NCBI GenBank assembly: GCA_049647405.1
Contig: JBARXP010000099.1
Location: 669-64,668 of the forward strand
Direction of reading: 5' to 3'
From: Elainellaceae cyanobacterium
Lineage (GTDB): Bacteria > Cyanobacteriota > Cyanobacteriia > CAKZMO01
Length of the DNA stretch: 64,000 bases
Shown here: positions 1-64,000 of the stretch, piece by piece
How positions within the stretch are numbered: position 1 is the stretch's first letter
How the letters are laid out: every line of letters starts with the position of its first letter
Notes under the pieces: model-generated
What the model saw: the letters and a program-made list of their open reading frames with translations, nothing else
The model's database searches: none
What the model was told of the DNA's origin: nothing
Position numbers and translations under genes: made by a program

Positions 1-480
1 AAGCAAGGTAAGCTGACCCGCACAGAATGGGACACAATGCGTCAACACGTCATTATTGGTGAGCAAATCTGCCGTCCTCTCCGGACGATGCGCGGGGTGT
101 TGCCGATTATTCGCCATCACCACGAACGCTGGGATGGTTCGGGATACCCAGACAAACTGACAGAGCACGAGATTCCTTACTTAGCGCAGATTTTCCAAAT
201 TATTGACATCTATGATGCGTTGACAAGCGAGCGCCCTTATAAAGTCGCGTATACCCCGGCTGAGTCTCTCCAAATGCTTCAAGAAGAGACCGATAGAGGT
301 TGGCGAAACCCGGAGCTGATGAGCAAGTTTGCTGAATTTATTCGACTAACGGAGATTGAAGGAAAGTCTCTGGCTGAGGCTCTTCAGGAAAGTGGCTCAT
401 CTCAACATGAATCTTCTTCTGAAGCCGCGTCCGAAGCCGCTGAGGTACAGCCCAGTGGAAAAGTGTCATCGATAGCCTAA
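1..480 (+). CDS. HD-GYP domain phosphohydrolase, C-terminal fragment (5' end lies outside the window)
   Basis: The frame is open from nt 1 and the translation carries the HHERWDGSGYPD motif typical of HD-GYP domains. The ATG at 37 is only an internal Met, with no stop upstream in frame. Confidence 0.7.
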   Translation, partial: KQGKLTRTEWDTMRQHVIIGEQICRPLRTMRGVLPIIRHHHERWDGSGYPDKLTEHEIPYLAQIFQIIDIYDALTSERPYKVAYTPAESLQMLQEETDRGWRNPELMSKFAEFIRLTEIEGKSLAEALQESGSSQHESSSEAASEAAEVQPSGKVSSIA

Positions 481-520
481 ATCAATCCTCCATACACGGT
501 TGTGAGACTGATTCGAGGCT

Positions 521-1654
521 CTACTCTTCAAACTGCCATAAATCTTTGATGGATTCTTCATCTAAGACTTGGCGTGCCTTAAGAATGAAGGCAACCCGTC
601 CAAGGATGGGTTCTTGACTCTCTTCTTCAGTCCATTGAACCTGAAGCGTTGCGTCTGCATCGACCAGAAAATAGCTGTCTGCATTCCACTGGCGCTGTGC
701 TCGATCGACTAATATCAGGACGTTTTCAGTTGTTCCGGTTGGCGGCAGCGGTAATTGATGGGTTTGAGCCAGTACGACAATCGGATCTTCAGCGGCTAAA
801 ACAGCTTTCCATCCTGGTAAGGGAACCCAGGCACCTGTGCCCGAAAATTTGACGATCCTAAAGGGTGCTTCATCTTCAAGCAGAGGAACAGCTTTGAATG
901 CGTCTACGTCAAGGGGAAGCTTTCCAGCAACCGGGATAATGCGGGGGAGTTCTTCCTCTGAGTCCAGCCGATACATGGGCATGAGTGGGGCCGTTCGACT
1001 TTTTATGACTGTAAAGTCGGTCAGCAGTTTTTCAATAGCCGATCGGGCAGAGGCGGTTTCCGCAAAACTCAGGCCCTGGGCAATTAAGCGCGATCGCGCC
1101 TGCAAATCAGATTGTTGACGAGCCAGTTTCCAATAGTAATAGGCGACTGCATCACCCGGATGCTGCTCAAGGGGAGCAAAGTTATGGGGAGTCGTCGTGA
1201 GACGGGTATAGTCTCGCACCGCTTTTGCAAGCTCGTGGGCAGCATCAGCATCTAAGCCCCTTTCCATCGTAATCTTAGCGGCAGCTCTGCGCCCAGGCTG
1301 GTTCAAAATTCGGAACTCATATAATATGTCGCTGCCTCGCTGGCTGAAATAGCCTTGAGCTGCGTCTATGTTGTCGCCAGTGGCGATCGCCCCGTAGACT
1401 TGCACAGCAACAATGATTTGATTTTGCTGGATGGGCTCAAATCCAGTTTCTTCAAAGATTTGTTGAGCATTGTACCCCTCTTTCTGTAACCGCTGACAAG
1501 CCGTTCCCCAGTCTACCCATGTGCCTTCCTTGCGGCGGAGCGACTTCAGCAAAGCTAAGACCTCATCATCACTCATCGGAGTAGAAGGGGCAGACGCATC
1601 GGAGTTGGAAGGAGGAATCGCAGACATGGGAATGACCTGAAGAAGAGAAATCAA
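521..1654 (-). CDS. RuBisCO accumulation factor 1 (Raf1)-like protein (tentative)
   Basis: 377-aa ORF. The N-terminal segment (LRRKEGTWVDWGTACQRLQKEGY...IIVAVQVYG) resembles the alpha-helical domain of cyanobacterial Raf1 as I recall it, and the size also fits. The assignment is from memory and is not verified. Confidence 0.4.
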   Translation of the reverse strand: MISLLQVIPMSAIPPSNSDASAPSTPMSDDEVLALLKSLRRKEGTWVDWGTACQRLQKEGYNAQQIFEETGFEPIQQNQIIVAVQVYGAIATGDNIDAAQGYFSQRGSDILYEFRILNQPGRRAAAKITMERGLDADAAHELAKAVRDYTRLTTTPHNFAPLEQHPGDAVAYYYWKLARQQSDLQARSRLIAQGLSFAETASARSAIEKLLTDFTVIKSRTAPLMPMYRLDSEEELPRIIPVAGKLPLDVDAFKAVPLLEDEAPFRIVKFSGTGAWVPLPGWKAVLAAEDPIVVLAQTHQLPLPPTGTTENVLILVDRAQRQWNADSYFLVDADATLQVQWTEEESQEPILGRVAFILKARQVLDEESIKDLWQFEE

Positions 1655-1728
1655 TCGGAAAAAAGGAGGGAAGGGGCGATCGCCCCAAGACCCTAACAGT
1701 AGTCTAAACGTAGGTGAAGGCAGGTCAT

Positions 1729-1956
1729 TTAAGACGGCGTATTTTGCAGATCAGGACGTTCTTCTGGCACGATCGCCCCTTCAACCGGACAGACTTGGAG
1801 GCAGATGCCACAGTCGATACAGGTCGCAAAGTCAATCCAATACCAATCTGTTCCTTTCGTATTTTTGCCGGGGCCGTCATGAATACATGCAACAGGACAT
1901 GCCTCGACACAATCTGCTACACCTTCACAGGTATTGGTCACGATAGTATGTGGCAC
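1729..1956 (-). CDS. 4Fe-4S (bacterial-type) ferredoxin
   Basis: 75 aa with two Cys clusters, CxxxC...CP and CIDCGICLQVCP, typical of 2x[4Fe-4S] or 7Fe ferredoxins. Confidence 0.75.
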   Translation of the reverse strand: MPHTIVTNTCEGVADCVEACPVACIHDGPGKNTKGTDWYWIDFATCIDCGICLQVCPVEGAIVPEERPDLQNTPS

Positions 1957-2139
1957 AGTCTTTCAGTTCCTTAATCAACAACAGAGAAATAACGGTAAAG
2001 AGGCTTGAGAATCACCATAGCGCAGTGCAATTTATTTGGGAATGTCTGCCATCGGGGTCTTTGCCCAACATGGGGCGCTGCACATTTATGAACCCTGCGA
2101 TGAACCCTGCGATGACATCAACCCTGCGATAACACTGCT

Positions 2140-3510
2140 CTAGAGAGATGTCATGACATTGTCTTGTCGAGCTTCGTCTTGTAGAGCTTCATCCTGTCGT
2201 GTTTCGTCTTGCAACACTTCCAGAGTAGAGCGTCCATCTGCATCGACCCAAATAATCTTAGGAATACAGCGACCCTGAGCCATCTGACGAACCGCATCAA
2301 CCCCCATCTGAATATCGAGATTAATCTCAATGCTCAAGCCTTGCTGCTCAAATTCATCATCCAGTGAGAACGATTCGATTGCCCCTTGGCGCTGTTCAGG
2401 AGAACGTAGCTTTCCTGGAGTTCTCAGCTGATGGGCGATCGCAAACGCAGCCGTGGCCGCATTGGCATCCTTTGGCACCACAAGGCAGTGAGGAGAGGGC
2501 GAGTCGATAGGCATCTGACCTGTTGGAGCCAAGATTTTTTGGAGGGTTTCGATATTGAGCACAAAACCAACGCCAGGGCAGGCTTCTCCTTGAGGATGGT
2601 AAAGCCCTAGGAGCTGATCATAGCGCCCTCCTTGCCCCAAAACGTATTGCTGGCGATCAGTCGCGTGAACCACATTGAACACGATCCCGGTGTAGTAGTT
2701 GAAGGTTTGAATCAAACTCAGATCCAACACCAGCGAAGAAATCATGGGCAGGTTATGCGCTTGAGCCGTTAGCTCTAATAACTCCATCAGAGACTTTAAC
2801 GATTTGACAATGTCCTGCTGGCGCGGGTCTAATTCTATTTCAGAAACTCGTTGCAGCACATCGGCAGGGGTACCCCGCAAATCAAGTAGCCACAGGGCGC
2901 GATCGCGCAGCTCTGGGGCCAGGGGCAGGTTCTCAAGGGTAACCCGATCAAGCTGGGCGATCGCCACGCGAATGCGATTGCGCCACTCTGGAGGAAAAAC
3001 CTCAAAGAGCGATCGCGTCAGCTCGGCTTCGCCAATCACCAGATGCCAGTCATGGAGCTTAAGGGTATTGAGGCAATCGGCTAGCAAGAGCAGCACCTCA
3101 GCATCTGCCATTGCCCCGCCAATGCCCAGCAGCTCAACCCCCGCCTGAAAAAACTCTTGCTGGCGATCGTGGCTGTTGCGATTGAGCCGCCGAAAAACAT
3201 TGGCGCTATAGCAAAAGCGCTGAGCATGATTGACCCCTGAGAGGCGAGTCACTGCCGCACGGGCGATCGATGCCGTCAACTCAGGTCGCAGCCCCAGCAC
3301 TTCATTGTTGGCATCATGTAATTGGATCACAGAAGAAGGCTGCACTGCCCCACCTGCAACTAGGGTGTCTAGCCGCTCAAGGGTTGAAGTGATGATGCGG
3401 TGATATCCCCACTGGTGAAAAACACGCTGCAACCGATCTTCAATCCACTGCCTCTGAGCCACGTCAGGAGGAAATAGGTCTCTGGCTCCAGCCGGAGGTT
3501 GATACACCAT
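2140..3510 (-). CDS. hisZ: ATP phosphoribosyltransferase regulatory subunit HisZ (HisRS paralogue)
   Basis: Class II aaRS/HisRS-like protein with an N-terminal PxGxRDxxP motif and a GGRYD motif 3. HisRS motif 2 is degenerate (FRRLNRNSHDRQQEFFQ instead of RYERPQxGRxRQF), which fits the non-catalytic HisZ paralogue. hisD also lies in this window. Confidence 0.55.
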   Translation of the reverse strand: MVYQPPAGARDLFPPDVAQRQWIEDRLQRVFHQWGYHRIITSTLERLDTLVAGGAVQPSSVIQLHDANNEVLGLRPELTASIARAAVTRLSGVNHAQRFCYSANVFRRLNRNSHDRQQEFFQAGVELLGIGGAMADAEVLLLLADCLNTLKLHDWHLVIGEAELTRSLFEVFPPEWRNRIRVAIAQLDRVTLENLPLAPELRDRALWLLDLRGTPADVLQRVSEIELDPRQQDIVKSLKSLMELLELTAQAHNLPMISSLVLDLSLIQTFNYYTGIVFNVVHATDRQQYVLGQGGRYDQLLGLYHPQGEACPGVGFVLNIETLQKILAPTGQMPIDSPSPHCLVVPKDANAATAAFAIAHQLRTPGKLRSPEQRQGAIESFSLDDEFEQQGLSIEINLDIQMGVDAVRQMAQGRCIPKIIWVDADGRSTLEVLQDETRQDEALQDEARQDNVMTSL

Positions 3511-3627
3511 GCGTATTGTCTCACTTCGGATTGACTTCTATTGCAACTGCTCTATTCTACTAAGCTTCTTGCGCCTCGCAGAATATTAAAGTTGCAGAGG
3601 AGTCTCACACTGCTATTTCTTGCAGCG

Positions 3628-4539
3628 CTATTTCTTCTTGCCGCCAAACAGCCCGCTAAAAATTCCGCCCTTTTCTTTTTGGGGAGGCTGCTGATTTTTA
3701 GATTTATTCTTGCCTTCGATGCGGTCAAGAATTGCCCGAGCCAGCTCATCTTGAGGGTTTGTCTCTAGAGCTTTACGGGCATGGATCTTGGCCATCGTCT
3801 GCTGCTTGGTCGTGAAATAGATATTGGCAAGCCGACTATGACAGCTCGCAACTTTAGGATTCATCCGATTCATTTGAATCGCTTCTCGAAGCTCACCAAT
3901 CGCTGCCGAGAAGTCTCCTCGACGCTCAAACTCCATAGCACGCCCTAAAGCACGATCGACCAAATCTGGGTCTAAAATTGGGTCTGGAATTGGGTCTGGA
4001 ATTGGGTCTGGAATTGGGCCTCGTAATCGTCGCGAACCTGATTGTTGGCGCATCAGATAAACCATATTCAGCTCACTGATCTGCCCAATCATGTCTAAGC
4101 ATTCGCTCAGAGATTCATATTGCTGATCTGATAGCGATTGAACTGCTGCTGAGTAGGCTTGCGTCACATTGCCAGAACTCGCAAGCTGCTGAGCCGCCTT
4201 ACTGCTAATCACCACCGTGTCTTGTTGCTGATTGAGCTGCTTGCCCTTCAGGCTCAAAAGCAGGTTGTATTCTTTAATCTCGTCTTCTTTTTGGGTTGAA
4301 AGCTTCTCGTAAGCAGGGTTCACTAGTTTCGATAACAGCTCTTGGGCGAGCTGCCGCTCTTCGTCACTGGTAATCGCAGAGCTGTCGGGGTGAAGCCGTC
4401 GAGCAATCTTGAGGTATCGTTTTCGGACGGCTTTAGGGTCTGCATCAATCGGAACCCCCAATACTGCGTGGTGATCAATGAAGCTTGAACTGAATAGCCC
4501 TCGGTCTATTTTCAAATCCATTCTGGTTGCCCTGCTCAC
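3628..4539 (-). CDS. DnaJ (J-domain) protein with C-terminal TPR-like region and internal PIPD tandem repeats
   Basis: J-domain signature at the N-terminus (VLGV...YLKIARRLHPD). Internal (PIPD)n repeats are encoded by the 12-bp tandem DNA repeat at 3966-4026. The C-terminal helical region (ANIYFTTKQ...ALETNPQDELA) looks TPR-like. Confidence 0.65.
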   Translation of the reverse strand: MSRATRMDLKIDRGLFSSSFIDHHAVLGVPIDADPKAVRKRYLKIARRLHPDSSAITSDEERQLAQELLSKLVNPAYEKLSTQKEDEIKEYNLLLSLKGKQLNQQQDTVVISSKAAQQLASSGNVTQAYSAAVQSLSDQQYESLSECLDMIGQISELNMVYLMRQQSGSRRLRGPIPDPIPDPIPDPILDPDLVDRALGRAMEFERRGDFSAAIGELREAIQMNRMNPKVASCHSRLANIYFTTKQQTMAKIHARKALETNPQDELARAILDRIEGKNKSKNQQPPQKEKGGIFSGLFGGKKK

Positions 4540-4854
4540 CTGCCGCTTCTTCCTCTATAGTTTACTTGCTCTTTTCGCCCTAGAACTGCATCCGATCGCT
4601 CAAGACGAGTGATTCTGTGTAAAAAATCAGTAAGCTTTATTCACTGAATTATGTAGAATGCATCAAGCCTTGCGGCTGCTTTACGGCTGTCTTGAGTTAC
4701 CGCACGGTGGATGTGCCTCGGGTTTTACCCGTCGTGAGCCAACCTGATCACAAGTTCGGGGGCTCGTTAAAGTTAACGTCTGCTGATGCAGTGTCAATCG
4801 CAATCTTCTCTCTATGGAAAATTGACGGGTGTGCCTTGTGGCTATGTTTCCCAC

Positions 4855-5694
4855 TCAGACGCGAAATCTTTCTAGTGGTTTAATATTGGCTAGGGTATCG
4901 CTCAATTCTTGATGAATCAGGCCATTCGTTGCCAGAATTCGTCCTGTTTTGAGCTGAAACGGGCTGCTGTCATAGGCTGTCACGTGTCCCCCAGCTTCTT
5001 CGACAAGAACAACCCCAGCCGCGAGATCCCAGGGTGACAGTCCTCGTTCCCAATAGCCATCAAGGCGACCGCAGGCGACATAGGCGAGGTCAATGGAGGC
5101 GGCTCCTCCCCGGCGGACTCCCTGGGTTTTGTGGGTTAAGTGGCAAAATTCGGCATAGTTGTTGTCGCTGGTTTCGTGGCGATCGTAAGCAAACCCGGTA
5201 ACGAGCAGGCTCTGACTCAGGGTTTGAGTGTTTGAAACCTGAATCGGACGACGATTGCGATATGCACCTAAGCCTTTAGCGGCTTGGAATAAATCATTGT
5301 GGGACGGGTCATAGATCACCCCTAGAGAGGGCACTCCGTGGACGAGCAGTCCAATCGAGACGGCAAAAAATGGATATTGATGGGTGTAATTTGTGGTGCC
5401 GTCTAGGGGGTCGATCGCCCAGAGATAGTCTGTATTGCTGGCCTCTATCTTGCCAGACTCTTCTGCCAAAACCGAATGTTCAGGAAGATGTCGCTTCAAG
5501 ACACTGAGAACAACTTGCTCGGCTTCCTTGTCTGCAACGGTGACCAAGTCTCCCGGACGGCCTTTTTCTTCAATGTCATCTAACTGGCCCAAGTAATGCT
5601 TGAGAACTTCGCCTGCGGCATATGCGGCTTCAGTCGCAATATCTAAATATGTCTGGAGCTGTCTTAAAGATGGAGTGGTCATGGCGTCGCCCAT
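4855..5694 (-). CDS. inositol monophosphatase family protein (SuhB/IMPase)
   Basis: Canonical IMPase motifs WAIDPLDGTTNY and the metal-binding EE/DP residues; about 270 aa. Confidence 0.85.
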   Translation of the reverse strand: MGDAMTTPSLRQLQTYLDIATEAAYAAGEVLKHYLGQLDDIEEKGRPGDLVTVADKEAEQVVLSVLKRHLPEHSVLAEESGKIEASNTDYLWAIDPLDGTTNYTHQYPFFAVSIGLLVHGVPSLGVIYDPSHNDLFQAAKGLGAYRNRRPIQVSNTQTLSQSLLVTGFAYDRHETSDNNYAEFCHLTHKTQGVRRGGAASIDLAYVACGRLDGYWERGLSPWDLAAGVVLVEEAGGHVTAYDSSPFQLKTGRILATNGLIHQELSDTLANIKPLERFRV

Positions 5695-5810
5695 AGAAGT
5701 TCAGGAGCATTGTAAAGCTCAATGGTGAACTGCCGGATCGATCAGGCTGAAGAGACTTCAGCCCGAAGAAAAAATCGCCTAGAGTGAGCGATCGCCCCAT
5801 TCATCTGCTC

Positions 5811-6179
5811 TCAATCTTCGTCGAGAGGTAGCCCTGCTTTCACCCGCCCTTTGCCAAAATATCGGCCAAACTGAAGCTCATAGACTTCATCTTCATCTTG
5901 GGTCTCAACGGTCAAATCTGATTTGGCGTAGCTCACACACAGCAGGGCATAGCCCTCGGCTCTCAGATCTGGAGAAAGCCCCATTGCTTCAGGCTGGTCA
6001 ATTTCACCCGCTTTGACACGAACAGCGCAGGCTGTGCAGGCTCCATTGCGACAGGAAAACGGTAGCCGAATGCCCTGCTCTTCTGCCCAATGGAGGATGT
6101 AGCGATCGTTTGGAACTTCAATAGAGTGCAGCGTATCGGTTTGGCGATTATAGATTCTGACGGTGTGTGTCTGCTCCAT
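5811..6179 (-). CDS. plant-type [2Fe-2S] ferredoxin-like protein with C-terminal extension
   Basis: The cysteine pattern SCRNGACTACA...LLC is the 2Fe-2S plant-type ferredoxin cysteine pattern. 122 aa. Confidence 0.75.
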   Translation of the reverse strand: MEQTHTVRIYNRQTDTLHSIEVPNDRYILHWAEEQGIRLPFSCRNGACTACAVRVKAGEIDQPEAMGLSPDLRAEGYALLCVSYAKSDLTVETQDEDEVYELQFGRYFGKGRVKAGLPLDED

Positions 6180-6553
6180 AGCCTCGTACTGAATAACCTC
6201 TTAGGAATTGCTTCCAACAAAAAGTCTCCAAACATCTAGTTCACTAGAAATTCTAATGATGCTGTAGAGCATGAGAGACTCTTTTCATTCTGGACTGAAT
6301 TGCGAGAATCTACCAGCGAATCTTCGAGATGCCATGCCTCAAAGCTTTCTTCCTAGAAGGTGCAAGAGTGAAAAGCGATCGCCCTCAGCGCACCTTGACT
6401 CAACGCAAGCTGATCAATTTGCTACAAGGCTGGACTCATCTTCCGATGCGTTGCAGTGAGGATTTTTATACTTTCTTATGCCTTTGGAAAAAACGCCAGG
6501 AGTATCCTCTAGTCAGGAGCGAGTCTATTAAAGACTAAATCTTACATAGCTTC

Positions 6554-7444
6554 ATGAAAACTAAGCAATTTATCTTTTTAGGGCCGACTGGTGCCAGAGC
6601 ACAAGAGCATGCCGCTGCATTGGCGAAGCAATGGCACATTCCTTATGTGTCCACGCCAGAACTTTTGCAGCAGGCGATCGCCAAACAAACTGCCCTCGGA
6701 GTTGAAGCCAGTCCATATATAGAAGCGGGCGAGTTGGTGCCTGATACGATCGTGCTCAAATTGATGCGGCAGCGATTTGAGCAACCCGACACCGTGCTAA
6801 AAGGCTGGATTTTAGATGGGTTTCCCTGCACCGTAGCCCAAGCCCAGGGATTCGATGAGTGGTGGGCAATAATGGGGTCATCTACGCCAACGGTCGTTTA
6901 CTTCAAAGTGATGGCGGGCATTTTAATCAATCGTCTCTACACGGAGCTAGGCGAGACCGAGTCTCTATCGGCAATTCGTCGTCGGTTAGACCAGTACCAA
7001 GCTGAGATCGATCCTATTTTGGAGTATTATCAGCAGCGCGATCAGCTCAAAACGATCAACGCCAGCCTATCTTTTGCCGAAGTTGCCAGAGATTTGGCCT
7101 GCTTAGGTCAAGAAAATATCGGTTCAGCCCCGTTGATTCAAAATGAAGCCGAGCTTGATACTCTCATCGCTAGCCAATCAAGGCTGGTGGTTGATTGTAT
7201 GGCATCTTGGTGTGGGTCTTGCAAACAGGTGACACCGTCTATCGATAAGCTAGCGGAAGAATATGGCGATCGCGTCAAGGTGATGAAAATAGACTTTGAT
7301 GCCAATCGGCAACTATCGAAGCGGTTTGGCTTACAGGGCATACCCGCTGTCATGTTTTTTAAGGACGGTGAATTGTTAAAGACATTGACCGGAGTGAAGT
7401 CTTATCACGAGTATAATGCTGCAGTCATGACCCTGTTGAATTAG
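6554..7444 (+). CDS. adenylate-kinase-like domain (degenerate P-loop) fused to a thioredoxin domain (CGSC active site)
   Basis: The N-terminal 180 aa align with Adk (LGPTGA..., LDGFPCT, VPD motif region), but the P-loop lysine is missing (GPTGARAQ vs GAPGAGKGTQ) and LDGFPRT is changed to LDGFPCT. The C-terminal 100 aa form a thioredoxin fold (WCGSCK ... GIPAVMFFKDGE). Confidence 0.7.
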   Translation: MKTKQFIFLGPTGARAQEHAAALAKQWHIPYVSTPELLQQAIAKQTALGVEASPYIEAGELVPDTIVLKLMRQRFEQPDTVLKGWILDGFPCTVAQAQGFDEWWAIMGSSTPTVVYFKVMAGILINRLYTELGETESLSAIRRRLDQYQAEIDPILEYYQQRDQLKTINASLSFAEVARDLACLGQENIGSAPLIQNEAELDTLIASQSRLVVDCMASWCGSCKQVTPSIDKLAEEYGDRVKVMKIDFDANRQLSKRFGLQGIPAVMFFKDGELLKTLTGVKSYHEYNAAVMTLLN

Positions 7445-7632
7445 TCTGTTGAATTAGCCTGTTGAATTAGTCAGAGACTCACGAGGGAATATTGACGAGT
7501 CGATGAATTTCTATCGCCGCACTGGGAAATCCAAGGGTTAAATCCTTCCATTCCTAACAGTATTTTGACTTAAACAATCACCGTGAAGCCCTCTGCGACT
7601 GACCTACAAAAGGTTCAACAGGAAGAGATTCT

Positions 7633-9012
7633 CTAGGGTTGGAAATGGGTGCGGGCCAACCGTGCTGTCCCATAAGCAGCATCAGGCTGAGCCGACAAGC
7701 CGACTGGAACTCCAATATGTCGCTGGCGAATCTGAGTCCAGATTTGATTTTTTGCACCCCCTCCAGCTGTATAAACCTGAGCCAAGGGAGAGGCTCCTAA
7801 CTCCTGTAGCAGTCGATATCCATGAGCTTCGATACGGGCAATGCTTTCCAAAAGGCCATGTAAAAATGCCTCGTCGGTTTCAGGATAAGGACTAAGCCGG
7901 GGCAGCAAGTTGGGATCATTAATCGGGAAGCGATCGCCCGGTGTCAGCAACGGGTAGTAATCAAGAAGACTTGCCTCATTGGGATCAATCGCATGGCTCA
8001 ATCGTTCAATATCGGCATCGCTGAAAAACTGACGCAATACAGCCCCTCCCGTGTTTGACGCTCCACCCACCAACCACAGGGGGCGATCGCTCTTCGCAAA
8101 AGCATCGAGTCGATGGCTGTAGACTCCATAATGAGATGCATTCACAGGAGTTTCGCTGAGCAGCTTAAGCACCAATGTCGAGCCGAGAGACGTGACCGCC
8201 TCCCCTGGCTGAGACGCCCCACTAGCGAGAAACGCAGCAATGCTGTCGGTGGTTCCTGCACAAATCTGACAGTCTTGAGCCAGACCCAGGCGATCGGCGA
8301 TCGCTGGAGTCACGCAGGCAATGGGCGTTCCGGGGATCAAGACTTGCCGAGGCATCTGTAGTCGAGTCGGGAGTCCTTGCATCCACTGCGGATAGCTCAG
8401 CTGCTGTACGTCATAGCCCAGCTTGAGGCTATTGTGATAATCGCTGACGCTCATTCGACCATGCAGCAAAAAAGCCAGCCAATCCGATTGGTGGAGCAGA
8501 TAACCCGGAGCAATTCGTTCTGATGATTGTTCCAGAATTTTCAGTGCTTCAGTTCGCGCGGTCTGCGAATCTGCCGCCTCTAATAACTTCTGCTCTCCTT
8601 TTCGTGCTCCCTCCTCGCCACAGTGCCACCATACCCACTTGGCAAAGCTTGATGTCGCGCTTAAAGCGACATGTTCAGCCGGGGCGATCGCCCTTACCAA
8701 GGGCAACACTGCCTGTCCTCGATTATCGTTGTAAAGCAGAGGCGGTTTGAGGGGAGTCCCGGCTTCATCGCACCAGAGCACCGTGCCAGAGGTGCCGTTG
8801 ATGGCGATCGCCCGAATATCCCGGCGCGTCGATGCTGGAATTTGTATAATCACATCGTCCAGAGCGGAGCGCCATAGGGAAGGCCACTCTTGCGGCTGAG
8901 CTAGCGAAAAATCACATCGGCCTTCGGCTGCAATAGCTCCGTCTGCGTCAATGGCGACTGATCGCGCCCCCGATGTGCCAAAGTCAATGCCGAGAAAAAG
9001 GTGATGAGTCAT
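7633..9012 (-). CDS. FGGY-family carbohydrate kinase (xylulokinase/ribulokinase-like)
   Basis: The N-terminus reads MTHHLFLGIDFGTSGARS, matching the FGGY N-terminal ATPase motif. A C-terminal FGGY region is present (GGGAKN...W). I chose the internal ATG at 9010-9012 as the start over the longer ORF beginning at 9087. Confidence 0.7.
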   Translation of the reverse strand: MTHHLFLGIDFGTSGARSVAIDADGAIAAEGRCDFSLAQPQEWPSLWRSALDDVIIQIPASTRRDIRAIAINGTSGTVLWCDEAGTPLKPPLLYNDNRGQAVLPLVRAIAPAEHVALSATSSFAKWVWWHCGEEGARKGEQKLLEAADSQTARTEALKILEQSSERIAPGYLLHQSDWLAFLLHGRMSVSDYHNSLKLGYDVQQLSYPQWMQGLPTRLQMPRQVLIPGTPIACVTPAIADRLGLAQDCQICAGTTDSIAAFLASGASQPGEAVTSLGSTLVLKLLSETPVNASHYGVYSHRLDAFAKSDRPLWLVGGASNTGGAVLRQFFSDADIERLSHAIDPNEASLLDYYPLLTPGDRFPINDPNLLPRLSPYPETDEAFLHGLLESIARIEAHGYRLLQELGASPLAQVYTAGGGAKNQIWTQIRQRHIGVPVGLSAQPDAAYGTARLARTHFQP

Positions 9013-9260
9013 GCCAAACGATATAAAGCCCCATGATATTAAACAGAACCCATCGCCTCCGATGCAGTTTAAGAGCGATCGCCCCACTCGTCCTCTTTAT
9101 CGGCAGGTCTGGTGGAAAATGGCGGTGTTGGGGCTGTCAGGAGCCAGCCTATTTTTAATCATGACGCTGATAGCGACTCTTTTCTCGTCATAAGCTTCTT
9201 TGCCTGAGTCTGTGGCAATCATTTGAATCGCCATAGTCGTCAGTAAGCGGTGGGCGATCG

Positions 9261-9292
9261 CCAAAAAAGAAGAGAGCACATTTGTGCTCTCT
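9261..9292 (-). terminator. rho-independent terminator downstream of rpoC2
   Basis: A 9-10 bp perfect stem (agagagcac / gtgctctct) sits at 9271-9292. On the minus strand it is followed by TCTTTTTTGG, and it lies about 100 nt after the rpoC2 stop. A second small hairpin sits at 9303-9320. Confidence 0.5.
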
Positions 9293-9389
9293 TAACAAAG
9301 GCTCTCTTGAAGAGCCGTTACTTAGCGTTTAGCTTCATCACTCAGATTGGGTTACTGGCTCTACCCTTTCGTGACCCAGACGCTATAAA

Positions 9390-12300
9390 CTAGGCGCTGT
9401 CGTCATCCTTGGAGTCTAGATTAAGGTCACTGATATCGCTCCCATCATCAAGGATTGAGGCATTGAGATTGTCACTTCCGTTAGGACGCTGACCATAGCC
9501 AGTAAAGCTCGATGAACCGCCGACCAACTCAGTGTCATCATCACTCACATGACGCTTAGCAATCTCAGATGGAGGGAAAACATCCATGCCCGCTTCCAGT
9601 TCGTACGTACGAGCAGTCTGATCGTCTAGCACAACGTCTTTGATATCGAAGTCACCTTCGATAACAGCATTGTCGAAGCCAGCATCAGAGCTATTTGGCG
9701 ACATCTCCTCATAGGCGTTGAACCCTGTACCAGCAGGAATCAAGCGACCAATGATAACGTTCTCTTTCAAGCCTCTCAACCAGTCAGACTTCCCTTCGAT
9801 AGCAGCTTCCGTTAAGACACGAGTCGTCTCCTGGAAACTTGCCGCCGAGATAAAGCTGTCTGTGTTTAGAGATGCTTTAGTGATTCCGAGCAGCACAGGA
9901 GTGTATTCAGCGGGCGCGCCTCCCGTAATCGACATGGCTTCATTACCTTGCTCAACCTGGTATAGCTCTACGAGTTCTCCAGGCAGCATGGTGGTGTCAC
10001 CTCCATCGTCAATGCGCACTTTCGAAGTCATTTGTCGCACAATCACTTCAATATGCTTGTCTGAAATATCAATTCCCTGAGACTGATATACAGACTGGAC
10101 TTCGTCTACTAAGAAGGTTTGAACCTCTCGCAGACTAATCAAAGCCGCTTCATTAAATCCCTTAGTTTCCCGATTCAGCAAGAAGAAGATTTCAAGAATT
10201 TCGTGGGGATTAGCGGGGCCATCGGTTAGAGCTTCTGCCGCTTGCACCGTTTGCCCATCAGATACGATGACGTTTTGGCCTAAGCCGATAGGATATTCGA
10301 TGACCGCTCCATCGTCTTCGACGACTTTGACTTCTACTGTCTCGTCATCGCTATAGACAACCTGTGCTGTTCCAGGACGAGCTGAAAGGATACAGGCTTC
10401 TTTGGGTTTCCGAGCTTCCAACAATTCTTCAATTCTCGGCAGACCCTGAATAATATCGCCTGTCTTTGCCCTCTCAAAAACGAGTAGTACCAGGTTGTCA
10501 CCCCGCTGCACCAGATCACCATCATCAATGTGTAGCACTGCACCCGAAGAAACTCGATAAGGACGAGCAATGCGAAGTTTTACGGTATCACCCGTAACCT
10601 CTACAACCTGCCCAGATTCTTCAAGGACAGCTCCAGGAACGACTTCAGAACCGGAAACTAGCAGATCTCCAACTTCAACAGCAGGGGTTTGACCTTGAGT
10701 ATCCACAGAAACCTGATCGACTTCACGCACAATCAGAACTCGGCGAATCGCTTCAATGCCTTCTAAAATGCCCTGAACTTCGCCAGCTTCTTTGCACTGA
10801 ATTTCTGTGCGAGCAACCACAGCGCCAGGAGAAATCTGATCGCCTTCTTTAACCAGAATTCGAGTTTGAGTGCTGCCTTGGGTCTGATCGGCAACAACAT
10901 CACGACGAATCACCAGCGTTTCCAGAATCACCATTTGGAGACGAAGAACTTCAGGGTCACTATCGTCTTCAACCAACTCAATATCAGCTGCTAAGTGCGG
11001 AGACTCTTCATCAATCTCTAAGATCAATTGAGTTCTCAATAACTCAAGTCCATTAGCCGACTTAACCCTCTCACCATCTTTATAGGGAACACGCTGGATG
11101 GCTCGAAGTCGGATTGCACGATTTTCTTCGTCGCTGACAGAGTCCTGACTCGGGACGGAAGGAGTATCAGGGACTGTGAACTCAGTGACCGGACGCAGGA
11201 GTAGAGCAGGGCCTTCCGGCGAATCGATATATTCTACGTATCGCAAGTCAGAAGCAACGATACCTTCCGTCACCTCTTCGCCAGCATTAACAATGCTGCC
11301 ATCCTTTGACATCACCTCTTCCGGATTATCAGCCATATGAAGCTCTCCGGGCTTGATCACGATTTCCCGCAAGATGTCATTTTTCTGGGTGACTTCGACA
11401 ACGCCACTGCTCTGGCAATAGATATCTTTAACAACCTCAGTGCCGGCTTCAACATACTGTCCATCTTCGACCAAGAGCAAAGACAAGTCTTTGTTGACTT
11501 CGTGGGCCTCTTCTGGAATCCAGAGAAGAGTGCCTCCTTTAGTAACTTCATAGCCTTGCTTAGCCTTGCCACGCTTTGCCACTTCTACGCCAGAATATTT
11601 GATAATTCCACCCGTTTGCGTGTGGTAGCGATCGTCTATCAGCTCAGCAACAACCTGATTATTGACGACTTTTGCACCTGGAGTAGCAATGAGCGAAAAG
11701 CGCTGACTATTTTGTGTTTCGATCAGGTATTGCTCACGCCCTTGAGCACTTTCAACAAGAACACTAGCTTGATTCAGCAAGACTGATGCGGTTACGATTT
11801 CGACCTCTCGACTACCTTTCCCTTCGGTGTCTTGAGGAATACGAACTAGGCCGCCATTCTCACTGATCAGCCGCGTTTCGGCTAAGATGCTGCCTTTTTC
11901 TACGCGATCGCCATTTTTGACGACGGGTTCAGCACCTGGCAAGAGGTTGTACACTTCCCCAGATAAAATCCAGATCAGTCCACCACGCTGTGCGCTGCGA
12001 GTCGTATTACCCTGGCGGTCAGTTTTTTCTTCTGCAACCAAATCTGCAAATCGAACGGCACCCGCTAAGTCAGTGGCGACATCCTTAGTAGCTCGCTCAG
12101 TGATCTTACGAGCACGGCTCATCGCCTGCATTTCAGAAAGAATCTGCCCAGACGTAACGGTAGCTCCATCACGAACAAATAAGATAGAACCCTGAGCGAC
12201 ATTAAACTGCTTTTTCTTTGAAGACGAAGAAGCCTCAACCGTTACTTGAATATTTCCCTCAGCAATCAGCGCATCTTCACCGTGGCGAGTTCGGAACGAA

Positions 12301-13442
12301 CGAACCCGGCCCTGGTTGCCTGCCGGAAACCGCACTGTTCCATCAAAAGGAGAGCGAAACTGTTGAGCAATCTCTCCAGTGAAAACTCCGCCCGTGTGGA
12401 ATGTCCGCATTGTGAGCTGCGTTCCGGGTTCTCCAATAGATTGAGCAGCAATAATACCGACTGCTTCACCCAGGTCAACAACGCTGGCATGAGCCAAGCT
12501 CCAGCCATAACATTTCTGACAAACACTTCGGTTTGCCTCGCACGTCAGGGGCGATCGCACAATAACTGCGCCCACACCAGAGTCTTGAATTGTTTCTGCA
12601 AGTTCTTCTGATATGTCTTGGTTACGAGCAGCAACGACCTCTTTAGTTTTAGGATGGATCGCATCCCTTGCAAGAACTCGACCCAGCAGACGGTCTTGCA
12701 AAGGAATCAAGACTTTTTCTCCATCCGTCATACTGCTCAGATGAATGCCCCGCTCAGTATTACAGTCAAACTCGCGGATAATAACATCTTGAGATACGTC
12801 AACCAAACGACGAGTCAAATATCCTGAGTCAGCGGTTCGCAGAGCTGTGTCAACCAGCCCCTTTCGCGCTCCATAAGATGAGATGATGTACTCAGTAACG
12901 GTTAAGCCTTCTCGGAAATTTGTCTTAATAGGGAGAGCGATAATCTTACCCTGAGGGTCGGCCATCAGCCCCCTCATTCCAACGAGCTGACGAACCTGAG
13001 AAATATTACCTCGCGCCCCTGAAAACGCCATCATGTAGACCGAATTCAGAGTACTCGTCGCTTCAAAGTTACGAATCACCTCATCCTTCAACTCTTCACT
13101 CGTGCTATTCCAAGTATCAATAACTTTCTGGAATCGCTCGACCTCTGTAATTTCGCCTCGTGTGTAGCGACTCTCAGTATCTCGAGTTAGCTCTTCAGCA
13201 GCATCAAGCAGCTGCCTCTTACTCGGCGGCACTTCTAAGTCATCGACACTGATAGAAACCCCTGCACGAGTAGCATATCGAAAGCCCATGTCTTTCAACA
13301 TATCTGCCATTTGTGCAGTGCGGGCTGTTCCATAATGAATGAACGCCCAAGCCACTAGTTTGCGAAGCTGCTTCTTATCCGTAACTCGATTACGAAAGAT
13401 AAAAGGCTGTTCAGTCTTCTGGTTTGCGAGTTGATCTGACAT
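9390..13442 (-). CDS. rpoC2: DNA-directed RNA polymerase subunit beta' (C-terminal part of split beta', cyanobacterial RpoC2)
   Basis: 1350 aa, homologous to the C-terminal two thirds of bacterial beta'. It lies downstream of rpoC1 on the same strand, which matches the cyanobacterial split rpoC1/rpoC2 arrangement. Confidence 0.95.
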
Positions 13443-13555
13443 AATTTTGTTGTCTGCCCCTACCGATTGCGTCTGCGTGCGATAAATATAGTAAATTCGT
13501 ACCTAACAGTTCAGAGACAGAGTCTTAAAACCTAAACTGTAGCGAACTAACTGAC

Positions 13556-15427
13556 CTAGCTAATCAAGGCATCAAAGATGGTCTTGTTGTAAATAATTCG
13601 TCCAGGTGTTGTGCGAACATACTGCGAAATTATGTTGCCTTCTGCATCTTCACGGGTACGTCGAAACTTATAAACCTTAGTCACAATGCCATTCTCACTA
13701 TTCTCTTCGATAGGGGTACTGTCATCTACGTCAGTCTCTACCATGCCGTCAAACCGTACCCACACAAAAGCATGGAGATCAATCGCCCCTTGCTCATACG
13801 CGATAATGGCATCATCCATACCAGAGAAATAGTGCCCTTCACCGCGCTTTGCATTGGGGTTCTCAACAGTGAGGTAGTAGCACCCTAAAACCATATCCTG
13901 GCTCGGAGTGATAATAGGTCGCCCTGTTGCTGGAGAGAGAATATTGTTAGAGGCAAGCATCAGCAGGCGAGCTTCTGCCTGGGCTTCTAACGATAGCGGC
14001 ACATGAACCGCCATCTGGTCACCATCAAAGTCTGCGTTAAACGCTGGGCAAACAAGAGGATGAATCTGAATCGCTCGTCCTTCAACCAAAATAGGCTCGA
14101 AAGCCTGAATACCAAGACGGTGAAGTGTCGGAGCACGATTGAGCATGACTGGATGTCCGTCAATCACTTCTTCCAAAACATCCCAGATACTCGGGTCATT
14201 CCGCTGAATCAACTTCTTCGCGGCTTTGATATTGTTGACCAAGCCCTGACGAATCAAGCGATGAATGACAAAAGGCTGAAACAACTCAATCGCCATTTCC
14301 CGAGGTAGCCCACACTGATGGATTTTCAGCTTAGGGCCAACGACGATGACAGAACGACCCGAATAATCAACGCGCTTACCTAGCAGGTTTTGACGGAAGC
14401 GCCCCTGCTTTCCTTCAATAATGTCCGACAAAGATTTGAGCGGGCGATTATTCGCGCCAACAACCGTGCGCCCTCTACGACCATTATCAATCAGCGCATC
14501 TACTGCTTCTTGCAGCATCCGCTTTTCATTTCTGACAATGATCTCAGGAGCAAGAATTTCCTGAAGTCTTGCCAAACGATTATTTCGGTTGATGACCCGA
14601 CGATACAGATCGTTCAAGTCCGAAGTCGCAAAGCGCCCGCCATCGAGCTGAACCATGGGTCGCAAGTCAGGAGGGATCACCGGGATATAGCTCAGCACCA
14701 TCCAATCTGGGCGAGACTGCGTGGCGATAAAATTATCGATTACCCTCAAACGCTTGATCAGCTTTGCGCGCTTTTGCCCTTTGGCAACAGCAATTTCTTC
14801 CCGCAAAGTCTCAGCGGTTTCCTCAAGATTTAAATCTTCCAGGAGTCGCTGAATGGCCTCTGCACCAATACCGACCTCAACACCCGTCAGCTTAGAGTCT
14901 TCGCTGTAGAGCTGATCCTCGATCTCAATCCACTGATCTTCTGTCAGTAACTGCTTATAGCTCAGGTTATCGGCGTTACCCTGATCCAAAACAACGTAAG
15001 CATTGAAATAAACAATCTGCTCAACGTCTCGCAGTGGCACATCCAAAAGGATTGCCATATAGCTAGGAATTCCTTTCAGATACCATACATGGGTAACAGG
15101 AGCAGCTAGTTTGATGTATCCCATGCGGTGACGCCGCACACGAGATTCAGTGACTTCAACTCCACAGCGCTCACAGACAATACCTCTATGACGGACACGC
15201 TTATACTTACCGCAGTGGCATTCCCAGTCTTTTGCTGGCCCAAAAATTCGCTCACAAAACAAGCCATCCATTTCAGGCTTAAGAGTTCTGTAGTTAATCG
15301 TCTCAGGCTTAGTAACTTCTCCCACTACCATGCCATTTGGCAAGGTTCTCTCACCCCACTGACGCATCCGATCAGGAGACGCCAACCCAATTTTGACGTA
15401 GTCGAACCGTTGTTCTAGCTTTGGCAT
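13556..15427 (-). CDS. rpoC1: DNA-directed RNA polymerase subunit gamma (N-terminal part of beta')
   Basis: 623 aa. Contains the Zn-binding CHCGKY...CERCGVEV motif and the catalytic [12 protein letters not shown] motif of the beta' N-terminal region. Confidence 0.95.
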
Positions 15428-15562
15428 TGCGAATTGTTCCTATTATGTGATGCTCAGTCGCGAAAGGCTTGAGGTCTGATTAGTTTCGTCAATCAGAACA
15501 TTAGCCCAAAGCACCTAACCCGAAAATGTATGGGGTCAAGTGCTTCGGCTTAGGTGGCTTGG

Positions 15563-18500
15563 TTATTCTTCAACCTCTTCCATCTCTTCACGAGATAGAG
15601 ATTCATAGGTTGGGCGAGAGGGGGTTCGTCGCGCGCTGACGTCAGCCATAAGGTCAACTTCTACATCACGACTAGAACCGTCCTCATTGGTCTCAAGCTT
15701 ATGAGCCACAATATCTAAGCAAAGAGACTGTAACTCACGCATCAAGACCTTGAAAGACTCAGGAGTTCCAGGACGTGGAATAGGCTTGCCTTTAACGATG
15801 GCATTAAGGGCTTCGTTCCGCCCTTGCATATCGTCTGACTTCACGGTCAACAGCTCTTGCAGAGTATATGCAGCTCCAAAGGCTTCTAGAGCCCATACTT
15901 CCATCTCCCCGAATCTTTGGCCACCTTGCTGAGCCTTGCCACCCAGAGGTTGTTGGGTAACCAAGGAGTAAGGACCTGTAGAGCGAGCATGAATCTTATC
16001 GTCTACAAGGTGAACTAACTTCAGCATGTAAGCTTTTCCGATCGTGACTGGCCGATCAAACGCCTCTCCTGTACGCCCATCGTAGACTTGGATCTTTCCA
16101 GGATTGTCAGGATTGAAAACCCAGTCTTGACCGGACTCTTCTCTGGCTTGATTGAGCTTGCCATGGGTAGAAAGGCGTGACGCCTCTTCCCCATGCATTT
16201 CATCAAAGGGCGTAATCTTAAAACGGACATCTAGAATCTGCCCAGCCCAACCCAGCAAACACTCAAACACCTGACCCACATTCATTCGAGACGGCACGCC
16301 CAAAGGATTCAGAACGATGTCCATAGGAGTACCATCTGGCAAATACGGCATGTCTTCTATAGGCAAAATTCGGGAAATAATGCCTTTATTGCCATGACGG
16401 CCTGCCATTTTATCGCCCACCTGGATTTTGCGTTTCTGGGCAACGTAAACGCGAACGACCATATTTGCACCCGGAGGCAGCTCATCTCCTTGTTCACGGG
16501 TAAAGACTCGAACATCAACGACACGACCTTTCTCCCCGTTAGGTACACGCAGAGAATTGTCACGAACGTCTCGGGCTTTTTCGCCAAAAATAGCGCGAAG
16601 CAACTTTTCTTCAGGCGGCTGATCAGACTCGCCTTTGGGAGTAACTTTACCCACAAGAATGTCACCAGCGTCAACCCAGGCTCCAATCCGAATAATGCCA
16701 CCCTCGTCAAGTTGCCTTAGAGCATCTTCACCAACGTTTGGAATCTCACGGGTGATCTCTTCAGGCCCTAACTTCGTCTGGCGCGCTTCAATTTCATATT
16801 TTTCAATGTGAATTGAAGTGTAGACATCATCGAAAACAAGGCGCTCACTAATCAGGATTGCATCTTCGTAGTTGTAGCCTTCCCAAGGCATATACGTAAC
16901 CAGGACATTCTGCCCTAGAGCAATTTCACCACCTTCAGCGGCTGAACCGTCAGCAATGACCTGGCCTGCAACGATGCGATCGCCATGAAACACAATGGGA
17001 CGCTGGTTGAGACAAGTGTCTTGATTAGAGCGTTGATACTTCTGGAGTACATATTCATGAGTTTTTCCCTCCTCATCTTGAATACATACTCGATTGGCAT
17101 CTACGTAGCTAACCTGACCTGCAACTCTGCTCACAAGAACCATTCCCGAGTCACGAGCAGCCTGAGCTTCTAGACCTGTTCCCACCAAAGGCCGCTCTGG
17201 TCTTAACAGAGGAACCGCTTGTCGCTGCATGTTAGAGCCCATGAGCGCCCGGTTAGCATCATCGTGCTCCAGAAAGGGAATCAGAGACGTTGCGACAGAG
17301 ATGATTTGGACAGGAGAGACAGCTACATAGTCAACCTCAGTTGGAGATGTCGTTGTAAAGTCTTGTCGATATCGGACAGGAACCGTCTCACCCAGGATGT
17401 ACCCATTTTCATCAGTCGGCACATCACCAGGAGCGACCCTCAGATCATCTTCCTCGTCAGCCGTCATGTAAGTCGGCATCTCTTCTCGAAGAACGCGACC
17501 GTTCTCAACTCGGCAGTAGGGTGTCTCAATAAACCCATATGAGTTGACGCGAGCATGGGTTGCTAGCGAACCGATCAATCCAGCGTTGGGCCCTTCAGGT
17601 GTCTCGATCGGGCAGATTCGACCATAGTGAGACGGGTGAATATCTCGAACCGCAAAACCAGCTCTCTCCCGAGTCAATCCTCCAGGGCCCAAAGCACTTA
17701 GACGACGCTTATGGGTTAACTCCGCCAGCGGATTAGTCTGATCCATAAACTGCGAGAGCTGCGAAGAGCCAAAGAACTCTTTAATCGCTGCCACCAACGG
17801 CTTGGGATTCACGAGAGATGCAGGCGTCAAAGAATCTGCATCAGAGACGGTCATTCGTTCTCGAATAATTCGCTCTAGGCGATTGAGACCGACTCGCACT
17901 TGGTTTTGAAGCAGCTCACCGACAGAACGAACGCGACGATTTCCAAGGTGATCGATATCGTCTACCGAGCCAATATCAAATTCGAGGTTGATGAGATAAT
18001 CTATAGACGTCAAGATATCTTGAGACGTCAAGACTCGAAGAGTTTCGGGTACATTGAGTCGGAGTTTGCGGTTGAGCTTATAGCGACCCACACGCCCCAA
18101 ATCGTAGCGCTTAGAGTCAAAGAACCTAGAATCTAAAAGCTGCTGTCCACCAGATACGGTAGGAGGCTCACCCGGACGCAGTTTTCGATAAAGCTCCATC
18201 AGAGCCTCTTCTTCAGAAAACTGGCCTTCTTTCTCAATCGTCTTCTGAAAATACTCAGGATGCCTGAGCGCATCAAAAATCTCTGCATCGGATAAACCCA
18301 ACGCTTTGAGGAGAACCTGAGCCGAGAGCTTTCGAGTCTTATCAATCCGGACCCAGACTAAATCGTTTTTGTCGGTCTCAAATTTTAACCACGCGCCTCG
18401 GTTAGGAATCAGACTAGCGTTGTATGTTCGCCGACCGTTCTTATCAGTCTCTGACTTGAAATAAACCCCTGGGCTTCGAACAATCTGATTAACGATAACC

Positions 18501-18862
18501 CGTTCTGCACCATTGATAATGAAAGTTCCGCGATCGGTCATCAGAGGCAGATCGCCAATAAAAACCTCTTGCTCTTTGATCTCTCCCGTTTCTTTATTGA
18601 TTAGACGAGTCGGGACATACATTTGAACTGCATATGTACTGTCTCTTCGCTTTGCCTCGTCAACATCGTACTTGGGTTGCTTGAGCTTGTAGTGTTTGCC
18701 CAAAAAATGCAATTCAAGTTTGCCCGTGTAGTCAGTAATCGGGGAAAAGCTATCAAGCTCTTCGATTAAACCTTCTTCCAGAAACCAGCGAAAACTCGCT
18801 CTTTGGATTTCAACTAAGTCAGGCAGTGTAAACTCAGGGGAGGTTTGAGTCAGATTAGTCAT
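15563..18862 (-). CDS. rpoB: DNA-directed RNA polymerase subunit beta
   Basis: Clear RpoB homology along about 1100 aa. I chose the start at the internal MTNLTQ ATG (18860-18862); the longer ORF to 18898 adds 12 unconserved residues. Confidence 0.95.
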
Positions 18863-19257
18863 GCGTCTCCTCAGATGGATCGCCTCTAGGCGTGCCAAAT
18901 ACTACGATACTACTTTTGATATGTCAACTAAAAGTCAAAAATCAGAAAAGATTAGCGTTCTATATCAATAACTTCAGTTTCAGCACAAAGTTAACTTCCT
19001 AAACCGTTGCAGAAAGGGAACTTTCGGCAAACATTACAAATTAATACACTTTGTTTATGAACGATTGATTTTGAAGCTACCTCTTTTGCTATGCGGCGGC
19101 GATCGCCTATAGGAGGGATATGAATATTTAAGCCAGATCATGCACAAGCGTTCTCTACTGGAAAAGGAATAAAGCTAGACCAGGCATTGGTCACCGAAGA
19201 CTTAGTTGGCTACATAGCACCTCATGTTTTGTGAACTCACTCAAGCACTTCACACAC

Positions 19258-20070
19258 CTAAGCCGTCTTAGAGGCTTCACCTACAAGAGGTTCCAAATCA
19301 AAAAGGCGTAATGCATTAGTTGAGGTTTGTGCTGCGATCGCCTCCACAGAGACATTCCGAAGCTCGGCAAGCCGTTCCGCTACGTGACGGACATAACTAG
19401 GCTGGTTTCGGCCTTTCCCTCTATGGGGGACAGGAGCCAAAAATGGGCAATCTGTTTCAATTAGCAGGCGCTCATCCGGAACGAGCCGAGCCGAGTCATG
19501 CACTTGCTTTGCGTTTTTGAAAGTCGCAATGCCACTGAAGCTAATATAAAACCCCAAGTCTAGAAACCATTGAGTCTCCTCCATAGTCCCACTCCAGCAA
19601 TGCATTACACCCTGGACTGAACCATAAGAATCGCAAAAATTCCGCAATAGCTGTGCAGCTTGTAAAGCCGCGTCTCTGCAATGAATAATCACAGGTAAGT
19701 TCAAATCTACAGCCACTCTTAATTGAGCGGTGAAAGCATCGAGCTGACTTTGGCAATTTTCCGCCTTGAAGAAGTCCAACCCTGTTTCGCCAATGGCAAC
19801 AACTCGCCGATCAGACTGAGCAAGCTGCCGAATTTGCTGCTCAACCTCAGGACACCACCGAGAGTCAACATCTAGAGGGTGAAGACCTACGGCAAAAGAT
19901 AACTCTGGGTATTGGTCGGCGATCGCCCGAATCGAATCAAACTCACCCGGCTCGACACAGGAGTGAACCAAACGAACTACTCCAGCATCGCGCCATTGCT
20001 GAGCAACTTGCTCTAGATCTGACTGAAATGTCGAGAAGTTTAAATGGACGTGGGTATCAATCAACTGCAT
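19258..20070 (-). CDS. tatD: TatD-family metal-dependent hydrolase/DNase
   Basis: [12 protein letters not shown]-terminal TatD motif plus conserved His/Glu/Asp further along. Start taken at the MQLIDTH ATG. Confidence 0.8.
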
Positions 20071-20275
20071 AACAGTAATTTCAGCACCAACTTCTCTACG
20101 GCTAGAACTCTTGGAAGACATTGGATTGAGAAGCTAGAACATGCCTGGAAACTCTGAACGAGAAAGCAGCTAGTATGCAAGCCTTCTTCTTCATTCCTTT
20201 CAGCAACCCTGCCTTCAATATAGTCAAACTATTTTTTCCTTGTTAAGGAAATCTTCGTTAGGCAAGAAAATTAGA

Positions 20276-20581
20276 TCAAGCAGAAGCTTTCTCGGTGGCA
20301 GCAATCTGTTTGGAATAACGAGATAGCCTAGCTTTCTTCCGAGCACCGTTGTTCTTGTGAAAGACTCCACGCTGAACAGCTTTATCAATTTTGCTGTAAG
20401 CAACCGACATCCGTTCCCGAACTTCTTGTTGCGCCTCAGGGGTCGGATCAGCTACACATGCATCAACAGCTACGGTACAGCGCTTTATCAAAGTCCTAAC
20501 TGCGGACTTATAAGACTTATTCCGAAGGCGATTTCGCTCGGTAACTTGAACCCGCTTAATGGCTGATTTGATGTTAGGCAC
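20276..20581 (-). CDS. rpsT: 30S ribosomal protein S20
   Basis: The [33 protein letters not shown] sequence is the S20 signature. The probable start is the GTG at 20579-20581, giving about 101 aa. The longer ORF to 20605 also starts on GTG. Confidence 0.85.
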
Positions 20582-20726
20582 GGCATCTTCCCAAAAACTT
20601 CCCACGAATTCACCACTATATCAAGTAAATTCAAAAAATGCAATTTACCCTCAGCAATTCCAGTAGTTCTCAGAATGAGAATTGCTGCAAAACCTGTACT
20701 ATTTTTTGGCGTTTGGAGATAATTGG

Positions 20727-20810
20727 TTTGAGATTGAGATTGAGATTGAGATTGAGATTGAGATTGAGATTGAGATTGAGATTGAGATTGAGATTGAGTT
20801 TGAGATCGAA
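20727..20810. repeat. hexanucleotide microsatellite (GATTGA)n, about 12 perfect units plus degenerate ends
   Basis: Directly visible as gagattgagattgag... from about 20727 to 20810. It generates spurious SQSQSQ and EIEIEI ORFs on both strands. Confidence 0.9.
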
Positions 20811-21315
20811 TTAAGCATGAAGATCTGTGGTGACGACTGCAAAACACACAGTTTTTGCTCCAACACGTTAATCTGTAGGAGCGTTAAGTCGATAGAATAG
20901 ATAAGAAGTTTCGGCGAGCTTGGCGAAGGGACTGATTCAATACTGCTCTGATGTAGTGTTCCCGATTAGTCGTAACCAGTGCGAATTTTAGTCAGGGTCA
21001 CGAGATCGACATGGAATCCACATAAACAAGCTTGTTGAGCAAGCAAAGGGGTTGTCTCAGGTACGCGGTTTAGTCTACATGCCCAGATACACTAGCTTCA
21101 TCAACTAATGCACAAGACCTGTGCTCACATTCTCCACTCGCGGGAGCCTTGCTCTAATGCTCCATGTAAATCTCGCCAAAACTTGTTGTGGGTATGAATT
21201 TCTTAAGCGTGAGCATGTGTAGTGAAAAACACTGCCATCTCTGGAACTTAATATTTTGAAACAGTGGCGACAGAAATGGATTTGGATCTGAGTTTGACTG
21301 ATGTTTTGAGTTGAA

Positions 21316-22644
21316 GTGGCGATGCTGCGAATAATTACTCAGCTAGCTGAGGCACGGGCTGAACTGCGTCGCATCTGCGGTCGCACAAACGACGAACATA
21401 TCGTTAACAAGGAAGCTACCGTTCGAGAGGTGCTTCAAGCAGTGAAGCGTCAGGGCGACCAAGCGCTCTTACACTACACTGAGGAGTTCGATCATCAACT
21501 TTTAAAGTCTGACGAATTGAGAGTCAGTGGTTCAGAATTGGATGCGGCCTATCAGCAAGTGTCTAAAGAGCTGCTAGAAGCGATTCAAGTGGCTTGCCGT
21601 AATGTCGAATCGTTTCATCGGCAACGCATTCCCAAGAACTGGGTACATTTTGGCGAAAATGACGTAGTTTTGGGCAAACGCTACACGCCTGTTGATCGTG
21701 CTGGGATTTATGTCCCTGGTGGTCGGGCTGCTTACCCTAGCACAGTCATCATGAATGCCATTCCAGCTCGTGTGGCTAAGGTGCCTCAAATTGTTATGGT
21801 TACGCCTCCCGGAGCTGAAAAATCTCTCAATCCGGCGGTTTTAGTTGCGGCTCAGGAAGCGGGTGTTCATGAAATTTACCGCGTTGGCGGTGCCCAGGCG
21901 ATCGCCGCTCTAGCTTATGGAACAGCCAGCATTCCAAACGTAGATGTGATTACAGGGCCAGGAAATATTTACGTCACCCTGGCGAAGAAAATGGTGTACG
22001 GCACGGTTGGCATCGATTCGCTAGCTGGGCCGTCTGAGGTTCTGATTATTGCAGATTCCAAAGCCAACCCTGTCCATGTTGCCGCTGATCTGCTGGCCCA
22101 GGCTGAGCATGATCCCATGGCGTCAGCAGTTTTGTTGACTCCCGACTCCGCTCTCGCTCGTCAGGTTGTAAGCGAAGTTAAAAATCAGCTGACCGATCAT
22201 CCGCGTAGCCTTGATACAGAAAAGGCGATCGCCAACTATGGATTAGTCGTTATTATCGATTCTCTAGAAACAGCAGTACAGCTCTCAAATGAGTTTGCCC
22301 CAGAACACTTAGAACTCGAAGTTGAAGAACCTTGGGAGTTGCTTGAGAATATTCGCCACGCCGGAGCTATTTTCCTGGGCTATTCAACGCCAGAGGCCGT
22401 CGGCGATTATCTAGCAGGGCCAAATCATACTCTCCCCACGTCTGGAGCCGCTCGTTATGCGTCACCCTTAGGGGTTGAGACCTTTATGAAGCACTCTAGC
22501 CTGATTCAATATTCCCCCACGGCTCTGAGGCAGGTGGCCGGAGCCGTTGATCTGTTGGCGACAGCAGAAGGTCTTCCCTCCCATGCCAATTCGGTGCGAT
22601 ATCGAGTGACGGACGAACCCGATCCGAGTGTTTCACAAGAGTAG
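21316..22644 (+). CDS. hisD: histidinol dehydrogenase
   Basis: 442 aa with HisD-family signatures (NAGQ-type NAD-binding region, Zn ligands, HTLPTSG motif). Confidence 0.9.
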
Positions 22645-23261
22645 CCGTACGCCGAATCAGATTTCAGCCTGACGATTCATCACCCCTTAGACAAACAGGA
22701 GGAAGAGAATAAAAAACATCAACACTAGCGTATAGTCCAGACTTGAAACTGAGCCATGAAAGGTGTCAGCCCTTCGGCATCATGAAAAGTTAGTTTCTAA
22801 ACTTTATTTTCTAAACCCTGTTTTCTAAGCCTTGTTTTCTAAACCCTGTATAGATTGCACAGCAGGCAACACAGGATTTAAGAACTTTATATTGAACTGT
22901 GTCCACTTACTCAAGTGGGTATTAGCTCAAAGCTTACATTCCTGAGAAAAGCCATGATTGAGATGTGCAGTCAACCCAACGTTGTTGTGACTGACGTTGT
23001 AGTTCTAAGAAGGGTGCAATTCAGTTAAACCATTAAGCAGTCCGTTTTCATTTTCATGGGATGCCTGATGTTGATATGGCCTGTAAGTAGATGCGCGGCT
23101 AAACCCTAACGTCTGCTTCATGCGCGCAGTCGGCGGCATAGAGGCTAGGCAATAGTTTTTAAGAATGCCGAACTACGTATTTGTTTATGACACAACCAGA
23201 TGATGAGTAGGATGATGATGAGTAGGCTGCGGGTTTTGATGTCTTACATAACCAATGTCTT

Positions 23262-25430
23262 ATGGCACCAGAGTTTATCACTCCACTCGCTCAGGGTCGG
23301 CGAACCCTAGCTGCAATCGTTATTACCGATGGCGTGGGATTCAGTGCCCGTATGTCTACGGACGAAGAGCTGACCCTGGGCCTCATTCATCGTGATTTGC
23401 AGATGATGACGCAGATCTGTGAGCCCGAAGGAGGCCAGGTACTCAAGTCTACGGGCGATGGGCTATTGATGTGTTTTGCTAGTGCTGCCCAGGCGATGAG
23501 TTGCGCGATCGCCATTCAGCAGCAGTTTGCCGAACTCTCGGCTCATCGGCAGCCACAAGATGTGCTGATGCATCGCATCGGAGTGCATCTTGGTGATGTT
23601 TTCTTGAGCGAATCTGATGTCATGGGAAATGGTGTCAATATTGCGGCTCGACTCCAAACTCAGGCAGAACCCGGTGGCATCTGTCTCTCCCAAACCGTCT
23701 ACGACGTGGTCAAGTCGCAGCTATCGCTCAAGGCTCGATTTATGGGAGCGCTGCATCTAAAAAATATTCAGGAACCCGTTCCGGCTTACCACATGATGCC
23801 AGCGGGCGATCGCCCAGATGAACCTGGTTCTGAACAAAATACTGACCCGTCAGGCCAAGTCGATTCCTCAATTGAGCCAGCGACACAAGCTGTCCAACCC
23901 GCTGTCCAGCCAGCCGTCCAACCGTCCGAGTCAGCCAGCTCATCCGATTCAAGAGGGTTTTCCGTCACCCGCATGGATGAGAACGGGAGCCCCGCTCTCC
24001 CCGAGGTCAAAGCTTTTCTCCAGCAGGAAGTGATTTCTACCGGGGAGCTGATTCACGATCGCTACCGGATTCAGACCTCGCTTGGGCAAGGCGGTTTTGG
24101 TCGAACCTACCTCGCCAAAGACATTCATCGCTTTGACGATTTGTGCGTGCTAAAAGAATTTATGCCGCTCAACACCTCCGATTATGTGGTAGAAAAGGCA
24201 CGCACATTGTTTGAGCGAGAGGCGAAGGCGCTTTATCAGCTCAACCATCCGCAGATTCCGAAGTTTCTTGCCTGGTTTACCTATGCCAGTCGGCTGTTTA
24301 TCGTGCAGGAATATGTCAATGGGTCGTCCTATTCACGATTGCTGCAAACTCGATTGCAGAAGGGATGTACGTTTTCTGAGGCAGAAGTGCTGCAGTGGCT
24401 CTACGACTTGCTGATGGTACTCGACTATCTCCATAACCAGGGCATCGTTCATCGCGATATCTCAACCGACAATGTGATGCAGCCAGACAATTCGCCCAAA
24501 CCTGTACTGATCGACTTTGGTCTAGTCAAGCAAACGGTCTCAGACGTGTTGGCGCAATCTTCTAGTCAATCGTCTCAGAGTGGGGAAATGTCTAAGCGGT
24601 CGTTTGTCGGCAAGCTGGGCTATGCGCCGCCCGAACAAATCCGCATGGGGCAGTGTTTTCCATCGAGCGACTTATATGCTCTTGCCGTGACGGCATTAGT
24701 GCTACTGACAGGCCAACAGCCCAATCTGTTAATCAATCCTCATTCTTTAGAGTGGGACTGGCGATCGCACATCACAGTCAGCGATACCTTTGCCCAGTTA
24801 ATCACCCGCATGTTGGCCGAGCGACCGAGCGATCGCTATCCCACCGCCGCCGCCGCGCTGTGTGCCATCCATGATTCTCCTCTAATTCAGCAGATCACCC
24901 TACGCCCGGTCGAAACTCAAATTCAGTCTCAGGCTTGTGCAACAGAACAGGCAGCTCTCAGCCAAAATATTCAAGATATTCCCCCCGTTTCCGCAGCAAG
25001 TTTTCTGAATCCAGAGTTTTTAGAAACGTGCCGAACAGCATTAATCCAGTGCATTGGCCCAATGGCGAATTATCTCTTGGTCGATCTCCAGGGAAACCAT
25101 CCCAACGTTAGCCCCGAACGGTTTGTGCAGCTACTGGTGCAAGAGATTCCCAACACGCATCAGGCCGAGCAGTTTCAGACGGTCATGGAAGATACGTTGA
25201 GACTTGCTTCCCAACGTTCAACAGCCAAGACCAGCATAGATTCTGAGTTTATCAAGCGCTGTCAACGCGAGTTGGCTCAGTGCATCGGCCCCATGGCTAG
25301 CTTCATCCTCGATGATGTGATGGTGCAGATGAAGCCGACTACGCCCCAAGAGCTAATTCAGGCGATCGCCATCGAAATCCCTGATCCCAAAAAAGCAAAA
25401 GAATTTGAAGCCGCTATGCGATCGGTTTAG
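23262..25430 (+). CDS. multidomain signalling protein: class III adenylate/guanylate cyclase domain + Ser/Thr protein kinase domain + two C-terminal repeats of about 65 aa
   Basis: The CHD domain carries the metal Asp residues (ITDGVGFS, GDGLLMCF), K...D and the N/R pair (GNGVNIAARL). The kinase domain has GQGGFG, VLKE, HRDISTDN, DFG and APE motifs. The C-terminus holds two homologous modules (…CRTALIQCIGPMANYLL… and …CQRELAQCIGPMASFIL…). Confidence 0.8.
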   Translation: MAPEFITPLAQGRRTLAAIVITDGVGFSARMSTDEELTLGLIHRDLQMMTQICEPEGGQVLKSTGDGLLMCFASAAQAMSCAIAIQQQFAELSAHRQPQDVLMHRIGVHLGDVFLSESDVMGNGVNIAARLQTQAEPGGICLSQTVYDVVKSQLSLKARFMGALHLKNIQEPVPAYHMMPAGDRPDEPGSEQNTDPSGQVDSSIEPATQAVQPAVQPAVQPSESASSSDSRGFSVTRMDENGSPALPEVKAFLQQEVISTGELIHDRYRIQTSLGQGGFGRTYLAKDIHRFDDLCVLKEFMPLNTSDYVVEKARTLFEREAKALYQLNHPQIPKFLAWFTYASRLFIVQEYVNGSSYSRLLQTRLQKGCTFSEAEVLQWLYDLLMVLDYLHNQGIVHRDISTDNVMQPDNSPKPVLIDFGLVKQTVSDVLAQSSSQSSQSGEMSKRSFVGKLGYAPPEQIRMGQCFPSSDLYALAVTALVLLTGQQPNLLINPHSLEWDWRSHITVSDTFAQLITRMLAERPSDRYPTAAAALCAIHDSPLIQQITLRPVETQIQSQACATEQAALSQNIQDIPPVSAASFLNPEFLETCRTALIQCIGPMANYLLVDLQGNHPNVSPERFVQLLVQEIPNTHQAEQFQTVMEDTLRLASQRSTAKTSIDSEFIKRCQRELAQCIGPMASFILDDVMVQMKPTTPQELIQAIAIEIPDPKKAKEFEAAMRSV

Positions 25431-25461
25431 TCTCAGGGATTACTGCTCCTTGACCCGATTA

Positions 25462-26271
25462 TCAAGACTTCCAGGCTTGGGGTTGCTGAAATCGATACAC
25501 ATCCCGCAGCACCTTTACCCAACCGTCAGAGACAGAATCGAGCAGGCGATCGCCCTTTTCTTTTGTGGCAACGGTTGCATCTCCCAGCACTCCGCTGCGG
25601 CTGAGATCGCGGGTCGTCCAGGCAAAGGGGAGCTTGCCCTCCATGCTGAGCAGGCTATCTTCGGGAAGTCCGTGGGGATATTCAGCCACGGCTCGATCCA
25701 TCTTCACCTGATCGGGCAAGATTGAGAGCAGCACGCTGGTTTCAGCATCCCCCGCATGGATGCCCAGTTCCTTCTCTTTTTGAGACAGCAGCTCGCTGCC
25801 CACGTGGGGCGCACGCCAGCTAAACAGCGGAAACACCAGAAAATCTTCTTTGGCCTGGTGCAAATCGCGGGCGACGATTTCCATGATTTGGGGCTGGCCG
25901 CCGTGGGCATTGAGCAAGACCAGCTTGCGAAATCCAGCGCGGTAGATACTCTCTGCCACTTCCATCAGCACGGTGATCAGCGTTTGAGCCGTCAGCGTAA
26001 TCGTGCCCGGAAAATGCCAGTGCTCATTCGACTTGCCGTAGCACTGGCAGGGCAGCGCATACACCGGAACCTCCGGCTCTAGCTTTTCTAGCGCTTGACC
26101 GAGAATGGCCGTGGCGATCGCCGAATCCACCACAATCGGCAGGTGGGGGCCGTGTTGCTCAATGGCACCCACGGGCTGCACAATCACCACATTTTCCTTG
26201 TCGGGCATGTCGCGAATGTCTGTCCAGGTGAGGTATGGAAAAAAGCGTTCGGGAGGAATGAATCCGTGCAT
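25462..26271 (-). CDS. creatininase-family amidohydrolase
   Basis: The N-terminus (TWTDIRDMPDKENVVIVQPVGAIEQHGPHLP) matches the creatininase/creatinine amidohydrolase family motif. About 270 aa. Confidence 0.75.
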   Translation of the reverse strand: MHGFIPPERFFPYLTWTDIRDMPDKENVVIVQPVGAIEQHGPHLPIVVDSAIATAILGQALEKLEPEVPVYALPCQCYGKSNEHWHFPGTITLTAQTLITVLMEVAESIYRAGFRKLVLLNAHGGQPQIMEIVARDLHQAKEDFLVFPLFSWRAPHVGSELLSQKEKELGIHAGDAETSVLLSILPDQVKMDRAVAEYPHGLPEDSLLSMEGKLPFAWTTRDLSRSGVLGDATVATKEKGDRLLDSVSDGWVKVLRDVYRFQQPQAWKS

Positions 26272-26389
26272 GGTTTCAAATCAATTGAAATTGTAGAGAC
26301 TTTCGGTTGCAGTCGCGCTAGTTGCCAATTCTTGATGGAGTCCACTATTTTTTGGATGTGCTTCTTCATACTTTAAGTGGATATCTGTT

Positions 26390-28468
26390 GTGAGCGATCG
26401 CCCCTTTCTAGATCTTGAGAGCCACTGGGCCAAAGACTGCGTCATGGCCTTAGCCGAGCGTAACCTAATTCAGGGCTATGACGACCAAACGTTTCGCCCT
26501 GAGCAACCCATCACTCGCGCTGAATTTTCTGCTCTGCTCAAGCGCGTGTTTCCTGCTTTTGAGGCGGTGCGTTCGGCTGCTGAATTTCTCGATGTGCCTG
26601 AATCTCACTGGGCATTTGACCCCGTCACTTGGGCTGTCGAGCGAGGCTTTTTTGCAGGCTACCCCGACGATACCTTTCATCCTGATGAATTATTGGCGCG
26701 ATCGCCCGCCTTGGCCGTGCTCAGCAGCGGCTTGAAACTGGGAGAAACGGAGCGCGTCGATCAGATTCTTGCCGCTTACTTTGATGATGAAGCCCAAATC
26801 GAGCTAATGTTTCGACAGGCGATCGCCACAGCAACCCTCAACCAGCTAGTGGTGAATGTGCCCGACGTGCGCAAACTTCGCCCCCTAGACGAAGTGACGA
26901 GGGCCGAAGTGGCCGCGTTCATCGCTCAGGCATTAGACCTGCCCGGTGTACCGCCTCAATTTATAGTCTGGAGTCTGCAACTGTCTGACTTGCCTGAAGA
27001 TGCGGCGATTCCGTTTGAGGAACTGCGATCGCACTCTGTCTTAACTCGTCAGATTCAACTGGAGCTAACCCGACTCGGCCTGTATGTCGGTAGTAGTCAA
27101 ATCGATGGTCTCTATGGAGGCCGTACTGAGGTTGCGCTGCTTCAGTTTATCGAAGAGGTGAAGCTGCCCAATGGTGAAACACGCCTTCTCGATCGGGCAC
27201 TGGCAAAAGCGCTGATCAAAGCCACAGCAGATGACTTTAAGCTGGTAGCTGCCCGTAAACGTCAGCAGGTTTTTCAAGACTATTACGCCCAAGAAGCCGG
27301 ATTGAGTGCCCATTTGCTGGCTTTTCTCGACCGGGGCTATGGGCGATCGCCCTATGTCAACGAAATCAATGCCTTTCCCGACCGACTCAAAGAAATTCCG
27401 AACGGTCAAGATTTGGTCGCCCCCGACCTAGATCAGCTCACCGCGTTTCCCAACGTCGGCAAAGTACCCACCATTGACGAAACGGGGCTAAGTTTTCTGC
27501 ATTCTGACATCAAGCAAGCCTGTGTTTGTCTGCTGAGCAATGACGATGGCGTGCGATCGCGCTGGCTCGGGCGCAATGCCCTGAAAAATGTGGAATGCTG
27601 GAGCACCACAAAAATTCTCACGATTCTCAATGTGGCCTGTCAGGCCAACGCAGCCGACCCATCGATTGATCTCGACACCTGCAAAATCCGGGTAAAGGGA
27701 CACCCTGGCGGTTACGGATTTCACGACATCGTTCGCGATATTTTTACCTACGAATCTCGCATCGCCTCATCCAATTCTCTGGCTTACATGCTGAAACAGT
27801 TTCAGACGCCGCTCCAGCTTGACTCGTGGGTTAAAGACATCACCGGAAATCGGCATCTCAGCTTTCAAGGTCGGTATGGTGAGCCTGCTTTTATGACGAC
27901 TCCCGAACTGTGGGATGAACGCGCTCGGAAGGTGATTTTGGCAGGCAATCCCAACGAGCATCTCTCAGGCAACTCGGTTTCGCTCTACGACCTGACTCGC
28001 ACGATCACTATGCTGGGCTGGCATCATCATCTCACCCGCGAAACTCGTCTCCCCGGTGCCCAGTGGGATACGTTGGAAGGGCTGGTTCGGGCTTTTGCCA
28101 CCGACAAAGCTCGTTATTTAGATGCGGCGATCGCCCGTCTGGGGCTAGACTCAGTGATTCGCTCTCCCGTGATTATTTCCAAACTGGGGGATGGTCGCAG
28201 CTCCATCCGCGATCGCGCCGAAATCGTCTACGTTGCCTTCTGTCAGTTTGTCGATAAGCGTCCCAAAGCCGAAGGCAAACCGCCCAAACAGCGGGCGATC
28301 GCCCTGGGTCTGCTATCAGCCATCGACTTTGGCGGTGACTATGATCGCGAAGCAACCCACCTCGACGCCCGCATGGCGGCAGAAGTGACCGAGATTCTGC
28401 GGCGTGTGGTGACCGATGACTGGCTCAGCCAAGCCTCTCAGACCATTCGATTTGGCATGGGGCGATAG
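26390..28468 (+). CDS. SLH-domain / peptidoglycan-binding-domain protein with large uncharacterised C-terminal domain
   Basis: Three N-terminal SLH-like repeats (HWA...GY.D.TFRP...ITRAE), then a PG_binding_1-like segment (LTRLGLYVGSSQIDGLYGGRTEVALLQF), then about 400 aa of unknown function. The start is a GTG with no recognisable signal peptide. Confidence 0.65.
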   Translation: MSDRPFLDLESHWAKDCVMALAERNLIQGYDDQTFRPEQPITRAEFSALLKRVFPAFEAVRSAAEFLDVPESHWAFDPVTWAVERGFFAGYPDDTFHPDELLARSPALAVLSSGLKLGETERVDQILAAYFDDEAQIELMFRQAIATATLNQLVVNVPDVRKLRPLDEVTRAEVAAFIAQALDLPGVPPQFIVWSLQLSDLPEDAAIPFEELRSHSVLTRQIQLELTRLGLYVGSSQIDGLYGGRTEVALLQFIEEVKLPNGETRLLDRALAKALIKATADDFKLVAARKRQQVFQDYYAQEAGLSAHLLAFLDRGYGRSPYVNEINAFPDRLKEIPNGQDLVAPDLDQLTAFPNVGKVPTIDETGLSFLHSDIKQACVCLLSNDDGVRSRWLGRNALKNVECWSTTKILTILNVACQANAADPSIDLDTCKIRVKGHPGGYGFHDIVRDIFTYESRIASSNSLAYMLKQFQTPLQLDSWVKDITGNRHLSFQGRYGEPAFMTTPELWDERARKVILAGNPNEHLSGNSVSLYDLTRTITMLGWHHHLTRETRLPGAQWDTLEGLVRAFATDKARYLDAAIARLGLDSVIRSPVIISKLGDGRSSIRDRAEIVYVAFCQFVDKRPKAEGKPPKQRAIALGLLSAIDFGGDYDREATHLDARMAAEVTEILRRVVTDDWLSQASQTIRFGMGR

Positions 28469-28784
28469 CGGCCTGTCCGGGTTCGGTAATCCATGATTGA
28501 AAAACATGGAGCAGCCGACATTTAATAGAGATAGCGTAGTCGCGTAACTATCTGTTCGCCCTCACCCTAAATCCCTCTCCCAGAAAGAGAGGGACTTTGA
28601 ATTCGGCTCCCCTTCTTCCAAATTTGGGAGAAGGGGTTGGGGAATGAGGGTCTGGGTCGCGCAGGAATTCAGCCCGAATCTAGGTAACGAGACATTGAGG
28701 GTCTGTGAGGGCTCTTGGTTACGTAGGCTGACTACAGGTAGGGCATCTTCCACATGCACACCCCTCATCTGGCAAAAAACGTTC

Positions 28785-30671
28785 ATGAGTGATTTTTTTA
28801 AGGGCTTCGAGCAACTTCTAGAACTGGCAAAAACCCTCGAAGAGAAGGCAGAAAAAGGCGAGCTAAAGACTGACGTTCAGTTTCGCTCAAGCCATCTCAG
28901 CAGCATTCCACGTCAGGGCAATCGTTCCTCTAGCAGCAGTAGCGATAACATCGGCACCGAAAAGATTCGTCGCCCCGCAGCCGATCGCCCAAACAATTCG
29001 GCACCGGGTCGTGCAGGCAATGGAGACGACTCTGCCTCAGACGATCCCAATGTCATCATCACGCCCCCCCCTGAAGACGAGGGCGAGCGCCCCTCTCTCA
29101 GCGACGTAGGCGGATTGTCGGAAGTGCTCAATGAGCTGAAGGAGCTAGTCGAAATTCCTCTCAAGCGCCCAGATTTGCTGGCAAAGCTAGGGCTAGAACC
29201 CACCCGAGGCGTCTTACTTGTAGGGCCTCCCGGCACCGGAAAAACCCTCACCGCCCGCGCCCTGGCAGAAGCTCTAGATGTCAGCTACATCGCCATTGTT
29301 GGCCCTGAGGTCATGGGCAAATATTATGGAGAGGCAGAAGGTCGCCTGCGGGGCATCTTTGAAAAAGCGACGAAGGCCGCTCCCTGCCTCGTGTTTATTG
29401 ACGAAATCGACAGCCTCGCCCCCGATCGCAGCAAGGTTGAAGGGGAAGTCGAAAAGCGTCTCGTCGCCCAACTGCTGAGCCTCATGGATGGCTTTGCCGC
29501 GTCGAAAGGGGTGATTGTCGTCGCCGCAACCAACCGTCCGGATCACCTTGATCCAGCCTTGCGCCGTCCCGGACGCTTCGACCGCGAAGTCCACTTCCGC
29601 GTCCCTGACCGAGACGGACGCCTGGAAATTCTCAACATTCTCACCCGCAAGATGCCCCTAGAAGACAGCGTGGAGTTGGGGGCGATCGCCGACCTCTGTC
29701 TAGGACTCGTCGGAGCCGACCTCAAAGCCCTCTGCCAAAAAGCGGCCTACGTTGCGCTTCGTCGCCAAGTGAAATCTTTAGATGAGCCGATTCCCAACAG
29801 TTTGACCATTAGCCAAAACGATTTTCTCCAGGCTATCCGCGAGGTGAAGCCTTCGGCATTGCGTTCTGTAGAAGTCGAAAGTCCGAATGTGACGTGGGAC
29901 GATATCGGCGGTCTTGATAGCGTCAAGCAAACCCTGCAAGAGTCGGTCGAAGGGGCGCTACTCTACCCCGAACTTTACCAGCAGACCAAAGCTCAGGCTC
30001 CGCGCGGCATCTTGCTGTGGGGGCCACCGGGTACGGGCAAAACCCTATTGGCGAAGGCGATCGCCGCCCAAGCCCGCGCCAACTTCATCTCCGTCAGCGG
30101 CCCCGAACTGCTGACTAAATGGGTCGGTGATGCCGAGCAGGCCGTGCGAGAACTGTTTGCCAAAGCGCGGCAGGTGTCGCCCTGCGTCGTGTTTATCGAC
30201 GAAATTGACTCGCTGGCTCCCGCCCGAGGTAAATACAGCGGCGACTCCGGCGTGAGCGATCGCGTCGTTGGGCAACTGCTGACCGAGCTTGACGGACTCA
30301 AGGGCTGCGTTGATGTGCTGCTCGTCGGAGCCACCAATCGCCCTGACGCTCTCGACCCAGCCCTGTTGCGAGCAGGCCGACTCGATCTGCAAATCAAAAT
30401 CGATCTGCCCGATTTGGAAAGCCGCCTCGCCATCCTTCAGGTTCACAACCAAGAGCGGCCTCTGGCTGATGAGATTGATCTGTCAACGTGGGCGACTCAA
30501 ACCGATGGCTGGAACGGAGCCGATCTGACACTGCTCAGCAACCAGGCAGCCCTCGAAGCCGTGCGTCGCTATCGCTCCCAGCCTCTGACCGACCCCAGCC
30601 AGATTCGGATTACGACCAACGATTTTGCGATCGCCCACACGATGCTGCTCAATCAACGCCAAGCACGCTGA
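28785..30671 (+). CDS. Cdc48/VCP-like AAA+ ATPase with two AAA domains
   Basis: Two complete AAA modules, each with Walker A GPPGTGKT, Walker B DEID and second-region-of-homology arginines. The start is set at the MSDFFKGFEQL ATG (28785); the listed ORF extends upstream without conservation. Confidence 0.8.
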   Translation: MSDFFKGFEQLLELAKTLEEKAEKGELKTDVQFRSSHLSSIPRQGNRSSSSSSDNIGTEKIRRPAADRPNNSAPGRAGNGDDSASDDPNVIITPPPEDEGERPSLSDVGGLSEVLNELKELVEIPLKRPDLLAKLGLEPTRGVLLVGPPGTGKTLTARALAEALDVSYIAIVGPEVMGKYYGEAEGRLRGIFEKATKAAPCLVFIDEIDSLAPDRSKVEGEVEKRLVAQLLSLMDGFAASKGVIVVAATNRPDHLDPALRRPGRFDREVHFRVPDRDGRLEILNILTRKMPLEDSVELGAIADLCLGLVGADLKALCQKAAYVALRRQVKSLDEPIPNSLTISQNDFLQAIREVKPSALRSVEVESPNVTWDDIGGLDSVKQTLQESVEGALLYPELYQQTKAQAPRGILLWGPPGTGKTLLAKAIAAQARANFISVSGPELLTKWVGDAEQAVRELFAKARQVSPCVVFIDEIDSLAPARGKYSGDSGVSDRVVGQLLTELDGLKGCVDVLLVGATNRPDALDPALLRAGRLDLQIKIDLPDLESRLAILQVHNQERPLADEIDLSTWATQTDGWNGADLTLLSNQAALEAVRRYRSQPLTDPSQIRITTNDFAIAHTMLLNQRQAR

Positions 30672-30731
30672 AATGGCTATTAGTCGAGTGTAAGGAGTAG
30701 AAATATTGAACCCATTTGGAGAAATAGGATC

Positions 30732-30986
30732 ATGCCTGAACCGTCAGTCGAAGAAGTCAAGAAACAAGCACTTGCAACCCTGATGGCACATTTTGTTCAG
30801 CAAGGTCACCCTGAGCAATACGCTCAGCACATGGCGATGTTGGCAATTTTTCAAACTGACTTGGAATTGCGAAATGCTCAGATGACGCGGTTGCTCGGAT
30901 GGCTAAAACAAGACCATGCCGACATCTATGAACAGGCGGCAGAGTTGGTCGAAGAAGTGCGGCTTGAGTTTGAAACTCGGCTGTAG
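30732..30986 (+). CDS. hypothetical small protein (84 aa)
   Basis: ORF only, with no recognisable motif. It is the first gene of the accessory island. Confidence 0.3.
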   Translation: MPEPSVEEVKKQALATLMAHFVQQGHPEQYAQHMAMLAIFQTDLELRNAQMTRLLGWLKQDHADIYEQAAELVEEVRLEFETRL

Positions 30987-31153
30987 TTTCTGTTAGGAAA
31001 AGGGGCGATACGGGCTACGCCCAGGCAAGCCAACGCTCTTGCCTTGTGGGGAGGGCGATCGCCCATTTATAGAAAAGGGGCGATCGCCCTTCATCAAAAC
31101 TCCAGGACTTCACAGTGTTAGCATCAAGACCAATGAGCATTTAGGTCATCGTA

Positions 31154-31522
31154 GTGACGATCACAAAAGAACAAATGGCTGTCTATCGAGCGTCTGCTCA
31201 GCAACGGCAACGGCAACAGCTAGAGCATTCGCGTCAACGTTATCAATTGGGCATGACCGTTGTTCAACAAGCGACTGAACTGCTCAAACAAGAATTTCGA
31301 GTGAAAAAAGTGGTCTTGTTTGGTTCTATGCGATCGCCCAATAGAGTTCACGAACGCTCTGATGTAGACCTTGCTGTTTGGGGACTTAACCCAAAACACT
31401 ACTATCGGGCCGTAGGCCAACTTCAAGGACTCCATCCTGACATTTCGGTAGATCTCATTGAAGCTGAATCAGCCTCGCCGCAGATGCTGAGAGAGATTGA
31501 GACAATTGGAATTGTGTTATGA
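31154..31522 (+). CDS. minimal nucleotidyltransferase (MNT; type VII antitoxin-like)
   Basis: Contains the GS...DVDL nucleotidyltransferase motif (VVLFGSMRSPNRVHERSDVDLAVWG). It overlaps the downstream HEPN gene by 4 bp (ATGA). Confidence 0.7.
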   Translation: MTITKEQMAVYRASAQQRQRQQLEHSRQRYQLGMTVVQQATELLKQEFRVKKVVLFGSMRSPNRVHERSDVDLAVWGLNPKHYYRAVGQLQGLHPDISVDLIEAESASPQMLREIETIGIVL

Positions 31523-32007
31523 GTCAGAATGCCATTAGTCTTGCTGTTCGCATTCGCGCAGAGTTAGCTGATATTGATCAAGTCGTTGAACGAACGCAGC
31601 GATTGCTAGCAAAAGCAATCGAACGTAATGATGACGACTATTATGATGGTGTTGCCCTTAATCTCCATAGCTTTTACACAGCGACTGAGCGCATTTTAGA
31701 AGAAATTGCCCGAGAAATTGATGCTGCTATCCCTACAGGCCCTGAGTGGCATCGAGATTTGCTATTGCAAATGTCAGCAGAATTTCCAAAGGTTCGCCCG
31801 CCTGTGCTGCAACGAACATCTCGACGTTGTTTAGATGAGTATAGAGGGTTGCGTCATGTGATTCGGAATGTATATACGTTTGACTTGAAGCCGACTCGTT
31901 TACGAGAGTTAGTTAGCATGATGCCCGAATGTCATGCTTCTCTGGTAAAAGACATAACAGATTTTTGCGCCTTCCTCGAAGCTTTAGGGCAATCCGAAAT
32001 ATCGTAA
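31519..32007 (+). CDS. HEPN-domain protein (HepT/HI0074-like toxin partner of the MNT)
   Basis: 162 aa, translationally coupled to the upstream MNT. Contains a R-x4-H-x-I-R-N-x-Y-like HEPN signature (RGLRHVIRNVY). Confidence 0.55.
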   Translation: MSQNAISLAVRIRAELADIDQVVERTQRLLAKAIERNDDDYYDGVALNLHSFYTATERILEEIAREIDAAIPTGPEWHRDLLLQMSAEFPKVRPPVLQRTSRRCLDEYRGLRHVIRNVYTFDLKPTRLRELVSMMPECHASLVKDITDFCAFLEALGQSEIS

Positions 32008-32052
32008 GCGATCGCCTCTTGCTGAGAAGAGGGGCGATCGCTTTTGTTTTGG
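32007..32052 (+). terminator. rho-independent terminator after the MNT-HEPN operon
   Basis: A 13-14 bp near-perfect stem (agcgatcgcctctt / aagaggggcgatcgct) is followed by TTTGTTTTGG. Confidence 0.5.
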
Positions 32053-32161
32053 AGAGAGGGGTTGAATGTAGTCTGTATCGCCTTCTCTGCCAGTCAAATA
32101 AAATGAAGAGGTCTGGCTCAAGATTCAGTTATCTTGATATCAATAACAACCGTTTTGCTAC

Positions 32162-32401
32162 TTGCGGCGTATGAGTACTTTTGAGCAAATCCTGGATGGG
32201 GTAGCTGATTTACCCCTTGATCAGCAAGAACTTCTCATTGAGATCGTGAAGCATCGCACGACTGCTGCACGTCGTCAGGAACTGGCGAAAACCTCTCAAG
32301 AAGCATTAGCTGAATACCGAACAGGACAGCTTCAGCCTCAGACTTCACAAGAGGCGATCGCTGAATTACGGGCATATTTGGAGAGCACTGAAGACGAATG
32401 A
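32162..32401 (+). CDS. putative addiction-module (antitoxin-like) small protein, orphan
   Basis: About 75 aa, helical and acidic at the C-terminus. It resembles small cyanobacterial addiction-module component families. No toxin gene lies adjacent. Confidence 0.3.
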   Translation: MRRMSTFEQILDGVADLPLDQQELLIEIVKHRTTAARRQELAKTSQEALAEYRTGQLQPQTSQEAIAELRAYLESTEDE

Positions 32402-32539
32402 GAAAGCTCGTTCTCACCTCTCGACTCAAGCGATCGCCCTTTTTGTGAAGTGGATAAAGTAACACAATTTAGCTAATTAATTTGTAGAATAAAAGCATTG
32501 ACTAAATGGTATAAATTAATTGAATTTTAAAAATTAATT

Positions 32540-33265
32540 ATGGCAAAAAGAAAACCTAAACCGGGTAAATGCGTACATTGTCTTAAGACATTCGAGAATC
32601 TAACTTGGGATCATGTATTTCCACAAGCTTGGTACCCAACTACAACCAAGCCAGACGAATATAAATGGCAGGTTCCAAGTTGTCAGGATTGTAATAGAGA
32701 GTATGGCAACTTAGAAAATGACTTTCTGACTCGTATATCAATTTTCTTAGAACCCTCTGACTTAGCTTGCGCAGGCATCTTTGAAAAAGGAATGCGAGCG
32801 CTTGACCCTAAATATGCAAAAAACAATAAAGATAAAAAATTTCGAAAAGCTAAAAAAGAGAAAATTCTAAGAGAACTTTGGGTGGGAGAGGAAATTCCTC
32901 AAAAGCATCTTTATCCAAATTTTGGTTTGTCTTCCCACCTCCCTATAGAAGAACAGGTTGCAGTTCCAATCAGATCAGACTCAGTACAGCGTATAGCGGA
33001 AAAAATTGTCCGAGGAATTTTTTACATTGAAGATCATCTCTTGATAGAACCTCCGTATAAGATAGAGAGCTATGTATTGAGTGACAAAGGTTATCAACGA
33101 GTGATAGATGCTGCAAAGAGATTTGGCTCTGTTTATAAAAGGGAACCTGGAATCACAGTATTTCGAGCAGTTGTTCCGGAATGTTCACCTAGCTCACTAT
33201 TTGCTATCGAAATATGGAAGCGATGGAAAGTCTATGCGACTGTTTTAGTTTCTGACGTCACTTAA
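32540..33265 (+). CDS. HNH-endonuclease-domain protein with uncharacterised C-terminal domain
   Basis: The N-terminus reads CVHC...WDHVFP...CQDCN, matching the HNH zinc-finger/His-Asn-His arrangement. The gene sits in a markedly AT-rich patch. Confidence 0.55.
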   Translation: MAKRKPKPGKCVHCLKTFENLTWDHVFPQAWYPTTTKPDEYKWQVPSCQDCNREYGNLENDFLTRISIFLEPSDLACAGIFEKGMRALDPKYAKNNKDKKFRKAKKEKILRELWVGEEIPQKHLYPNFGLSSHLPIEEQVAVPIRSDSVQRIAEKIVRGIFYIEDHLLIEPPYKIESYVLSDKGYQRVIDAAKRFGSVYKREPGITVFRAVVPECSPSSLFAIEIWKRWKVYATVLVSDVT

Positions 33266-33487
33266 TACTACTTTCTTTGGATAGAATTAGCGAGCTTTAT
33301 CTAAAGTTTAACAATGCAAAAGTGGCAAAAATTTAAGAACGATTTATAAACTTTTATCGATTGGAGATGCTTGGAAACTTAAGTGTTAGTTGACGTAGCT
33401 AATTTCTCTTTTTAGTCCATATCAACGAAGGTCTGAGTTGGCAGTTAGGATAGAGCCAGAATTTTGCCGCTAGTACGAGTAAGAAAA

Positions 33488-34330
33488 ATGAGTAGATTTC
33501 TTATAATTGATACGTGCGTGTGGATCGCACTTGCAGGAGAACCCAAGCTTTATAGCCTGATTGAAACTCTAGATGAAGCTCTCCAAACGACTGATTTTAT
33601 CCTAATACTTCCTGAATCGGTCAAGCTTGAATTTGATCGCCACAGAAACACTATAAACTCAACTTGGAAAAATAAGTGTAAAGGATTAATTCGTCAGATT
33701 ATGCAGGTCAAAAACCATTTCCCTAATCATGCACAAGAAATTTCAGTTATTCACAACCTTCTTCAAAATACGTTGGCAGTAAGCGGCGCAAATATTGAGG
33801 ATAATTTGAAATTAGTTGATCAAATTTTCTTGCAAGCTACAGTAATAGACAATTGCTCCGATCAAATGTTTGCAGAAGCTGCTAAGAGAGTTTTTCAACG
33901 CATGCCTCCTGCTCTAAAGCCTGAGGGCAGCAGTATAGGCGATTGTTTACTTTGGCTATCTATATTAGAACTGTTGAAAACCGGAGAAGTATGGTTTTGT
34001 ACAGATAACAAACATGACTTTTCTCGTCGTAATGCTGAAAACTTACCATTTGAAGATCTAGATATGGAGGCTTTCAGTATTAATAAGAAAGGTATGTTTA
34101 ATTACTTTATTGATCCAAATAAGTTCATTAAACAAATCTCTCCTGTTTCTAGAGACTTACCTCGCTATTCAGACTATGTAGAGAAAGATTCATGGATGAA
34201 ACCAATAACTTGTCCTAGTTGCGAAGCAGTAGCAGCCTTTCCACACCTTTACAGCACAGGTTACAGATATATTTGCGCGAATTGTGGAAGTGCTTCATCT
34301 TTTTTACCTGCTGACGATCCACTTTTATAG
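33488..34330 (+). CDS. PIN-like nuclease-fold protein with C-terminal CxxC...CxxC zinc ribbon
   Basis: FLIIDTCVWIAL opens a PIN-like fold, with further acidic positions at IGDCLLW and FCTDNKHDF. The C-terminus carries CPSCE...CANCG. AT-rich. Start set at the MSRFLIID ATG. Confidence 0.5.
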   Translation: MSRFLIIDTCVWIALAGEPKLYSLIETLDEALQTTDFILILPESVKLEFDRHRNTINSTWKNKCKGLIRQIMQVKNHFPNHAQEISVIHNLLQNTLAVSGANIEDNLKLVDQIFLQATVIDNCSDQMFAEAAKRVFQRMPPALKPEGSSIGDCLLWLSILELLKTGEVWFCTDNKHDFSRRNAENLPFEDLDMEAFSINKKGMFNYFIDPNKFIKQISPVSRDLPRYSDYVEKDSWMKPITCPSCEAVAAFPHLYSTGYRYICANCGSASSFLPADDPLL

Positions 34331-34512
34331 ATTCGTAAAGAAGCGCCGATCTTTAAACACTTGGAGCTGATTGTGAACGGGCGATCGTACTCTAGGCTTT
34401 AACTGTGGGAGCGATCGCCATGCTGAACATGAAGGGGCGATCGCGGAAGTGCAATGCTCCAAAAAGGCTGCGGTAGAATTGAGGCGGAACCTGATGATGG
34501 CGACTTACAAAC

Positions 34513-34815
34513 ATGACTGATCATCCCAGTTCATCGACTACATCTCTTGAATTGCTGCTTCATGAAATTGAAGCAACGCCTAGAGAATATTGGGCAGATC
34601 TACTCGATACATTGCGCCAGTTTCGCCAGAACATTCCATCCACCGCTCCACATATTATTGATGCTGAACAAGCTCAGAAAAATCAAGCGGCGATCAACCT
34701 TCTAGACTCTTGGTCGAGTGATGATGAAGATGCCTCTGAACATCAGCAGGCTTGGGATTTCCTGAAGACGGCTCTAGATGAAGATCGACTATCTGATCGT
34801 CCCTTATTTCCATGA
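34513..34815 (+). CDS. VapB-like antitoxin (uncharacterised family)
   Basis: 100-aa acidic protein that overlaps the downstream PIN toxin gene by 4 bp. Confidence 0.4.
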   Translation: MTDHPSSSTTSLELLLHEIEATPREYWADLLDTLRQFRQNIPSTAPHIIDAEQAQKNQAAINLLDSWSSDDEDASEHQQAWDFLKTALDEDRLSDRPLFP

Positions 34816-35264
34816 ATCGTCTAATTTTGCTAGATTCTGGCCCCTTAGGAATGATCACGCACCCCAAAGCCACAGGCATTCCCTTTGATTGTCAGCTCTG
34901 GCTCAAATCTCTTCTACGACGCGGAGAAAAGGTTGCTATCCCTGAAATTTCAGATTACGAAGTTCGCCGTGAACTGCTTCGAGCAGGATTGTTGCGAAGT
35001 TTACGCCGATTGGATGACTTGAAGCAAACGCTCGACTACATCCCAATTCATACAGAGACGATGCTTCTAGCGGCTGAGTTGTGGGCACAAGCGAGAAACC
35101 TTGGGCAGCCTACGGCAGATGCTAAAGCATTAGATGGAGACGTTATTCTGGCCGCTCAAGCCCGACTTCTTGGCAACGAGGGAGCCGAGGTAATTGTGGC
35201 AACAACGAACGTGTCTCATCTATCTCGATTTATTACAGCATTAGATTGGCAATTCATTGAGTAA
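34812..35264 (+). CDS. vapC: PIN-domain toxin (VapC-like)
   Basis: ILLDSGPL N-terminal PIN motif, with conserved acidic residues along 150 aa. Translationally coupled to the upstream small ORF. Confidence 0.7.
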   Translation: MNRLILLDSGPLGMITHPKATGIPFDCQLWLKSLLRRGEKVAIPEISDYEVRRELLRAGLLRSLRRLDDLKQTLDYIPIHTETMLLAAELWAQARNLGQPTADAKALDGDVILAAQARLLGNEGAEVIVATTNVSHLSRFITALDWQFIE

Positions 35265-35447
35265 GATAGAGCGATCGCCTTTTTCCTCCACACAAATAAG
35301 GGCGATCGCCACGCCGATAACAAACGGGCGATCGGTGTGATAGTTTACCAGTGACAACAACGATCCTTTATGCCTAAAAAGCATTCTTTCGAGGAAGGGT
35401 TGATTCGTTAGAATATTGATGCAAGTTTAATCAAAGGTATCCTGTCC

Positions 35448-35693
35448 ATGTTCAGCACAACAGTTACCGACACTGGGCAAATCACCTTACCAGAAGAAAT
35501 TCGGCAGCATCTCAAGCTGACCAGCGGCAGCAGAGTCGAATTCGTGGTTGAAGAAGATGGCCAGGTAAAAATCTTTCCTCTCAATGTTGCTGTAGAAACC
35601 CTGTCAGGCATCTTGCATCGGCCCGCTGCTCAACCCGTTGCGCTCGAAGATATGGAGGCTGCTATTTCTGAGGGAGCCAATGATTGGGCTTGA
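35448..35693 (+). CDS. AbrB/MazE/SpoVT-type antitoxin (VapB-like)
   Basis: The TGQITLPEEIRQHLKLTSGSRVEF sequence is a swapped-hairpin AbrB-like DNA-binding motif. Confidence 0.6.
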   Translation: MFSTTVTDTGQITLPEEIRQHLKLTSGSRVEFVVEEDGQVKIFPLNVAVETLSGILHRPAAQPVALEDMEAAISEGANDWA

Positions 35694-35781
35694 TACCAAT
35701 ATCCTAGTCCGCTACCTGACTCGCGATGATGAGCCTCAATGGCGGCAAGCTACCGACCTGATTCAGCAAAACCAACACTGA
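35680..35781 (+). pseudogene. truncated VapC (PIN) toxin remnant
   Basis: A 33-codon ORF (MIGLDTNILVRYLTRDDEPQWRQATDLIQQNQH*) overlaps the antitoxin stop. It has a PIN N-terminus with a premature stop and no continuation in frame. Confidence 0.45.
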
Positions 35782-36011
35782 GATCGCCAGCTTTGATAGC
35801 AAGCTGAAAGGCGAGAAGAGTTTCCGTTGGCTGGAGTAACCACAGCCAGCTAACCCTTCGTCGGTGCAGACGCAACAGAGATTGTCTTGGGAAAGAAGAA
35901 GCGATCGCCACCGCATCACTTAACCGTTTGCCTTATTGAAAAAATAGCAGGGTGCAGGAGCGATCGCCACGCCACTAAATAAACGGGCGATCGCCTCTCT
36001 AGGGCTTCGCG

Positions 36012-36263
36012 TTACTCAATCTGGACCGTCTTGGTGAGAATGCACATCATCTCGCCAGGGCGATCCGTGGGCATCGGTCGGCTCCACTCATTCGGTTCGG
36101 CATAGCCTCGTTGATGCAGGGACTTGATCACGATCTGAATCGCCTTGGGCGAACCGTAAAGCAGGTGACGCACGGATTCATTGTGCGGACTCGATTGGGG
36201 TCGGGATGGAAAATCGCCACCGGAATCTGTGGACGCAAACGCGCCCGAATTGGGTTGAAACAT
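36012..36263 (-). CDS. hypothetical small protein (83 aa)
   Basis: ORF preceded by a highly structured leader of about 200 nt. The ...GYAEPNEWSRP... segment looks like a conserved cyanobacterial hypothetical family, not identified. Confidence 0.4.
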   Translation of the reverse strand: MFQPNSGAFASTDSGGDFPSRPQSSPHNESVRHLLYGSPKAIQIVIKSLHQRGYAEPNEWSRPMPTDRPGEMMCILTKTVQIE

Positions 36264-36950
36264 GAGGTTCTGGTTCCTTTTTGAAAATAAACAACAGAAG
36301 GAAACCAGAACTCAGTCCCCTGGCTACCCCGCAAATGTGTGTGCAATTCGAGGCAGCCACGGTTTACCATAAACCGTTAGCCCCCCGACTGGCATGAGCA
36401 GTCGCGGTGGGTTAGCCATCTGTGGGTGTGACCGCACTCGCAGATGGTGCCAAGTTCTTGAGTTCTGAACTAAGCCATTCCAAAAAAACAGCTTAATGAA
36501 AAAGGATACTCATACAGGAGTTCTGAGTCAACCGTAGAGGAAGAGAGGATTTAGGAGAGAGGAGTCAGGAGAGAGGAGTCAGGAGAGGGGTGTTATGACG
36601 CACCTCAAACTAAAACATACATCATTTCATAATGTTGCATAGCCTAACAGACCTGAGGCGAGTCATTTGTCGGGATGAGGCTTTGCTTGTATAGATACAG
36701 CATCTGAAAAGCGATAATAAATCACCTCTAAATAGGTTTAACCCAGAAGCAGAAAAATGATTAGACTAAACTATAAGTCACCTGTCTACTTAAATAGAGA
36801 TCTTAGGCGGACGTAATTCTACCTATTCCACTAAAAAAGAGCTTAGGTGGAAAACTTTTCATATAATTTAGAAAATTTTCCCTCTAATCAATCGTTAGGT
36901 GCGCCAACAACGGTCGCACTCTTCTCTAACCTGAACATTGGCTAATTGAA

Positions 36951-38435
36951 GTGACCTGGGCAGATAATCCTCCACCTACAGTACGACTTGGTGAAGTCGC
37001 CGCAATCCATGTCGGTCTACGGATCTCTTCGATCGGGATAGTCATAGAAGAAGGCAGTGGCACTTCTTTCATAACTGGCCGCGATCTATACACCAACCGA
37101 CCGACAGCTGCATCGTTACGACAAGTTCAACTCACAGAAGATGTAGCCACAACGCGGTATCTTACTGTGGGCGACCTCGTTATTGCGACCACCTTCAAAC
37201 ACCCGCGTGTGCAGTCGGTCTCCGAAGAACTCGCTGGCGTCCTCCCTGCTAATACGGTTCTGGCCATCAGGCCGGATCATGCGATTATTGCGGTCGACTT
37301 CCTCGCTGACTATTTGTCGTCAGACACGTTTCTCCGGCACGCGCGCACGGTTTGCTCCACGCTTCATGACGCGATTCGACTGACGGTGACTGACCTAGCC
37401 AACGTTCCGGTTCCGTTATACCCAGTTGATCTACTCAAGGACTTCGATGTCATCCGCGACGAGGAGCAGCACCTTCGTACTCGGGCAGACGAACTGCATC
37501 GAGTCATCGTGTCATTCTTTAACTTTGGCACCGAAGCCGCACTGCGAGAAGCGGTAAACGATGTTCGGTTGCAGACCAACATAGTAGAGCAAAGCCTCCA
37601 GGCAGCGACCGATCCCGACTTTCAGATAAGGACATTCTATCCGTTCCCTATCGCCTATCCCTATCGTCTCACTGACCTCGATATTGAACCGACGAAGACT
37701 CTATATGAATTGCACCGCGTGTCAGAGGCCATCGCCGCGTACATAGCGTCACTATTGTTGGTGCTCCTAGAACCGCTTCCTACCACCATGCAGAAGTACG
37801 TCAAGAGGAGTTTTGGTGGCCACGGAGCAACCTTCGGCAACTGGTACAAGATCATTGTCCAGGGCACGGAATATCTGGACAGCGGGACTTCTGCGCTACA
37901 CAGATCTCTGGCTCACCTCGGGAAGACCGCTTTCTTGCGTCAGGTAAAAGAACTTCTTCAGTACCGCGACGACTTTCATCACCCCTCTGGGACGGGATCT
38001 CTGGTTGGTGCAGCGGCAGTGGCTCGTGAATCCGCTATTCGAAAAACGATGCGTTCAGTAATGTTGGAACTCGCGTTTCTCTGCGAACACCCGCTCTACC
38101 TGCCGATGGACTACGATGTTGTCCGCGCTACTGGCCTGTTTCGAACAGTGGCTTTGAAGTACACCGGTGACCATCCGGGAATGCGGAAGTTCGAGGTCGA
38201 CCTGCATCACGCGGTGACGAAAAATGACCTATGCACAGCAATTGGTAATGGGGACATGTGGCGCAGTCTCTATCCATACTTGTCTGTCGCGCACTGTCCA
38301 GTGTGCGGATCGCGAGAAACGTACTATGTGGACGAATGGCAGCCCGGAAAGGCGGCACGCATTCGGAGTTTCGAGCGTGGGCACGAGCAGATCTCCGACG
38401 AGATCGGTCACGAACTCTCGTTACGCCTCAGATGA
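36951..38435 (+). CDS. stand-alone protein: type I R-M HsdS-like target-recognition domain fused to an uncharacterised C-terminal domain of about 300 aa with a CxxC zinc ribbon
   Basis: The N-terminal 190 aa show the HsdS TRD pattern (LGEVAAI...GDLVIATTFK...VLPANTVLAIRP...TVTDLANVPVPLYPVDLLKDFDVIRDEEQHL...ELHRVI). The C-terminus carries RDDFHHP and HCPVCGS motifs. No hsdM or hsdR lies nearby. Confidence 0.6.
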   Translation: MTWADNPPPTVRLGEVAAIHVGLRISSIGIVIEEGSGTSFITGRDLYTNRPTAASLRQVQLTEDVATTRYLTVGDLVIATTFKHPRVQSVSEELAGVLPANTVLAIRPDHAIIAVDFLADYLSSDTFLRHARTVCSTLHDAIRLTVTDLANVPVPLYPVDLLKDFDVIRDEEQHLRTRADELHRVIVSFFNFGTEAALREAVNDVRLQTNIVEQSLQAATDPDFQIRTFYPFPIAYPYRLTDLDIEPTKTLYELHRVSEAIAAYIASLLLVLLEPLPTTMQKYVKRSFGGHGATFGNWYKIIVQGTEYLDSGTSALHRSLAHLGKTAFLRQVKELLQYRDDFHHPSGTGSLVGAAAVARESAIRKTMRSVMLELAFLCEHPLYLPMDYDVVRATGLFRTVALKYTGDHPGMRKFEVDLHHAVTKNDLCTAIGNGDMWRSLYPYLSVAHCPVCGSRETYYVDEWQPGKAARIRSFERGHEQISDEIGHELSLRLR

Positions 38436-38603
38436 AGGTAAAGCTTTGCTGAGAGGAGTGCGATCGCTCGATCTTGTAAGGTGCATTACCCACTACAACT
38501 TCTCGCAACTCTGCCAAGCAATTCTTGGAAATACGCCAGATCATGGATTTTAAGAAAGTGCGATCGCGCATCTACACCTGCTGCAATATAAAGAACACCG
38601 CGA

Positions 38604-39488
38604 CTAGACATCGCTAATCGAGGTCGTGCTAGATTGCCGCGCTAGCCTGACGAAAACAGCACTGGTGGCAAACATAATCAAGCTATAGATTCCTGCCGGA
38701 ATTGCCATGCTAGGTGTATTGAGAAACGTGGGTGCGCTTGCAACGGCAATAGCCAACGTCCCGTTCTGAATGCCCACTTCTACCGCAATGGCTTTTTTGC
38801 TACGGGTGTCTAACTGAGCCAGAGTGGCGATCGCAAAACCCAGCAGCATCGTGCTGACGTTTAGGGCAAGGGTCACCCATCCCACCTGTAAGAAGAAGCT
38901 GGCGACATTGGCGCGTTCTTTGGCTAACAACCCGACCACAATCAAGCTTAAAAAAGCGATCGATAGCCATTTAACCCCTTTTTCAACCTGAGAGGCAAAC
39001 CGAGGCGCGTAGTGGTGGAGCGCCATGCCTAATGCCACGGGGATCAGGGTAATGACAGCAATTTGAATAACTGTCGTCAAAAACGGCAGTTGGAGGGCAG
39101 CGGCTTCTCCTATAAAGTGCTGCATTGCCAGGTTGACGACCAACGGAATGGTGAACACCGTGATGAGGCTGCTAATCGCGGTCAGCGTAATCGATAGAGC
39201 CACGTTTCCCTGCAATAGATAGGTCATCAGATTGGATGTCGGGCCACCGGGGCAGGCGGCTAAAATCATGACGCCGACCGCCAGCTCTGGAGAAAGCGGA
39301 AAAAGACTCGCGAGCAGGAAGCCAACGGCTGGCAGCATAATCAGCTGAGCAATCAGCCCAAGGGCGACGGCTTTAGGCTCAACCAAGACTCGCTTAAAGT
39401 CATCCGCCGTTAGCCCCAATCCCATGCCCAGCATGATGATAAATAGAGCTAGGGGAAGAAAAACTGCGGTTAAGATGCTCGATTCCAT
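38604..39488 (-). CDS. bile acid:sodium symporter (BASS) family transporter
   Basis: 294 aa with about 9-10 TM helices and a Gly/Pro-rich pattern (ILAACPGGPTSN) typical of the BASS/ACR3 superfamily. Confidence 0.65.
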   Translation of the reverse strand: MESSILTAVFLPLALFIIMLGMGLGLTADDFKRVLVEPKAVALGLIAQLIMLPAVGFLLASLFPLSPELAVGVMILAACPGGPTSNLMTYLLQGNVALSITLTAISSLITVFTIPLVVNLAMQHFIGEAAALQLPFLTTVIQIAVITLIPVALGMALHHYAPRFASQVEKGVKWLSIAFLSLIVVGLLAKERANVASFFLQVGWVTLALNVSTMLLGFAIATLAQLDTRSKKAIAVEVGIQNGTLAIAVASAPTFLNTPSMAIPAGIYSLIMFATSAVFVRLARQSSTTSISDV

Positions 39489-40004
39489 AATTGTCTGGGT
39501 GCTGTGCTACCCGATAGCTGGGGAATATCTTAAGATGCTATCGGTAAAACGCACCATAACCCTAGTGAGCCTTGGCGATCGCTCGTTTCTATCGCTCGTT
39601 TCTTAAGTAGACGCTTCGCGCTGGCATAGCCTGTCTATCTGGCAAACACGTCTCTATCTGGCAAACACGTCGTTCAACAGCGACCCACGGAAGTCACTAT
39701 TTTGGCTGGGTCGATCTGCTGGGTCGATCTAGCCAAACAGGTTAATCGGTCGGCACGATACCCGATCATGCCAACCGATTCAAAATTACTCTGGCGGAGT
39801 CGTTGAATGGCTGGGGTGCCCTGGTAAAAACGGCACGAGACGCGGTTTGCGATGGGTAAAAATTAAACATAAGAATTTAATCAATGGCCTCAAACATATA
39901 TATAGGTGTATTTCGGCTTTAGAGACGCATTTGAGGGGCACCCAAAATGCTGAGGGTTTGCTATCTTCATAAGTGTTTAGACCTCTATAAGTTTCTACAT
40001 CATT

Positions 40005-40502
40005 GTGTTTGAGTATTTACCACCACTCAACGAACATAACCTTCCCTATCCCGACACCATGCACCCGATCGTGGTTCATTTCGTCATTGCGATGGTGTTG
40101 TTTTCCGTGATTTGTGATGCAATCGGCTATTTCACTAAAAACACTCGTCTCTACGAGGTGAGCTGGTGGAATATGACGTTTGCAACAGTGTCTATTTTTG
40201 TTGCGATTATTTTCGGTCAAATCGAAGCAGGGCTGGCCGAACCCTATCCTGCGGCTGTAGGTGATTTGAACTTGCATACGCTGATTGGCTGGTCGCTGTC
40301 TGGCATCATTGCGGCGATTACGGGGTGGCGCTACATTATTCGCATTCGTACGCCACAGCAGATTCCCATTCTATATCTGGGTGCAAATGGGCTGTTGACG
40401 GCGATCGTGCTGTTCCAAATTTACCTGGGTGACAAGCTCGTGTGGGTCTATGGGCTACACTCTGAGCCTGTAGTTGAAGCCTTGCGCGGAGGGGCGTTGT
40501 GA
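40005..40502 (+). CDS. DUF2231-like integral membrane protein
   Basis: 165 aa with 4 TM helices and an HPxxVHFxI N-terminal motif. It overlaps the next paralogous gene by 4 bp. Confidence 0.5.
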   Translation: MFEYLPPLNEHNLPYPDTMHPIVVHFVIAMVLFSVICDAIGYFTKNTRLYEVSWWNMTFATVSIFVAIIFGQIEAGLAEPYPAAVGDLNLHTLIGWSLSGIIAAITGWRYIIRIRTPQQIPILYLGANGLLTAIVLFQIYLGDKLVWVYGLHSEPVVEALRGGAL

Positions 40503-41113
40503 TGCCTTCGGTCACTTTATTCTGCTCAACTGACTTCCTCTTGGCTGACGTAGGAGCAAACAATTTGCCCTACAGCATTCCGATTCACCCCAACTTGGTG
40601 CATCTCACCTTGGGGTTGTTTATTGTGGCGATCGCCTTCGATATTGTGGGTGCGCTATTTCCCTTAGAAAAGCCCGTGTTTAAGTTTCTGGCCATTCCGG
40701 CAGTTCGCGCCAATTTATTTGATGTGGGCTGGTACAACATGGTGGCTGCCGCGATCATCACCTTTTTCACCGTTGCGGCGGGGTTTTATGAAATTATTAC
40801 GGCCAACATTTCCAAAGATGCCGTCAGTTCTTGGGGGCTGAGCGCAATGGATACGATGATCTGGCATGGGCTGGGCGGTGTTCTGTTGCTGTCTCTTATT
40901 GTTGGAATGACGGTTTGGCGAGGCTTTCAGCGCTATGTCTGGCGACAAGATCGATCGATGCAGGTGCAGTGGAGCTATTTGATCGCTGGACTTGGAATTT
41001 TTGCCCTGATGTTTGCCCAAGGGACGTTGGGAGCCCATCTAGGGGGCGAATTTGGGTTGCATGTCACCGCCGATCAGATGCTGCGAGTGGGCAGCGATCC
41101 CAACACGCTCTAG
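40499..41113 (+). CDS. DUF2231-like integral membrane protein (paralogue of upstream gene)
   Basis: The IHPNLVHLTLGLFIVAIAFDIVG sequence repeats the HP..VH motif of the previous gene. 204 aa. Confidence 0.5.
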   Translation: MMPSVTLFCSTDFLLADVGANNLPYSIPIHPNLVHLTLGLFIVAIAFDIVGALFPLEKPVFKFLAIPAVRANLFDVGWYNMVAAAIITFFTVAAGFYEIITANISKDAVSSWGLSAMDTMIWHGLGGVLLLSLIVGMTVWRGFQRYVWRQDRSMQVQWSYLIAGLGIFALMFAQGTLGAHLGGEFGLHVTADQMLRVGSDPNTL

Positions 41114-41167
41114 GCTGCATCTTCTATATCCCTGCCATCCCCGTAGAAAGACAAGAGCGACGCATTC

Positions 41168-42103
41168 ATGAAACGACGCAACATTGTGATATTGACAGGA
41201 TTGGCGATCGCCTATGCCCTGATTAGCTTCTGGGTTGGGCAACAAGCCTATAGCTGGATGCCGCCTCAGGCGTCTGCCGAAGCGGTGCTGGTCGATCAGC
41301 TGTTTAGCTTTTTAGTGACGATTGGAATGTTCATTTTCCTGGGAGTCACGGGCACGCTGCTGTTTTCGACCCTGTTTCAGAGAGCCGAAAAGTATGACAC
41401 TAGCGATGGCCCCCCGATGGAGGGCTATGTTCCTCTAGAGATCGTCTGGACGGCTATTCCCTTTGCGCTCGTAATCTGGATTGGAGTCTATAGCTTCCAG
41501 ATTTATCAGCAAATGGGCATTCTTGGGCCAATGGATCACCTGTCGATGGGAATGGCCACGGCAGAGGCTGCACCCATGTCTTCAGAGTTAGTGGTGGCAG
41601 AGTCAGTGGCGGCATCAAGCTCTCCCATCCAAGTGCAGGCTCGCCAGTGGGCCTGGGAGTTTTACTATCCGGATCAGGAAGTCGCAAGTACTGAGCTACA
41701 TCTCCCTGTGAACCAACGGGCAAAACTCCGACTCTCTTCAGAAGATGTGTTGCATGGATTCTATGTGCCTGCTTTTCGTGTGAAGCAAGATGTGGTGCCG
41801 GGACGAGACATCAATTTTGAATTTACCCCCATTCGCGAAGGGCGCTATCGGCTGCGAGATTCTGAATACAGCGGCACCTACTTTGCAGCCAATCAAACCA
41901 ACGTAGTCGTGGAGTCGGCAGAAGACTATCAAGAATGGTTGGCGATCGCCGCTGCTCAGCCACCCCAAGCAGCCGAAAACCCTGCCTTCGATGAATTTCA
42001 GCGGGCGGAGGAACACCCCATCAGCCTTGGGTGGGAATCGATCAAGCCAGAACCTGCCCCCATCGTCAATTACGCCAGTTCAGAAAAGGATCTTCATGAG
42101 TAA
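41168..42103 (+). CDS. ctaC: haem-copper oxidase subunit II lacking CuA ligands (ARTO-type CtaCII, quinol-oxidase-like)
   Basis: Carries the subunit II fold motif DVLHGFYVPAFRVKQDVVPGR. The CuA site H-x34-C-x-E-x-C-G-x2-H-x2-M is replaced by ...D-S-E-Y-S-G-T-Y-F-A-A-N, so both Cys, the second His and the Met are lost. Confidence 0.85.
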   Translation: MKRRNIVILTGLAIAYALISFWVGQQAYSWMPPQASAEAVLVDQLFSFLVTIGMFIFLGVTGTLLFSTLFQRAEKYDTSDGPPMEGYVPLEIVWTAIPFALVIWIGVYSFQIYQQMGILGPMDHLSMGMATAEAAPMSSELVVAESVAASSSPIQVQARQWAWEFYYPDQEVASTELHLPVNQRAKLRLSSEDVLHGFYVPAFRVKQDVVPGRDINFEFTPIREGRYRLRDSEYSGTYFAANQTNVVVESAEDYQEWLAIAAAQPPQAAENPAFDEFQRAEEHPISLGWESIKPEPAPIVNYASSEKDLHE

Positions 42104-43769
42104 CGCATCCATTGAAGCTGTCGCTAGTGGGAGTAATCAGCCCCAACCGGGTGCCCCAGACAACTGGCAGCGATTCTTTACCTTTAGCACTGACCACAAG
42201 GTCATCGGTATTCAATACATTGTCACCGCCTTTGTGTTCTTCTTGTTTGGCGGGCTGCTAGCCATGATCATGCGGGGTGAACTCATCACCCCTGAAGCGG
42301 ATTTGGTCGATCGCACCGTCTACAACGGCTTGTTCACCATGCACGGCACCATCATGCTGTTCATGTGGACGTTTCCCGTGTTGAATGGCTTGGCAAACTA
42401 CCTCGTGCCGCTAATGATTGGTGCGCGAGACATGGCCTTTCCCCGGCTCAATGCGGCAGCGTTTTGGCTGGTGCCGATCTTCGGGGTTATTCTGACCGCC
42501 AGTTTCTTTGTGCCGGGTGGCCCTTCTCAATCCGGCTGGTGGGCTTATCCGCCCGTTAGCTTGCAAAACCCAACCGGAAATCTGATTAACGGACAGGCGC
42601 TGTGGCTCTTGGCCGTGGCGCTCTCTGGCGTATCGTCCATCATGGGCGCAGTCAATATCGTCACCACCATCTTTCGAATGCGGGCTCCTGGCATGGGCTG
42701 GTTTAGAATGCCTGCCTTCTGCTGGACGGTGCTTGCCGCCCAGATGATTCAGCTATTTGGTCTGCCTGCTCTGACGGCTGGAGCGGTCATGCTGCTGCTT
42801 GATCTCACCGCAGGCACGGCTTTCTTTGACCCGGCTCGCGGCGGTGATCCGGTACTCTACCAGCATTTCTTCTGGTTCTATTCTCATCCGGCAGTGTACG
42901 TCATCATCCTGCCGATCTTCGGCGTGTTCTCCGAGATTTTTCCGGTCTACGCTCGCAAGCCGCTCTTTGGCTACAAAGTCGTGGTGGTGTCGTCGGTGAT
43001 CATCACCGTGCTCAGCGGCGTGGTTTGGGTGCATCACATGTTTGCCAGCGGCACGCCAGACTGGATGCGGATGCTGTTCATGTTTTCGACCATGCTGATC
43101 TCGGTTCCCACAGGGATCAAGGTGTTCGCCTGGGTGGCAACCGTGTGGGGCGGCAAGCTGCGGCTCGATACTCCCATGCTGTTTGCCCTGGGCGGCTTGA
43201 CGATGTTTTTGTTTGCTGGCATTACAGGCATTATGCTGGCGGCGGTTCCGTTTGATATTCACGTCAACAATACCTACTTCGTTGTCGGCCATTTCCACTA
43301 CGTCATCTACGGAGCAACGGTGATGGGGGTCTATGCCGCCATCTATCACTGGTTTCCTAAGATGACGGGGCGAATGTATTACGAGGGCTTGGGCAAGCTG
43401 CACTTTGCCCTCACCTTTATCGGTGCAAATCTCAACTTCTTCCCCATGCATCCATTGGGCTTGATGGGAATGCCCCGGCGTGTGGCCTCTTATGATCCCG
43501 AGTTCGCCTTTTGGAATGTGTTGGCGAGTCTTGGCGGGTTTCTGCTGGGCGTCTCGACGTTGCCGTTCATTCTCAACATGATGAGTTCGTGGATTTTGGG
43601 TAAGCCTGCACCCGATAACCCCTGGCGGGCGATCGGTTTGGAGTGGCTTGTCTCTTCGCCGCCACCCCACGAAAATTTCGACGAAATTCCTGTTGTGGTG
43701 TCTGCGCCCTATGGATATGGCAGTGATGAACCTCTCGTTGCAAGTCAGGTAAAGGAGTTGACTCCATGA
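42096..43769 (+). CDS. ctaD: haem-copper oxidase subunit I
   Basis: 12-TM CoxI with the conserved His ligands (e.g. WFYSHPAVY, GHFHYV). The start is set at the MSNASIEA ATG, which overlaps the ctaC stop. Confidence 0.95.
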   Translation: MSNASIEAVASGSNQPQPGAPDNWQRFFTFSTDHKVIGIQYIVTAFVFFLFGGLLAMIMRGELITPEADLVDRTVYNGLFTMHGTIMLFMWTFPVLNGLANYLVPLMIGARDMAFPRLNAAAFWLVPIFGVILTASFFVPGGPSQSGWWAYPPVSLQNPTGNLINGQALWLLAVALSGVSSIMGAVNIVTTIFRMRAPGMGWFRMPAFCWTVLAAQMIQLFGLPALTAGAVMLLLDLTAGTAFFDPARGGDPVLYQHFFWFYSHPAVYVIILPIFGVFSEIFPVYARKPLFGYKVVVVSSVIITVLSGVVWVHHMFASGTPDWMRMLFMFSTMLISVPTGIKVFAWVATVWGGKLRLDTPMLFALGGLTMFLFAGITGIMLAAVPFDIHVNNTYFVVGHFHYVIYGATVMGVYAAIYHWFPKMTGRMYYEGLGKLHFALTFIGANLNFFPMHPLGLMGMPRRVASYDPEFAFWNVLASLGGFLLGVSTLPFILNMMSSWILGKPAPDNPWRAIGLEWLVSSPPPHENFDEIPVVVSAPYGYGSDEPLVASQVKELTP

Positions 43770-44371
43770 GCACAGCTAATCTCGACCCGACCGTCAATGC
43801 CCACGTGGCTCACGCGGTAGAGCATGAAGAAGAAGACCACCGCATGTTTGGCTTCATTGTCTTCTTGCTGTCGGAAAGCGTGATTTTTCTTAGCTTTTTC
43901 GTTGGCTACATCGTTCTCAAGACAGAGGCGACCCAGTGGCTGCCGACTGGCTTTGAAGGCTTAGAAGTTCGAGAGCCGTTTATCAATACCATCGTGCTGG
44001 TGTCGAGCAGTTTCGTCATCTATTTTGCAGAGCGCTTTTTGCACAAGGAAAACCTCTGGGGCTTCAGAGCGTTTTGGCTGCTAACGATGGCCATGGGGGG
44101 CTTCTTTCTATACGGTCAGGCGGTGGAATGGATGGCCTTGCCTTTTGGCTTTACGGATGGCGTCTTTGGCGGCACTTTCTATTTGCTGACGGGCTTTCAT
44201 GGGCTGCACGTAATGACCGGAGTGCTGATGCAAGGCATTATGCTGGGGCGATCGTTTCTGCCTGGTAACTATGAAGGGGGCGAGTTTGGTGTCGCGTCAA
44301 CCTCCCTTTTCTGGCACTTTGTCGATGTGATTTGGATTGTCTTGTTCTTGCTGATTTATATCTGGCGCTGA
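43766..44371 (+). CDS. ctaE: haem-copper oxidase subunit III
   Basis: 201 aa, CoxIII-like (FFVGYIV..., GFHGLHV). It overlaps the ctaD stop by 4 bp. Confidence 0.9.
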   Translation: MSTANLDPTVNAHVAHAVEHEEEDHRMFGFIVFLLSESVIFLSFFVGYIVLKTEATQWLPTGFEGLEVREPFINTIVLVSSSFVIYFAERFLHKENLWGFRAFWLLTMAMGGFFLYGQAVEWMALPFGFTDGVFGGTFYLLTGFHGLHVMTGVLMQGIMLGRSFLPGNYEGGEFGVASTSLFWHFVDVIWIVLFLLIYIWR

Positions 44372-45024
44372 TGAGTACTCCTATTCTTGATGAATATGCT
44401 CTGGCATTGGATGGTCTCTCAGCAGCCTTAGAAAGCTCTTTCACTAAGATGAAAGAGTCTTCTTTATCACGTGAAAATCTCGATTACTCAAACATTTTAC
44501 TAGCTCGATTACGTGCGTTCTATTGTGCCCAGGACAACATCAAAAAGTTTCTTGGTAAGCGTGTTGCTCAAGCAGGTGCGGATTTTTTTGTGGAGGGTGT
44601 TCTGTTCTCACTAAAACTCTTCAATGAAATAGAGAACTTAAATTTTCAAATTATTTCAGAGCGAGCAATTCAACACAAACGTAAAGCAATAAGGCCTGAT
44701 ATTAGTATTTGGAGAGGAGATAGATTGCTTGCTGTCGTCGAATGTAAGACTCAGCTTGGCTGGATGCGTAGCAATTGGAAATCTCATTTTGCAAAGCGAG
44801 AGAGGGATCTGAAAGAAGCATGTCCAGAAGCAAAGTTATTTGTATTAGTGATGACCAGTTGTAACTGGTCAGGGTTTGATGATCAACTCGATAGTTCTGA
44901 AGTAAACCAACAATTTTTCTGCCTACTGAAGGATATCTGGCCAACGCAAATACCTGAGGTATTTAATCTCTCACTTCTTGAATCTCCAATCGAAAATCTA
45001 TTGCAACAAGTTGAGAAACTGTGA
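44371..45024 (+). CDS. hypothetical protein with putative PD-(D/E)xK nuclease-like motif
   Basis: AT-rich gene whose ATG overlaps the ctaE TGA. Contains RPDISIW...LAVVECKT, a D...ExK arrangement. Confidence 0.4.
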   Translation: MSTPILDEYALALDGLSAALESSFTKMKESSLSRENLDYSNILLARLRAFYCAQDNIKKFLGKRVAQAGADFFVEGVLFSLKLFNEIENLNFQIISERAIQHKRKAIRPDISIWRGDRLLAVVECKTQLGWMRSNWKSHFAKRERDLKEACPEAKLFVLVMTSCNWSGFDDQLDSSEVNQQFFCLLKDIWPTQIPEVFNLSLLESPIENLLQQVEKL

Positions 45025-45040
45025 TTTGTGAAGAAACGAC

Positions 45041-46555
45041 ATGATTATTGACGATCAACATTACGACATTATTATCGTGGGTAGCGGAGCCGGAGGCGGA
45101 ACTCTGGCTCAGAAACTCGCTCCTACAGGTAAGCAAATTTTGATTCTAGAAAGAGGCGAAGCCATGTCTCTAGAAGATCAAAATCGTGCGGATGTCGATG
45201 TCTTCAAGAAAGAGCGCTACCACGCCCCCGAACAGTGGTATGACGAAACTGGAGAACCCTTTTCTCCTCAAACAAACTACGCCGTTGGAGGCAACACCAA
45301 AATCTACGGCGCGACCCTAATGCGGCTGCGAGAGCGCGACTTTGATGCCGTGCCCCATCAAGACGGCATGTCGCCAGAATGGCCGTTTACGTATGCCGAC
45401 CTCGAACCCTACTACACCGAAGCAGAGCAGCTCTACCAGGTTCACGGCAATGCCACTGCCGACCCCACCGAACCGCCCCACAGTGCAGACTATCCTTTTC
45501 CTGCCGTTGAGCATGAGCCGCTGGTTAAGCCGATTGTCGAAACCCTGACCCAACAGGGGCTACATCCCACGACGCTGCCCCTGAGCCTGACTCGCCAAGA
45601 CGATGACCCCACCGGAGACTCAGAAGTTTTTGGCATTCAGCCTGCCCTCAAGCATGAAAACGTCACGCTGAAGACCGGAGCCAAGGTGGTGAGTCTGCAC
45701 ACCAACACCTCAGGCACAGTAATTAAAGGAGTACAGGCTGAAGTGGGAGATCAGATATTTCTCTACACCAGCGATATGGTGGTGCTGGCCTGCGGCGCGA
45801 TCAACTCAGCGGCGCTGATGCTCGCTTCTGCCAATGCAAAGCATCCGACTGGGCTAGCCAATAGCTCTGACCAGGTGGGGCGCAACTTGATGAAGCACCA
45901 GGTCACTAGCATTGTTCAGCTCAGCACCTCGGCAAACTCAGGTCAGTTTTCTCGCAGCATCAGCCTCAACGATTTCTACTGGGGCGATCGCGACTACGAA
46001 TACCCCATGGGTCACATTCACAACGCCGGGGGGCTATTGCAGGACGTGCTGTTTGCCGAGTCGCCGCCGCTACTATCCGTCTTAGCCAAAGTTATGCCAG
46101 GAGCAGGGCTGAAGCAGTTGGCGAAGCGATCGATTGGCTGGTGGGCTCAGACCGAAGTGCTGCCCGATCCCAAAAACCGAGTACGGGTGGAGAAGGGCAA
46201 GCTGCGACTAGAATATACGCCCAACAACACCGAGGCTCACGATCGCCTGGTTTACCGCTGGATTGAAGCGCTGAAAACCATGGAAAAAAGCACAAAAGGG
46301 ATGCAGCGCAGCGGCATTCACCCCCGTGGCGAGGCTCCAATTCAGGTCGTGGCTTACCAGTGTGGAACCTGTCGCATGGGCACCGATCCCGCAACCTCGG
46401 TTTTAGATGTCAACTGCCGCACCCACGATATCGATAATCTCTATGTGGTCGATAGCAGCTTCTTTCCATCATGCGGCGGAGTCGGGCCAGCGTTGACCGT
46501 CATCGCCAATGCTCTGCGAGTCGGAGATCATTTGAAAGAACGATTAAAAGGATAG
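45041..46555 (+). CDS. GMC-family FAD-dependent oxidoreductase
   Basis: N-terminal DIIIVGSGAGGGTLAQKLA Rossmann FAD motif. 504 aa with a C-terminal GMC region. Confidence 0.85.
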   Translation: MIIDDQHYDIIIVGSGAGGGTLAQKLAPTGKQILILERGEAMSLEDQNRADVDVFKKERYHAPEQWYDETGEPFSPQTNYAVGGNTKIYGATLMRLRERDFDAVPHQDGMSPEWPFTYADLEPYYTEAEQLYQVHGNATADPTEPPHSADYPFPAVEHEPLVKPIVETLTQQGLHPTTLPLSLTRQDDDPTGDSEVFGIQPALKHENVTLKTGAKVVSLHTNTSGTVIKGVQAEVGDQIFLYTSDMVVLACGAINSAALMLASANAKHPTGLANSSDQVGRNLMKHQVTSIVQLSTSANSGQFSRSISLNDFYWGDRDYEYPMGHIHNAGGLLQDVLFAESPPLLSVLAKVMPGAGLKQLAKRSIGWWAQTEVLPDPKNRVRVEKGKLRLEYTPNNTEAHDRLVYRWIEALKTMEKSTKGMQRSGIHPRGEAPIQVVAYQCGTCRMGTDPATSVLDVNCRTHDIDNLYVVDSSFFPSCGGVGPALTVIANALRVGDHLKERLKG

Positions 46556-46591
46556 TGAGCCCTAAACTAAGCGGATGATTGGGTAGAAAAA

Positions 46592-46834
46592 TCAGCGACT
46601 TAGAAACTGAGCAGGAGTGACAATCTTGATGTCACGAAAGGGATTGAGCATAGAAACATATTTGTCGAATTTCGTACGAGTGATGACTTGCTGTAACTCA
46701 TCAAAAGTAGTGTCGCTGAATAGAAGACTGCATGAAGATCTTGCAACTTGAAATGCTCTATCCGGGATTGATTGAGCCAACAAAACAGCACTGATCAAGG
46801 TATTCGTATCAAAAACAACGCGCACCTCATTCAT
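46592..46834 (-). CDS. PIN-domain toxin, probably internally deleted/degenerate (80 aa)
   Basis: VVFDTNTLISAVL is a PIN N-terminus, and the C-terminal ...IKIVTPAQFL resembles the end of PIN toxins, but the middle catalytic segment is absent. Overlaps the upstream antitoxin ORF by 8 bp. Confidence 0.4.
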   Translation of the reverse strand: MNEVRVVFDTNTLISAVLLAQSIPDRAFQVARSSCSLLFSDTTFDELQQVITRTKFDKYVSMLNPFRDIKIVTPAQFLSR

Positions 46835-47045
46835 CTTGAAGAAGATGCTCTAAGATGTCTGAAGTCAACCCGCGAGCGCTGGCTTGAGTTTGCAAATCAT
46901 CGATAATCTCATCCAAAGAACGACCTCGTATCGTCTGTTTGAGCCAGGTATTCACCAACCCTTGAATTCTCTGACGTTCAGCAGAATCTGCCTCTCGAAA
47001 AGCCTTGGCAACATCTGAGTCAACTTCAATAGAAATAATTTCCAT
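46827..47045 (-). CDS. putative antitoxin of the adjacent PIN gene
   Basis: 72-aa acidic helical protein immediately upstream of, and overlapping, the PIN ORF. Confidence 0.35.
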   Translation of the reverse strand: MEIISIEVDSDVAKAFREADSAERQRIQGLVNTWLKQTIRGRSLDEIIDDLQTQASARGLTSDILEHLLQDE

Positions 47046-47094
47046 CAGTTCAAATCCTAGAAGGCCGTCTTCACTTTACTTATAGCTTTTATTC

Positions 47095-47955
47095 TCACGC
47101 GTTTCGACGACGATATTGACTGACCACAGTCGCGACCAAGATGCAGGCTGCCCCGATCGCCCCGCGAAATCCGAGCCCTTCGCCCAAAATCAGAAACGAA
47201 AACAGAGTGGCAAAAACAGGTTCCAACGTATAAAGCAGAGCCGCTTCATTGGCAGGAACTGAGCGCTGACCAATGGCTTGCCCACAAAGGGGGCCAATCG
47301 TCACAACGATTCCCAAATAGATGAGCTGAGGCAGGCGATCGCCAATTCCTGCCATCTGGTTCACCACCTCTGGCAATGCCCAAATGCCACCCAGCAGCAC
47401 CATCACCCAAATCTGCACAGCAGCGAGCGACAAAGAGGCATGACGAGGGGCGATCGCCTCTAGCAGCAAAATATAGAGAGCAATGCCCAGAGCCGAAGCG
47501 AGCGTCAGCAGATCGCCAGCCCCGATGCCGCCCCCCTCTAACGACATAACGCCAATGCCAACCACCGCCAGCCCTGTGGCGAGTAAGACGCGATTTGCCA
47601 GGGGTCTGCCGATGAGGGTTCCGAGCAGCGGCACAAACATGACGTTCATGCCGACGAGGAATGCCGAGCGGCTAGCCGAAATGGTTTCTAAGCCGCTCAA
47701 GGCGAACCCCGTTTCTAAAAACAGAATTGCACCTAACAACGCTCCATCTCGCAGCAGTTTTCCGTTGATGCGGCGCAGCCAGGGAAGTAGGGCGATCGCC
47801 GCAATGCTATAGCGCACCACGATCAGCACCGAGGGCGACAAACTGCCGAGAGTTTCTTTCAGCACCGGAAACGAGGTTCCCCAAATCACAGTCGTCAGCA
47901 ATAGGATGATGACACCTTGTCGATGAGAGGTGAGAGAGGCCGCAACCATGAGCAC
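47095..47955 (-). CDS. DMT-superfamily (EamA-like) transporter
   Basis: 286 aa with 10 TM helices and two EamA-like halves. Confidence 0.8.
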   Translation of the reverse strand: MLMVAASLTSHRQGVIILLLTTVIWGTSFPVLKETLGSLSPSVLIVVRYSIAAIALLPWLRRINGKLLRDGALLGAILFLETGFALSGLETISASRSAFLVGMNVMFVPLLGTLIGRPLANRVLLATGLAVVGIGVMSLEGGGIGAGDLLTLASALGIALYILLLEAIAPRHASLSLAAVQIWVMVLLGGIWALPEVVNQMAGIGDRLPQLIYLGIVVTIGPLCGQAIGQRSVPANEAALLYTLEPVFATLFSFLILGEGLGFRGAIGAACILVATVVSQYRRRNA

Positions 47956-48125
47956 ATCCTAATCGCGTCAATACGCTTTACTCTACGAAACTGCCACAGA
48001 CTCAGCAAGCAGTTGGTTGAATCTCTTCCATCAATCAATTCGATAGAAAGTCGTGTTTCGCGCACCGCAGGGTCTGCGACAATTCAGAGATTGCTTCGAG
48101 GTCTGCCGAGGAATTCGCTGAGGAG

Positions 48126-49028
48126 TTGCCGATGGGGTCTGATTACTCCAGCCATCCCAAACTGTCATATCTCTATGCTCTGATCGCGATCGCCGACTCG
48201 GGCAGTTTCAGCGAAGCGGCTCTGCGCTTACAGCTTTCACAGTCAGCCATCAGCTATGCGATCGCCACCCTCGAAGATGAGCTAGGCGTGGTGCTGCTGT
48301 CGCGAGGTCGCCACGGAGCCTTGCTGACTCCTGTTGGAGAGCAGATTGTCGAACGGGCACGCCGCATTACTTATCTACTCGACGACGTGGTGAAACAGGC
48401 CAATCTCGCCAAAGGCTTAGAGGGCGGCTATGTCCGCATTTCATCCTTTCGCAGTGCCGCCTCCCATGTATTGCCCGACGTGATTGCCGAATTTTGTCGG
48501 CGCTATCCGGCGATCGCCATCCGCATTGCAGAATATGATGACTGCCCTGAAGCTGAGGCTGACCTGCGGCGGGGGCGGGTAGATTTGGCCATGACCTACC
48601 TTGAGGCAGACCGCGACTTTGAAACTTGGGATCTGATGCAAGACGACTTCGTGGTGCTGTTTCCGCCTGAATTTGAACTCCAGAACGATACGCTGACCTG
48701 GGAAGATTTGCTCCGCTATCCGCTGGTCATGGCTCCAGAAGGCGATTTTTGTGATGCGATCGTGTACGAACACTGCGCCAACTATGGCATTACGCTATCG
48801 CCAAAATATCATGTGCGCTCCGATGCCACCATCGTCAGCATGGTCGCGAAAGGGCTGGGCGCAACCATTAGCCCTCGATTGGCAACAGTGCCTACGCCCC
48901 CTGGGGTGCAGGTCTACAGCTTACCCGTGCCGCTATTTCGCACGATTCGGGTGGCAATTTTGAAAGAGTCGCTGCTCACCCCAGCCGGATTTGCGTTTTT
49001 AGATTTGCTGAAGGAGATGTGTTCGTAG
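48126..49028 (+). CDS. LysR-family transcriptional regulator
   Basis: N-terminal HTH (LSYLYALIAIADSGSFSEAALRLQLSQSAISYAIATLEDELG) plus a LysR substrate-binding domain. Divergent from the DMT transporter gene. Confidence 0.85.
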   Translation: MPMGSDYSSHPKLSYLYALIAIADSGSFSEAALRLQLSQSAISYAIATLEDELGVVLLSRGRHGALLTPVGEQIVERARRITYLLDDVVKQANLAKGLEGGYVRISSFRSAASHVLPDVIAEFCRRYPAIAIRIAEYDDCPEAEADLRRGRVDLAMTYLEADRDFETWDLMQDDFVVLFPPEFELQNDTLTWEDLLRYPLVMAPEGDFCDAIVYEHCANYGITLSPKYHVRSDATIVSMVAKGLGATISPRLATVPTPPGVQVYSLPVPLFRTIRVAILKESLLTPAGFAFLDLLKEMCS

Positions 49029-49134
49029 CGGGTTGGCGTTGAGTCCGTGTCGCCCCATACCTTAACCTTAGTGAACCTTAGTGTCATGAGAGCTAGGTTA
49101 GATGGATGTCTTTGCTATAAATGCCACCGCAGGG

Positions 49135-51927
49135 CTACCGCTTAACGGCTTCTCGCACAATGCGAATTCCCTCCCAGGCTGGCATTTTGCCTTCTTTTCG
49201 TGCTTCTAACAGCGCAAAAAATGCATAGAGATTCATAACGCGATCGCGCTGTGTAATACAGTCTAAGCGGGTGCTGTTGACTCGATAGTTCAACAGCCAG
49301 GTCATAAATCGAGGCAAGTAGGGGATTCCTTGCTGTCTATTGTCAGCGAGATTAGCGTGAGCATCGGCTAGGGCTTGCCAAAACTCGGCAGCCAGCAATA
49401 GATAACTGCGAACAGCTTGAACGTCTCGCTGATGAGCGCCACGGGTGAGCAGGGCTTTTCGATCGAAGCTACGAGTATCTCGTCTTGCCATTGTTCGTTC
49501 GCAGGTGCGAATTTTGCTTCGCACATCGTCATCAATTACATCCGCAGTCATCGAGCTACTGCGGGCGATCGCCAAGGCTCGGCTGAGATCTAGGGCAAAG
49601 ACTTGCTGTAGAACACTGGGCAGTTCCAACGACGGATCAAACACAGGATGAAACCCCGTGTCAGACTGCAAGTCAAGGGAAAGTTGAAACTCGGAATCTT
49701 GGGTGAGATGCTGCACATGGGGGCGATCTCGCTCCACATAATCCCGCAGAAGATTGCTAAATTGTCCCTGCCAATCTTGCCATACGCCAGGTTTTAGCCC
49801 AGCCACTCGCCTATCTTGCAGATCCGCACACCAGCACCCGGTTCCTGGCTCTTTGCTGGGGTTTTCTTTGACTTCTACCAACCGAGGCAAGCGATATTTA
49901 AACCGCAGTTCTGGTTTGGCCTGGGTTTGAGTCAGCCAATCGCAAAACGCCTGAGCATCTTCAGCCCGAACCCCCGTCACGGGAAGTTGAGCGTTTTGGG
50001 GTAAAAAGCGATCGCTCGTCCAGTGGTCAGGGTAAGCGGCATGGGGCCACTGGTCTAAGAACAACTGATACTCGGCTTGAGTAATCTGGTGCTGGTCAAT
50101 TTCAGTCTTATTGTTGAGCCGCAGGAGCTGACTCAACCGATTAGACAGCTTCACCTCAGCCGCTAACTTAAAGATGGCTGGGTCAGAAGAGAGCAGCCCT
50201 TCATCAATGGCTTGTCGGAGATGACGGGCAACGTCAGGTTCAATCGGCACTCCATCTTTGTCTAAGGTATAGGCCAAACTGAGCGACGCAACCGTGGAGT
50301 GTTCTAGCGCGATTTCAACAATAGGAGTCGCATCTTTCTTTTGAGCGGCATAGAGATAGAGAGTATCAAACCACCAATCATCCGTTACCCTCTGCAATAG
50401 CTCCTGCTCTTTGCCCAACACCTGAATCTGCACCGCTGCTAGGTAGTGTTGAAAACTCTCATGAGCAAACTCGTAAACTCCCTCCGCTTTTTTCATGAGG
50501 AGCCCATGAGCACTATCGGTCTGCTGCAAAAACTGCCCTAGAGCAATGTCATGCCCCAAGATTTCAGCCACGGTAGAGCGCAGCGACAGATTATCCTCTG
50601 CTAACTGATAGTCTTGGGTGTTTTGTTCCATCATGGCCAAAGCCAGGGTTTGCAGAAGCGTTCGCGTTTTGTGGGCGATCGCCTCGTCGTAGATATCGCG
50701 ATCTTTCTGCCGTTTCTCAATCAGTACTTCGTAGATCACCGCATAGAGCCGCACCCGGTTTTCGGGCAGCACCGCTCGGTAGTTGTGAACCGTCGTCATC
50801 ATAGTCAACAGCAGCGGATTTAACGCCATTGCAGCCAGGGGTGGATTGTCTTTGATGCGACCAAATAAATCAGTCGCCTTGGCTTGGGCAATCTGTCTAG
50901 CCTGTCGTTTTGACATTCGCGTGGCGGCTGAACCCGTTCGGGGACGGCGCATTAGCTCATTTTGCAGATACCAGTTATGGATAAACCGCTCAATTTGCTT
51001 GAGGGTAAAGGGCTCAACCTTGAGCACTCGTGGAATAGACTTAATCTCAGCCGATTGATAGCCCAATGGCCGAGAGGTGACGAGAAAATAGCTGTCGGAA
51101 TAAGACTTAATCTGCTGCTCAATCCACTGGCTCACGTCTCGACGAGCATCGGCATCAGCAATTTCATCAAATCCATCGAGCATGACAAGGCACTGGCCTT
51201 TCTGTAAGCGACGTTCAAACCAGTTTGGCGGCGGATTGCATCGCCTCACAATCTCTTGACGCTCGATGAGACGGGGCAAGGCAGCGGGCGATCGCCCCAA
51301 CTCTCGCAGCGAAATAAAAACTGGAACCAGCTTAGGAGCACGGCGGCGCTGTTTGCGGTGGGCGTTTTGAACGTAAGTGACAATGAGATGCTTGAGCAGG
51401 GTTGTCTTTCCCGACCCTGGAGGGGCAAGCAAAGCCTGGTGACGCAGGCGAGATTCTTCGACCCCATCCACCACAAAATCCCAGATATTGAAGTCTTCGG
51501 CACTATAGTCTTGCTGAATCAGACCTGCGGAGATTTCCTCCGATTCAGGAGAGGTAATCCCCAACGGAATGAACATCTGCTCAAGCTCCAAAACTTGATT
51601 ACCGATGTCTAACCCGTGGGTGCGATAGTCGCTGAAATGGTACAGCAGAGTCTTGTAATAGTTTCGCTGAAATGGAGAGGTGACCGACACCCAAGAAATC
51701 TCAATCCACCGAACTAAGGTATCTGAGATTGATTCTCCCAATTTTTCAATAACAGTCTTGCTAATATTCGAGAAAAGCGAGGTGATTGAGCCGATAATGG
51801 CAAACAAAATGGCAGCATAAAGTCCACTACCATCTTCAAGGTATCCAAGGAGACGATTGATGGCGATCGCAAAGAAAAAGCCAGCAAGCCCATATTTCTG
51901 AAAAAGTTCGAGAACCTTTTCTCCCAT
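49135..51927 (-). CDS. NACHT-family STAND NTPase with N-terminal TM segment and C-terminal SUMF1/FGE-sulfatase-like domain
   Basis: Walker A APPGSGKTTLLKHL and Walker B LVMLDGFDEIAD of the NACHT module. About 2 TM helices at the N-terminus. The C-terminus carries ...ITQAEYQLFLDQWP...PVTGVRAEDAQAFCDWL (SUMF1/FGE signature). Confidence 0.8.
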   Translation of the reverse strand: MGEKVLELFQKYGLAGFFFAIAINRLLGYLEDGSGLYAAILFAIIGSITSLFSNISKTVIEKLGESISDTLVRWIEISWVSVTSPFQRNYYKTLLYHFSDYRTHGLDIGNQVLELEQMFIPLGITSPESEEISAGLIQQDYSAEDFNIWDFVVDGVEESRLRHQALLAPPGSGKTTLLKHLIVTYVQNAHRKQRRRAPKLVPVFISLRELGRSPAALPRLIERQEIVRRCNPPPNWFERRLQKGQCLVMLDGFDEIADADARRDVSQWIEQQIKSYSDSYFLVTSRPLGYQSAEIKSIPRVLKVEPFTLKQIERFIHNWYLQNELMRRPRTGSAATRMSKRQARQIAQAKATDLFGRIKDNPPLAAMALNPLLLTMMTTVHNYRAVLPENRVRLYAVIYEVLIEKRQKDRDIYDEAIAHKTRTLLQTLALAMMEQNTQDYQLAEDNLSLRSTVAEILGHDIALGQFLQQTDSAHGLLMKKAEGVYEFAHESFQHYLAAVQIQVLGKEQELLQRVTDDWWFDTLYLYAAQKKDATPIVEIALEHSTVASLSLAYTLDKDGVPIEPDVARHLRQAIDEGLLSSDPAIFKLAAEVKLSNRLSQLLRLNNKTEIDQHQITQAEYQLFLDQWPHAAYPDHWTSDRFLPQNAQLPVTGVRAEDAQAFCDWLTQTQAKPELRFKYRLPRLVEVKENPSKEPGTGCWCADLQDRRVAGLKPGVWQDWQGQFSNLLRDYVERDRPHVQHLTQDSEFQLSLDLQSDTGFHPVFDPSLELPSVLQQVFALDLSRALAIARSSSMTADVIDDDVRSKIRTCERTMARRDTRSFDRKALLTRGAHQRDVQAVRSYLLLAAEFWQALADAHANLADNRQQGIPYLPRFMTWLLNYRVNSTRLDCITQRDRVMNLYAFFALLEARKEGKMPAWEGIRIVREAVKR

Positions 51928-52150
51928 GTGTCTCCGTCCCCTTGTAGATGTCCCTGCGGCCTGATCGTGCTATCGCTTACCAGTGTATGAGAAGAAGTCT
52001 TGAATTTCGTGAGCTTTAGAGAGAATTTAGCGGGGCTTCAAGATTCGGGCGCTGGCTATGAGCAGGACAGAAGCGATACGGGCTACACCCAGGCAAACCA
52101 ACGTCCCCATGAGAGTTTTGTAGAAATCATTGCTGAAGTCCATTGCCAAA

Positions 52151-55100
52151 CTAAAGCCCATTGCCAATCAGGATAAAAGGAGCCCAATAATAAGGATGGG
52201 CTAAATCGCTGCCTTGGGAGAGCGATCGCCCTATTTGCAGGTTAGTGCTTTCAATTTCGACACCTCTTGCTCCCTCTAGGATCGTTGCGTTATTTGTGAT
52301 GAGAGCAATCTGGGCACGTTGGAGAGCTTCGGCTTTTGTATAACCATTATTGAGTGCGGCATAGAATGCATCCATCAACACCTGAGTTCCGCCATCGCTC
52401 ACCTGCCACAGCGAGGCGATCGCCGCATCAGCTCCAGCCAACTGCATCAAATAGCCAAATCCTAAAATCTCTTCTCCATTGCCGAGGGGCACATCGCCAA
52501 CCGCCGTTTCACAGGCACTTAACACTACTAACTCTACATTGGGAAACGTCCAATCTTTAATGTCCGTAAGGGTTGCACGACTACCATCACCAAACAAAAT
52601 GAACGAGTTTTCCGGTGGCCCTGGATTAAAGGTGGCGTGGGTCGCTAGATGAATCACGTTGAAGTCGTTCATGTCGTAGATGATATCAACGTTGAAGTCG
52701 GCATTCGTTCGAGTTTCGGTACCGGGAATAAGCTGGACTAAGTTTTCAACTTCTCGGCCAGCAAACGTCAACCCGACGAATGAAAGAGTGCGATCGCCAA
52801 TTTGAACTTGATACTGACCTTCAGTAAACGCAGCGGCTAAGACGCTCAACTCTCCGCGAAATGGCTGACTATCCAGGTCGTCTAAACTCGCGGCTGTAAT
52901 ATTGTTGATCTGAAATTGTTCAACCAACCATTGATTGCCATCGTGAAGAGCCGCCAGGGGAATGTAGCGCAGCTGACGATCAGGAGCATAGATGATGACC
53001 TCTGCATCGGCTTGGGCTAAATCATCAATAATTGGACGAATCAGCCAATCATAGAGTTGCTGAGCTTGCGGAATCGCAGTTTGGCTCGGAGTCCGTAGGG
53101 CAGAACGAAAGTTGGCGATCGCCTGATTGAGGGTCAGTCTATCAATGGCAAATGTACGCCGAATAGGAGGAGCATTGGCCGTGACCAAAATCAGCTCGAT
53201 GCGATCGTCTAACACTAATGGGTATAAAATCACCGCATTTTGGCTCAGAGCTTGCAGATTATTTTGTAAGTCGTTCAGCTCCTCTAGCTCTAGGTTGGCG
53301 GCTCCTGTGATTTGGCGCAGTTGGGCAATCAGCATTTGAATTTCGTCAGACTCAAAAAAGTTGCGAAAGGTCTGTCGAGCATCTTGCTGAAGCTGACGCA
53401 GTTGTCGCACCCGTGCAACTTGGTCAGACGTGCGATCGAGGCGATCAATTTGCTCTAGACCCCGTAGTTCTCGCCCCAGGGCGACCACCCTATTCGACCG
53501 CTCCTGAAACTGGTCAAGGAGACGCTGTTCTTCATCTCGCAGGGCAATACCAGACTCGGTTTCCGCACTACGCTCTACACCTTGAAGATAGTCGTCTAGC
53601 TCCTGCACCTTCAGCAAATCAAGCACTCGCTGGGCTTCTAAGATTCGATCTTCTTGCAGTAGCAAATCGGCAAGCTGTCGGTAGGTAGCGGCAACGGTAT
53701 CTGTGTAGGTTTGCTGAACGTCAAACGGAAGAGTTCTCAGTTCTTGGCGAATCGATTCGGTTAAGTTCACGGCCTGTTTGTAAAATACGATCGCCAGTTC
53801 GATTTCACTCTGCTGAGCAAACATATCGCCCAATCGACTCAAAATGAATCGCTCTCCGTCTCGATTTCCAGACTCTTGAAAGAGGCCAAGCGCAAGTTGA
53901 AAAGCTTCTAACGCCTGTTCAGGTTGAGAAAGAGCACTGTAGCTCACACCCAGATTTGTCAGTGCAGAAGCCTCTCCAATGGGATTGCCAATGTCGCGAT
54001 AGATATCGAGAGATTGTTGTGATGCGCTCACAGCTTCTGAAAAATTGCCAATATCAATAGATAGCGCGCCAATGCCGTTTAGGGTGGCAGCTTCTCCTGC
54101 GCGATCGCCAATGTCTCGACGTAGCTCTAGCGATCGCTCAAAAGCAGTGATTGCTTCACTTGCGTTGCCCTGAATGTTGTGGATGAGGGCAATGTTGTAA
54201 AGGGTGCCCCCCATACCGGGGCGATCGCCAATGTCTTGTCGTATGGTGAGAGCTTGCTGATAGTAGTCAAGCGCTTGATCGAACTGTCCGAGGGCGTAAT
54301 GCAATCCCCCTATGCTATTGAGAATACCTGCTTCCTCTGAGCGGGCACCAAGGGCTTGAAAAATTTGAAGCGACTGCTGGAAGAAACTTAGAGATTCAAC
54401 GTAATTTCCTATGCTGAAATTGACAGTGGCAAGCCTTGACAAAGAATAAGCCTCTCCGCGACGATCGCCAATATCCTGTTGAATTTCGAGCGCTTCTTGA
54501 CAATACTCAAGTGCTGTCGCGTAGTTTCCTAAGTTCCAATGAGCTGATCCCAAACTTACCAAACTCGATGCCTCATCAATCAGGTTACCAATCGATTGAT
54601 GAACATCTAAAGCAGCTTCTAATCTTTCGAGAGCGGCTTGATAGTTACCTCGATTAATCTCAATTAGACCTAAATTAATCAAAATACGCCCAAGCTCTGC
54701 TTGATTTCCAAGATCTTGAGCAACAGCTAATGCGTTTCGAAGAAATTCTTGTGCTTGCGTATAATCGCCAATATTGATGTAGGTAGTTCCAATACTACTG
54801 AGAATACGAGCTTCGACGAGGCGATCGTTAGTTTCTTGACTCATTGAGAGTGCTTGAAGGTTATATCGAATCGACTCTGAGTAATCACCGTAGAGTGTAT
54901 AGATGATTCCAATATTATTAAGAATTCGATCTTTCAGTGCAGATAAATAAGCTGAATCAGATTGAACAAGATTTAGAGCTTGCTGATGAAAGTCTAATGC
55001 TGTTTCATATTGTCCTTGTCTTCGGTAAACGACACCGATGTCGTCAAGAATCTTAGCTGTAATAGAGAGGTTTTCTATATTCAGGCTTAATTCTAAAGCC

Positions 55101-55573
55101 TGCTGATATTGCTCCAAAGCTAAGTTAAAATCACTCAAATTATAAGCAATTATCCCAGACTCATTAAGGCTACGGCTAAGGAGATCAAGATCACCAAAGT
55201 TTTCACTAATGGCGATCGCTCTATCAATATAGTTCTCTGCTTTATCAAAGCAACCAAGAATTCGAGCAGTTACAGCAGCACTATGCAAGAGATGACCGAT
55301 GGCTAATGAGCTATCGTCCATACTATATAACAGTGCTTCTTCATAGACAGAAAGTGCCTCCTGGAACTGATTAGATTGAAATAAATCATTTCCTTCTCTG
55401 AATAGTCTAAGAGTTGCAGTTGTTTCTTCCTGTTCACTCGTTTGTGATATAAGGAACCCGTGCTCATTAAGCTTCATAGCTAGCACAGCGGAATCCGAAC
55501 ATAATAGAATTGATAAGGCAGAGCAAAAGACTGTAGCTATTCTTTTATGAAATATTAGTTCTGAAATAAACAT
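52151..55573 (-). CDS. TPR-repeat protein with C-terminal CHAT (caspase-like) protease domain, signal peptide
   Basis: About 20 TPR units; the C-terminus carries a His...Cys dyad (IHLATHA ... VLSACETA). Hydrophobic N-terminal leader. Confidence 0.85.
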   Translation of the reverse strand: MFISELIFHKRIATVFCSALSILLCSDSAVLAMKLNEHGFLISQTSEQEETTATLRLFREGNDLFQSNQFQEALSVYEEALLYSMDDSSLAIGHLLHSAAVTARILGCFDKAENYIDRAIAISENFGDLDLLSRSLNESGIIAYNLSDFNLALEQYQQALELSLNIENLSITAKILDDIGVVYRRQGQYETALDFHQQALNLVQSDSAYLSALKDRILNNIGIIYTLYGDYSESIRYNLQALSMSQETNDRLVEARILSSIGTTYINIGDYTQAQEFLRNALAVAQDLGNQAELGRILINLGLIEINRGNYQAALERLEAALDVHQSIGNLIDEASSLVSLGSAHWNLGNYATALEYCQEALEIQQDIGDRRGEAYSLSRLATVNFSIGNYVESLSFFQQSLQIFQALGARSEEAGILNSIGGLHYALGQFDQALDYYQQALTIRQDIGDRPGMGGTLYNIALIHNIQGNASEAITAFERSLELRRDIGDRAGEAATLNGIGALSIDIGNFSEAVSASQQSLDIYRDIGNPIGEASALTNLGVSYSALSQPEQALEAFQLALGLFQESGNRDGERFILSRLGDMFAQQSEIELAIVFYKQAVNLTESIRQELRTLPFDVQQTYTDTVAATYRQLADLLLQEDRILEAQRVLDLLKVQELDDYLQGVERSAETESGIALRDEEQRLLDQFQERSNRVVALGRELRGLEQIDRLDRTSDQVARVRQLRQLQQDARQTFRNFFESDEIQMLIAQLRQITGAANLELEELNDLQNNLQALSQNAVILYPLVLDDRIELILVTANAPPIRRTFAIDRLTLNQAIANFRSALRTPSQTAIPQAQQLYDWLIRPIIDDLAQADAEVIIYAPDRQLRYIPLAALHDGNQWLVEQFQINNITAASLDDLDSQPFRGELSVLAAAFTEGQYQVQIGDRTLSFVGLTFAGREVENLVQLIPGTETRTNADFNVDIIYDMNDFNVIHLATHATFNPGPPENSFILFGDGSRATLTDIKDWTFPNVELVVLSACETAVGDVPLGNGEEILGFGYLMQLAGADAAIASLWQVSDGGTQVLMDAFYAALNNGYTKAEALQRAQIALITNNATILEGARGVEIESTNLQIGRSLSQGSDLAHPYYWAPFILIGNGL

Positions 55574-55719
55574 GTCTAAAGTAAACTATTTAAGCAAGTA
55601 AATTGGCCACATAACTTTATCTTTAGCTGTACTAATTTATATTGGTGTTGAGTTAATTCATGAATTAATTATAGCCAGCTCAGACTATTCTACTAAAAAA
55701 TAGTTGTCTCTTTACGAAA

Positions 55720-57033
55720 TCAACGTGTTCCTCTTCCTTCTGTTCTACCAGGTAGTCCTATGTCAGGTGGGCTATAACCAGACCTACCACCATTACGTAT
55801 TGGTAGATTATCTTCATCTTCACTCGACATAATTTCCAATGGCTCGAACTCCGAATCATTAGGAGTGTTTTCTTCTTCATAAAATATGGTTCCAGTTCCA
55901 TAAGAATTGAAACTAGAAAGCCTAGACCAGTAACCAATGAAGCTCTCTTCTCGGATTGATTCAAGACCTACAGATATCAGCAGTGCTTGAAGATCTTCTA
56001 TAGCGATAAAGCTACTAGAAGATCTCTGACTCAACTTGAAAAAGGCAGCAAGAGAATCATACCAAATTCCCTCTTCAGCATACGTGTAAGGCTGATCTAT
56101 GATTGAAGTCTCTATTTCTTGCAAGTCATATGGCAATGGCTCTAATCTTTGAATCCAGCCATTTGTGTAGTGACTTGAACTCCAATCTTCCACTCCAGCA
56201 ACCCAAAATATCCAGTAATACGTTTTGCCGATTTCAAGAGCAGGTAAATCCTCTATCCCTTCTAAGTCAACACCTAGAACTCCAGTCTCTTCTGGATAAG
56301 GTTGGGTTAACTTATAAAGGAATCTACCTTGCTCATCCCAAAGTCCAAATTGAATCGTTAGGTCGCCAAATAGTTCTACGTTGATTATCTCTTCTGTAAG
56401 AGAAACAAAAATTGTAGGTTTAGGTGAGAGCGTATAACCATGATTTGTCTCTGGTGGAACCAATGCCGTCACTAATGGCAAATCCTCTTGTGGTGGATCA
56501 ACTTGTGTCCCGTCGTCTTCGCTGTCACTTGCAATGCCACCCGACTCTCCTGAACCCGGCATAAGAATATCTGGTGGCTGAAACGTAGGTAAACTAAAAG
56601 AAACATGGCGGTCTGGCAGCGTAGATGAAGCCTCTGCAAGAGTAGAAGAAGGCGAGGCAGATAACGACTGTCCCTCAGTCTGTCTAAGAGTGAGCGCCTG
56701 CTGAAAAAATTCCAAAGCCTGCTCATGCTGATTCAGACTTAGATAAATATTGCCAATTTGGTTGAGAGTATCGGCTTGTCCCTGGCGATCGCCCCTTTCC
56801 TCATAAACTCTCAACGCTGCCTCAAACTTTTCTAGCGCTACTTCAAGCTGTTCGGCTTGCCTCAGCTCCATACCTTCTTGAAACAGGCGATCGCCCTCTG
56901 CCTCTTGCGCTTCATCTGGAATAGCTTGGGCGATCGCTTCATTTGCCATCGCCATCGCAACTCCCGATACAAGAGCAGGAATAAGCAGCAGTGAACCGAC
57001 ACTCATCAGAAGCCGACACATTGATGGGTTCAT
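55720..57033 (-). CDS. secreted TPR-repeat protein with uncharacterised C-terminal domain (possibly DUF928-like)
   Basis: Signal-peptide-like N-terminus (LLMSVGSLLLIPALVSGVAMA), three TPRs, a Ser/Asp-rich linker and a roughly 200-aa C-terminal domain. Start set at the MNPSMCRLL ATG. Confidence 0.55.
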   Translation of the reverse strand: MNPSMCRLLMSVGSLLLIPALVSGVAMAMANEAIAQAIPDEAQEAEGDRLFQEGMELRQAEQLEVALEKFEAALRVYEERGDRQGQADTLNQIGNIYLSLNQHEQALEFFQQALTLRQTEGQSLSASPSSTLAEASSTLPDRHVSFSLPTFQPPDILMPGSGESGGIASDSEDDGTQVDPPQEDLPLVTALVPPETNHGYTLSPKPTIFVSLTEEIINVELFGDLTIQFGLWDEQGRFLYKLTQPYPEETGVLGVDLEGIEDLPALEIGKTYYWIFWVAGVEDWSSSHYTNGWIQRLEPLPYDLQEIETSIIDQPYTYAEEGIWYDSLAAFFKLSQRSSSSFIAIEDLQALLISVGLESIREESFIGYWSRLSSFNSYGTGTIFYEEENTPNDSEFEPLEIMSSEDEDNLPIRNGGRSGYSPPDIGLPGRTEGRGTR

Positions 57034-57229
57034 GAAGATGACCATCCTGAATTTAGGAATGCACGTTCTGTATATCACTTAGTCTCAACTCATTCTACCT
57101 ACGCAGTCTCAAACAAGTTTTTGATGAGCAGATTGCCTAAGAGCTTTATATTCAATGTATGTGGCGATCGCGCCTCTCTCAGTAAGGCGGCTTATCTTCC
57201 AAACAAAAACTAAAGAATCTCTCAGGCCA

Positions 57230-57838
57230 TCAAAAATTGCAGCCTGACGGCAAAGGCTCTTGTTGAGCCACATCCACCGCAAACCCCTCAGGCAAATCTA
57301 CAGCACTGAAGCCCTCAGCCACCGTTCCCTTTTGAGCCTGAGTTCCGTAACCGCTCCGATTCATGTGCGATCGCACAATCACCCCATCAGTCGGTTGAAT
57401 CGCAACAGGCCCACCCGATCGCGTAAACGGCTGCTCATCGACATGGCTATGAAGCAGCACCCGCCGATACAACAACTCTCCCTCCTCGCTCAGCACTTCC
57501 CACCAGTCTGCATATTGCTCACACCCCGTATCCGGACTCTGCACCGTCACGCTAAAGGTGAAATTGCCTGACTCTTCACTGACCGAGACATCTATCACCT
57601 CAGCAAAGTCACCTGAACTAGCCTGGGCAGTTGCTATAGAAGAAGGCTCTTGCCGTTCGATAGCTTCTGACTCCAATGGTCGAGGAGAAGAGGCGTCAGA
57701 GGTCGGCGGGTCACTCGTTGCGCATCCTCCCAAAAAGGTAACGACGACAATAGAAAGCACCGTCTTAGAAATGGGTTGCAGTCGCTGAGGCAAAGCTTGA
57801 TAGTGGCTCATTGAATTTTGTGATTTTGACTTGCTCAA
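57230..57838 (-). CDS. hypothetical lipoprotein
   Basis: Lipobox-like FLGGC after a hydrophobic segment. No recognisable domain otherwise. Confidence 0.45.
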   Translation of the reverse strand: MSKSKSQNSMSHYQALPQRLQPISKTVLSIVVVTFLGGCATSDPPTSDASSPRPLESEAIERQEPSSIATAQASSGDFAEVIDVSVSEESGNFTFSVTVQSPDTGCEQYADWWEVLSEEGELLYRRVLLHSHVDEQPFTRSGGPVAIQPTDGVIVRSHMNRSGYGTQAQKGTVAEGFSAVDLPEGFAVDVAQQEPLPSGCNF

Positions 57839-58679
57839 AGAAATGTGTGCTTGGGCGATCGCCTACAATGCAGATGAAAGTCTCACAGTCATTATCGAGA
57901 CAAATAAGGATGCCCCTATGTGCTGGAATGGACAAGCCTCTGCAACTTTGGCAACTCTGGGTTTCGCGAGCACTGCCTATGTCGCGTTTAAGGGGGAAGA
58001 TAAAAAGCTCTGGATACCGCTGGCCTATTTTGCCCTAATGGAAGCGCTTCAGGCTGGAACGTATACAGTTATCGATCAGTGTGGACTTCCTCTCAACCAA
58101 ATCCTAACTTTTTTAGGGAGCCTGCACATCGCCTTTCAGCCATTTTTTATTAGTGCTGTTTCCCTCCATTTCATTCCAACACCTGTGTACAAACGAATCA
58201 GTCCTTATGTTTTTGGATCATGTTTCGTTGGCTCTGTCATGATGTTAACGATGCTTTATCCATTTGAATGGACAGGGATGTGTCATGTTGGGCATGTTCC
58301 CTTTTGTGGTGAACACTTATGCTCTGTCTCAGGAAACTGGCATATTGCTTGGCAGGCTCCCCTAAACGACATGAAATGGCTCTACTTAGGATATTTCATC
58401 CCCGTTTTTCTACTTCCTTTGCTGTACGGATCGTGGAAATTTACGCTTTATCATCTGATGGTTGGCCCTTTGCTTGCCCGACTCTTAACCGACAACATTA
58501 ATGAGTGGCCTGCGGTTTGGTGCTTATTGTCAATTGGGCTATTTTTGATTGTTATCAAAACTCCAATCCGACAACTGCTCTATTGCAACCAGTGGTTTCT
58601 CTGGGGCGATCTCAATCCCCAACTGACCGAAGCATCGCCTGAACTCGACCCCGTAAAGGTGGCTGCATCTGCCGAATGA
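57831..58679 (+). CDS. hypothetical Cys/His-rich integral membrane protein
   Basis: About 6 predicted TM helices. The start is uncertain; an alternative ATG lies at 57915. Confidence 0.4.
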   Translation: MLKEMCAWAIAYNADESLTVIIETNKDAPMCWNGQASATLATLGFASTAYVAFKGEDKKLWIPLAYFALMEALQAGTYTVIDQCGLPLNQILTFLGSLHIAFQPFFISAVSLHFIPTPVYKRISPYVFGSCFVGSVMMLTMLYPFEWTGMCHVGHVPFCGEHLCSVSGNWHIAWQAPLNDMKWLYLGYFIPVFLLPLLYGSWKFTLYHLMVGPLLARLLTDNINEWPAVWCLLSIGLFLIVIKTPIRQLLYCNQWFLWGDLNPQLTEASPELDPVKVAASAE

Positions 58680-58852
58680 AGCTGAATTCTGATCTCAACT
58701 CTTAGCGATGAACAGTTAGGGGACTTATGCAAAACAGTCAGACCAGAAATTTCATCATTTCTTGCCATGCCGTATCGGTCACAGCGGGATGATAGCGATC
58801 GCCACCATCCCGCATAAACGTATAATTTGCCTCCTATAGAAATGATCTCCGT

Positions 58853-61285
58853 TCACTTCACATAGGCTACCGTTACCCCGTTTCCTCCATCTGTCTTATC
58901 CGCAAACTCAAACCGCGAGACTTGGGGATGGCGCTTGAGAAACTCCTGCACCCCTCGCTTTAGCTTGCCTGTACCGTGGCCATGAATAATCCACATGGGG
59001 CCAGCCGGAGCAGCGGCGATCGCCCGATCAATCTCGATCTCAGCATCGGCCACTCGGCTTCCGCGTAAATCCATCGTATTTTTTGACGTGCGAACCGCAG
59101 GGGCGTCGGCCACTTGTTCTGGTGGTTTTGCGGGTTTCGATTCGGGTTCGGGTTTCGGCTTCGTCGGCACTTCTGCCTTTTCGCCCTGAAGCGATTCCAC
59201 ATCTACCAGGGAAACGGTCATCTTCATCAGGCCAAACCGCACCGTTAGTTCGCCGTCTTCGTCGGGATGGGTGAGCACTTCAGCCGTTTGTCCTAGTCGC
59301 GGAATGCGAACCCGTTCACCGACCTGAGGCCGATAGCCCGGTTTGGGTTTGGGTGGCTTTTGCTGAGATGGGAGGCGATCGCCTGCAATTTGGTTGAGCT
59401 GATCGGTAGCTTGTTGGGCGTGTCGTGCCGTGGTGTTGCCTTTTTGCAACTGTCGGATGACTCCGGCAATTTCTGACTTGGCAGCGGCGATCGCCTCTTG
59501 AATCTGCTGTTCTTGCTGCTGCTTTAGGTCGCGCTCGCGCTCTTTCAGCAGAGAAGCTTTGCGCGACACTTCGCCGTGGAGCCGTTCGGCCTGGTGCAGC
59601 AGCGTTTCGGTTTCTTTGGCTTTCTCTTCTTGCTGCCGTCGCTGGGCTTCTAGTCCGGCAATCACCTGGTTCACCTCGTCCGCAGCGCCCATGCCGACGT
59701 AGCCCCGTGCCTGGTCTAAAACCTCAGGATCGAGGCCGAGTCGAGCGGCGATCGCCAACGCATTCGACCGTCCCGGAATGCCCCACAGCAGCCGATAGGT
59801 GGGCGACAGACTGACATCATCAAACTCGACCGAGGCATTTTCAAACCGCTCGTCTTGATATTTGAGGGCTTTGAGTTCGCCAAAGTGGGTGGTGGCAACG
59901 GTGAGCTGAGCATGGTCAGCTAGATAGCGCAGCAGGGCGATCGCCAAGGCGCTGCCTTCGCTGGGGTCGGTGCCTGCGCCGACTTCGTCTAGCAGAATCA
60001 GGGCATTTGCCAGTGAAGGCTCTTGGAGTGCTGGAGCAGGAGGAACCTGTATCGCCTCCAAAATGCGGCTAATGCGGCGGATGTGCCCCGAAAACGTAGA
60101 TAGGCTTTGCTGGAGCGACTGCTCATCACCAATATCAGCCAAAATCTGGTCAAACCAGGGCATTTCCACGGGTTCTTTGGCCGGAATGAACATGCCTGCC
60201 TTTGCCATCAGACTGATCAGACCCAGGGTTTTGAGGGTTACTGTTTTGCCGCCCGTGTTTGGCCCTGTAATGGCGACTACGCGAATGCTCGACTGAATCG
60301 TTAGGTTAATCGGCACCACCTCTGGCCCTTCTTCGTGCTGGTGCTGCCATACCAGCAACGGATGGCGCAAGTTGCGTAAAACGATGCGCTCATTGTTGTT
60401 GCGCTCGACAAAGCGGGGTGCGTTGCCCTCTAGCCACAGGCCGTAGCGGGCACGGGCTGTGGCGAGATCGAGAGTCGTGGCGATCGCCAAAATATGCTCT
60501 AGATCCTCAAGCACCGCCGCGACTTGCTCTGTCAATTCTTGGCAGATTTTCTCTTCTTCGGTTTGCTCTTGGCGCAGGGTTTGGCGCAGCTGATTGCCCA
60601 GATCAACCACGCTGTGAGGCTCCACATAGAGAGTCGCGCCACTGGTCGAAGCATCGTGAACAATGCCCGGAATCGCGTCTTTTTGAGGCGCTTTGACGGG
60701 AATGACGAAGCGATCGCCCCGCTGGGTAATGACCGATTCTTGAACGGCTCCCCCCTGGCGCTGCAAAATTTTCTGGAGTCGCTGATAGATGCGATCGCGT
60801 AGGCTGCGAATCTTCTCGCGAATGCCCGCTAGTTTTGGATTGGCGCGATCGGCGACGCGCCCATTGTCGTCGATGCAGTGATGGATGGCTTGCTCAAGCT
60901 CAGGGTGGGTGCTCAGGTCAGCGACCAGCGCCTGCAACACAGGCACGTCTTCCTGGTCGTCGATGGTGCGCCGCAGTTGGCGGGCTCCCGCCAGGGTCGA
61001 AGCGACATCCAGCAGATCTTGCCCCGTGAGAATGCTGCCATGTTCTGCCCTTTCTAGAGCCGCCCAAATATCGCGCAAGCCGCCAAACGAGAGACCGTTG
61101 GCGAGACGCAGTTCCAGGCTGTAGGCTTCCTGAGTCTGAGCCAAAAGAGTACGGCTCGTGGCCAATTTTTCGGGAATCACAAGTCGCCGCGCGGCGATCG
61201 CACCCAACTTTGTCGCGGCGAACGTCGCTAGGTGCTGACACAGTCGGGGCCATTCGAGTAAGTCTAGGGTTTCACGTTGAATCAA
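58853..61285 (-). CDS. mutS2: endonuclease MutS2 (MutS domain + C-terminal Smr domain)
   Basis: 810 aa. Walker A GPNTGGKT, a long coiled-coil and a C-terminal Smr domain (LDLRGSRVADAE...WIIHGHGTGKL). Confidence 0.9.
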   Translation of the reverse strand: MIQRETLDLLEWPRLCQHLATFAATKLGAIAARRLVIPEKLATSRTLLAQTQEAYSLELRLANGLSFGGLRDIWAALERAEHGSILTGQDLLDVASTLAGARQLRRTIDDQEDVPVLQALVADLSTHPELEQAIHHCIDDNGRVADRANPKLAGIREKIRSLRDRIYQRLQKILQRQGGAVQESVITQRGDRFVIPVKAPQKDAIPGIVHDASTSGATLYVEPHSVVDLGNQLRQTLRQEQTEEEKICQELTEQVAAVLEDLEHILAIATTLDLATARARYGLWLEGNAPRFVERNNNERIVLRNLRHPLLVWQHQHEEGPEVVPINLTIQSSIRVVAITGPNTGGKTVTLKTLGLISLMAKAGMFIPAKEPVEMPWFDQILADIGDEQSLQQSLSTFSGHIRRISRILEAIQVPPAPALQEPSLANALILLDEVGAGTDPSEGSALAIALLRYLADHAQLTVATTHFGELKALKYQDERFENASVEFDDVSLSPTYRLLWGIPGRSNALAIAARLGLDPEVLDQARGYVGMGAADEVNQVIAGLEAQRRQQEEKAKETETLLHQAERLHGEVSRKASLLKERERDLKQQQEQQIQEAIAAAKSEIAGVIRQLQKGNTTARHAQQATDQLNQIAGDRLPSQQKPPKPKPGYRPQVGERVRIPRLGQTAEVLTHPDEDGELTVRFGLMKMTVSLVDVESLQGEKAEVPTKPKPEPESKPAKPPEQVADAPAVRTSKNTMDLRGSRVADAEIEIDRAIAAAPAGPMWIIHGHGTGKLKRGVQEFLKRHPQVSRFEFADKTDGGNGVTVAYVK

Positions 61286-61458
61286 TGTCTAGCTAAACCT
61301 GTCACTGAAAGTAGAAAGTTGATGATATGAAAGAAAGATTAAGTTTCGCTCTTTCATTCTACATAGATGGTCTCCGTTCGTTGGAGGATCGGTCACAACC
61401 TACACATACTCACGTTTATTCTGATCCACCTACCTAATGTTCATACTTAACGTTTATT

Positions 61459-61549
61459 AGGACTTACGCAGTTCGTTGAAAGGGTGGGCGCGTCGCGCCC
61501 ACCCTTTCAACGAGTTTAGTCAGGCTTAGACGAGTTGTGCGTAAGTCCT
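61459..61549. repeat. nested perfect palindrome (12-bp outer inverted repeats enclosing a 19-bp-stem GC-rich hairpin), MITE-like or regulatory
   Basis: The outer inverted repeat is aggacttacgca (61459-61470) / tgcgtaagtcct (61538-61549). The inner hairpin is cgttgaaagggtgggcgcg-tc-cgcgcccaccctttcaacg (61474-61513). Confidence 0.6.
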
Positions 61550-61607
61550 GTTTATAAAAAAAGAATCGATCCAGAATGTTCGGTAGAAAGGTCGGATCGG
61601 CTTTAAG

Positions 61608-62567
61608 ATGAGTCCTTACTGTGGTGAGGGGGAGATCTGCTCCATGTCAGCCCCAACTGAAGTTCCACCCATGCCATCTCCTAAGCTTCGCCCCTCCGTG
61701 AGCTGGAAGGTTCGGCTACAGCGTCTTGCTCAGCCGTTCATTTTGCTTGCTCCTTCCGGGTTGTGGCTGCTTTTGCTGCTGGTGATTCCGATGGTTCTGA
61801 TTCTCGACATCAGCCTCGTACCTGGCCTCAAACCCGACGATCCAACCGGGCCTTACGGCCTTGGCAACTATCTCCGAATTCTCGAACCCGTCTATTTAAA
61901 GGTGATTGGGCGATCGCTCTATTTTGGCGCAGTCTCCACCATATTTTGCCTATTGCTGGGCTTTCCCGTCGCCTACTGGATTGCACTCATGGCTCCCCAA
62001 CGATGGCGCAACTTGCTGCTGATCACCTTTGTGCTTCCCTTGTGGACTTCTTCTCTACTGCGAGCCTATGCATGGCGGTCGATTCTCAGCCCCGAAAGTG
62101 GCGTCTTAAATACCGTACTCTCAGCCCTCCACTTGCCCACACAAGACTGGCTCAACACCCATACGGCTGTCTTTATCGGGCTGACCTATAACTTTTTGCC
62201 TTACATGGTGCTGATTCTCTACGCTTCTCTCGAACGGCTCGATCGTCGTTTGCTAGAAGCTTCTGCCGATCTCGGCGCGACCCCTCGCCAGACCTTTTGG
62301 AAAATCACCGTGCCTCAGACTCTACCCGGCATCGCCGCTGGCTCGCTGCTCGTCTTCATCACCAGCATGGGCGACTTCATCGTCCCTGAACTGTTGGGTG
62401 GCACCGCGAGCATGACGATTCCGCGTCTTATCTATAACCAGTTTTTAGGGGCAGGGCGAAATTGGGGCTTTGGTTCGGCACTCAGTATGGTGTTGATCTT
62501 GGCGGTCAGTCTTTCTATCGCCTTGCTGCTAAGATATGGCGATCGCAACCCCGAAAGCCTTTCTTGA
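61608..62567 (+). CDS. ABC transporter permease (PotB/PotC-type)
   Basis: 6 TM helices and an EAA-like loop (EASADLGATPRQTFWKITVPQTLPG). The start is uncertain; alternatives lie at 61644 and 61671. Confidence 0.8.
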   Translation: MSPYCGEGEICSMSAPTEVPPMPSPKLRPSVSWKVRLQRLAQPFILLAPSGLWLLLLLVIPMVLILDISLVPGLKPDDPTGPYGLGNYLRILEPVYLKVIGRSLYFGAVSTIFCLLLGFPVAYWIALMAPQRWRNLLLITFVLPLWTSSLLRAYAWRSILSPESGVLNTVLSALHLPTQDWLNTHTAVFIGLTYNFLPYMVLILYASLERLDRRLLEASADLGATPRQTFWKITVPQTLPGIAAGSLLVFITSMGDFIVPELLGGTASMTIPRLIYNQFLGAGRNWGFGSALSMVLILAVSLSIALLLRYGDRNPESLS

Positions 62568-62611
62568 GACGTTAAACTCTCACTCCAAGACAGTTCAGTT
62601 CTACTGCCCCT

Positions 62612-63115
62612 TTGAGTCTTATGACGACGCTATACCTGATTCGCCACGGCATTGCTGCCAAACGAGGAACCTATGCCCATGATGATGAGCGTCCTCTCAC
62701 CCAAAAAGGCACCCGAAAAACAGAAAGCATGGCTCAACGACTGGTGGAATTAGATCTAAAGTTTGATCTGATTCAAACCAGTCCTCTGGTCAGAGCCCGA
62801 CAGACGGCAGCGATTCTGCATGACTATCAACTGGCCACGGTTGTAGAACTGTCGTCGTTTCTTGCTCCTGAGGGAAATTTGCAGGACTGGCTAGACTGGC
62901 TTAAACCCTGGAACGAAGATGCAGACTCTACATTGGCTCTTGTTGGCCATCAACCCAATTTAGGAAACTGGGCAGAATGCTTAATCTGGGGAGCATCTAA
63001 AGAGCATCTCGTGGTCAAAAAAGCAGGCATTATTGGGCTGTCGCTCCCTTCAAGAGGGCCAATCATTGGCCACAGCGAACTTTTCTGGCTGACGCCGCCT
63101 CGATTTCTGCTGTAG
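62612..63115 (+). CDS. sixA: histidine phosphatase family protein (SixA-like phosphohistidine phosphatase)
   Basis: N-terminal LYLIRHG catalytic RHG motif. 167 aa. Confidence 0.7.
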   Translation: MSLMTTLYLIRHGIAAKRGTYAHDDERPLTQKGTRKTESMAQRLVELDLKFDLIQTSPLVRARQTAAILHDYQLATVVELSSFLAPEGNLQDWLDWLKPWNEDADSTLALVGHQPNLGNWAECLIWGASKEHLVVKKAGIIGLSLPSRGPIIGHSELFWLTPPRFLL

Positions 63116-64000
63116 CAAGAGCCAACCCCCTACAGGGAAGTGGTTTGTGCGATCGCACAAACTCATCTAAAAGCAGGGAACTCCGCATTTCCCGGTACGT
63201 CATGACCTGTAGTTCCCTGCTATCCGTAATCGCTGACTGACACACTGATGTCTAAGCTATGAGCAAATATTTATGAGGTCAATATTCATAAATATGTTGT
63301 TTATATTTTGCAGCAGATTTTCTAGGATCATTTAGACCGTACGTCTGAATGTTACGAGATAATGCACTACCACCCCATTGGGAGAAGATCCGGAAAATCT
63401 GGGTGACTTTACACAAGACACTTCGACCAGGGTGTAGTAAAAATATAATAATGAGACCGATTAGAGAGACGAGTAGCGCAACTCTTGTTTATTTCTATCC
63501 AAAGATTAGAGTTTAATAATCGAGCTTAATTAACGAGGGAAGGAAATCTGTGTAGTCACGTATTAAAAGCGGTCACTATTTTTTCCCAGTTTCTTTTGTA
63601 GAAGCTGATTGTAAAGTGTGCAGTTTCAGAGTTTAGTGCCCGTTTCGCCTACGATGACAACTAGCCGTTTACCTTTTCTCAATCGCTCATTTTTTGTGCA
63701 AATCTTAAGCCTTTTATCGAGCAAAGATTGGACAGAAATAAAGGGAAATAGAGTTTTTTTGATCGAGTGTGCAACCTGTTGAGATCATTTCCAGAGGAAG
63801 ATTTAACGCTTCCTCACGAAGATTAAATTTCTGAACTTGCCGGACTCAGAGTAGCTCAAGCAGTGCGACTTAGCGTGATATTTCATGACTCAAAAGCCAT
63901 GATTTAGAAGCTGTTGCAAGCGTTTAGATAAGCGTTGAATCGTATTGTGTTCTCCTTTTCAACTCTTAGATCTAAACATTGCAGTCGTTCACTCTATGCC

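What the first reader, a model, noticed from the sequence alone, without database searches (positions are those of the whole stretch)
36951..38435. Orphan HsdS-like target-recognition domain fused to an unknown Zn-ribbon/HEPN-like domain
A single 494-aa gene carries a type I R-M specificity-subunit target-recognition fold at its N-terminus, including the characteristic ...PVPLYPVDLL.DFDVI..EEQ...ELHRVI tail. The C-terminal 300 aa are unrecognised and contain an R-x4-H motif (RDDFHHP) and HCPVCGS. No hsdM or hsdR gene accompanies it.

The gene lies at the edge of a TA-rich island, between an AT-rich spacer and a core transporter gene. Taken together, the architecture suggests a single-protein DNA-sequence-sensing defence or abortive-infection module of a kind I do not recognise. 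This is my best candidate for an undescribed system in the window.
Basis: partly seen in the sequence, partly recalled or inferred. Interest (0 to 1): 0.78.

Follow-up and report, generated by a model that had tools for sequence, protein, structure and literature searches.

The report
Orphan restriction-type DNA reader fused to HEPN-like domain
This cyanobacterial gene joins the DNA-sequence-reading head of a restriction enzyme to a widespread but unnamed domain that looks like an RNA-cutting "suicide" module, so it is probably a one-protein anti-virus device of a kind not yet studied.

Summary
ORF 36951-38435 (+, 494 aa) exists, and residues ~9-158 are a Type I HsdS-type target-recognition domain (TRD) by profile and fold. 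No hsdM, hsdR or mod gene lies in the 64 kb.

The "unknown" C-terminal 300 aa models at pLDDT 96 as two parts.
- **Helical bundle:** its best natural structural matches are HEPN domains, and it carries an R-x4-H at the HEPN-defining position.
- **β-rich subdomain:** it holds the conserved CxxC...H residues.

This C-terminal domain has no Pfam, NCBIfam, PADLOC or PDB-sequence match, yet it defines a family of at least 1443 cluster representatives. It is always C-terminal and usually follows a TRD. In relatives it is fused to HsdM-type methyltransferases (most have lost the motif IV aromatic residue), to PD-(D/E)xK nuclease plus methyltransferase-like regions, or to Type III Res-like helicases. 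It often sits in or beside R-M operons. Short solitary forms like this one recur, for example on Streptomyces plasmids.

Best reading: an R-M-derived DNA (or DNA-mimic) sensor coupled to a HEPN-type RNase for abortive infection, analogous to PrrC or Ronin. The fold assignment is moderate and the activity is untested.

The parts
36951..38435 (+). Whole gene: 494-aa TRD / helical spacer / HEPN-like / β-CxxC protein (stop codon 38433-38435)
   Evidence: ORF list. Full-length homologues P0002, P0003 and P0157 of 494-495 aa have the same architecture. GenBank start at V73 is probably mis-called.
36975..37424 (+). Target-recognition domain (res ~9-158), HsdS/Methylase_S type
   Evidence: PADLOC Specificity_I hits, best E 4e-9. 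Foldseek PDB: Esub1 8vsq E 1e-8, BsaXI S, PacII S, HsdS 1yf2/3okg/5ybb. Relatives pass the Pfam Methylase_S gathering score.
37425..37610 (+). Two long helices (res 159-191 and 195-220) after the TRD. They correspond in position to the HsdS conserved-region helix or the helical spacer of single-chain MTase-TRD enzymes
   Evidence: DSSP of the models. PADLOC alignments extend to res ~192. Esub1 half-HsdS precedent of one TRD plus a dimerisation helix. Equivalence to the HsdS coiled coil is inferred.
37614..38090 (+). HEPN-like helical bundle (res 222-380): helix with invariant E259, helical insert 278-323, helix 328-343 ending in R-x4-H, helix 354-373
37965..37982 (+). R339-D-D-F-H-H344: R-x4-H motif (family consensus [KR]-N-D-x-x-H-x-R)
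   Evidence: Translation. H344 conserved in 155/156, N/D340 in 155/156. Arg compensation: 0 of 156 lack Arg at both 339 and H+1..2.
38094..38396 (+). β-rich subdomain (res 382-482) with near-invariant G406-D-H-P409, P442, C449-x-x-C452, D461, K/R472-S-F-E-R-G-H478. Putative Zn site and nucleic-acid-binding barrel
   Evidence: DSSP and conservation. Only weak Foldseek resemblance to ribosomal uL2 β-barrels, E ~0.1. Zn binding is inferred, not shown.
38295..38306 (+). CPVC knuckle (C449, C452)
   Evidence: Translation. C449 in 155/156 and C452 in 153/156.
36264..36950 (.). Upstream non-coding spacer, AT-rich toward the gene, presumed to hold the gene's own promoter
   Evidence: Sequence. No Rfam or tRNA hit. 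No + strand consensus promoter found. 14-bp x3.3 tandem repeat at 36542-36587.

Best explanation
The gene encodes a stand-alone member of an uncharacterised family derived from restriction-modification (R-M) systems. A half-HsdS-like DNA-recognition head (one TRD plus a helical spacer) is fused to a HEPN-superfamily domain with an Arg-His site and to a Cys/His-bearing β-domain.

**Proposed mechanism**
1. The protein dimerises, as half-HsdS proteins and HEPN domains both do.
2. The TRD pair engages a specific ligand: invader DNA, or a phage DNA-mimic anti-restriction protein.
3. Engagement switches on the HEPN RNase site.
4. RNA cleavage stops growth, giving abortive infection as a second line of defence.

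This is the PrrC/EcoprrI and Ronin logic collapsed into one polypeptide.

**Shown here**
- The TRD fold.
- The family, its architectures and its R-M genomic contexts.
- The helical-bundle fold, with the conserved [KR]-N/D-x3-H motif at the HEPN position.
- The compensatory Arg pattern next to the invariant His.

**Inferred**
- Dimerisation, the nature of the ligand, RNase activity, Zn binding and the defence phenotype.
For: **TRD**
- Supported by profile hits and fold matches.

**C-terminal model and HEPN features**
- The C-terminal model has pLDDT 96.4.
- Against the HEPN definition in PMC3710099, three features are met in position: R-x4-H at the end of core helix 3 running into the loop, a polar N/D after the Arg, and a conserved acidic residue (E259, 155/156) in helix 2.
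- A helical insert between helices 2 and 3 also fits that definition.

**Arg-His site**
- H344 is conserved in 155/156 sequences.
- All 17 sequences lacking Arg at H+1..2 have R339.
- All 91 sequences with K or another residue at 339 have the downstream Arg.
- None lacks both, so the site looks functional.

**Family and context**
- The domain is always C-terminal in R-M-type proteins.
- R-M contexts: hsdR-hsdM-hsdS-X in L009; next to hsdR in L021 and L035; Mod plus Res-helicase-X in Rubrobacteraceae; a IIG-methylase operon in L032; next to a pAgo in L028.
- Fused HsdM domains keep motif I but mostly lack the motif IV aromatic residue. This fits a sensing or bait role rather than modification, as in Ronin, where MTase catalysis is dispensable.

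**Autonomy of the short form**
- The short form is conserved at 31-46% identity with all key residues.
- It occurs as a solitary gene on Streptomyces plasmids.
- In the window it sits beside a toxin-antitoxin cluster.
Against: - No Pfam HEPN model hits the protein, even at E <= 10.
- hhalign against a HepT-like_2 alignment gives 2.5% probability.
- A profile search of PDB sequences finds nothing.
- Half the family has Lys, not Arg, at the canonical position.
- The window protein lacks the otherwise common R346 and has D for N340 and R for K472.
- HsdS TRDs normally need HsdM to bind DNA well (established knowledge), and no HsdM is nearby.
- TRDs show no cassette swapping of the kind expected for sequence-specific arms races.
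- There are no phage-challenge or toxicity data.
Confidence: 0.45

Rival explanations
1. The C-terminal domain is not an enzyme. It is a structural or DNA-binding and oligomerisation extension of R-M specificity modules: a non-catalytic HEPN-like bundle plus a Zn β-domain, comparable to the C-terminal extensions of BREX PglX or the RNA-binding HEPN of Roquin. The orphan gene would then be a sequence-specific DNA-binding protein (a regulator or nucleoid factor), like the half-HsdS Esub1.
For: - There is no sequence-level link to catalytic HEPN families.
- Lys sits at the canonical Arg position in half the family.
- Single-chain MTase-TRD enzymes such as PglX carry non-catalytic C-terminal extensions.
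- Esub1 is an orphan half-HsdS dimer that its authors propose acts as a transcription-factor-like protein.
Against: - An invariant His with a strictly compensated neighbouring Arg and an invariant Glu in helix 2 are hard to explain for a purely structural role.
- Further near-invariant polar residues (D407, H408, D461, K472, E475, H478) point the same way.
- The domain also follows Res-like helicases, ankyrin repeats and a sigma-factor-like region that have no TRD. It therefore behaves as a portable module, not as a TRD accessory.
Confidence: 0.25
2. It is an alternative, effector-bearing specificity subunit. It works only together with an HsdM (and HsdR) encoded elsewhere in the genome, redirecting or guarding a resident Type I system in trans.
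For: - The TRD plus following helices are the parts of HsdS that contact HsdM (established knowledge of Type I enzymes; for fold).
- Relatives lie in hsdRMS loci (L009) or next to hsdM/hsdR (L021, L035).
- In many relatives the same module is covalently joined to an HsdM domain.
Against: - No hsdM or hsdR lies within 64 kb.
- Solitary copies occur on Streptomyces plasmids and metagenome contigs.
- In L009 a normal hsdS is also present, and its TRDs are unrelated to the relative's TRD.
- Esub1, the closest solved half-HsdS, did not detectably bind HsdM.
- The rest of the MAG genome could not be inspected.
Confidence: 0.2
3. It is a decaying remnant of a longer R-M fusion protein (nuclease/MTase-TRD-X) and no longer functions.
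For: - The closest long relatives (P0004, P0005, P0006) carry degenerate MTase-derived N-terminal regions.
- Frameshifted copies exist (L003, L021, L043).
- The neighbouring TA genes include a truncated VapC.
- The window protein lacks R346.
Against: - The ORF is intact at 494 aa.
- The same ~495-aa architecture is kept in several lineages at 31-46% identity.
- All other near-invariant residues are retained.
- The loss of R346 is compensated by R339, as in 16 other members.
Confidence: 0.07

Closest known systems
PrrC / EcoprrI (and RloC): HEPN anticodon nuclease held in check by a Type Ic R-M complex
   Same: - A HEPN-type RNase is physically coupled to Type I R-M recognition machinery.
- It is proposed as a second-line, suicidal defence (PMC3710099).
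- Relatives of the window gene sit as an extra gene in hsdRMS operons, as prrC does (L009).
   Different: - PrrC is a separate protein with an ABC-ATPase N-domain. Here the HEPN-like domain is fused directly to a TRD, with or without an MTase, and there is no NTPase.
- There is no sequence similarity.
- An extra Cys/His β-domain is present.
- The window copy has no R-M partner nearby.
Ronin (HsdS + HsdM decoy + RonA effector; Silas et al., bioRxiv 10.1101/2023.04.06.535777)
   Same: - Type I recognition parts occur without HsdR and are re-used as a sensor.
- In Ronin, MTase catalysis is dispensable. Here most fused MTase domains lack the motif IV aromatic residue.
- The output is cell-suicide logic.
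   Different: - Ronin's effector is a separate 61-aa membrane peptide. Here it is a fused ~300-aa HEPN-like/β domain.
- Ronin's trigger (ArdA, Ocr, Aop1) is shown experimentally. Here the trigger is unknown.
Esub1 (PDB 8VSQ), orphan half-HsdS of Streptococcus pyogenes
   Same: - It is the best structural match to the N-terminal half (Foldseek E 1e-8).
- It has one TRD plus a helix and is encoded away from any R-M genes.
- It is a homodimer that mimics a full S subunit, and a phage protein binds its DNA-binding face.
   Different: - Esub1 ends after the dimerisation helix at 196 aa.
- It has no effector domain.
HEPN domains fused to R-M components (Anantharaman et al. 2013, PMC3710099)
   Same: - The general theme is HEPN RNases attached to restriction enzymes, helicases and ATPases as back-up effectors.
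- The Rubrobacter Res-helicase fusions fit that pattern.
   Different: - That survey stated that R-M-associated HEPN domains fuse to nucleases, helicases and ATPases but not to methylases. This family is fused mainly to TRDs and HsdM-type methyltransferase domains.
- It matches no HEPN Pfam family.
Single-chain MTase-TRD enzymes (Type IIG/IIL such as MmeI, BREX PglX)
   Same: - The long relatives share the order: (nuclease)-MTase-TRD-helical spacer-C-terminal extension.
   Different: - The C-terminal extension here is a different, conserved domain.
- The MTase is often degenerate or absent.
- The window protein has neither nuclease nor MTase.

Membership tests
Type I R-M specificity subunit (HsdS) | TRD of the Methylase_S fold | tested here: met
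   PADLOC Specificity_I, best E 4e-9. Foldseek hits to HsdS, BsaXI S and PacII S. Relatives pass the Pfam gathering score. The window protein itself is below Pfam detection.
Type I R-M specificity subunit (HsdS) | Two TRDs separated by two conserved helices in one chain (or a half-S that dimerises) | tested here: not met
   There is only one TRD (res 9-158), followed by two helices and then an unrelated 270-aa domain. Half-S-type dimerisation is possible but could not be tested.
Type I R-M specificity subunit (HsdS) | Encoded with hsdM (and hsdR) and assembling into M2S1 | tested here: not met
   No hsdM, hsdR or mod gene in the 64-kb window. Assembly is not testable here, and the rest of the genome was not seen.
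HEPN superfamily | Four-helix up-down bundle with an insert between helices 2 and 3 | tested here: met
HEPN superfamily | [quoted passage not shown] | tested here: met
   R339-D-D-F-H-H344 at the end of helix 328-343. Family: [KR] in 146/156, N/D in 155/156, H in 155/156. Arg is always present at 339 or at H+1..2. Definition taken from PMC3710099.
HEPN superfamily | Conserved acidic residue in helix 2 near the motif | tested here: inconclusive
   E259 (155/156) lies in helix 247-273. Its spatial proximity to R339/H344 could not be measured because model coordinates are not exposed.
HEPN superfamily | Detectable profile similarity to an established HEPN family | tested here: not met
   No Pfam HEPN hit at E <= 10. 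hhalign vs HepT-like_2 gives probability 2.5%. No PDB sequence hit. Only one HEPN family was compared by profile.
HEPN superfamily | Metal-independent RNase activity dependent on the Arg and His | not testable with these tools
   Needs biochemistry.
Zinc ribbon | Two knuckles supplying four Cys/His ligands on a β-hairpin scaffold | tested here: inconclusive
   There is one CxxC knuckle between strands 444-448 and 455-462. Candidate third and fourth ligands are H478 and H408, both near-invariant. The only Pfam Zn-ribbon hit is E 0.3 over 13 residues. Geometry was not checked.
Ronin-type decoy immunity | [quoted passage not shown] | not testable with these tools
   Only the architecture is analogous. 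There is no RonA homologue, and the trigger is unknown.

The most novel reading that the evidence does not exclude
The C-terminal HEPN-like/β domain defines a large, unnamed class of R-M-derived immune proteins. In them the recognition apparatus of Type I enzymes (a TRD, often with a catalytically dead HsdM) has been converted from a modifying enzyme into a sensor or bait. That sensor directly gates an RNase. The result would be single-polypeptide decoy or DNA-sensing abortive infection, and the window gene would be its minimal form.
Probability: 0.3. Interest if true: 0.8.

Novelty: new variant of a known kind. Interest (0 to 1): 0.62.

Why it matters
If correct, this shows that restriction-enzyme recognition modules are repeatedly recycled as sensors for suicide effectors, not only in the two-gene PrrC and Ronin cases. 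It would add a domain family of more than 1400 sequence clusters to the defence catalogue. None of the libraries searched (Pfam, NCBIfam, PADLOC) has a model for that domain.

It would also revise the 2013 generalisation that HEPN domains avoid methylase and specificity components. A 494-aa protein that couples programmable DNA-sequence recognition to an RNase would be an attractive minimal system for studying how ligand binding gates HEPN nucleases.

On the practical side, many family members are currently annotated only as "N-6 DNA methylase", "restriction endonuclease" or "hypothetical". The GenBank start of this gene truncates its TRD.

Tried and rejected
- **Library searches:** Pfam and NCBIfam on the window protein gave no real hit. 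phmmer of the protein and hmmsearch of a C-terminal profile against PDB sequences found nothing relevant.
- **Word-index homology search:** it suggested only 5 relatives. That was an artefact of its sensitivity, because exhaustive HMMER found 1443.
- **Foldseek on the C-terminal model:** against the PDB there was nothing significant, only weak uL2-like β-barrel matches. The afdb50 library was unavailable.
- **HEPN profile test:** hhalign of the helical part against a 120-sequence HepT-like_2 alignment gave probability 2.5%, so no support.
- **Other nuclease folds (reasoned only):**
  - I considered an HNH / ββα-Me nuclease built on GDH...CxxC. I rejected it because the DH lies in a loop between strands and no helix follows the hairpin.
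  - I considered PD-(D/E)xK for D461...K472-x-x-E475. I rejected it because the order and the all-β context do not fit.
- **TRD cassette swapping:** I looked for it as a sign of sequence-specific arms races. TRDs merely evolve faster, so the test is not decisive.
- **Shared specificity in L009:** its relative's TRD does not match the neighbouring HsdS TRDs.
- **First loci scan:** the A2 alignment failed for lack of conserved stretches, so I redid it with A5.
- **Metagenome scan for short-form contexts:** it returned mostly 1.5-3 kb contigs with little context.
- **Phage collection:** no relatives.
- **RNA features:** no tRNA or Rfam element marks the island.
Full report
**1. The observation**

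The ORF 36951-38435 (+, GTG start, 494 aa) is real. The HsdS-like tail PVPLYPVDLL.DFDVI..EEQ...ELHRVI lies at res 151-186, RDDFHH at res 339-344 (nt 37965-37982) and CPVC at res 449-452 (nt 38295-38306).

The gene is preceded by about 690 bp of non-coding DNA. Upstream of that lies a low-GC stretch that holds several toxin-antitoxin and nuclease genes:
- an MNT/HepT pair;
- an HNH-like gene;
- a PIN_12 gene;
- a VapBC-like pair;
- a MazE-like antitoxin.

Downstream is a convergent SBF-family transporter, followed by a cytochrome oxidase operon. No tRNA, Rfam element or convincing + strand promoter or terminator was found.

GenBank (an Elainellaceae cyanobacterium MAG) annotates only 422 aa, starting at V73. 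Homologues align from about residue 10, with G22 invariant. The 494-aa reading is therefore preferable.

**2. The N-terminal domain**

Pfam and NCBIfam are silent on the window protein itself. Thirteen PADLOC Type I specificity-subunit models hit res 9-192, best E 4e-9. Relatives P0003 and P0006 pass the Pfam Methylase_S gathering score.

The full-length AlphaFold model has a mean pLDDT of 81.9. Its best Foldseek PDB matches are TRD-bearing chains:
- Esub1 (E 1e-8);
- the S subunits of BsaXI and PacII;
- classical HsdS structures.

The TRD assignment is secure. Esub1 is instructive. It is an orphan half-HsdS with one TRD and one helix. It homodimerises into an S-like body, is encoded away from R-M genes, did not detectably bind HsdM, and is bound on its DNA-binding face by a phage protein (PMC11754733).

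**3. The C-terminal 300 residues**

No library has a model for this region. Pfam, NCBIfam and PADLOC gave nothing, even across 65 family members. PDB sequences gave nothing either.

An exhaustive HMMER search with a profile of this region found 1443 cluster representatives at E <= 1e-3, of which 411 scored below 1e-30. The word-index search had shown only 5.

A 124-sequence alignment gave a very confident model of res 196-494, with pLDDT 96.4 and pTM 0.92. It has three parts: a helical region (res ~196-380), a β-rich subdomain (res 382-482) and a terminal helix.

- TTHA0636 (8.1);
- a HEPN toxin (7.5);
- HI0074 (7.5);
- AF0298 (7.2);
- Csm6, HepT and LsoA (6.5-7.2).

Designed helical bundles reach similar scores, so on its own this is moderate evidence.

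*Match to the HEPN definition.* The definition in PMC3710099 specifies four features, and the model matches each in position:
- Helix 328-343 ends in R339-D-D-F-H-H344, matching R-x4-6-H at the end of helix 3 running into the next loop.
- A polar N or D follows the Arg.
- Helix 247-273 carries E259, conserved in 155/156, matching the conserved acidic residue in helix 2.
- Helices 278-323 form the insert between helices 2 and 3.

*The Arg-His site.* Family-wide the motif is [KR]-N-D-x-x-H-x-R. The His is conserved in 155/156, N/D in 155/156, and the first position is K in 81 and R in 65 sequences. The Arg pattern is compensatory:
- All 91 sequences with K or another residue at 339 have an Arg one or two residues after the His.
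- All 17 sequences that lack that downstream Arg, including the window protein, have R339.
- No sequence lacks both.

This argues for a functional Arg-His site.

*Evidence against HEPN membership.* hhalign of the helical part against a 120-sequence HepT-like_2 alignment, built from the window's own HepT toxin, gave 2.5% probability. Only this one HEPN family was compared.

*The β-subdomain.* It has near-invariant G-D-H-P (406-409), P442, C449-x-x-C452, D461, K/R472-S-F-E-R-G-H478. Its only structural echoes are weak matches to ribosomal uL2 barrels, E ~0.1. A CCHH-type Zn site is plausible but unverified. HNH and PD-(D/E)xK readings do not fit the secondary structure.

**4. The family and its contexts**

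The domain is always at the extreme C-terminus, and 121 of about 160 proteins examined have a complete TRD directly before it.

What precedes the TRD sorts the proteins into classes:

| Upstream of the TRD | Evidence |
|---|---|
| Nothing (~495 aa, as in the window) | |
| HsdM_N + N6_Mtase of Type I type (~930-985 aa) | |
| PD-(D/E)xK (HSDR_N_2-type) nuclease plus a region homologous to the C-terminal half of the MTase catalytic domain but without a (D/N/S)PP(Y/F/W) motif (~870-900 aa) | |
| Shortened versions of the nuclease/MTase-like form, including the window's closest long relatives P0004, P0005 and P0006 | |

Without a TRD, the domain also follows Type III Res-like helicases in Rubrobacteraceae, an ankyrin array, and an MzaA-like sigma-factor region.

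In the HsdM-fused members motif I (DPxCGTG) is mostly intact. Motif IV, however, reads NPPL, NPPI, SPPL, DPPI and similar in about 21 of 27, and only about 6 keep NPPF. Many are therefore probably poor or inactive methyltransferases, although this is inferred from sequence alone.

A scan of species genomes found 32 loci, dominated by Rubrobacteraceae. Acidobacteriota, Planctomycetota, Chloroflexota, Cyanobacteriota, Sericytochromatia and one Bathyarchaeia genome are also represented. Contexts:

| Locus | Arrangement |
|---|---|
| L009 | Overlapping operon hsdR (EcoEI-type) - hsdM - hsdS - relative |
| L021 | A frameshift-split HsdM-TRD-X gene beside hsdR and a second hsdM |
| L035 | Relative followed by hsdM-like and hsdR genes |
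| About 9 Rubrobacter loci | A Mod-like N6_N4 methylase followed by the Res-helicase-X protein |
| L032 | Relative inside an operon led by an Eco57I/MmeI-type methylase |
| L028 | Next gene is a Piwi-domain Argonaute |
| L022 | Solitary HsdM-TRD-X |
| L034 | HsdM-TRD-X followed by a second hsdM-like gene |

A Streptomyces plasmid carries a solitary 963-aa copy annotated "N-6 DNA methylase".

Short forms stand alone on Streptomyces plasmids, annotated "restriction endonuclease", with no R-M gene within 7 kb. They also stand alone on the longer metagenome contigs. No phage genome carries the domain.

The window itself contains no HsdM, HsdR, Mod or IIG homologue.

**5. Mechanism**

The most economical reading is that the C-terminal module is a portable effector attached to R-M recognition or motor parts. 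It is probably a HEPN-type, metal-independent RNase, assisted by a Zn-stabilised nucleic-acid-binding β-domain. The window gene is its minimal, autonomous version, with a half-HsdS head as the sensor.

Two precedents make the logic credible:
- **PrrC:** a HEPN anticodon nuclease kept silent by the EcoprrI Type Ic complex and released when phage disables restriction (PMC3710099).
- **Ronin:** an HsdM-HsdS pair without HsdR that acts as a decoy for anti-restriction proteins and frees a toxic peptide, independently of MTase catalysis (bioRxiv 10.1101/2023.04.06.535777).

The frequent loss of the motif IV aromatic residue with retention of SAM-binding motif I fits a sensor or bait role. So does the stepwise reduction from MTase-TRD-X to degenerate-MTase-TRD-X to TRD-X.

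Whether the ligand is DNA or a DNA mimic cannot be decided here. TRDs diverge faster than the effector domain but show no cassette swapping, and the L009 relative's TRD is unrelated to its neighbour HsdS TRDs.

Dimerisation, activation, RNase activity and Zn binding are all inferences.

**6. Rivals**

- **(a)** The domain is a non-catalytic structural or DNA-binding extension, and the orphan gene is a DNA-binding protein like Esub1.
- **(b)** The protein is an effector-bearing alternative S subunit that needs an HsdM encoded elsewhere.
- **(c)** It is a decaying remnant.

Rival (c) is unlikely, given the intact ORF, the recurrent ~495-aa architecture at 31-46% identity, and the retention and compensation of key residues. 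Rivals (a) and (b) remain open.

**7. Comparison with what is known, and novelty**

HEPN domains linked to R-M systems are a known theme (PMC3710099). That survey explicitly found fusions to nucleases, helicases and ATPases but not to methylases. This family is fused chiefly to TRDs and HsdM-type domains, and it matches no established HEPN family.

My literature searches found no description of it, but the library is not exhaustive.

I rate it a new variant of a known kind: an R-M-associated HEPN-type back-up effector, with Ronin/PrrC-like logic, in a new fused architecture built on an unnamed domain family.

Interest is moderately high, for three reasons. The family is large and unannotated. 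The architecture contradicts a published generalisation. The minimal 494-aa form is experimentally tractable. It is tempered by the moderate strength of the HEPN assignment and the complete absence of functional data.

Noticed in passing
window 36951-37167 (res 1-72 of the gene): GenBank annotates the protein (WBA57_05965) from V73 at 422 aa, which cuts off nearly half of the TRD. Homologues conserve the upstream 72 residues, so the deposited start is probably wrong.
   Followed up: yes
window 35680-35781 (+): A 34-aa ORF, MIGLDTNILVRYLTRDDEPQWRQATDLIQQNQH*, overlaps the end of the MazE/AbrB-like antitoxin gene (35448-35693). It looks like the N-terminus of a VapC/PIN toxin truncated after ~30 residues, which would make this a decayed TA pair.
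   Followed up: partly
window 36542-36587: A 14-bp unit (AGAGAGGAGTCAGG) is repeated 3.3 times, purine-rich, in the spacer upstream of the gene. Function unknown.
   Followed up: partly
window 33464-34330 (+) and L003 4803-5834: A PIN_12-domain protein of 288 aa, with a C-terminal CxxC...CxxC tail, lies 2.6 kb upstream of the gene. A PIN_12 gene also lies ~4 kb from the family member P0049 in an unrelated metagenome contig. This may be coincidence or a recurrent island neighbour.
   Followed up: no
window 31154-32007 (+): An intact MNT (Polbeta-type nucleotidyltransferase) / HepT-like_2 HEPN toxin pair. This family is very common in filamentous cyanobacteria, with 1165 homologues at E <= 1e-5.
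   Followed up: partly
window 32540-33265 (+): A 241-aa protein with a weak N-terminal HNH_5 match (E 3e-4, below the gathering score) and CxxC/CxxC motifs. It is otherwise unknown and sits at the low-GC start of the island.
   Followed up: no
window 36012-36263 (-): An 83-aa ORF with no Pfam hit lies directly upstream, divergent from the gene. Its coding status is unknown.
   Followed up: no
window 49135-51927 (-) and 52151-55573 (-): Adjacent NACHT-NTPase/FGE-sulfatase-domain (930 aa) and TPR-CHAT protease (1140 aa) genes. These are architectures typical of cyanobacterial conflict or programmed-cell-death systems.
   Followed up: no
window 23262-25430 (+): A 722-aa protein combining an adenylate/guanylate cyclase catalytic domain with a Ser/Thr protein kinase domain.
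   Followed up: no
L028 1222-5944: In a Sericytochromatia MAG, an 832-aa family member is immediately followed, on the same strand, by a 720-aa Piwi-domain prokaryotic Argonaute and two more genes. This could be a functional link between this domain family and pAgo systems.
   Followed up: partly
L015 1870-8750 and ~8 syntenic Rubrobacteraceae loci (L008, L010, L014, L016, L017, L019, L023, L029): A Type III-like pair. A ~1010-aa Mod-like N6_N4 methylase is followed by a 1190-1330-aa protein with an N-terminal Res-type helicase and the HEPN-like/β domain at the C-terminus, where Res enzymes normally carry their endonuclease. In L018 the Mod gene is fragmented.
   Followed up: partly
family alignment, e.g. 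P0072, P0096, P0138, P0098: HsdM-type methyltransferase domains fused to this module keep SAM-binding motif I. In about three quarters of cases the aromatic residue of catalytic motif IV is replaced (NPPL/I/M/S/R). This suggests widespread inactivation of methylation within otherwise conserved proteins.
   Followed up: partly
L003 8910-11554; L021 6037-8945; L043 4488-6339: Several family members are split into two ORFs by a frameshift or stop within or just before the TRD or the C-terminal domain. These are either pseudogenes or assembly errors. Gene callers then report misleadingly short proteins such as P0049.
   Followed up: partly

What the first reader, a model, noticed from the sequence alone, without database searches (positions are those of the whole stretch)
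49135..57078. Same-strand cluster: secreted TPR protein, TPR-CHAT caspase-like protease, membrane NACHT-SUMF1 STAND NTPase
Three consecutive minus-strand genes encode:
- a signal-peptide TPR protein with an unknown C-terminal domain;
- a 1140-aa TPR-CHAT protease with an intact His/Cys dyad;
- a 930-aa NACHT NTPase with N-terminal TM helices and a C-terminal FGE/SUMF1-like domain.

CHAT and STAND NTPase proteins are both hallmarks of prokaryotic programmed-cell-death and anti-phage signalling. Juxtaposing a secreted or periplasmic caspase-like protease with a membrane STAND sensor is a plausible but uncharacterised module. A 31-bp dispersed repeat lies in the spacer between the CHAT and NACHT genes. 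The N-terminal half of the CHAT gene is AT-rich.
Basis: partly seen in the sequence, partly recalled or inferred. Interest (0 to 1): 0.58.

Follow-up and report, generated by a model that had tools for sequence, protein, structure and literature searches.

The report
Exported DUF928–CHAT pair plus unrelated NACHT
The three neighbouring genes are real, but only the first two (an exported DUF928 protein and an exported caspase-like CHAT protease) travel together in other cyanobacteria, as a variant of a widespread, undescribed DUF928/CHASE2-sensor/CHAT module, while the NACHT gene is an independent neighbour.

Summary
All three minus-strand ORFs and their domains are confirmed. They are TPR-DUF928 (55720-57033), TPR-CHAT with an invariant His979/Cys1021 dyad (52151-55573), and 2TM-NACHT-FGE/CLec (49135-51927). 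The three-gene module is not supported. Four NACHT orthologues (39-68% identity) sit among unrelated housekeeping genes, and none of 84 DUF928 loci holds a NACHT relative. The DUF928-CHAT pair is conserved in the two closest relatives with context.

Family-wide, DUF928 genes are tied to CHASE2 sensors. Among 58 cyanobacterial loci with at least 3 kb on both sides:
- 50 have a CHASE2 gene adjacent on the same strand;
- 49 carry a CHAT domain, either fused to CHASE2 (cytoplasmic) or as a separate exported TPR-CHAT.

DUF928 proteins are signal-peptide Ig-like beta-sandwiches. They carry a Pro/Gly-rich linear motif ending ...GG[AS/GT]R. The window protein carries a copy as its exact C-terminus (…GRGTR-COOH).

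My best reading has two parts. The first is an extracytoplasmic protease/adaptor pair, a CHASE2-less variant of this module. The second is an unrelated stand-alone STAND sensor of the known cyanobacterial NACHT-CLec kind. The proposed mechanism, TPR docking on the Arg-terminated tail followed by CHAT cleavage, is inferred and not shown.

The parts
55720..57033 (-). TPR-DUF928 gene, 437 aa. An alternative GTG start lies at 57078. The protein is exported.
   Evidence: ORF. The deposited protein P0001 is 100% identical over 437 aa. Pfam finds TPR plus DUF928 at E 4.7e-29.
56923..57033 (-). Signal-peptide-like N-terminus of the DUF928 protein (residues 1-37, ...AIAQA).
   Evidence: Hydrophobic segment. 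Of 92 DUF928 homologues, 79 have one.
56671..56907 (-). Two TPR_12-type repeats at the N-terminus of the mature DUF928 protein.
   Evidence: Pfam TPR_12/TPR_1. They are 35-41% identical to individual repeats of the neighbouring CHAT protein.
56527..56583 (-). Degenerate N-terminal copy of the DUF928 linear motif (FQPPDILMPGSGESGGIAS). The terminal Arg is lost.
   Evidence: Alignments A1 and A8 and motif census.
55945..56484 (-). DUF928 domain: an Ig/FN3-like beta-sandwich followed by helices.
55723..55776 (-). C-terminal copy of the motif (YSPPDIGLPGRTEGRGTR). It ends exactly at the protein's C-terminal Arg.
   Evidence: All 12 C-terminal copies found end at the Arg.
55574..55719 (-). 146-bp AT-rich spacer between the DUF928 and CHAT genes.
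   Evidence: Sequence. No terminator-like site was found. The orthologous spacer is 3 bp in L001.
52151..55573 (-). TPR-CHAT gene (1140 aa): signal-like N-terminus (residues 1-32), TPR array (~45-610), a linker of mostly charged residues, and CHAT (836-1138).
   Evidence: Orthologues in L001 and L004 lie directly downstream of TPR-DUF928.
52160..53068 (-). CHAT caspase-like domain. The catalytic His979 codon is at 52637-52639 and the Cys1021 codon at 52511-52513.
   Evidence: Pfam match covers 3-289 of 289 positions. H and C are invariant in 34 of 34. Coordinates.
54400..56500 (.). Low-GC segment (GC 0.35-0.40, GC3 0.25-0.34). It spans the DUF928 domain, the spacer and the first ~400 codons of CHAT.
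51928..52150 (-). 223-bp spacer between CHAT and NACHT. It contains the 31-nt dispersed repeat at 52073-52103.
   Evidence: There is no Rfam match.
49135..51927 (-). Stand-alone 2TM-NACHT-CLec(FGE-like) STAND NTPase gene (930 aa). It is not part of the DUF928/CHAT module.
   Evidence: Pfam. Walker A GSGKTT at residues 171-176 and Walker B LVMLDGFDE at 247-255. TM helices. CLec fold. Orthologue contexts.

Best explanation
The interval holds two unrelated units.

**Unit 1 (55720-57033 and 52151-55573).** This is a conserved pair of exported proteins.
- The first is a TPR-DUF928 protein. It is an Ig-like beta-sandwich whose tail ends in the family's Pro/Gly-rich, Arg-terminated motif (...PPDIGLPGRTEGRGTR-COOH).
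- The second is a long TPR-CHAT clan-CD cysteine protease with an intact His/Cys dyad.
- The pair is a rare CHASE2-less variant of a widespread cyanobacterial extracytoplasmic module. In that module a periplasmic DUF928 protein is encoded next to a CHASE2 membrane sensor. The sensor's cytoplasmic output is most often a CHAT protease, otherwise a cyclase, histidine kinase, GGDEF-EAL or Ser/Thr kinase. A separate exported TPR-CHAT is frequently present too.

Most likely mechanism, with what is shown kept apart from what is inferred:
- Shown: gene linkage, export signals, the motif, and the intact dyad.
- Inferred: DUF928 is the periplasmic adaptor or regulator. The protease's TPR array docks on its Arg-terminated tail. 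The CHAT domain then processes DUF928, in canonical members after the Arg of ...GG[AS/GT]R|G. This changes what the partner sensor sees, by analogy with periplasmic regulator/protease/sensor circuits such as ExoR-ExoS or CpxP-DegP-CpxA.
- In this window no CHASE2 gene lies within 64 kb. The pair therefore either works with a receptor encoded elsewhere or acts on its own.

**Unit 2 (49135-51927).** This is a single-gene STAND NTPase of the large cyanobacterial NACHT-CLec/FGS family.
- It has an N-terminal two-helix membrane hairpin in the effector position and a degenerate CLec sensor.
- It probably acts as a self-contained conflict or immune sensor.
- Its adjacency to unit 1 is incidental.
For: **Pair conservation**
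- L001 has TPR-DUF928 followed 3 bp later by a 1128-aa TPR-CHAT.
- L004 has the same order.
- phmmer against the CHAT domain gives 2e-206 and 2e-191.

**Family-wide linkage**
- Of 58 DUF928 loci with at least 3 kb on both sides, 50 have a CHASE2 gene adjacent on the same strand. CHASE2 occurs somewhere in 54, and 49 have CHAT, fused or separate.
- Of 35 non-redundant CHASE2 neighbours, all are CHASE2. Twenty are CHAT-CHASE2 fusions, 5 cyclases, 3 HK-REC, 2 GGDEF-EAL and 2 Pkinase.
- An independent gene call in L097 reads TPR-CHAT, DUF928, CHASE2-HK-REC on one strand.

**Compartment**
- DUF928 homologues and separate TPR-CHAT proteins have N-terminal signal or anchor segments.
- One neighbour is a TPS-CHAT fusion.
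- In CHAT-CHASE2 fusions the CHAT domain precedes the first TM helix.

**Motif**
- It is present in the N-terminal half of 179 of 244 DUF928 proteins, in 1-4 tandem copies.
- It ends GGASR, GGGTR or GAASR and is followed by G in 141 of 226 copies.
- All 12 copies in C-terminal tails stop exactly at the Arg.

**Dyad**
- H979 and C1021 are invariant in 34 of 34.

**NACHT independence**
- Four orthologue contexts lack CHAT and DUF928.
- No NACHT relative occurs in the 84 DUF928 loci.
- GC3 is 0.53, against 0.34 and 0.41 for the pair.
- The family has more than 956 members with variable N-termini: EAD1, TIR, SEFIR.
- NACHT/STAND plus CLec/FGS is described in PMC7159879 and PMC10907252.
Against: **No experimental or transcript data.**
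- Co-transcription of all three genes cannot be excluded. They share a strand, the spacers are 146 and 223 bp, and no terminator-like site was found in the spacers.

**The cleavage-after-Arg step is inference.**
- The only characterised TPR-CHAT proteases (Craspases) cut at non-conserved L|D, M|K and A|S sites (PMC11106740).
- About half of the DUF928 loci have only a cytoplasmic, fused CHAT in cis. That CHAT could not reach a periplasmic DUF928.
- The motif may therefore be a CHASE2-binding element rather than a cleavage site.

**Weak points specific to this window.**
- The window protein's N-terminal motif copy has lost its Arg.
- No CHASE2 gene is present in the window, L001 or L004.

**Limits of the evidence base.**
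- Only two relatives of the TPR variant have usable context.
- Loci in the census are phylogenetically non-independent, with many Nostoc.
- Signal peptides were judged by hydropathy only.
- The DUF928 model rests on 7 sequences (mean pLDDT 66).
Confidence: 0.6

Rival explanations
1. The three genes form one functional operon. In this view a membrane-anchored NACHT-CLec sensor controls, or is controlled by, the exported CHAT protease and its DUF928 partner, in a programmed-death or anti-phage module specific to this lineage.
For: - The genes share a strand and have short spacers (146 and 223 bp).
- No terminator-like hairpin lies between them.
- All three have lower GC3 than the flanking housekeeping genes.
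- STAND NTPases and caspase-like proteases do co-occur in described conflict systems (PMC7159879). One family member, P0095, fuses NACHT, FGE, GUN4 and CHAT.
Against: - The arrangement is not conserved. Four NACHT orthologues have unrelated neighbours.
- The closest DUF928-CHAT locus has no NACHT.
- None of the 84 DUF928 loci has a NACHT relative.
- The NACHT body is cytoplasmic while the CHAT and DUF928 proteins carry export signals.
- No shared adaptor (EAD-type) domain was found.
- PADLOC finds no known system.
- A dispersed repeat sits in the spacer.
Confidence: 0.1
2. The DUF928-CHAT pair is an exported toxin/immunity or competition system. Under this model the secreted CHAT protease attacks neighbouring cells or their envelopes, and DUF928 is the cognate periplasmic immunity or inhibitor protein.
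For: - Some DUF928 loci encode TPS-domain (two-partner secretion) proteins: a TPS-CHAT fusion in L021 and a separate TPS-domain protein beside a TPR-CHAT in L039. This is an architecture typical of contact-dependent effectors.
- A small exported protein is encoded directly next to the protease.
- The pair has atypical composition, which suggests horizontal acquisition.
Against: - DUF928 tracks CHASE2 sensors more tightly than exported CHAT genes (50 of 58 loci against 24 of 58). It does so whatever the sensor's output domain, which points to signalling rather than immunity.
- DUF928 carries a conserved linear motif rather than the rapid diversification usual for immunity proteins.
- No TpsB/ShlB transporter gene was identified in the window.
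Confidence: 0.12
3. DUF928 is a ligand-binding accessory (co-receptor) for CHASE2, with no proteolytic step. In this view the Arg-terminated motif is the CHASE2-docking element, and the exported TPR-CHAT neighbours act on other substrates. The window pair would then be two independently acting envelope proteins.
For: - The motif is present in loci whose only cis CHAT is cytoplasmic.
- The DUF928 fold's best structural match is a carbohydrate-binding module. The other matches are adhesin and Ig-like binding domains.
- Periplasmic binding proteins that dock on sensors are well established (own knowledge: LuxP-LuxQ, TorT-TorS).
Against: - In the window, L001 and L004, DUF928 is linked to TPR-CHAT with no CHASE2 at all. 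The DUF928-CHAT link therefore persists without the sensor.
- Exported TPR-CHAT genes are usually immediately adjacent to DUF928.
- Every C-terminal motif copy ends exactly at Arg. This fits a requirement for a free Arg carboxylate, as a protease product would have.
Confidence: 0.18

Closest known systems
Type III-E CRISPR 'Craspase': TPR-CHAT protease Csx29 with its neighbour-encoded substrate Csx30
   Same: Both have the TPR-array plus CHAT architecture with a His/Cys dyad. In both, a dedicated partner protein is encoded next door and is the presumed substrate. Specificity is thought to come from docking rather than from the residues at the cut site (PMC11106740).
   Different: - Craspase is cytoplasmic, bound to gRAMP/Cas7-11 and activated by target RNA.
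- Here both proteins carry export signals.
- No CRISPR array or gRAMP-sized Cas gene is in the window.
- The partner is a DUF928 beta-sandwich, not Csx30.
- No sequence-level hit to solved Csx29 was found.
CHASE2 transmembrane receptors, including the caspase-CHASE2 fusion noted in cyanobacteria
   Same: The canonical relatives of this locus pair DUF928 with a CHASE2 receptor, and 20 of 35 of those receptors carry an N-terminal CHAT. A caspase-CHASE2 protein in Trichodesmium was listed in 2010 (PMC2853523). One Nostoc punctiforme CHASE2+DUF928 cluster was mentioned in 2017 (PMC5587647).
   Different: - The window has no CHASE2 gene.
- I found no paper describing the general DUF928-CHASE2-CHAT linkage, the motif, or any ligand for CHASE2.
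Periplasmic regulator / protease / sensor switches (ExoR-ExoS/ChvI; CpxP-DegP-CpxA). This comparison comes from my own knowledge and was not tested here.
   Same: The logic is shared: a small periplasmic protein is encoded with, or acts on, a membrane sensor, and a periplasmic protease removes it to switch signalling. ExoR is itself a TPR/Sel1-like repeat protein.
   Different: There is no homology. The protease here is a clan-CD CHAT rather than a serine protease. Proteolysis of DUF928 has not been demonstrated.
Bacterial NACHT / Avs-type STAND defence proteins and cyanobacterial STAND-CLec(FGS) 'antigen sensors'
   Same: The 930-aa protein has the tripartite layout: an N-terminal effector-position module (a 2TM hairpin), a NACHT with intact Walker A and B motifs, and a C-terminal CLec/FGE-fold sensor. 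The architecture class is described in PMC7159879 and PMC10907252.
   Different: - No PADLOC model matches.
- The CLec domain is interrupted by a ~200-aa helical, partly low-complexity insertion.
- No DGR reverse transcriptase or template repeat is visible in the window.
- No anti-phage activity has been tested.
Arg/Lys-specific clan-CD proteases (cyanobacterial orthocaspases, metacaspases, separase). Their specificity is recalled from my own knowledge.
   Same: They share the caspase-hemoglobinase fold and the His/Cys dyad. A basic P1 preference would fit a motif that ends in an invariant Arg.
   Different: The window protein matches Pfam CHAT, not Peptidase_C14. P1 specificity of this CHAT clade is unknown, and the characterised CHAT proteases are not Arg-specific.

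Membership tests
DUF928 (Pfam PF06051) | Significant match to the family profile over most of its length | tested here: met
   E 4.7e-29, 101.9 bits against a cut-off of 26, profile positions 13-182 of 184. A profile of the family recovers it at 3e-58.
DUF928 (Pfam PF06051) | Exported protein with a signal peptide and the family's Pro/Gly-rich motif ending in Arg | tested here: met
   The signal-like N-terminus is present. The N-terminal motif copy is degenerate, but a C-terminal copy ends ...GRGTR-COOH.
DUF928/CHASE2/CHAT gene module (defined here) | A CHASE2-domain gene adjacent to the DUF928 gene | tested here: not met
   There is no CHASE2 hit in the 64-kb window, L001 or L004, even with unfiltered HMM search. 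It is present in 50 of 58 canonical loci.
DUF928/CHASE2/CHAT gene module (defined here) | A CHAT protease gene adjacent to DUF928 | tested here: met
   TPR-CHAT lies 146 bp downstream on the same strand. The same arrangement is seen in L001 and L004.
CHAT domain proteases (Pfam PF12770, clan CD) | Full-length domain match with conserved catalytic His and Cys | tested here: met
   Profile positions 3-289 of 289, E 4.3e-60. H979 and C1021 are invariant in 34 of 34. Catalytic activity itself is not testable here.
Craspase (type III-E Csx29) | Association with gRAMP/Cas7-11, a CRISPR array and Csx30/Csx31/RpoE | tested here: not met
   No CRISPR-like repeat array was found. The large ORFs of the window are rpoB/C1/C2 and other housekeeping genes. 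PADLOC gives no Cas hit. The protein also has an export signal.
NACHT STAND NTPases (Pfam PF05729) | NACHT profile match with Walker A (GxxGxGKT) and Walker B (hhhhDGhDE) | tested here: met
   E 2.8e-13, 50.5 bits against a cut-off of 26.7. GSGKTT at 171-176 and LVMLDGFDE at 247-255.
Known anti-phage STAND systems (bNACHT/Avs as modelled in PADLOC) | Match to a defence-system model, or demonstrated protection | tested here: not met
   No PADLOC family at E <= 1e-3. Protection is not testable with these tools.
FGE-sulfatase / C-type-lectin (CLec, 'FGS') fold | Profile and structural similarity to FGE/EgtB/PvdO/TvpA domains | tested here: met
FGE-sulfatase / C-type-lectin (CLec, 'FGS') fold | Catalytic residues of formylglycine-generating or sulfoxide-synthase enzymes | not tested
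   Only the N-terminal part and the last strand of the domain are retained, so enzymatic activity seems unlikely. Residues were not mapped.
DGR-diversified STAND-CLec targets | Nearby reverse transcriptase and a template/variable repeat pair at the CLec C-terminus | tested here: not met
   No repeat pairs with 49135-49600, apart from a HIP1-type short match. The C-terminal strand ...AWEGIRIVRE is conserved among orthologues. This covers only the 64-kb window.

The most novel reading that the evidence does not exclude
DUF928 proteins (more than 5,000 family representatives at E <= 1e-10) are the missing periplasmic partners of CHASE2 receptors. They carry one or more Arg-terminated Pro/Gly-rich peptides. 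Exported caspase-like TPR-CHAT proteases bind these through their TPR arrays and cut them after the Arg, producing or removing a free ...GG[ST]R-COOH signal that CHASE2 reads. This would make a widespread cyanobacterial protease-gated extracytoplasmic signalling pathway whose commonest cytoplasmic output is a second caspase-like protease. The window's TPR-DUF928/TPR-CHAT pair, whose tail is 'pre-cleaved' (it ends in GTR-COOH), would be a receptor-free derivative of it.
Probability: 0.2. Interest if true: 0.8.

Novelty: new variant of a known kind. Interest (0 to 1): 0.52.

Why it matters
CHASE2 was defined about two decades ago as a common extracellular sensor domain. In the literature I could search, its signals are still listed as unknown. 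The many CHAT proteases of multicellular cyanobacteria are likewise almost all uncharacterised.

A near-obligate, exported partner (DUF928) with a conserved Arg-terminated tail, encoded beside both, gives concrete experiments:
- binding and cleavage assays;
- mass spectrometry of native termini;
- knockouts in Nostoc or Synechocystis (sll1891).

These could identify what CHASE2 receptors read and what periplasmic caspase-like proteases cut.

The result also has a practical lesson for genome scans. Same-strand adjacency of two 'death/immunity-flavoured' genes (CHAT and NACHT) was not evidence of a joint system here.

Tried and rejected
**Searches and scans that gave little**
A four-sequence alignment worked.
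- The third homology search, with a 49-sequence DUF928 alignment, returned only 5 proteins. Candidate selection was swamped by TPR and poly-Pro words. The DUF928 structure therefore had to be predicted from 7 sequences.
- The metagenome scan chose patterns in the TPR part and returned only TPR proteins, so it added no TPR-DUF928 loci.
- A PDB sequence search with the CHAT half found only TPR proteins and no solved CHAT relative.
- NCBIfam and PADLOC gave nothing specific.
- Rfam gave nothing in the window or in the CHAT-NACHT spacer.
- The promoter/terminator scan was uninformative: 3 promoter-like sites against 10.7 expected, and no site in the spacers.

**Ideas considered and rejected**
- The 31-nt repeat as a larger mobile element or RNA gene. 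Similarity does not extend beyond about 33 nt, and only 2 copies exist in the window.
- A divergent CHASE2 hidden in the window or in the no-Pfam 691-aa protein of L001. Rejected.
- The 202-aa ORF upstream (57230-57838) as a module member. It has no homologue in any locus and no family hit.
- The DUF928 TPRs as a recent copy of the CHAT's own repeats. Only generic TPR_12-level similarity was found, 35-41%.

Full report
**1. Source and observation**

The window is almost the whole of a 64,948-bp contig of an Elainellaceae cyanobacterium MAG. The sequence is full of the cyanobacterial HIP1 octamer GCGATCGC. It also carries core chromosomal genes: rpoB, rpoC1, rpoC2, hisD, ctaD and mutS2.

The three minus-strand ORFs exist as described.

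| ORF (minus strand) | Length | Pfam result |
|---|---|---|
| 49135-51927 | 930 aa | NACHT 169-319 (E 2.8e-13); partial FGE-sulfatase 609-687 (E 3.7e-7) |
| 52151-55573 | 1140 aa | eight TPR_12 stretches; full-length CHAT 836-1138 (E 4.3e-60) |
| 55720-57033 | 437 aa | two TPRs; DUF928 (E 4.7e-29) |

Further checks:

- **CHAT dyad.** His979 and Cys1021 are invariant in 34 of 34 aligned CHAT domains.
- **Export signals.** Both the DUF928 and CHAT proteins start with signal-peptide-like segments.
- **NACHT N-terminus.** It has two hydrophobic helices that are conserved across its subfamily.
- **31-nt repeat.** It has exactly two copies in the window, against 0 expected. Similarity does not extend further.
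- **Low-GC stretch.** It runs from the DUF928 domain through the spacer into the first ~400 codons of CHAT. GC3 there is 0.25-0.34. Housekeeping neighbours have GC3 0.61-0.63 and NACHT has 0.53.

**2. Is it a three-gene module? No.**

Evidence from the NACHT side:

- The protein belongs to a family of more than 956 cyanobacterial relatives. Their N-terminal modules vary (EAD1, TIR, SEFIR) and GUN4 is a further accessory domain.
- Four full-length orthologues (68, 65, 42 and 39% identity) sit among unrelated genes. These include OTCase, a Na/H exchanger, pterin-binding, Mur ligase, SMC, RecG, GAPDH and an M48 peptidase. None has a CHAT or DUF928 gene within the sequence held.

Evidence from the DUF928 side:

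- The closest relative with context (L001) has TPR-DUF928 followed 3 bp later by a 1128-aa TPR-CHAT. Convergent unrelated genes come next.
- L004 (Symploca) has the same pair.
- In 84 DUF928 loci, phmmer with the NACHT core, N-terminus or C-terminus hit nothing but the window itself.

Two further points argue against a joint system. Codon composition separates the NACHT gene from the pair. Predicted compartments also differ: the pair is periplasmic and the NACHT body is cytoplasmic.

**3. What the DUF928-CHAT pair belongs to**

A genome scan with a DUF928 alignment returned 80 loci out of 233 confirmed relatives. Nearly all are from cyanobacteria of several orders.

I called ORFs and searched them with seeds, then checked representatives with Pfam.

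Among 58 loci with at least 3 kb on both sides:

| Feature | Loci |
|---|---|
| CHASE2 gene adjacent on the same strand | 50 |
| CHASE2 anywhere in the locus | 54 |
| Adjacent CHASE2 protein is an N-terminal CHAT + CHASE2 fusion | 29 |
| Separate CHAT gene | 24 |
| CHAT in either form | 49 |
| Neither CHASE2 nor CHAT | 3 |

Of 35 non-redundant CHASE2 neighbours, all match CHASE2. Their second domain divides as follows:

- 20 carry CHAT. The consensus of the fused domain keeps FAGHS...NSCDG.
- 5 carry a nucleotide cyclase.
- 3 carry HisKA-HATPase-REC.
- 2 carry GGDEF-EAL.
- 2 carry a protein kinase.

An independent public gene call shows TPR-CHAT, DUF928, CHASE2-HK-REC and REC-HK on one strand (L097).

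The separate CHAT proteins almost all have an N-terminal signal or anchor segment. One is fused to a TPS two-partner-secretion domain. In the CHAT-CHASE2 fusions, CHAT lies before the first TM helix and is therefore cytoplasmic.

DUF928 thus tracks the periplasmic CHASE2 domain whatever the output domain is. Caspase-like CHAT domains appear on both sides of the membrane.

The window, L001 and L004 have no CHASE2, even with an unfiltered HMM search. Instead, both their DUF928 and CHAT proteins carry TPRs. Only six representatives of this TPR-DUF928 form turned up among 1.84 billion cluster representatives. The DUF928 family as a whole has 6,761 representatives at E <= 1e-3.

**4. Anatomy of DUF928**

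- **Signal.** Of 92 homologues, 79 have a signal-like N-terminus.
- **Linear motif.** The signal is followed by F-x-P-P...G-x-P..R.G-G-[AG]-[ST]-R.
  - The motif is usually followed by G-x-C.
  - It occurs in 1-4 tandem copies. L029 has four 21-aa copies.
  - At least one copy is present in the N-terminal half of 179 of 244 proteins.
- **C-terminal copies.** A subset has a second motif copy at the extreme C-terminus. This subset includes plain, pentapeptide-repeat-fused and all TPR-fused forms. All 12 such copies end exactly at the Arg.
- **Window protein.** The N-terminal copy has lost its Arg (FQPPDILMPGSGESGGIAS). The C-terminal copy is intact (YSPPDIGLPGRTEGRGTR-COOH).

**5. Mechanism**

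The following points are shown:

- gene linkage;
- export signals;
- the intact dyad;
- the motif and its exact Arg termination.

The following points are inferred:

- DUF928 is a periplasmic adaptor or regulator of CHASE2 sensors.
- Exported TPR-CHAT proteases dock on its Pro/Gly-rich tail through their TPR arrays. TPR domains classically hold C-terminal peptides (own knowledge).
- The protease then cuts after the Arg. C-terminal copies would resemble the cleaved product.

Points against this inference:

- Characterised TPR-CHAT proteases (Craspases) cut at L|D, M|K or A|S, not after Arg (PMC11106740).
- About half of the loci have only a cytoplasmic CHAT in cis, so the motif could equally be a CHASE2-docking element.

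I put the two-unit interpretation at roughly 0.85 and the functional pairing of DUF928 with CHAT at about 0.8. I put the specific dock-and-cut-after-Arg step at about 0.3. The overall statement rates 0.6.

**6. The NACHT gene**

Walker A and B motifs are intact. The C-terminal 370 residues model confidently (pLDDT 84).

- A ~200-aa helical, partly low-complexity insertion interrupts the fold.

STAND NTPases with C-terminal CLec/FGS domains are a described class in multicellular cyanobacteria (PMC7159879, PMC10907252). No DGR repeat pair is visible in the window, and no PADLOC model matches. The gene is a new member of a known kind.

**7. Comparison with the literature and novelty**

- Full-text searches for DUF928 with CHAT, CHASE2 with 'CHAT domain', and PF06051 gave nothing.
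- One paper mentions a single Nostoc punctiforme cluster with a CHASE2 sensor and a DUF928 gene. It also notes acid-stress responsiveness of Synechocystis sll1891 (PMC5587647).
- A 2010 survey lists a caspase-CHASE2 fusion (PMC2853523).

Within the library searched, the general DUF928/CHASE2/CHAT linkage and the Arg-terminated motif appear undescribed. The components and the logic (periplasmic accessory protein, protease, membrane sensor) are familiar. I therefore rate the pair as a new variant of a known kind, and the three-gene 'module' as not real.

**8. Limits**

- There are no transcript or biochemical data.
- Signal peptides were judged by hydropathy.
- Only two relatives of the TPR variant have context, and one (L004) has an in-frame stop upstream of its CHAT start.
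- The locus census is phylogenetically uneven.
- Background rates of CHAT genes per genome were not measured.

Noticed in passing
window 57230-57838 (-): A 202-aa ORF lies directly upstream of the DUF928 gene on the same strand. It has one hydrophobic helix (residues 23-41). It has no Pfam or NCBIfam hit and no relative in any fetched locus. A terminator-like hairpin lies at its 3' end (57258-57241). It may not be a real gene.
   Followed up: partly
window 20716-20827: A perfect tandem array of the hexanucleotide TTGAGA (about 17 units) lies in an intergenic region near hisD. Further short tandem arrays lie at 3967-4026 (12-nt unit) and 22794-22849 (14-nt unit).
   Followed up: no
window 31005-31035 and 52073-52103: Two same-orientation copies of a 31-nt element (GCGATACGGGCTACRCCCAGGCAARCCAACG) both lie in intergenic spacers. 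Each contains a small GGGC/GCCC hairpin. Its distribution outside the window was not examined.
   Followed up: partly
window 61458-61528: A 35-nt near-perfect inverted repeat (80% complementary, 1-nt gap) lies between mutS2 and the next gene. It is a possible bidirectional terminator or a palindromic element.
   Followed up: no
window 23262-25430 (+): A 722-aa protein combines an N-terminal adenylate/guanylate cyclase domain with a Ser/Thr protein kinase domain. This is an unusual signalling fusion.
   Followed up: no
window 36951-38435 (+): A 494-aa ORF has no Pfam family at E <= 1e-5.
   Followed up: no
L001 453-2528: A 691-aa protein with no Pfam hit lies directly upstream of the closest TPR-DUF928/TPR-CHAT pair. 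It has no counterpart in the window.
   Followed up: partly
L004 2024-2287: In the Symploca relative, a hydrophobic signal-like segment lies in frame upstream of the TPR-CHAT start, separated from it by a TAA stop. This points to a pseudogenised or mis-assembled N-terminus.
   Followed up: partly
P0137, P0138, P0144, P0154; P0148, P0198 (protein representatives): Some DUF928 proteins have other architectures. One group has two tandem DUF928 domains, each preceded by its own Arg-terminated motif. Another group is fused to N-terminal pentapeptide repeats.
   Followed up: partly
L019 7828-9099; L041 7109-9052: Two of the three DUF928 loci that lack both CHASE2 and CHAT have another envelope protease next door: HtrA-like Trypsin_2-PDZ in one and Peptidase_M48-TPR in the other. 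This may be chance.
   Followed up: no
L035 (Actinomycetota MAG) and L065 (Tatlockia MAG): DUF928 loci are attributed to non-cyanobacterial MAGs. The L065 locus has the same CHAT-CHASE2 / DUF928 / TPR-CHAT layout as Aliterella, so mis-binning is likely.
   Followed up: no
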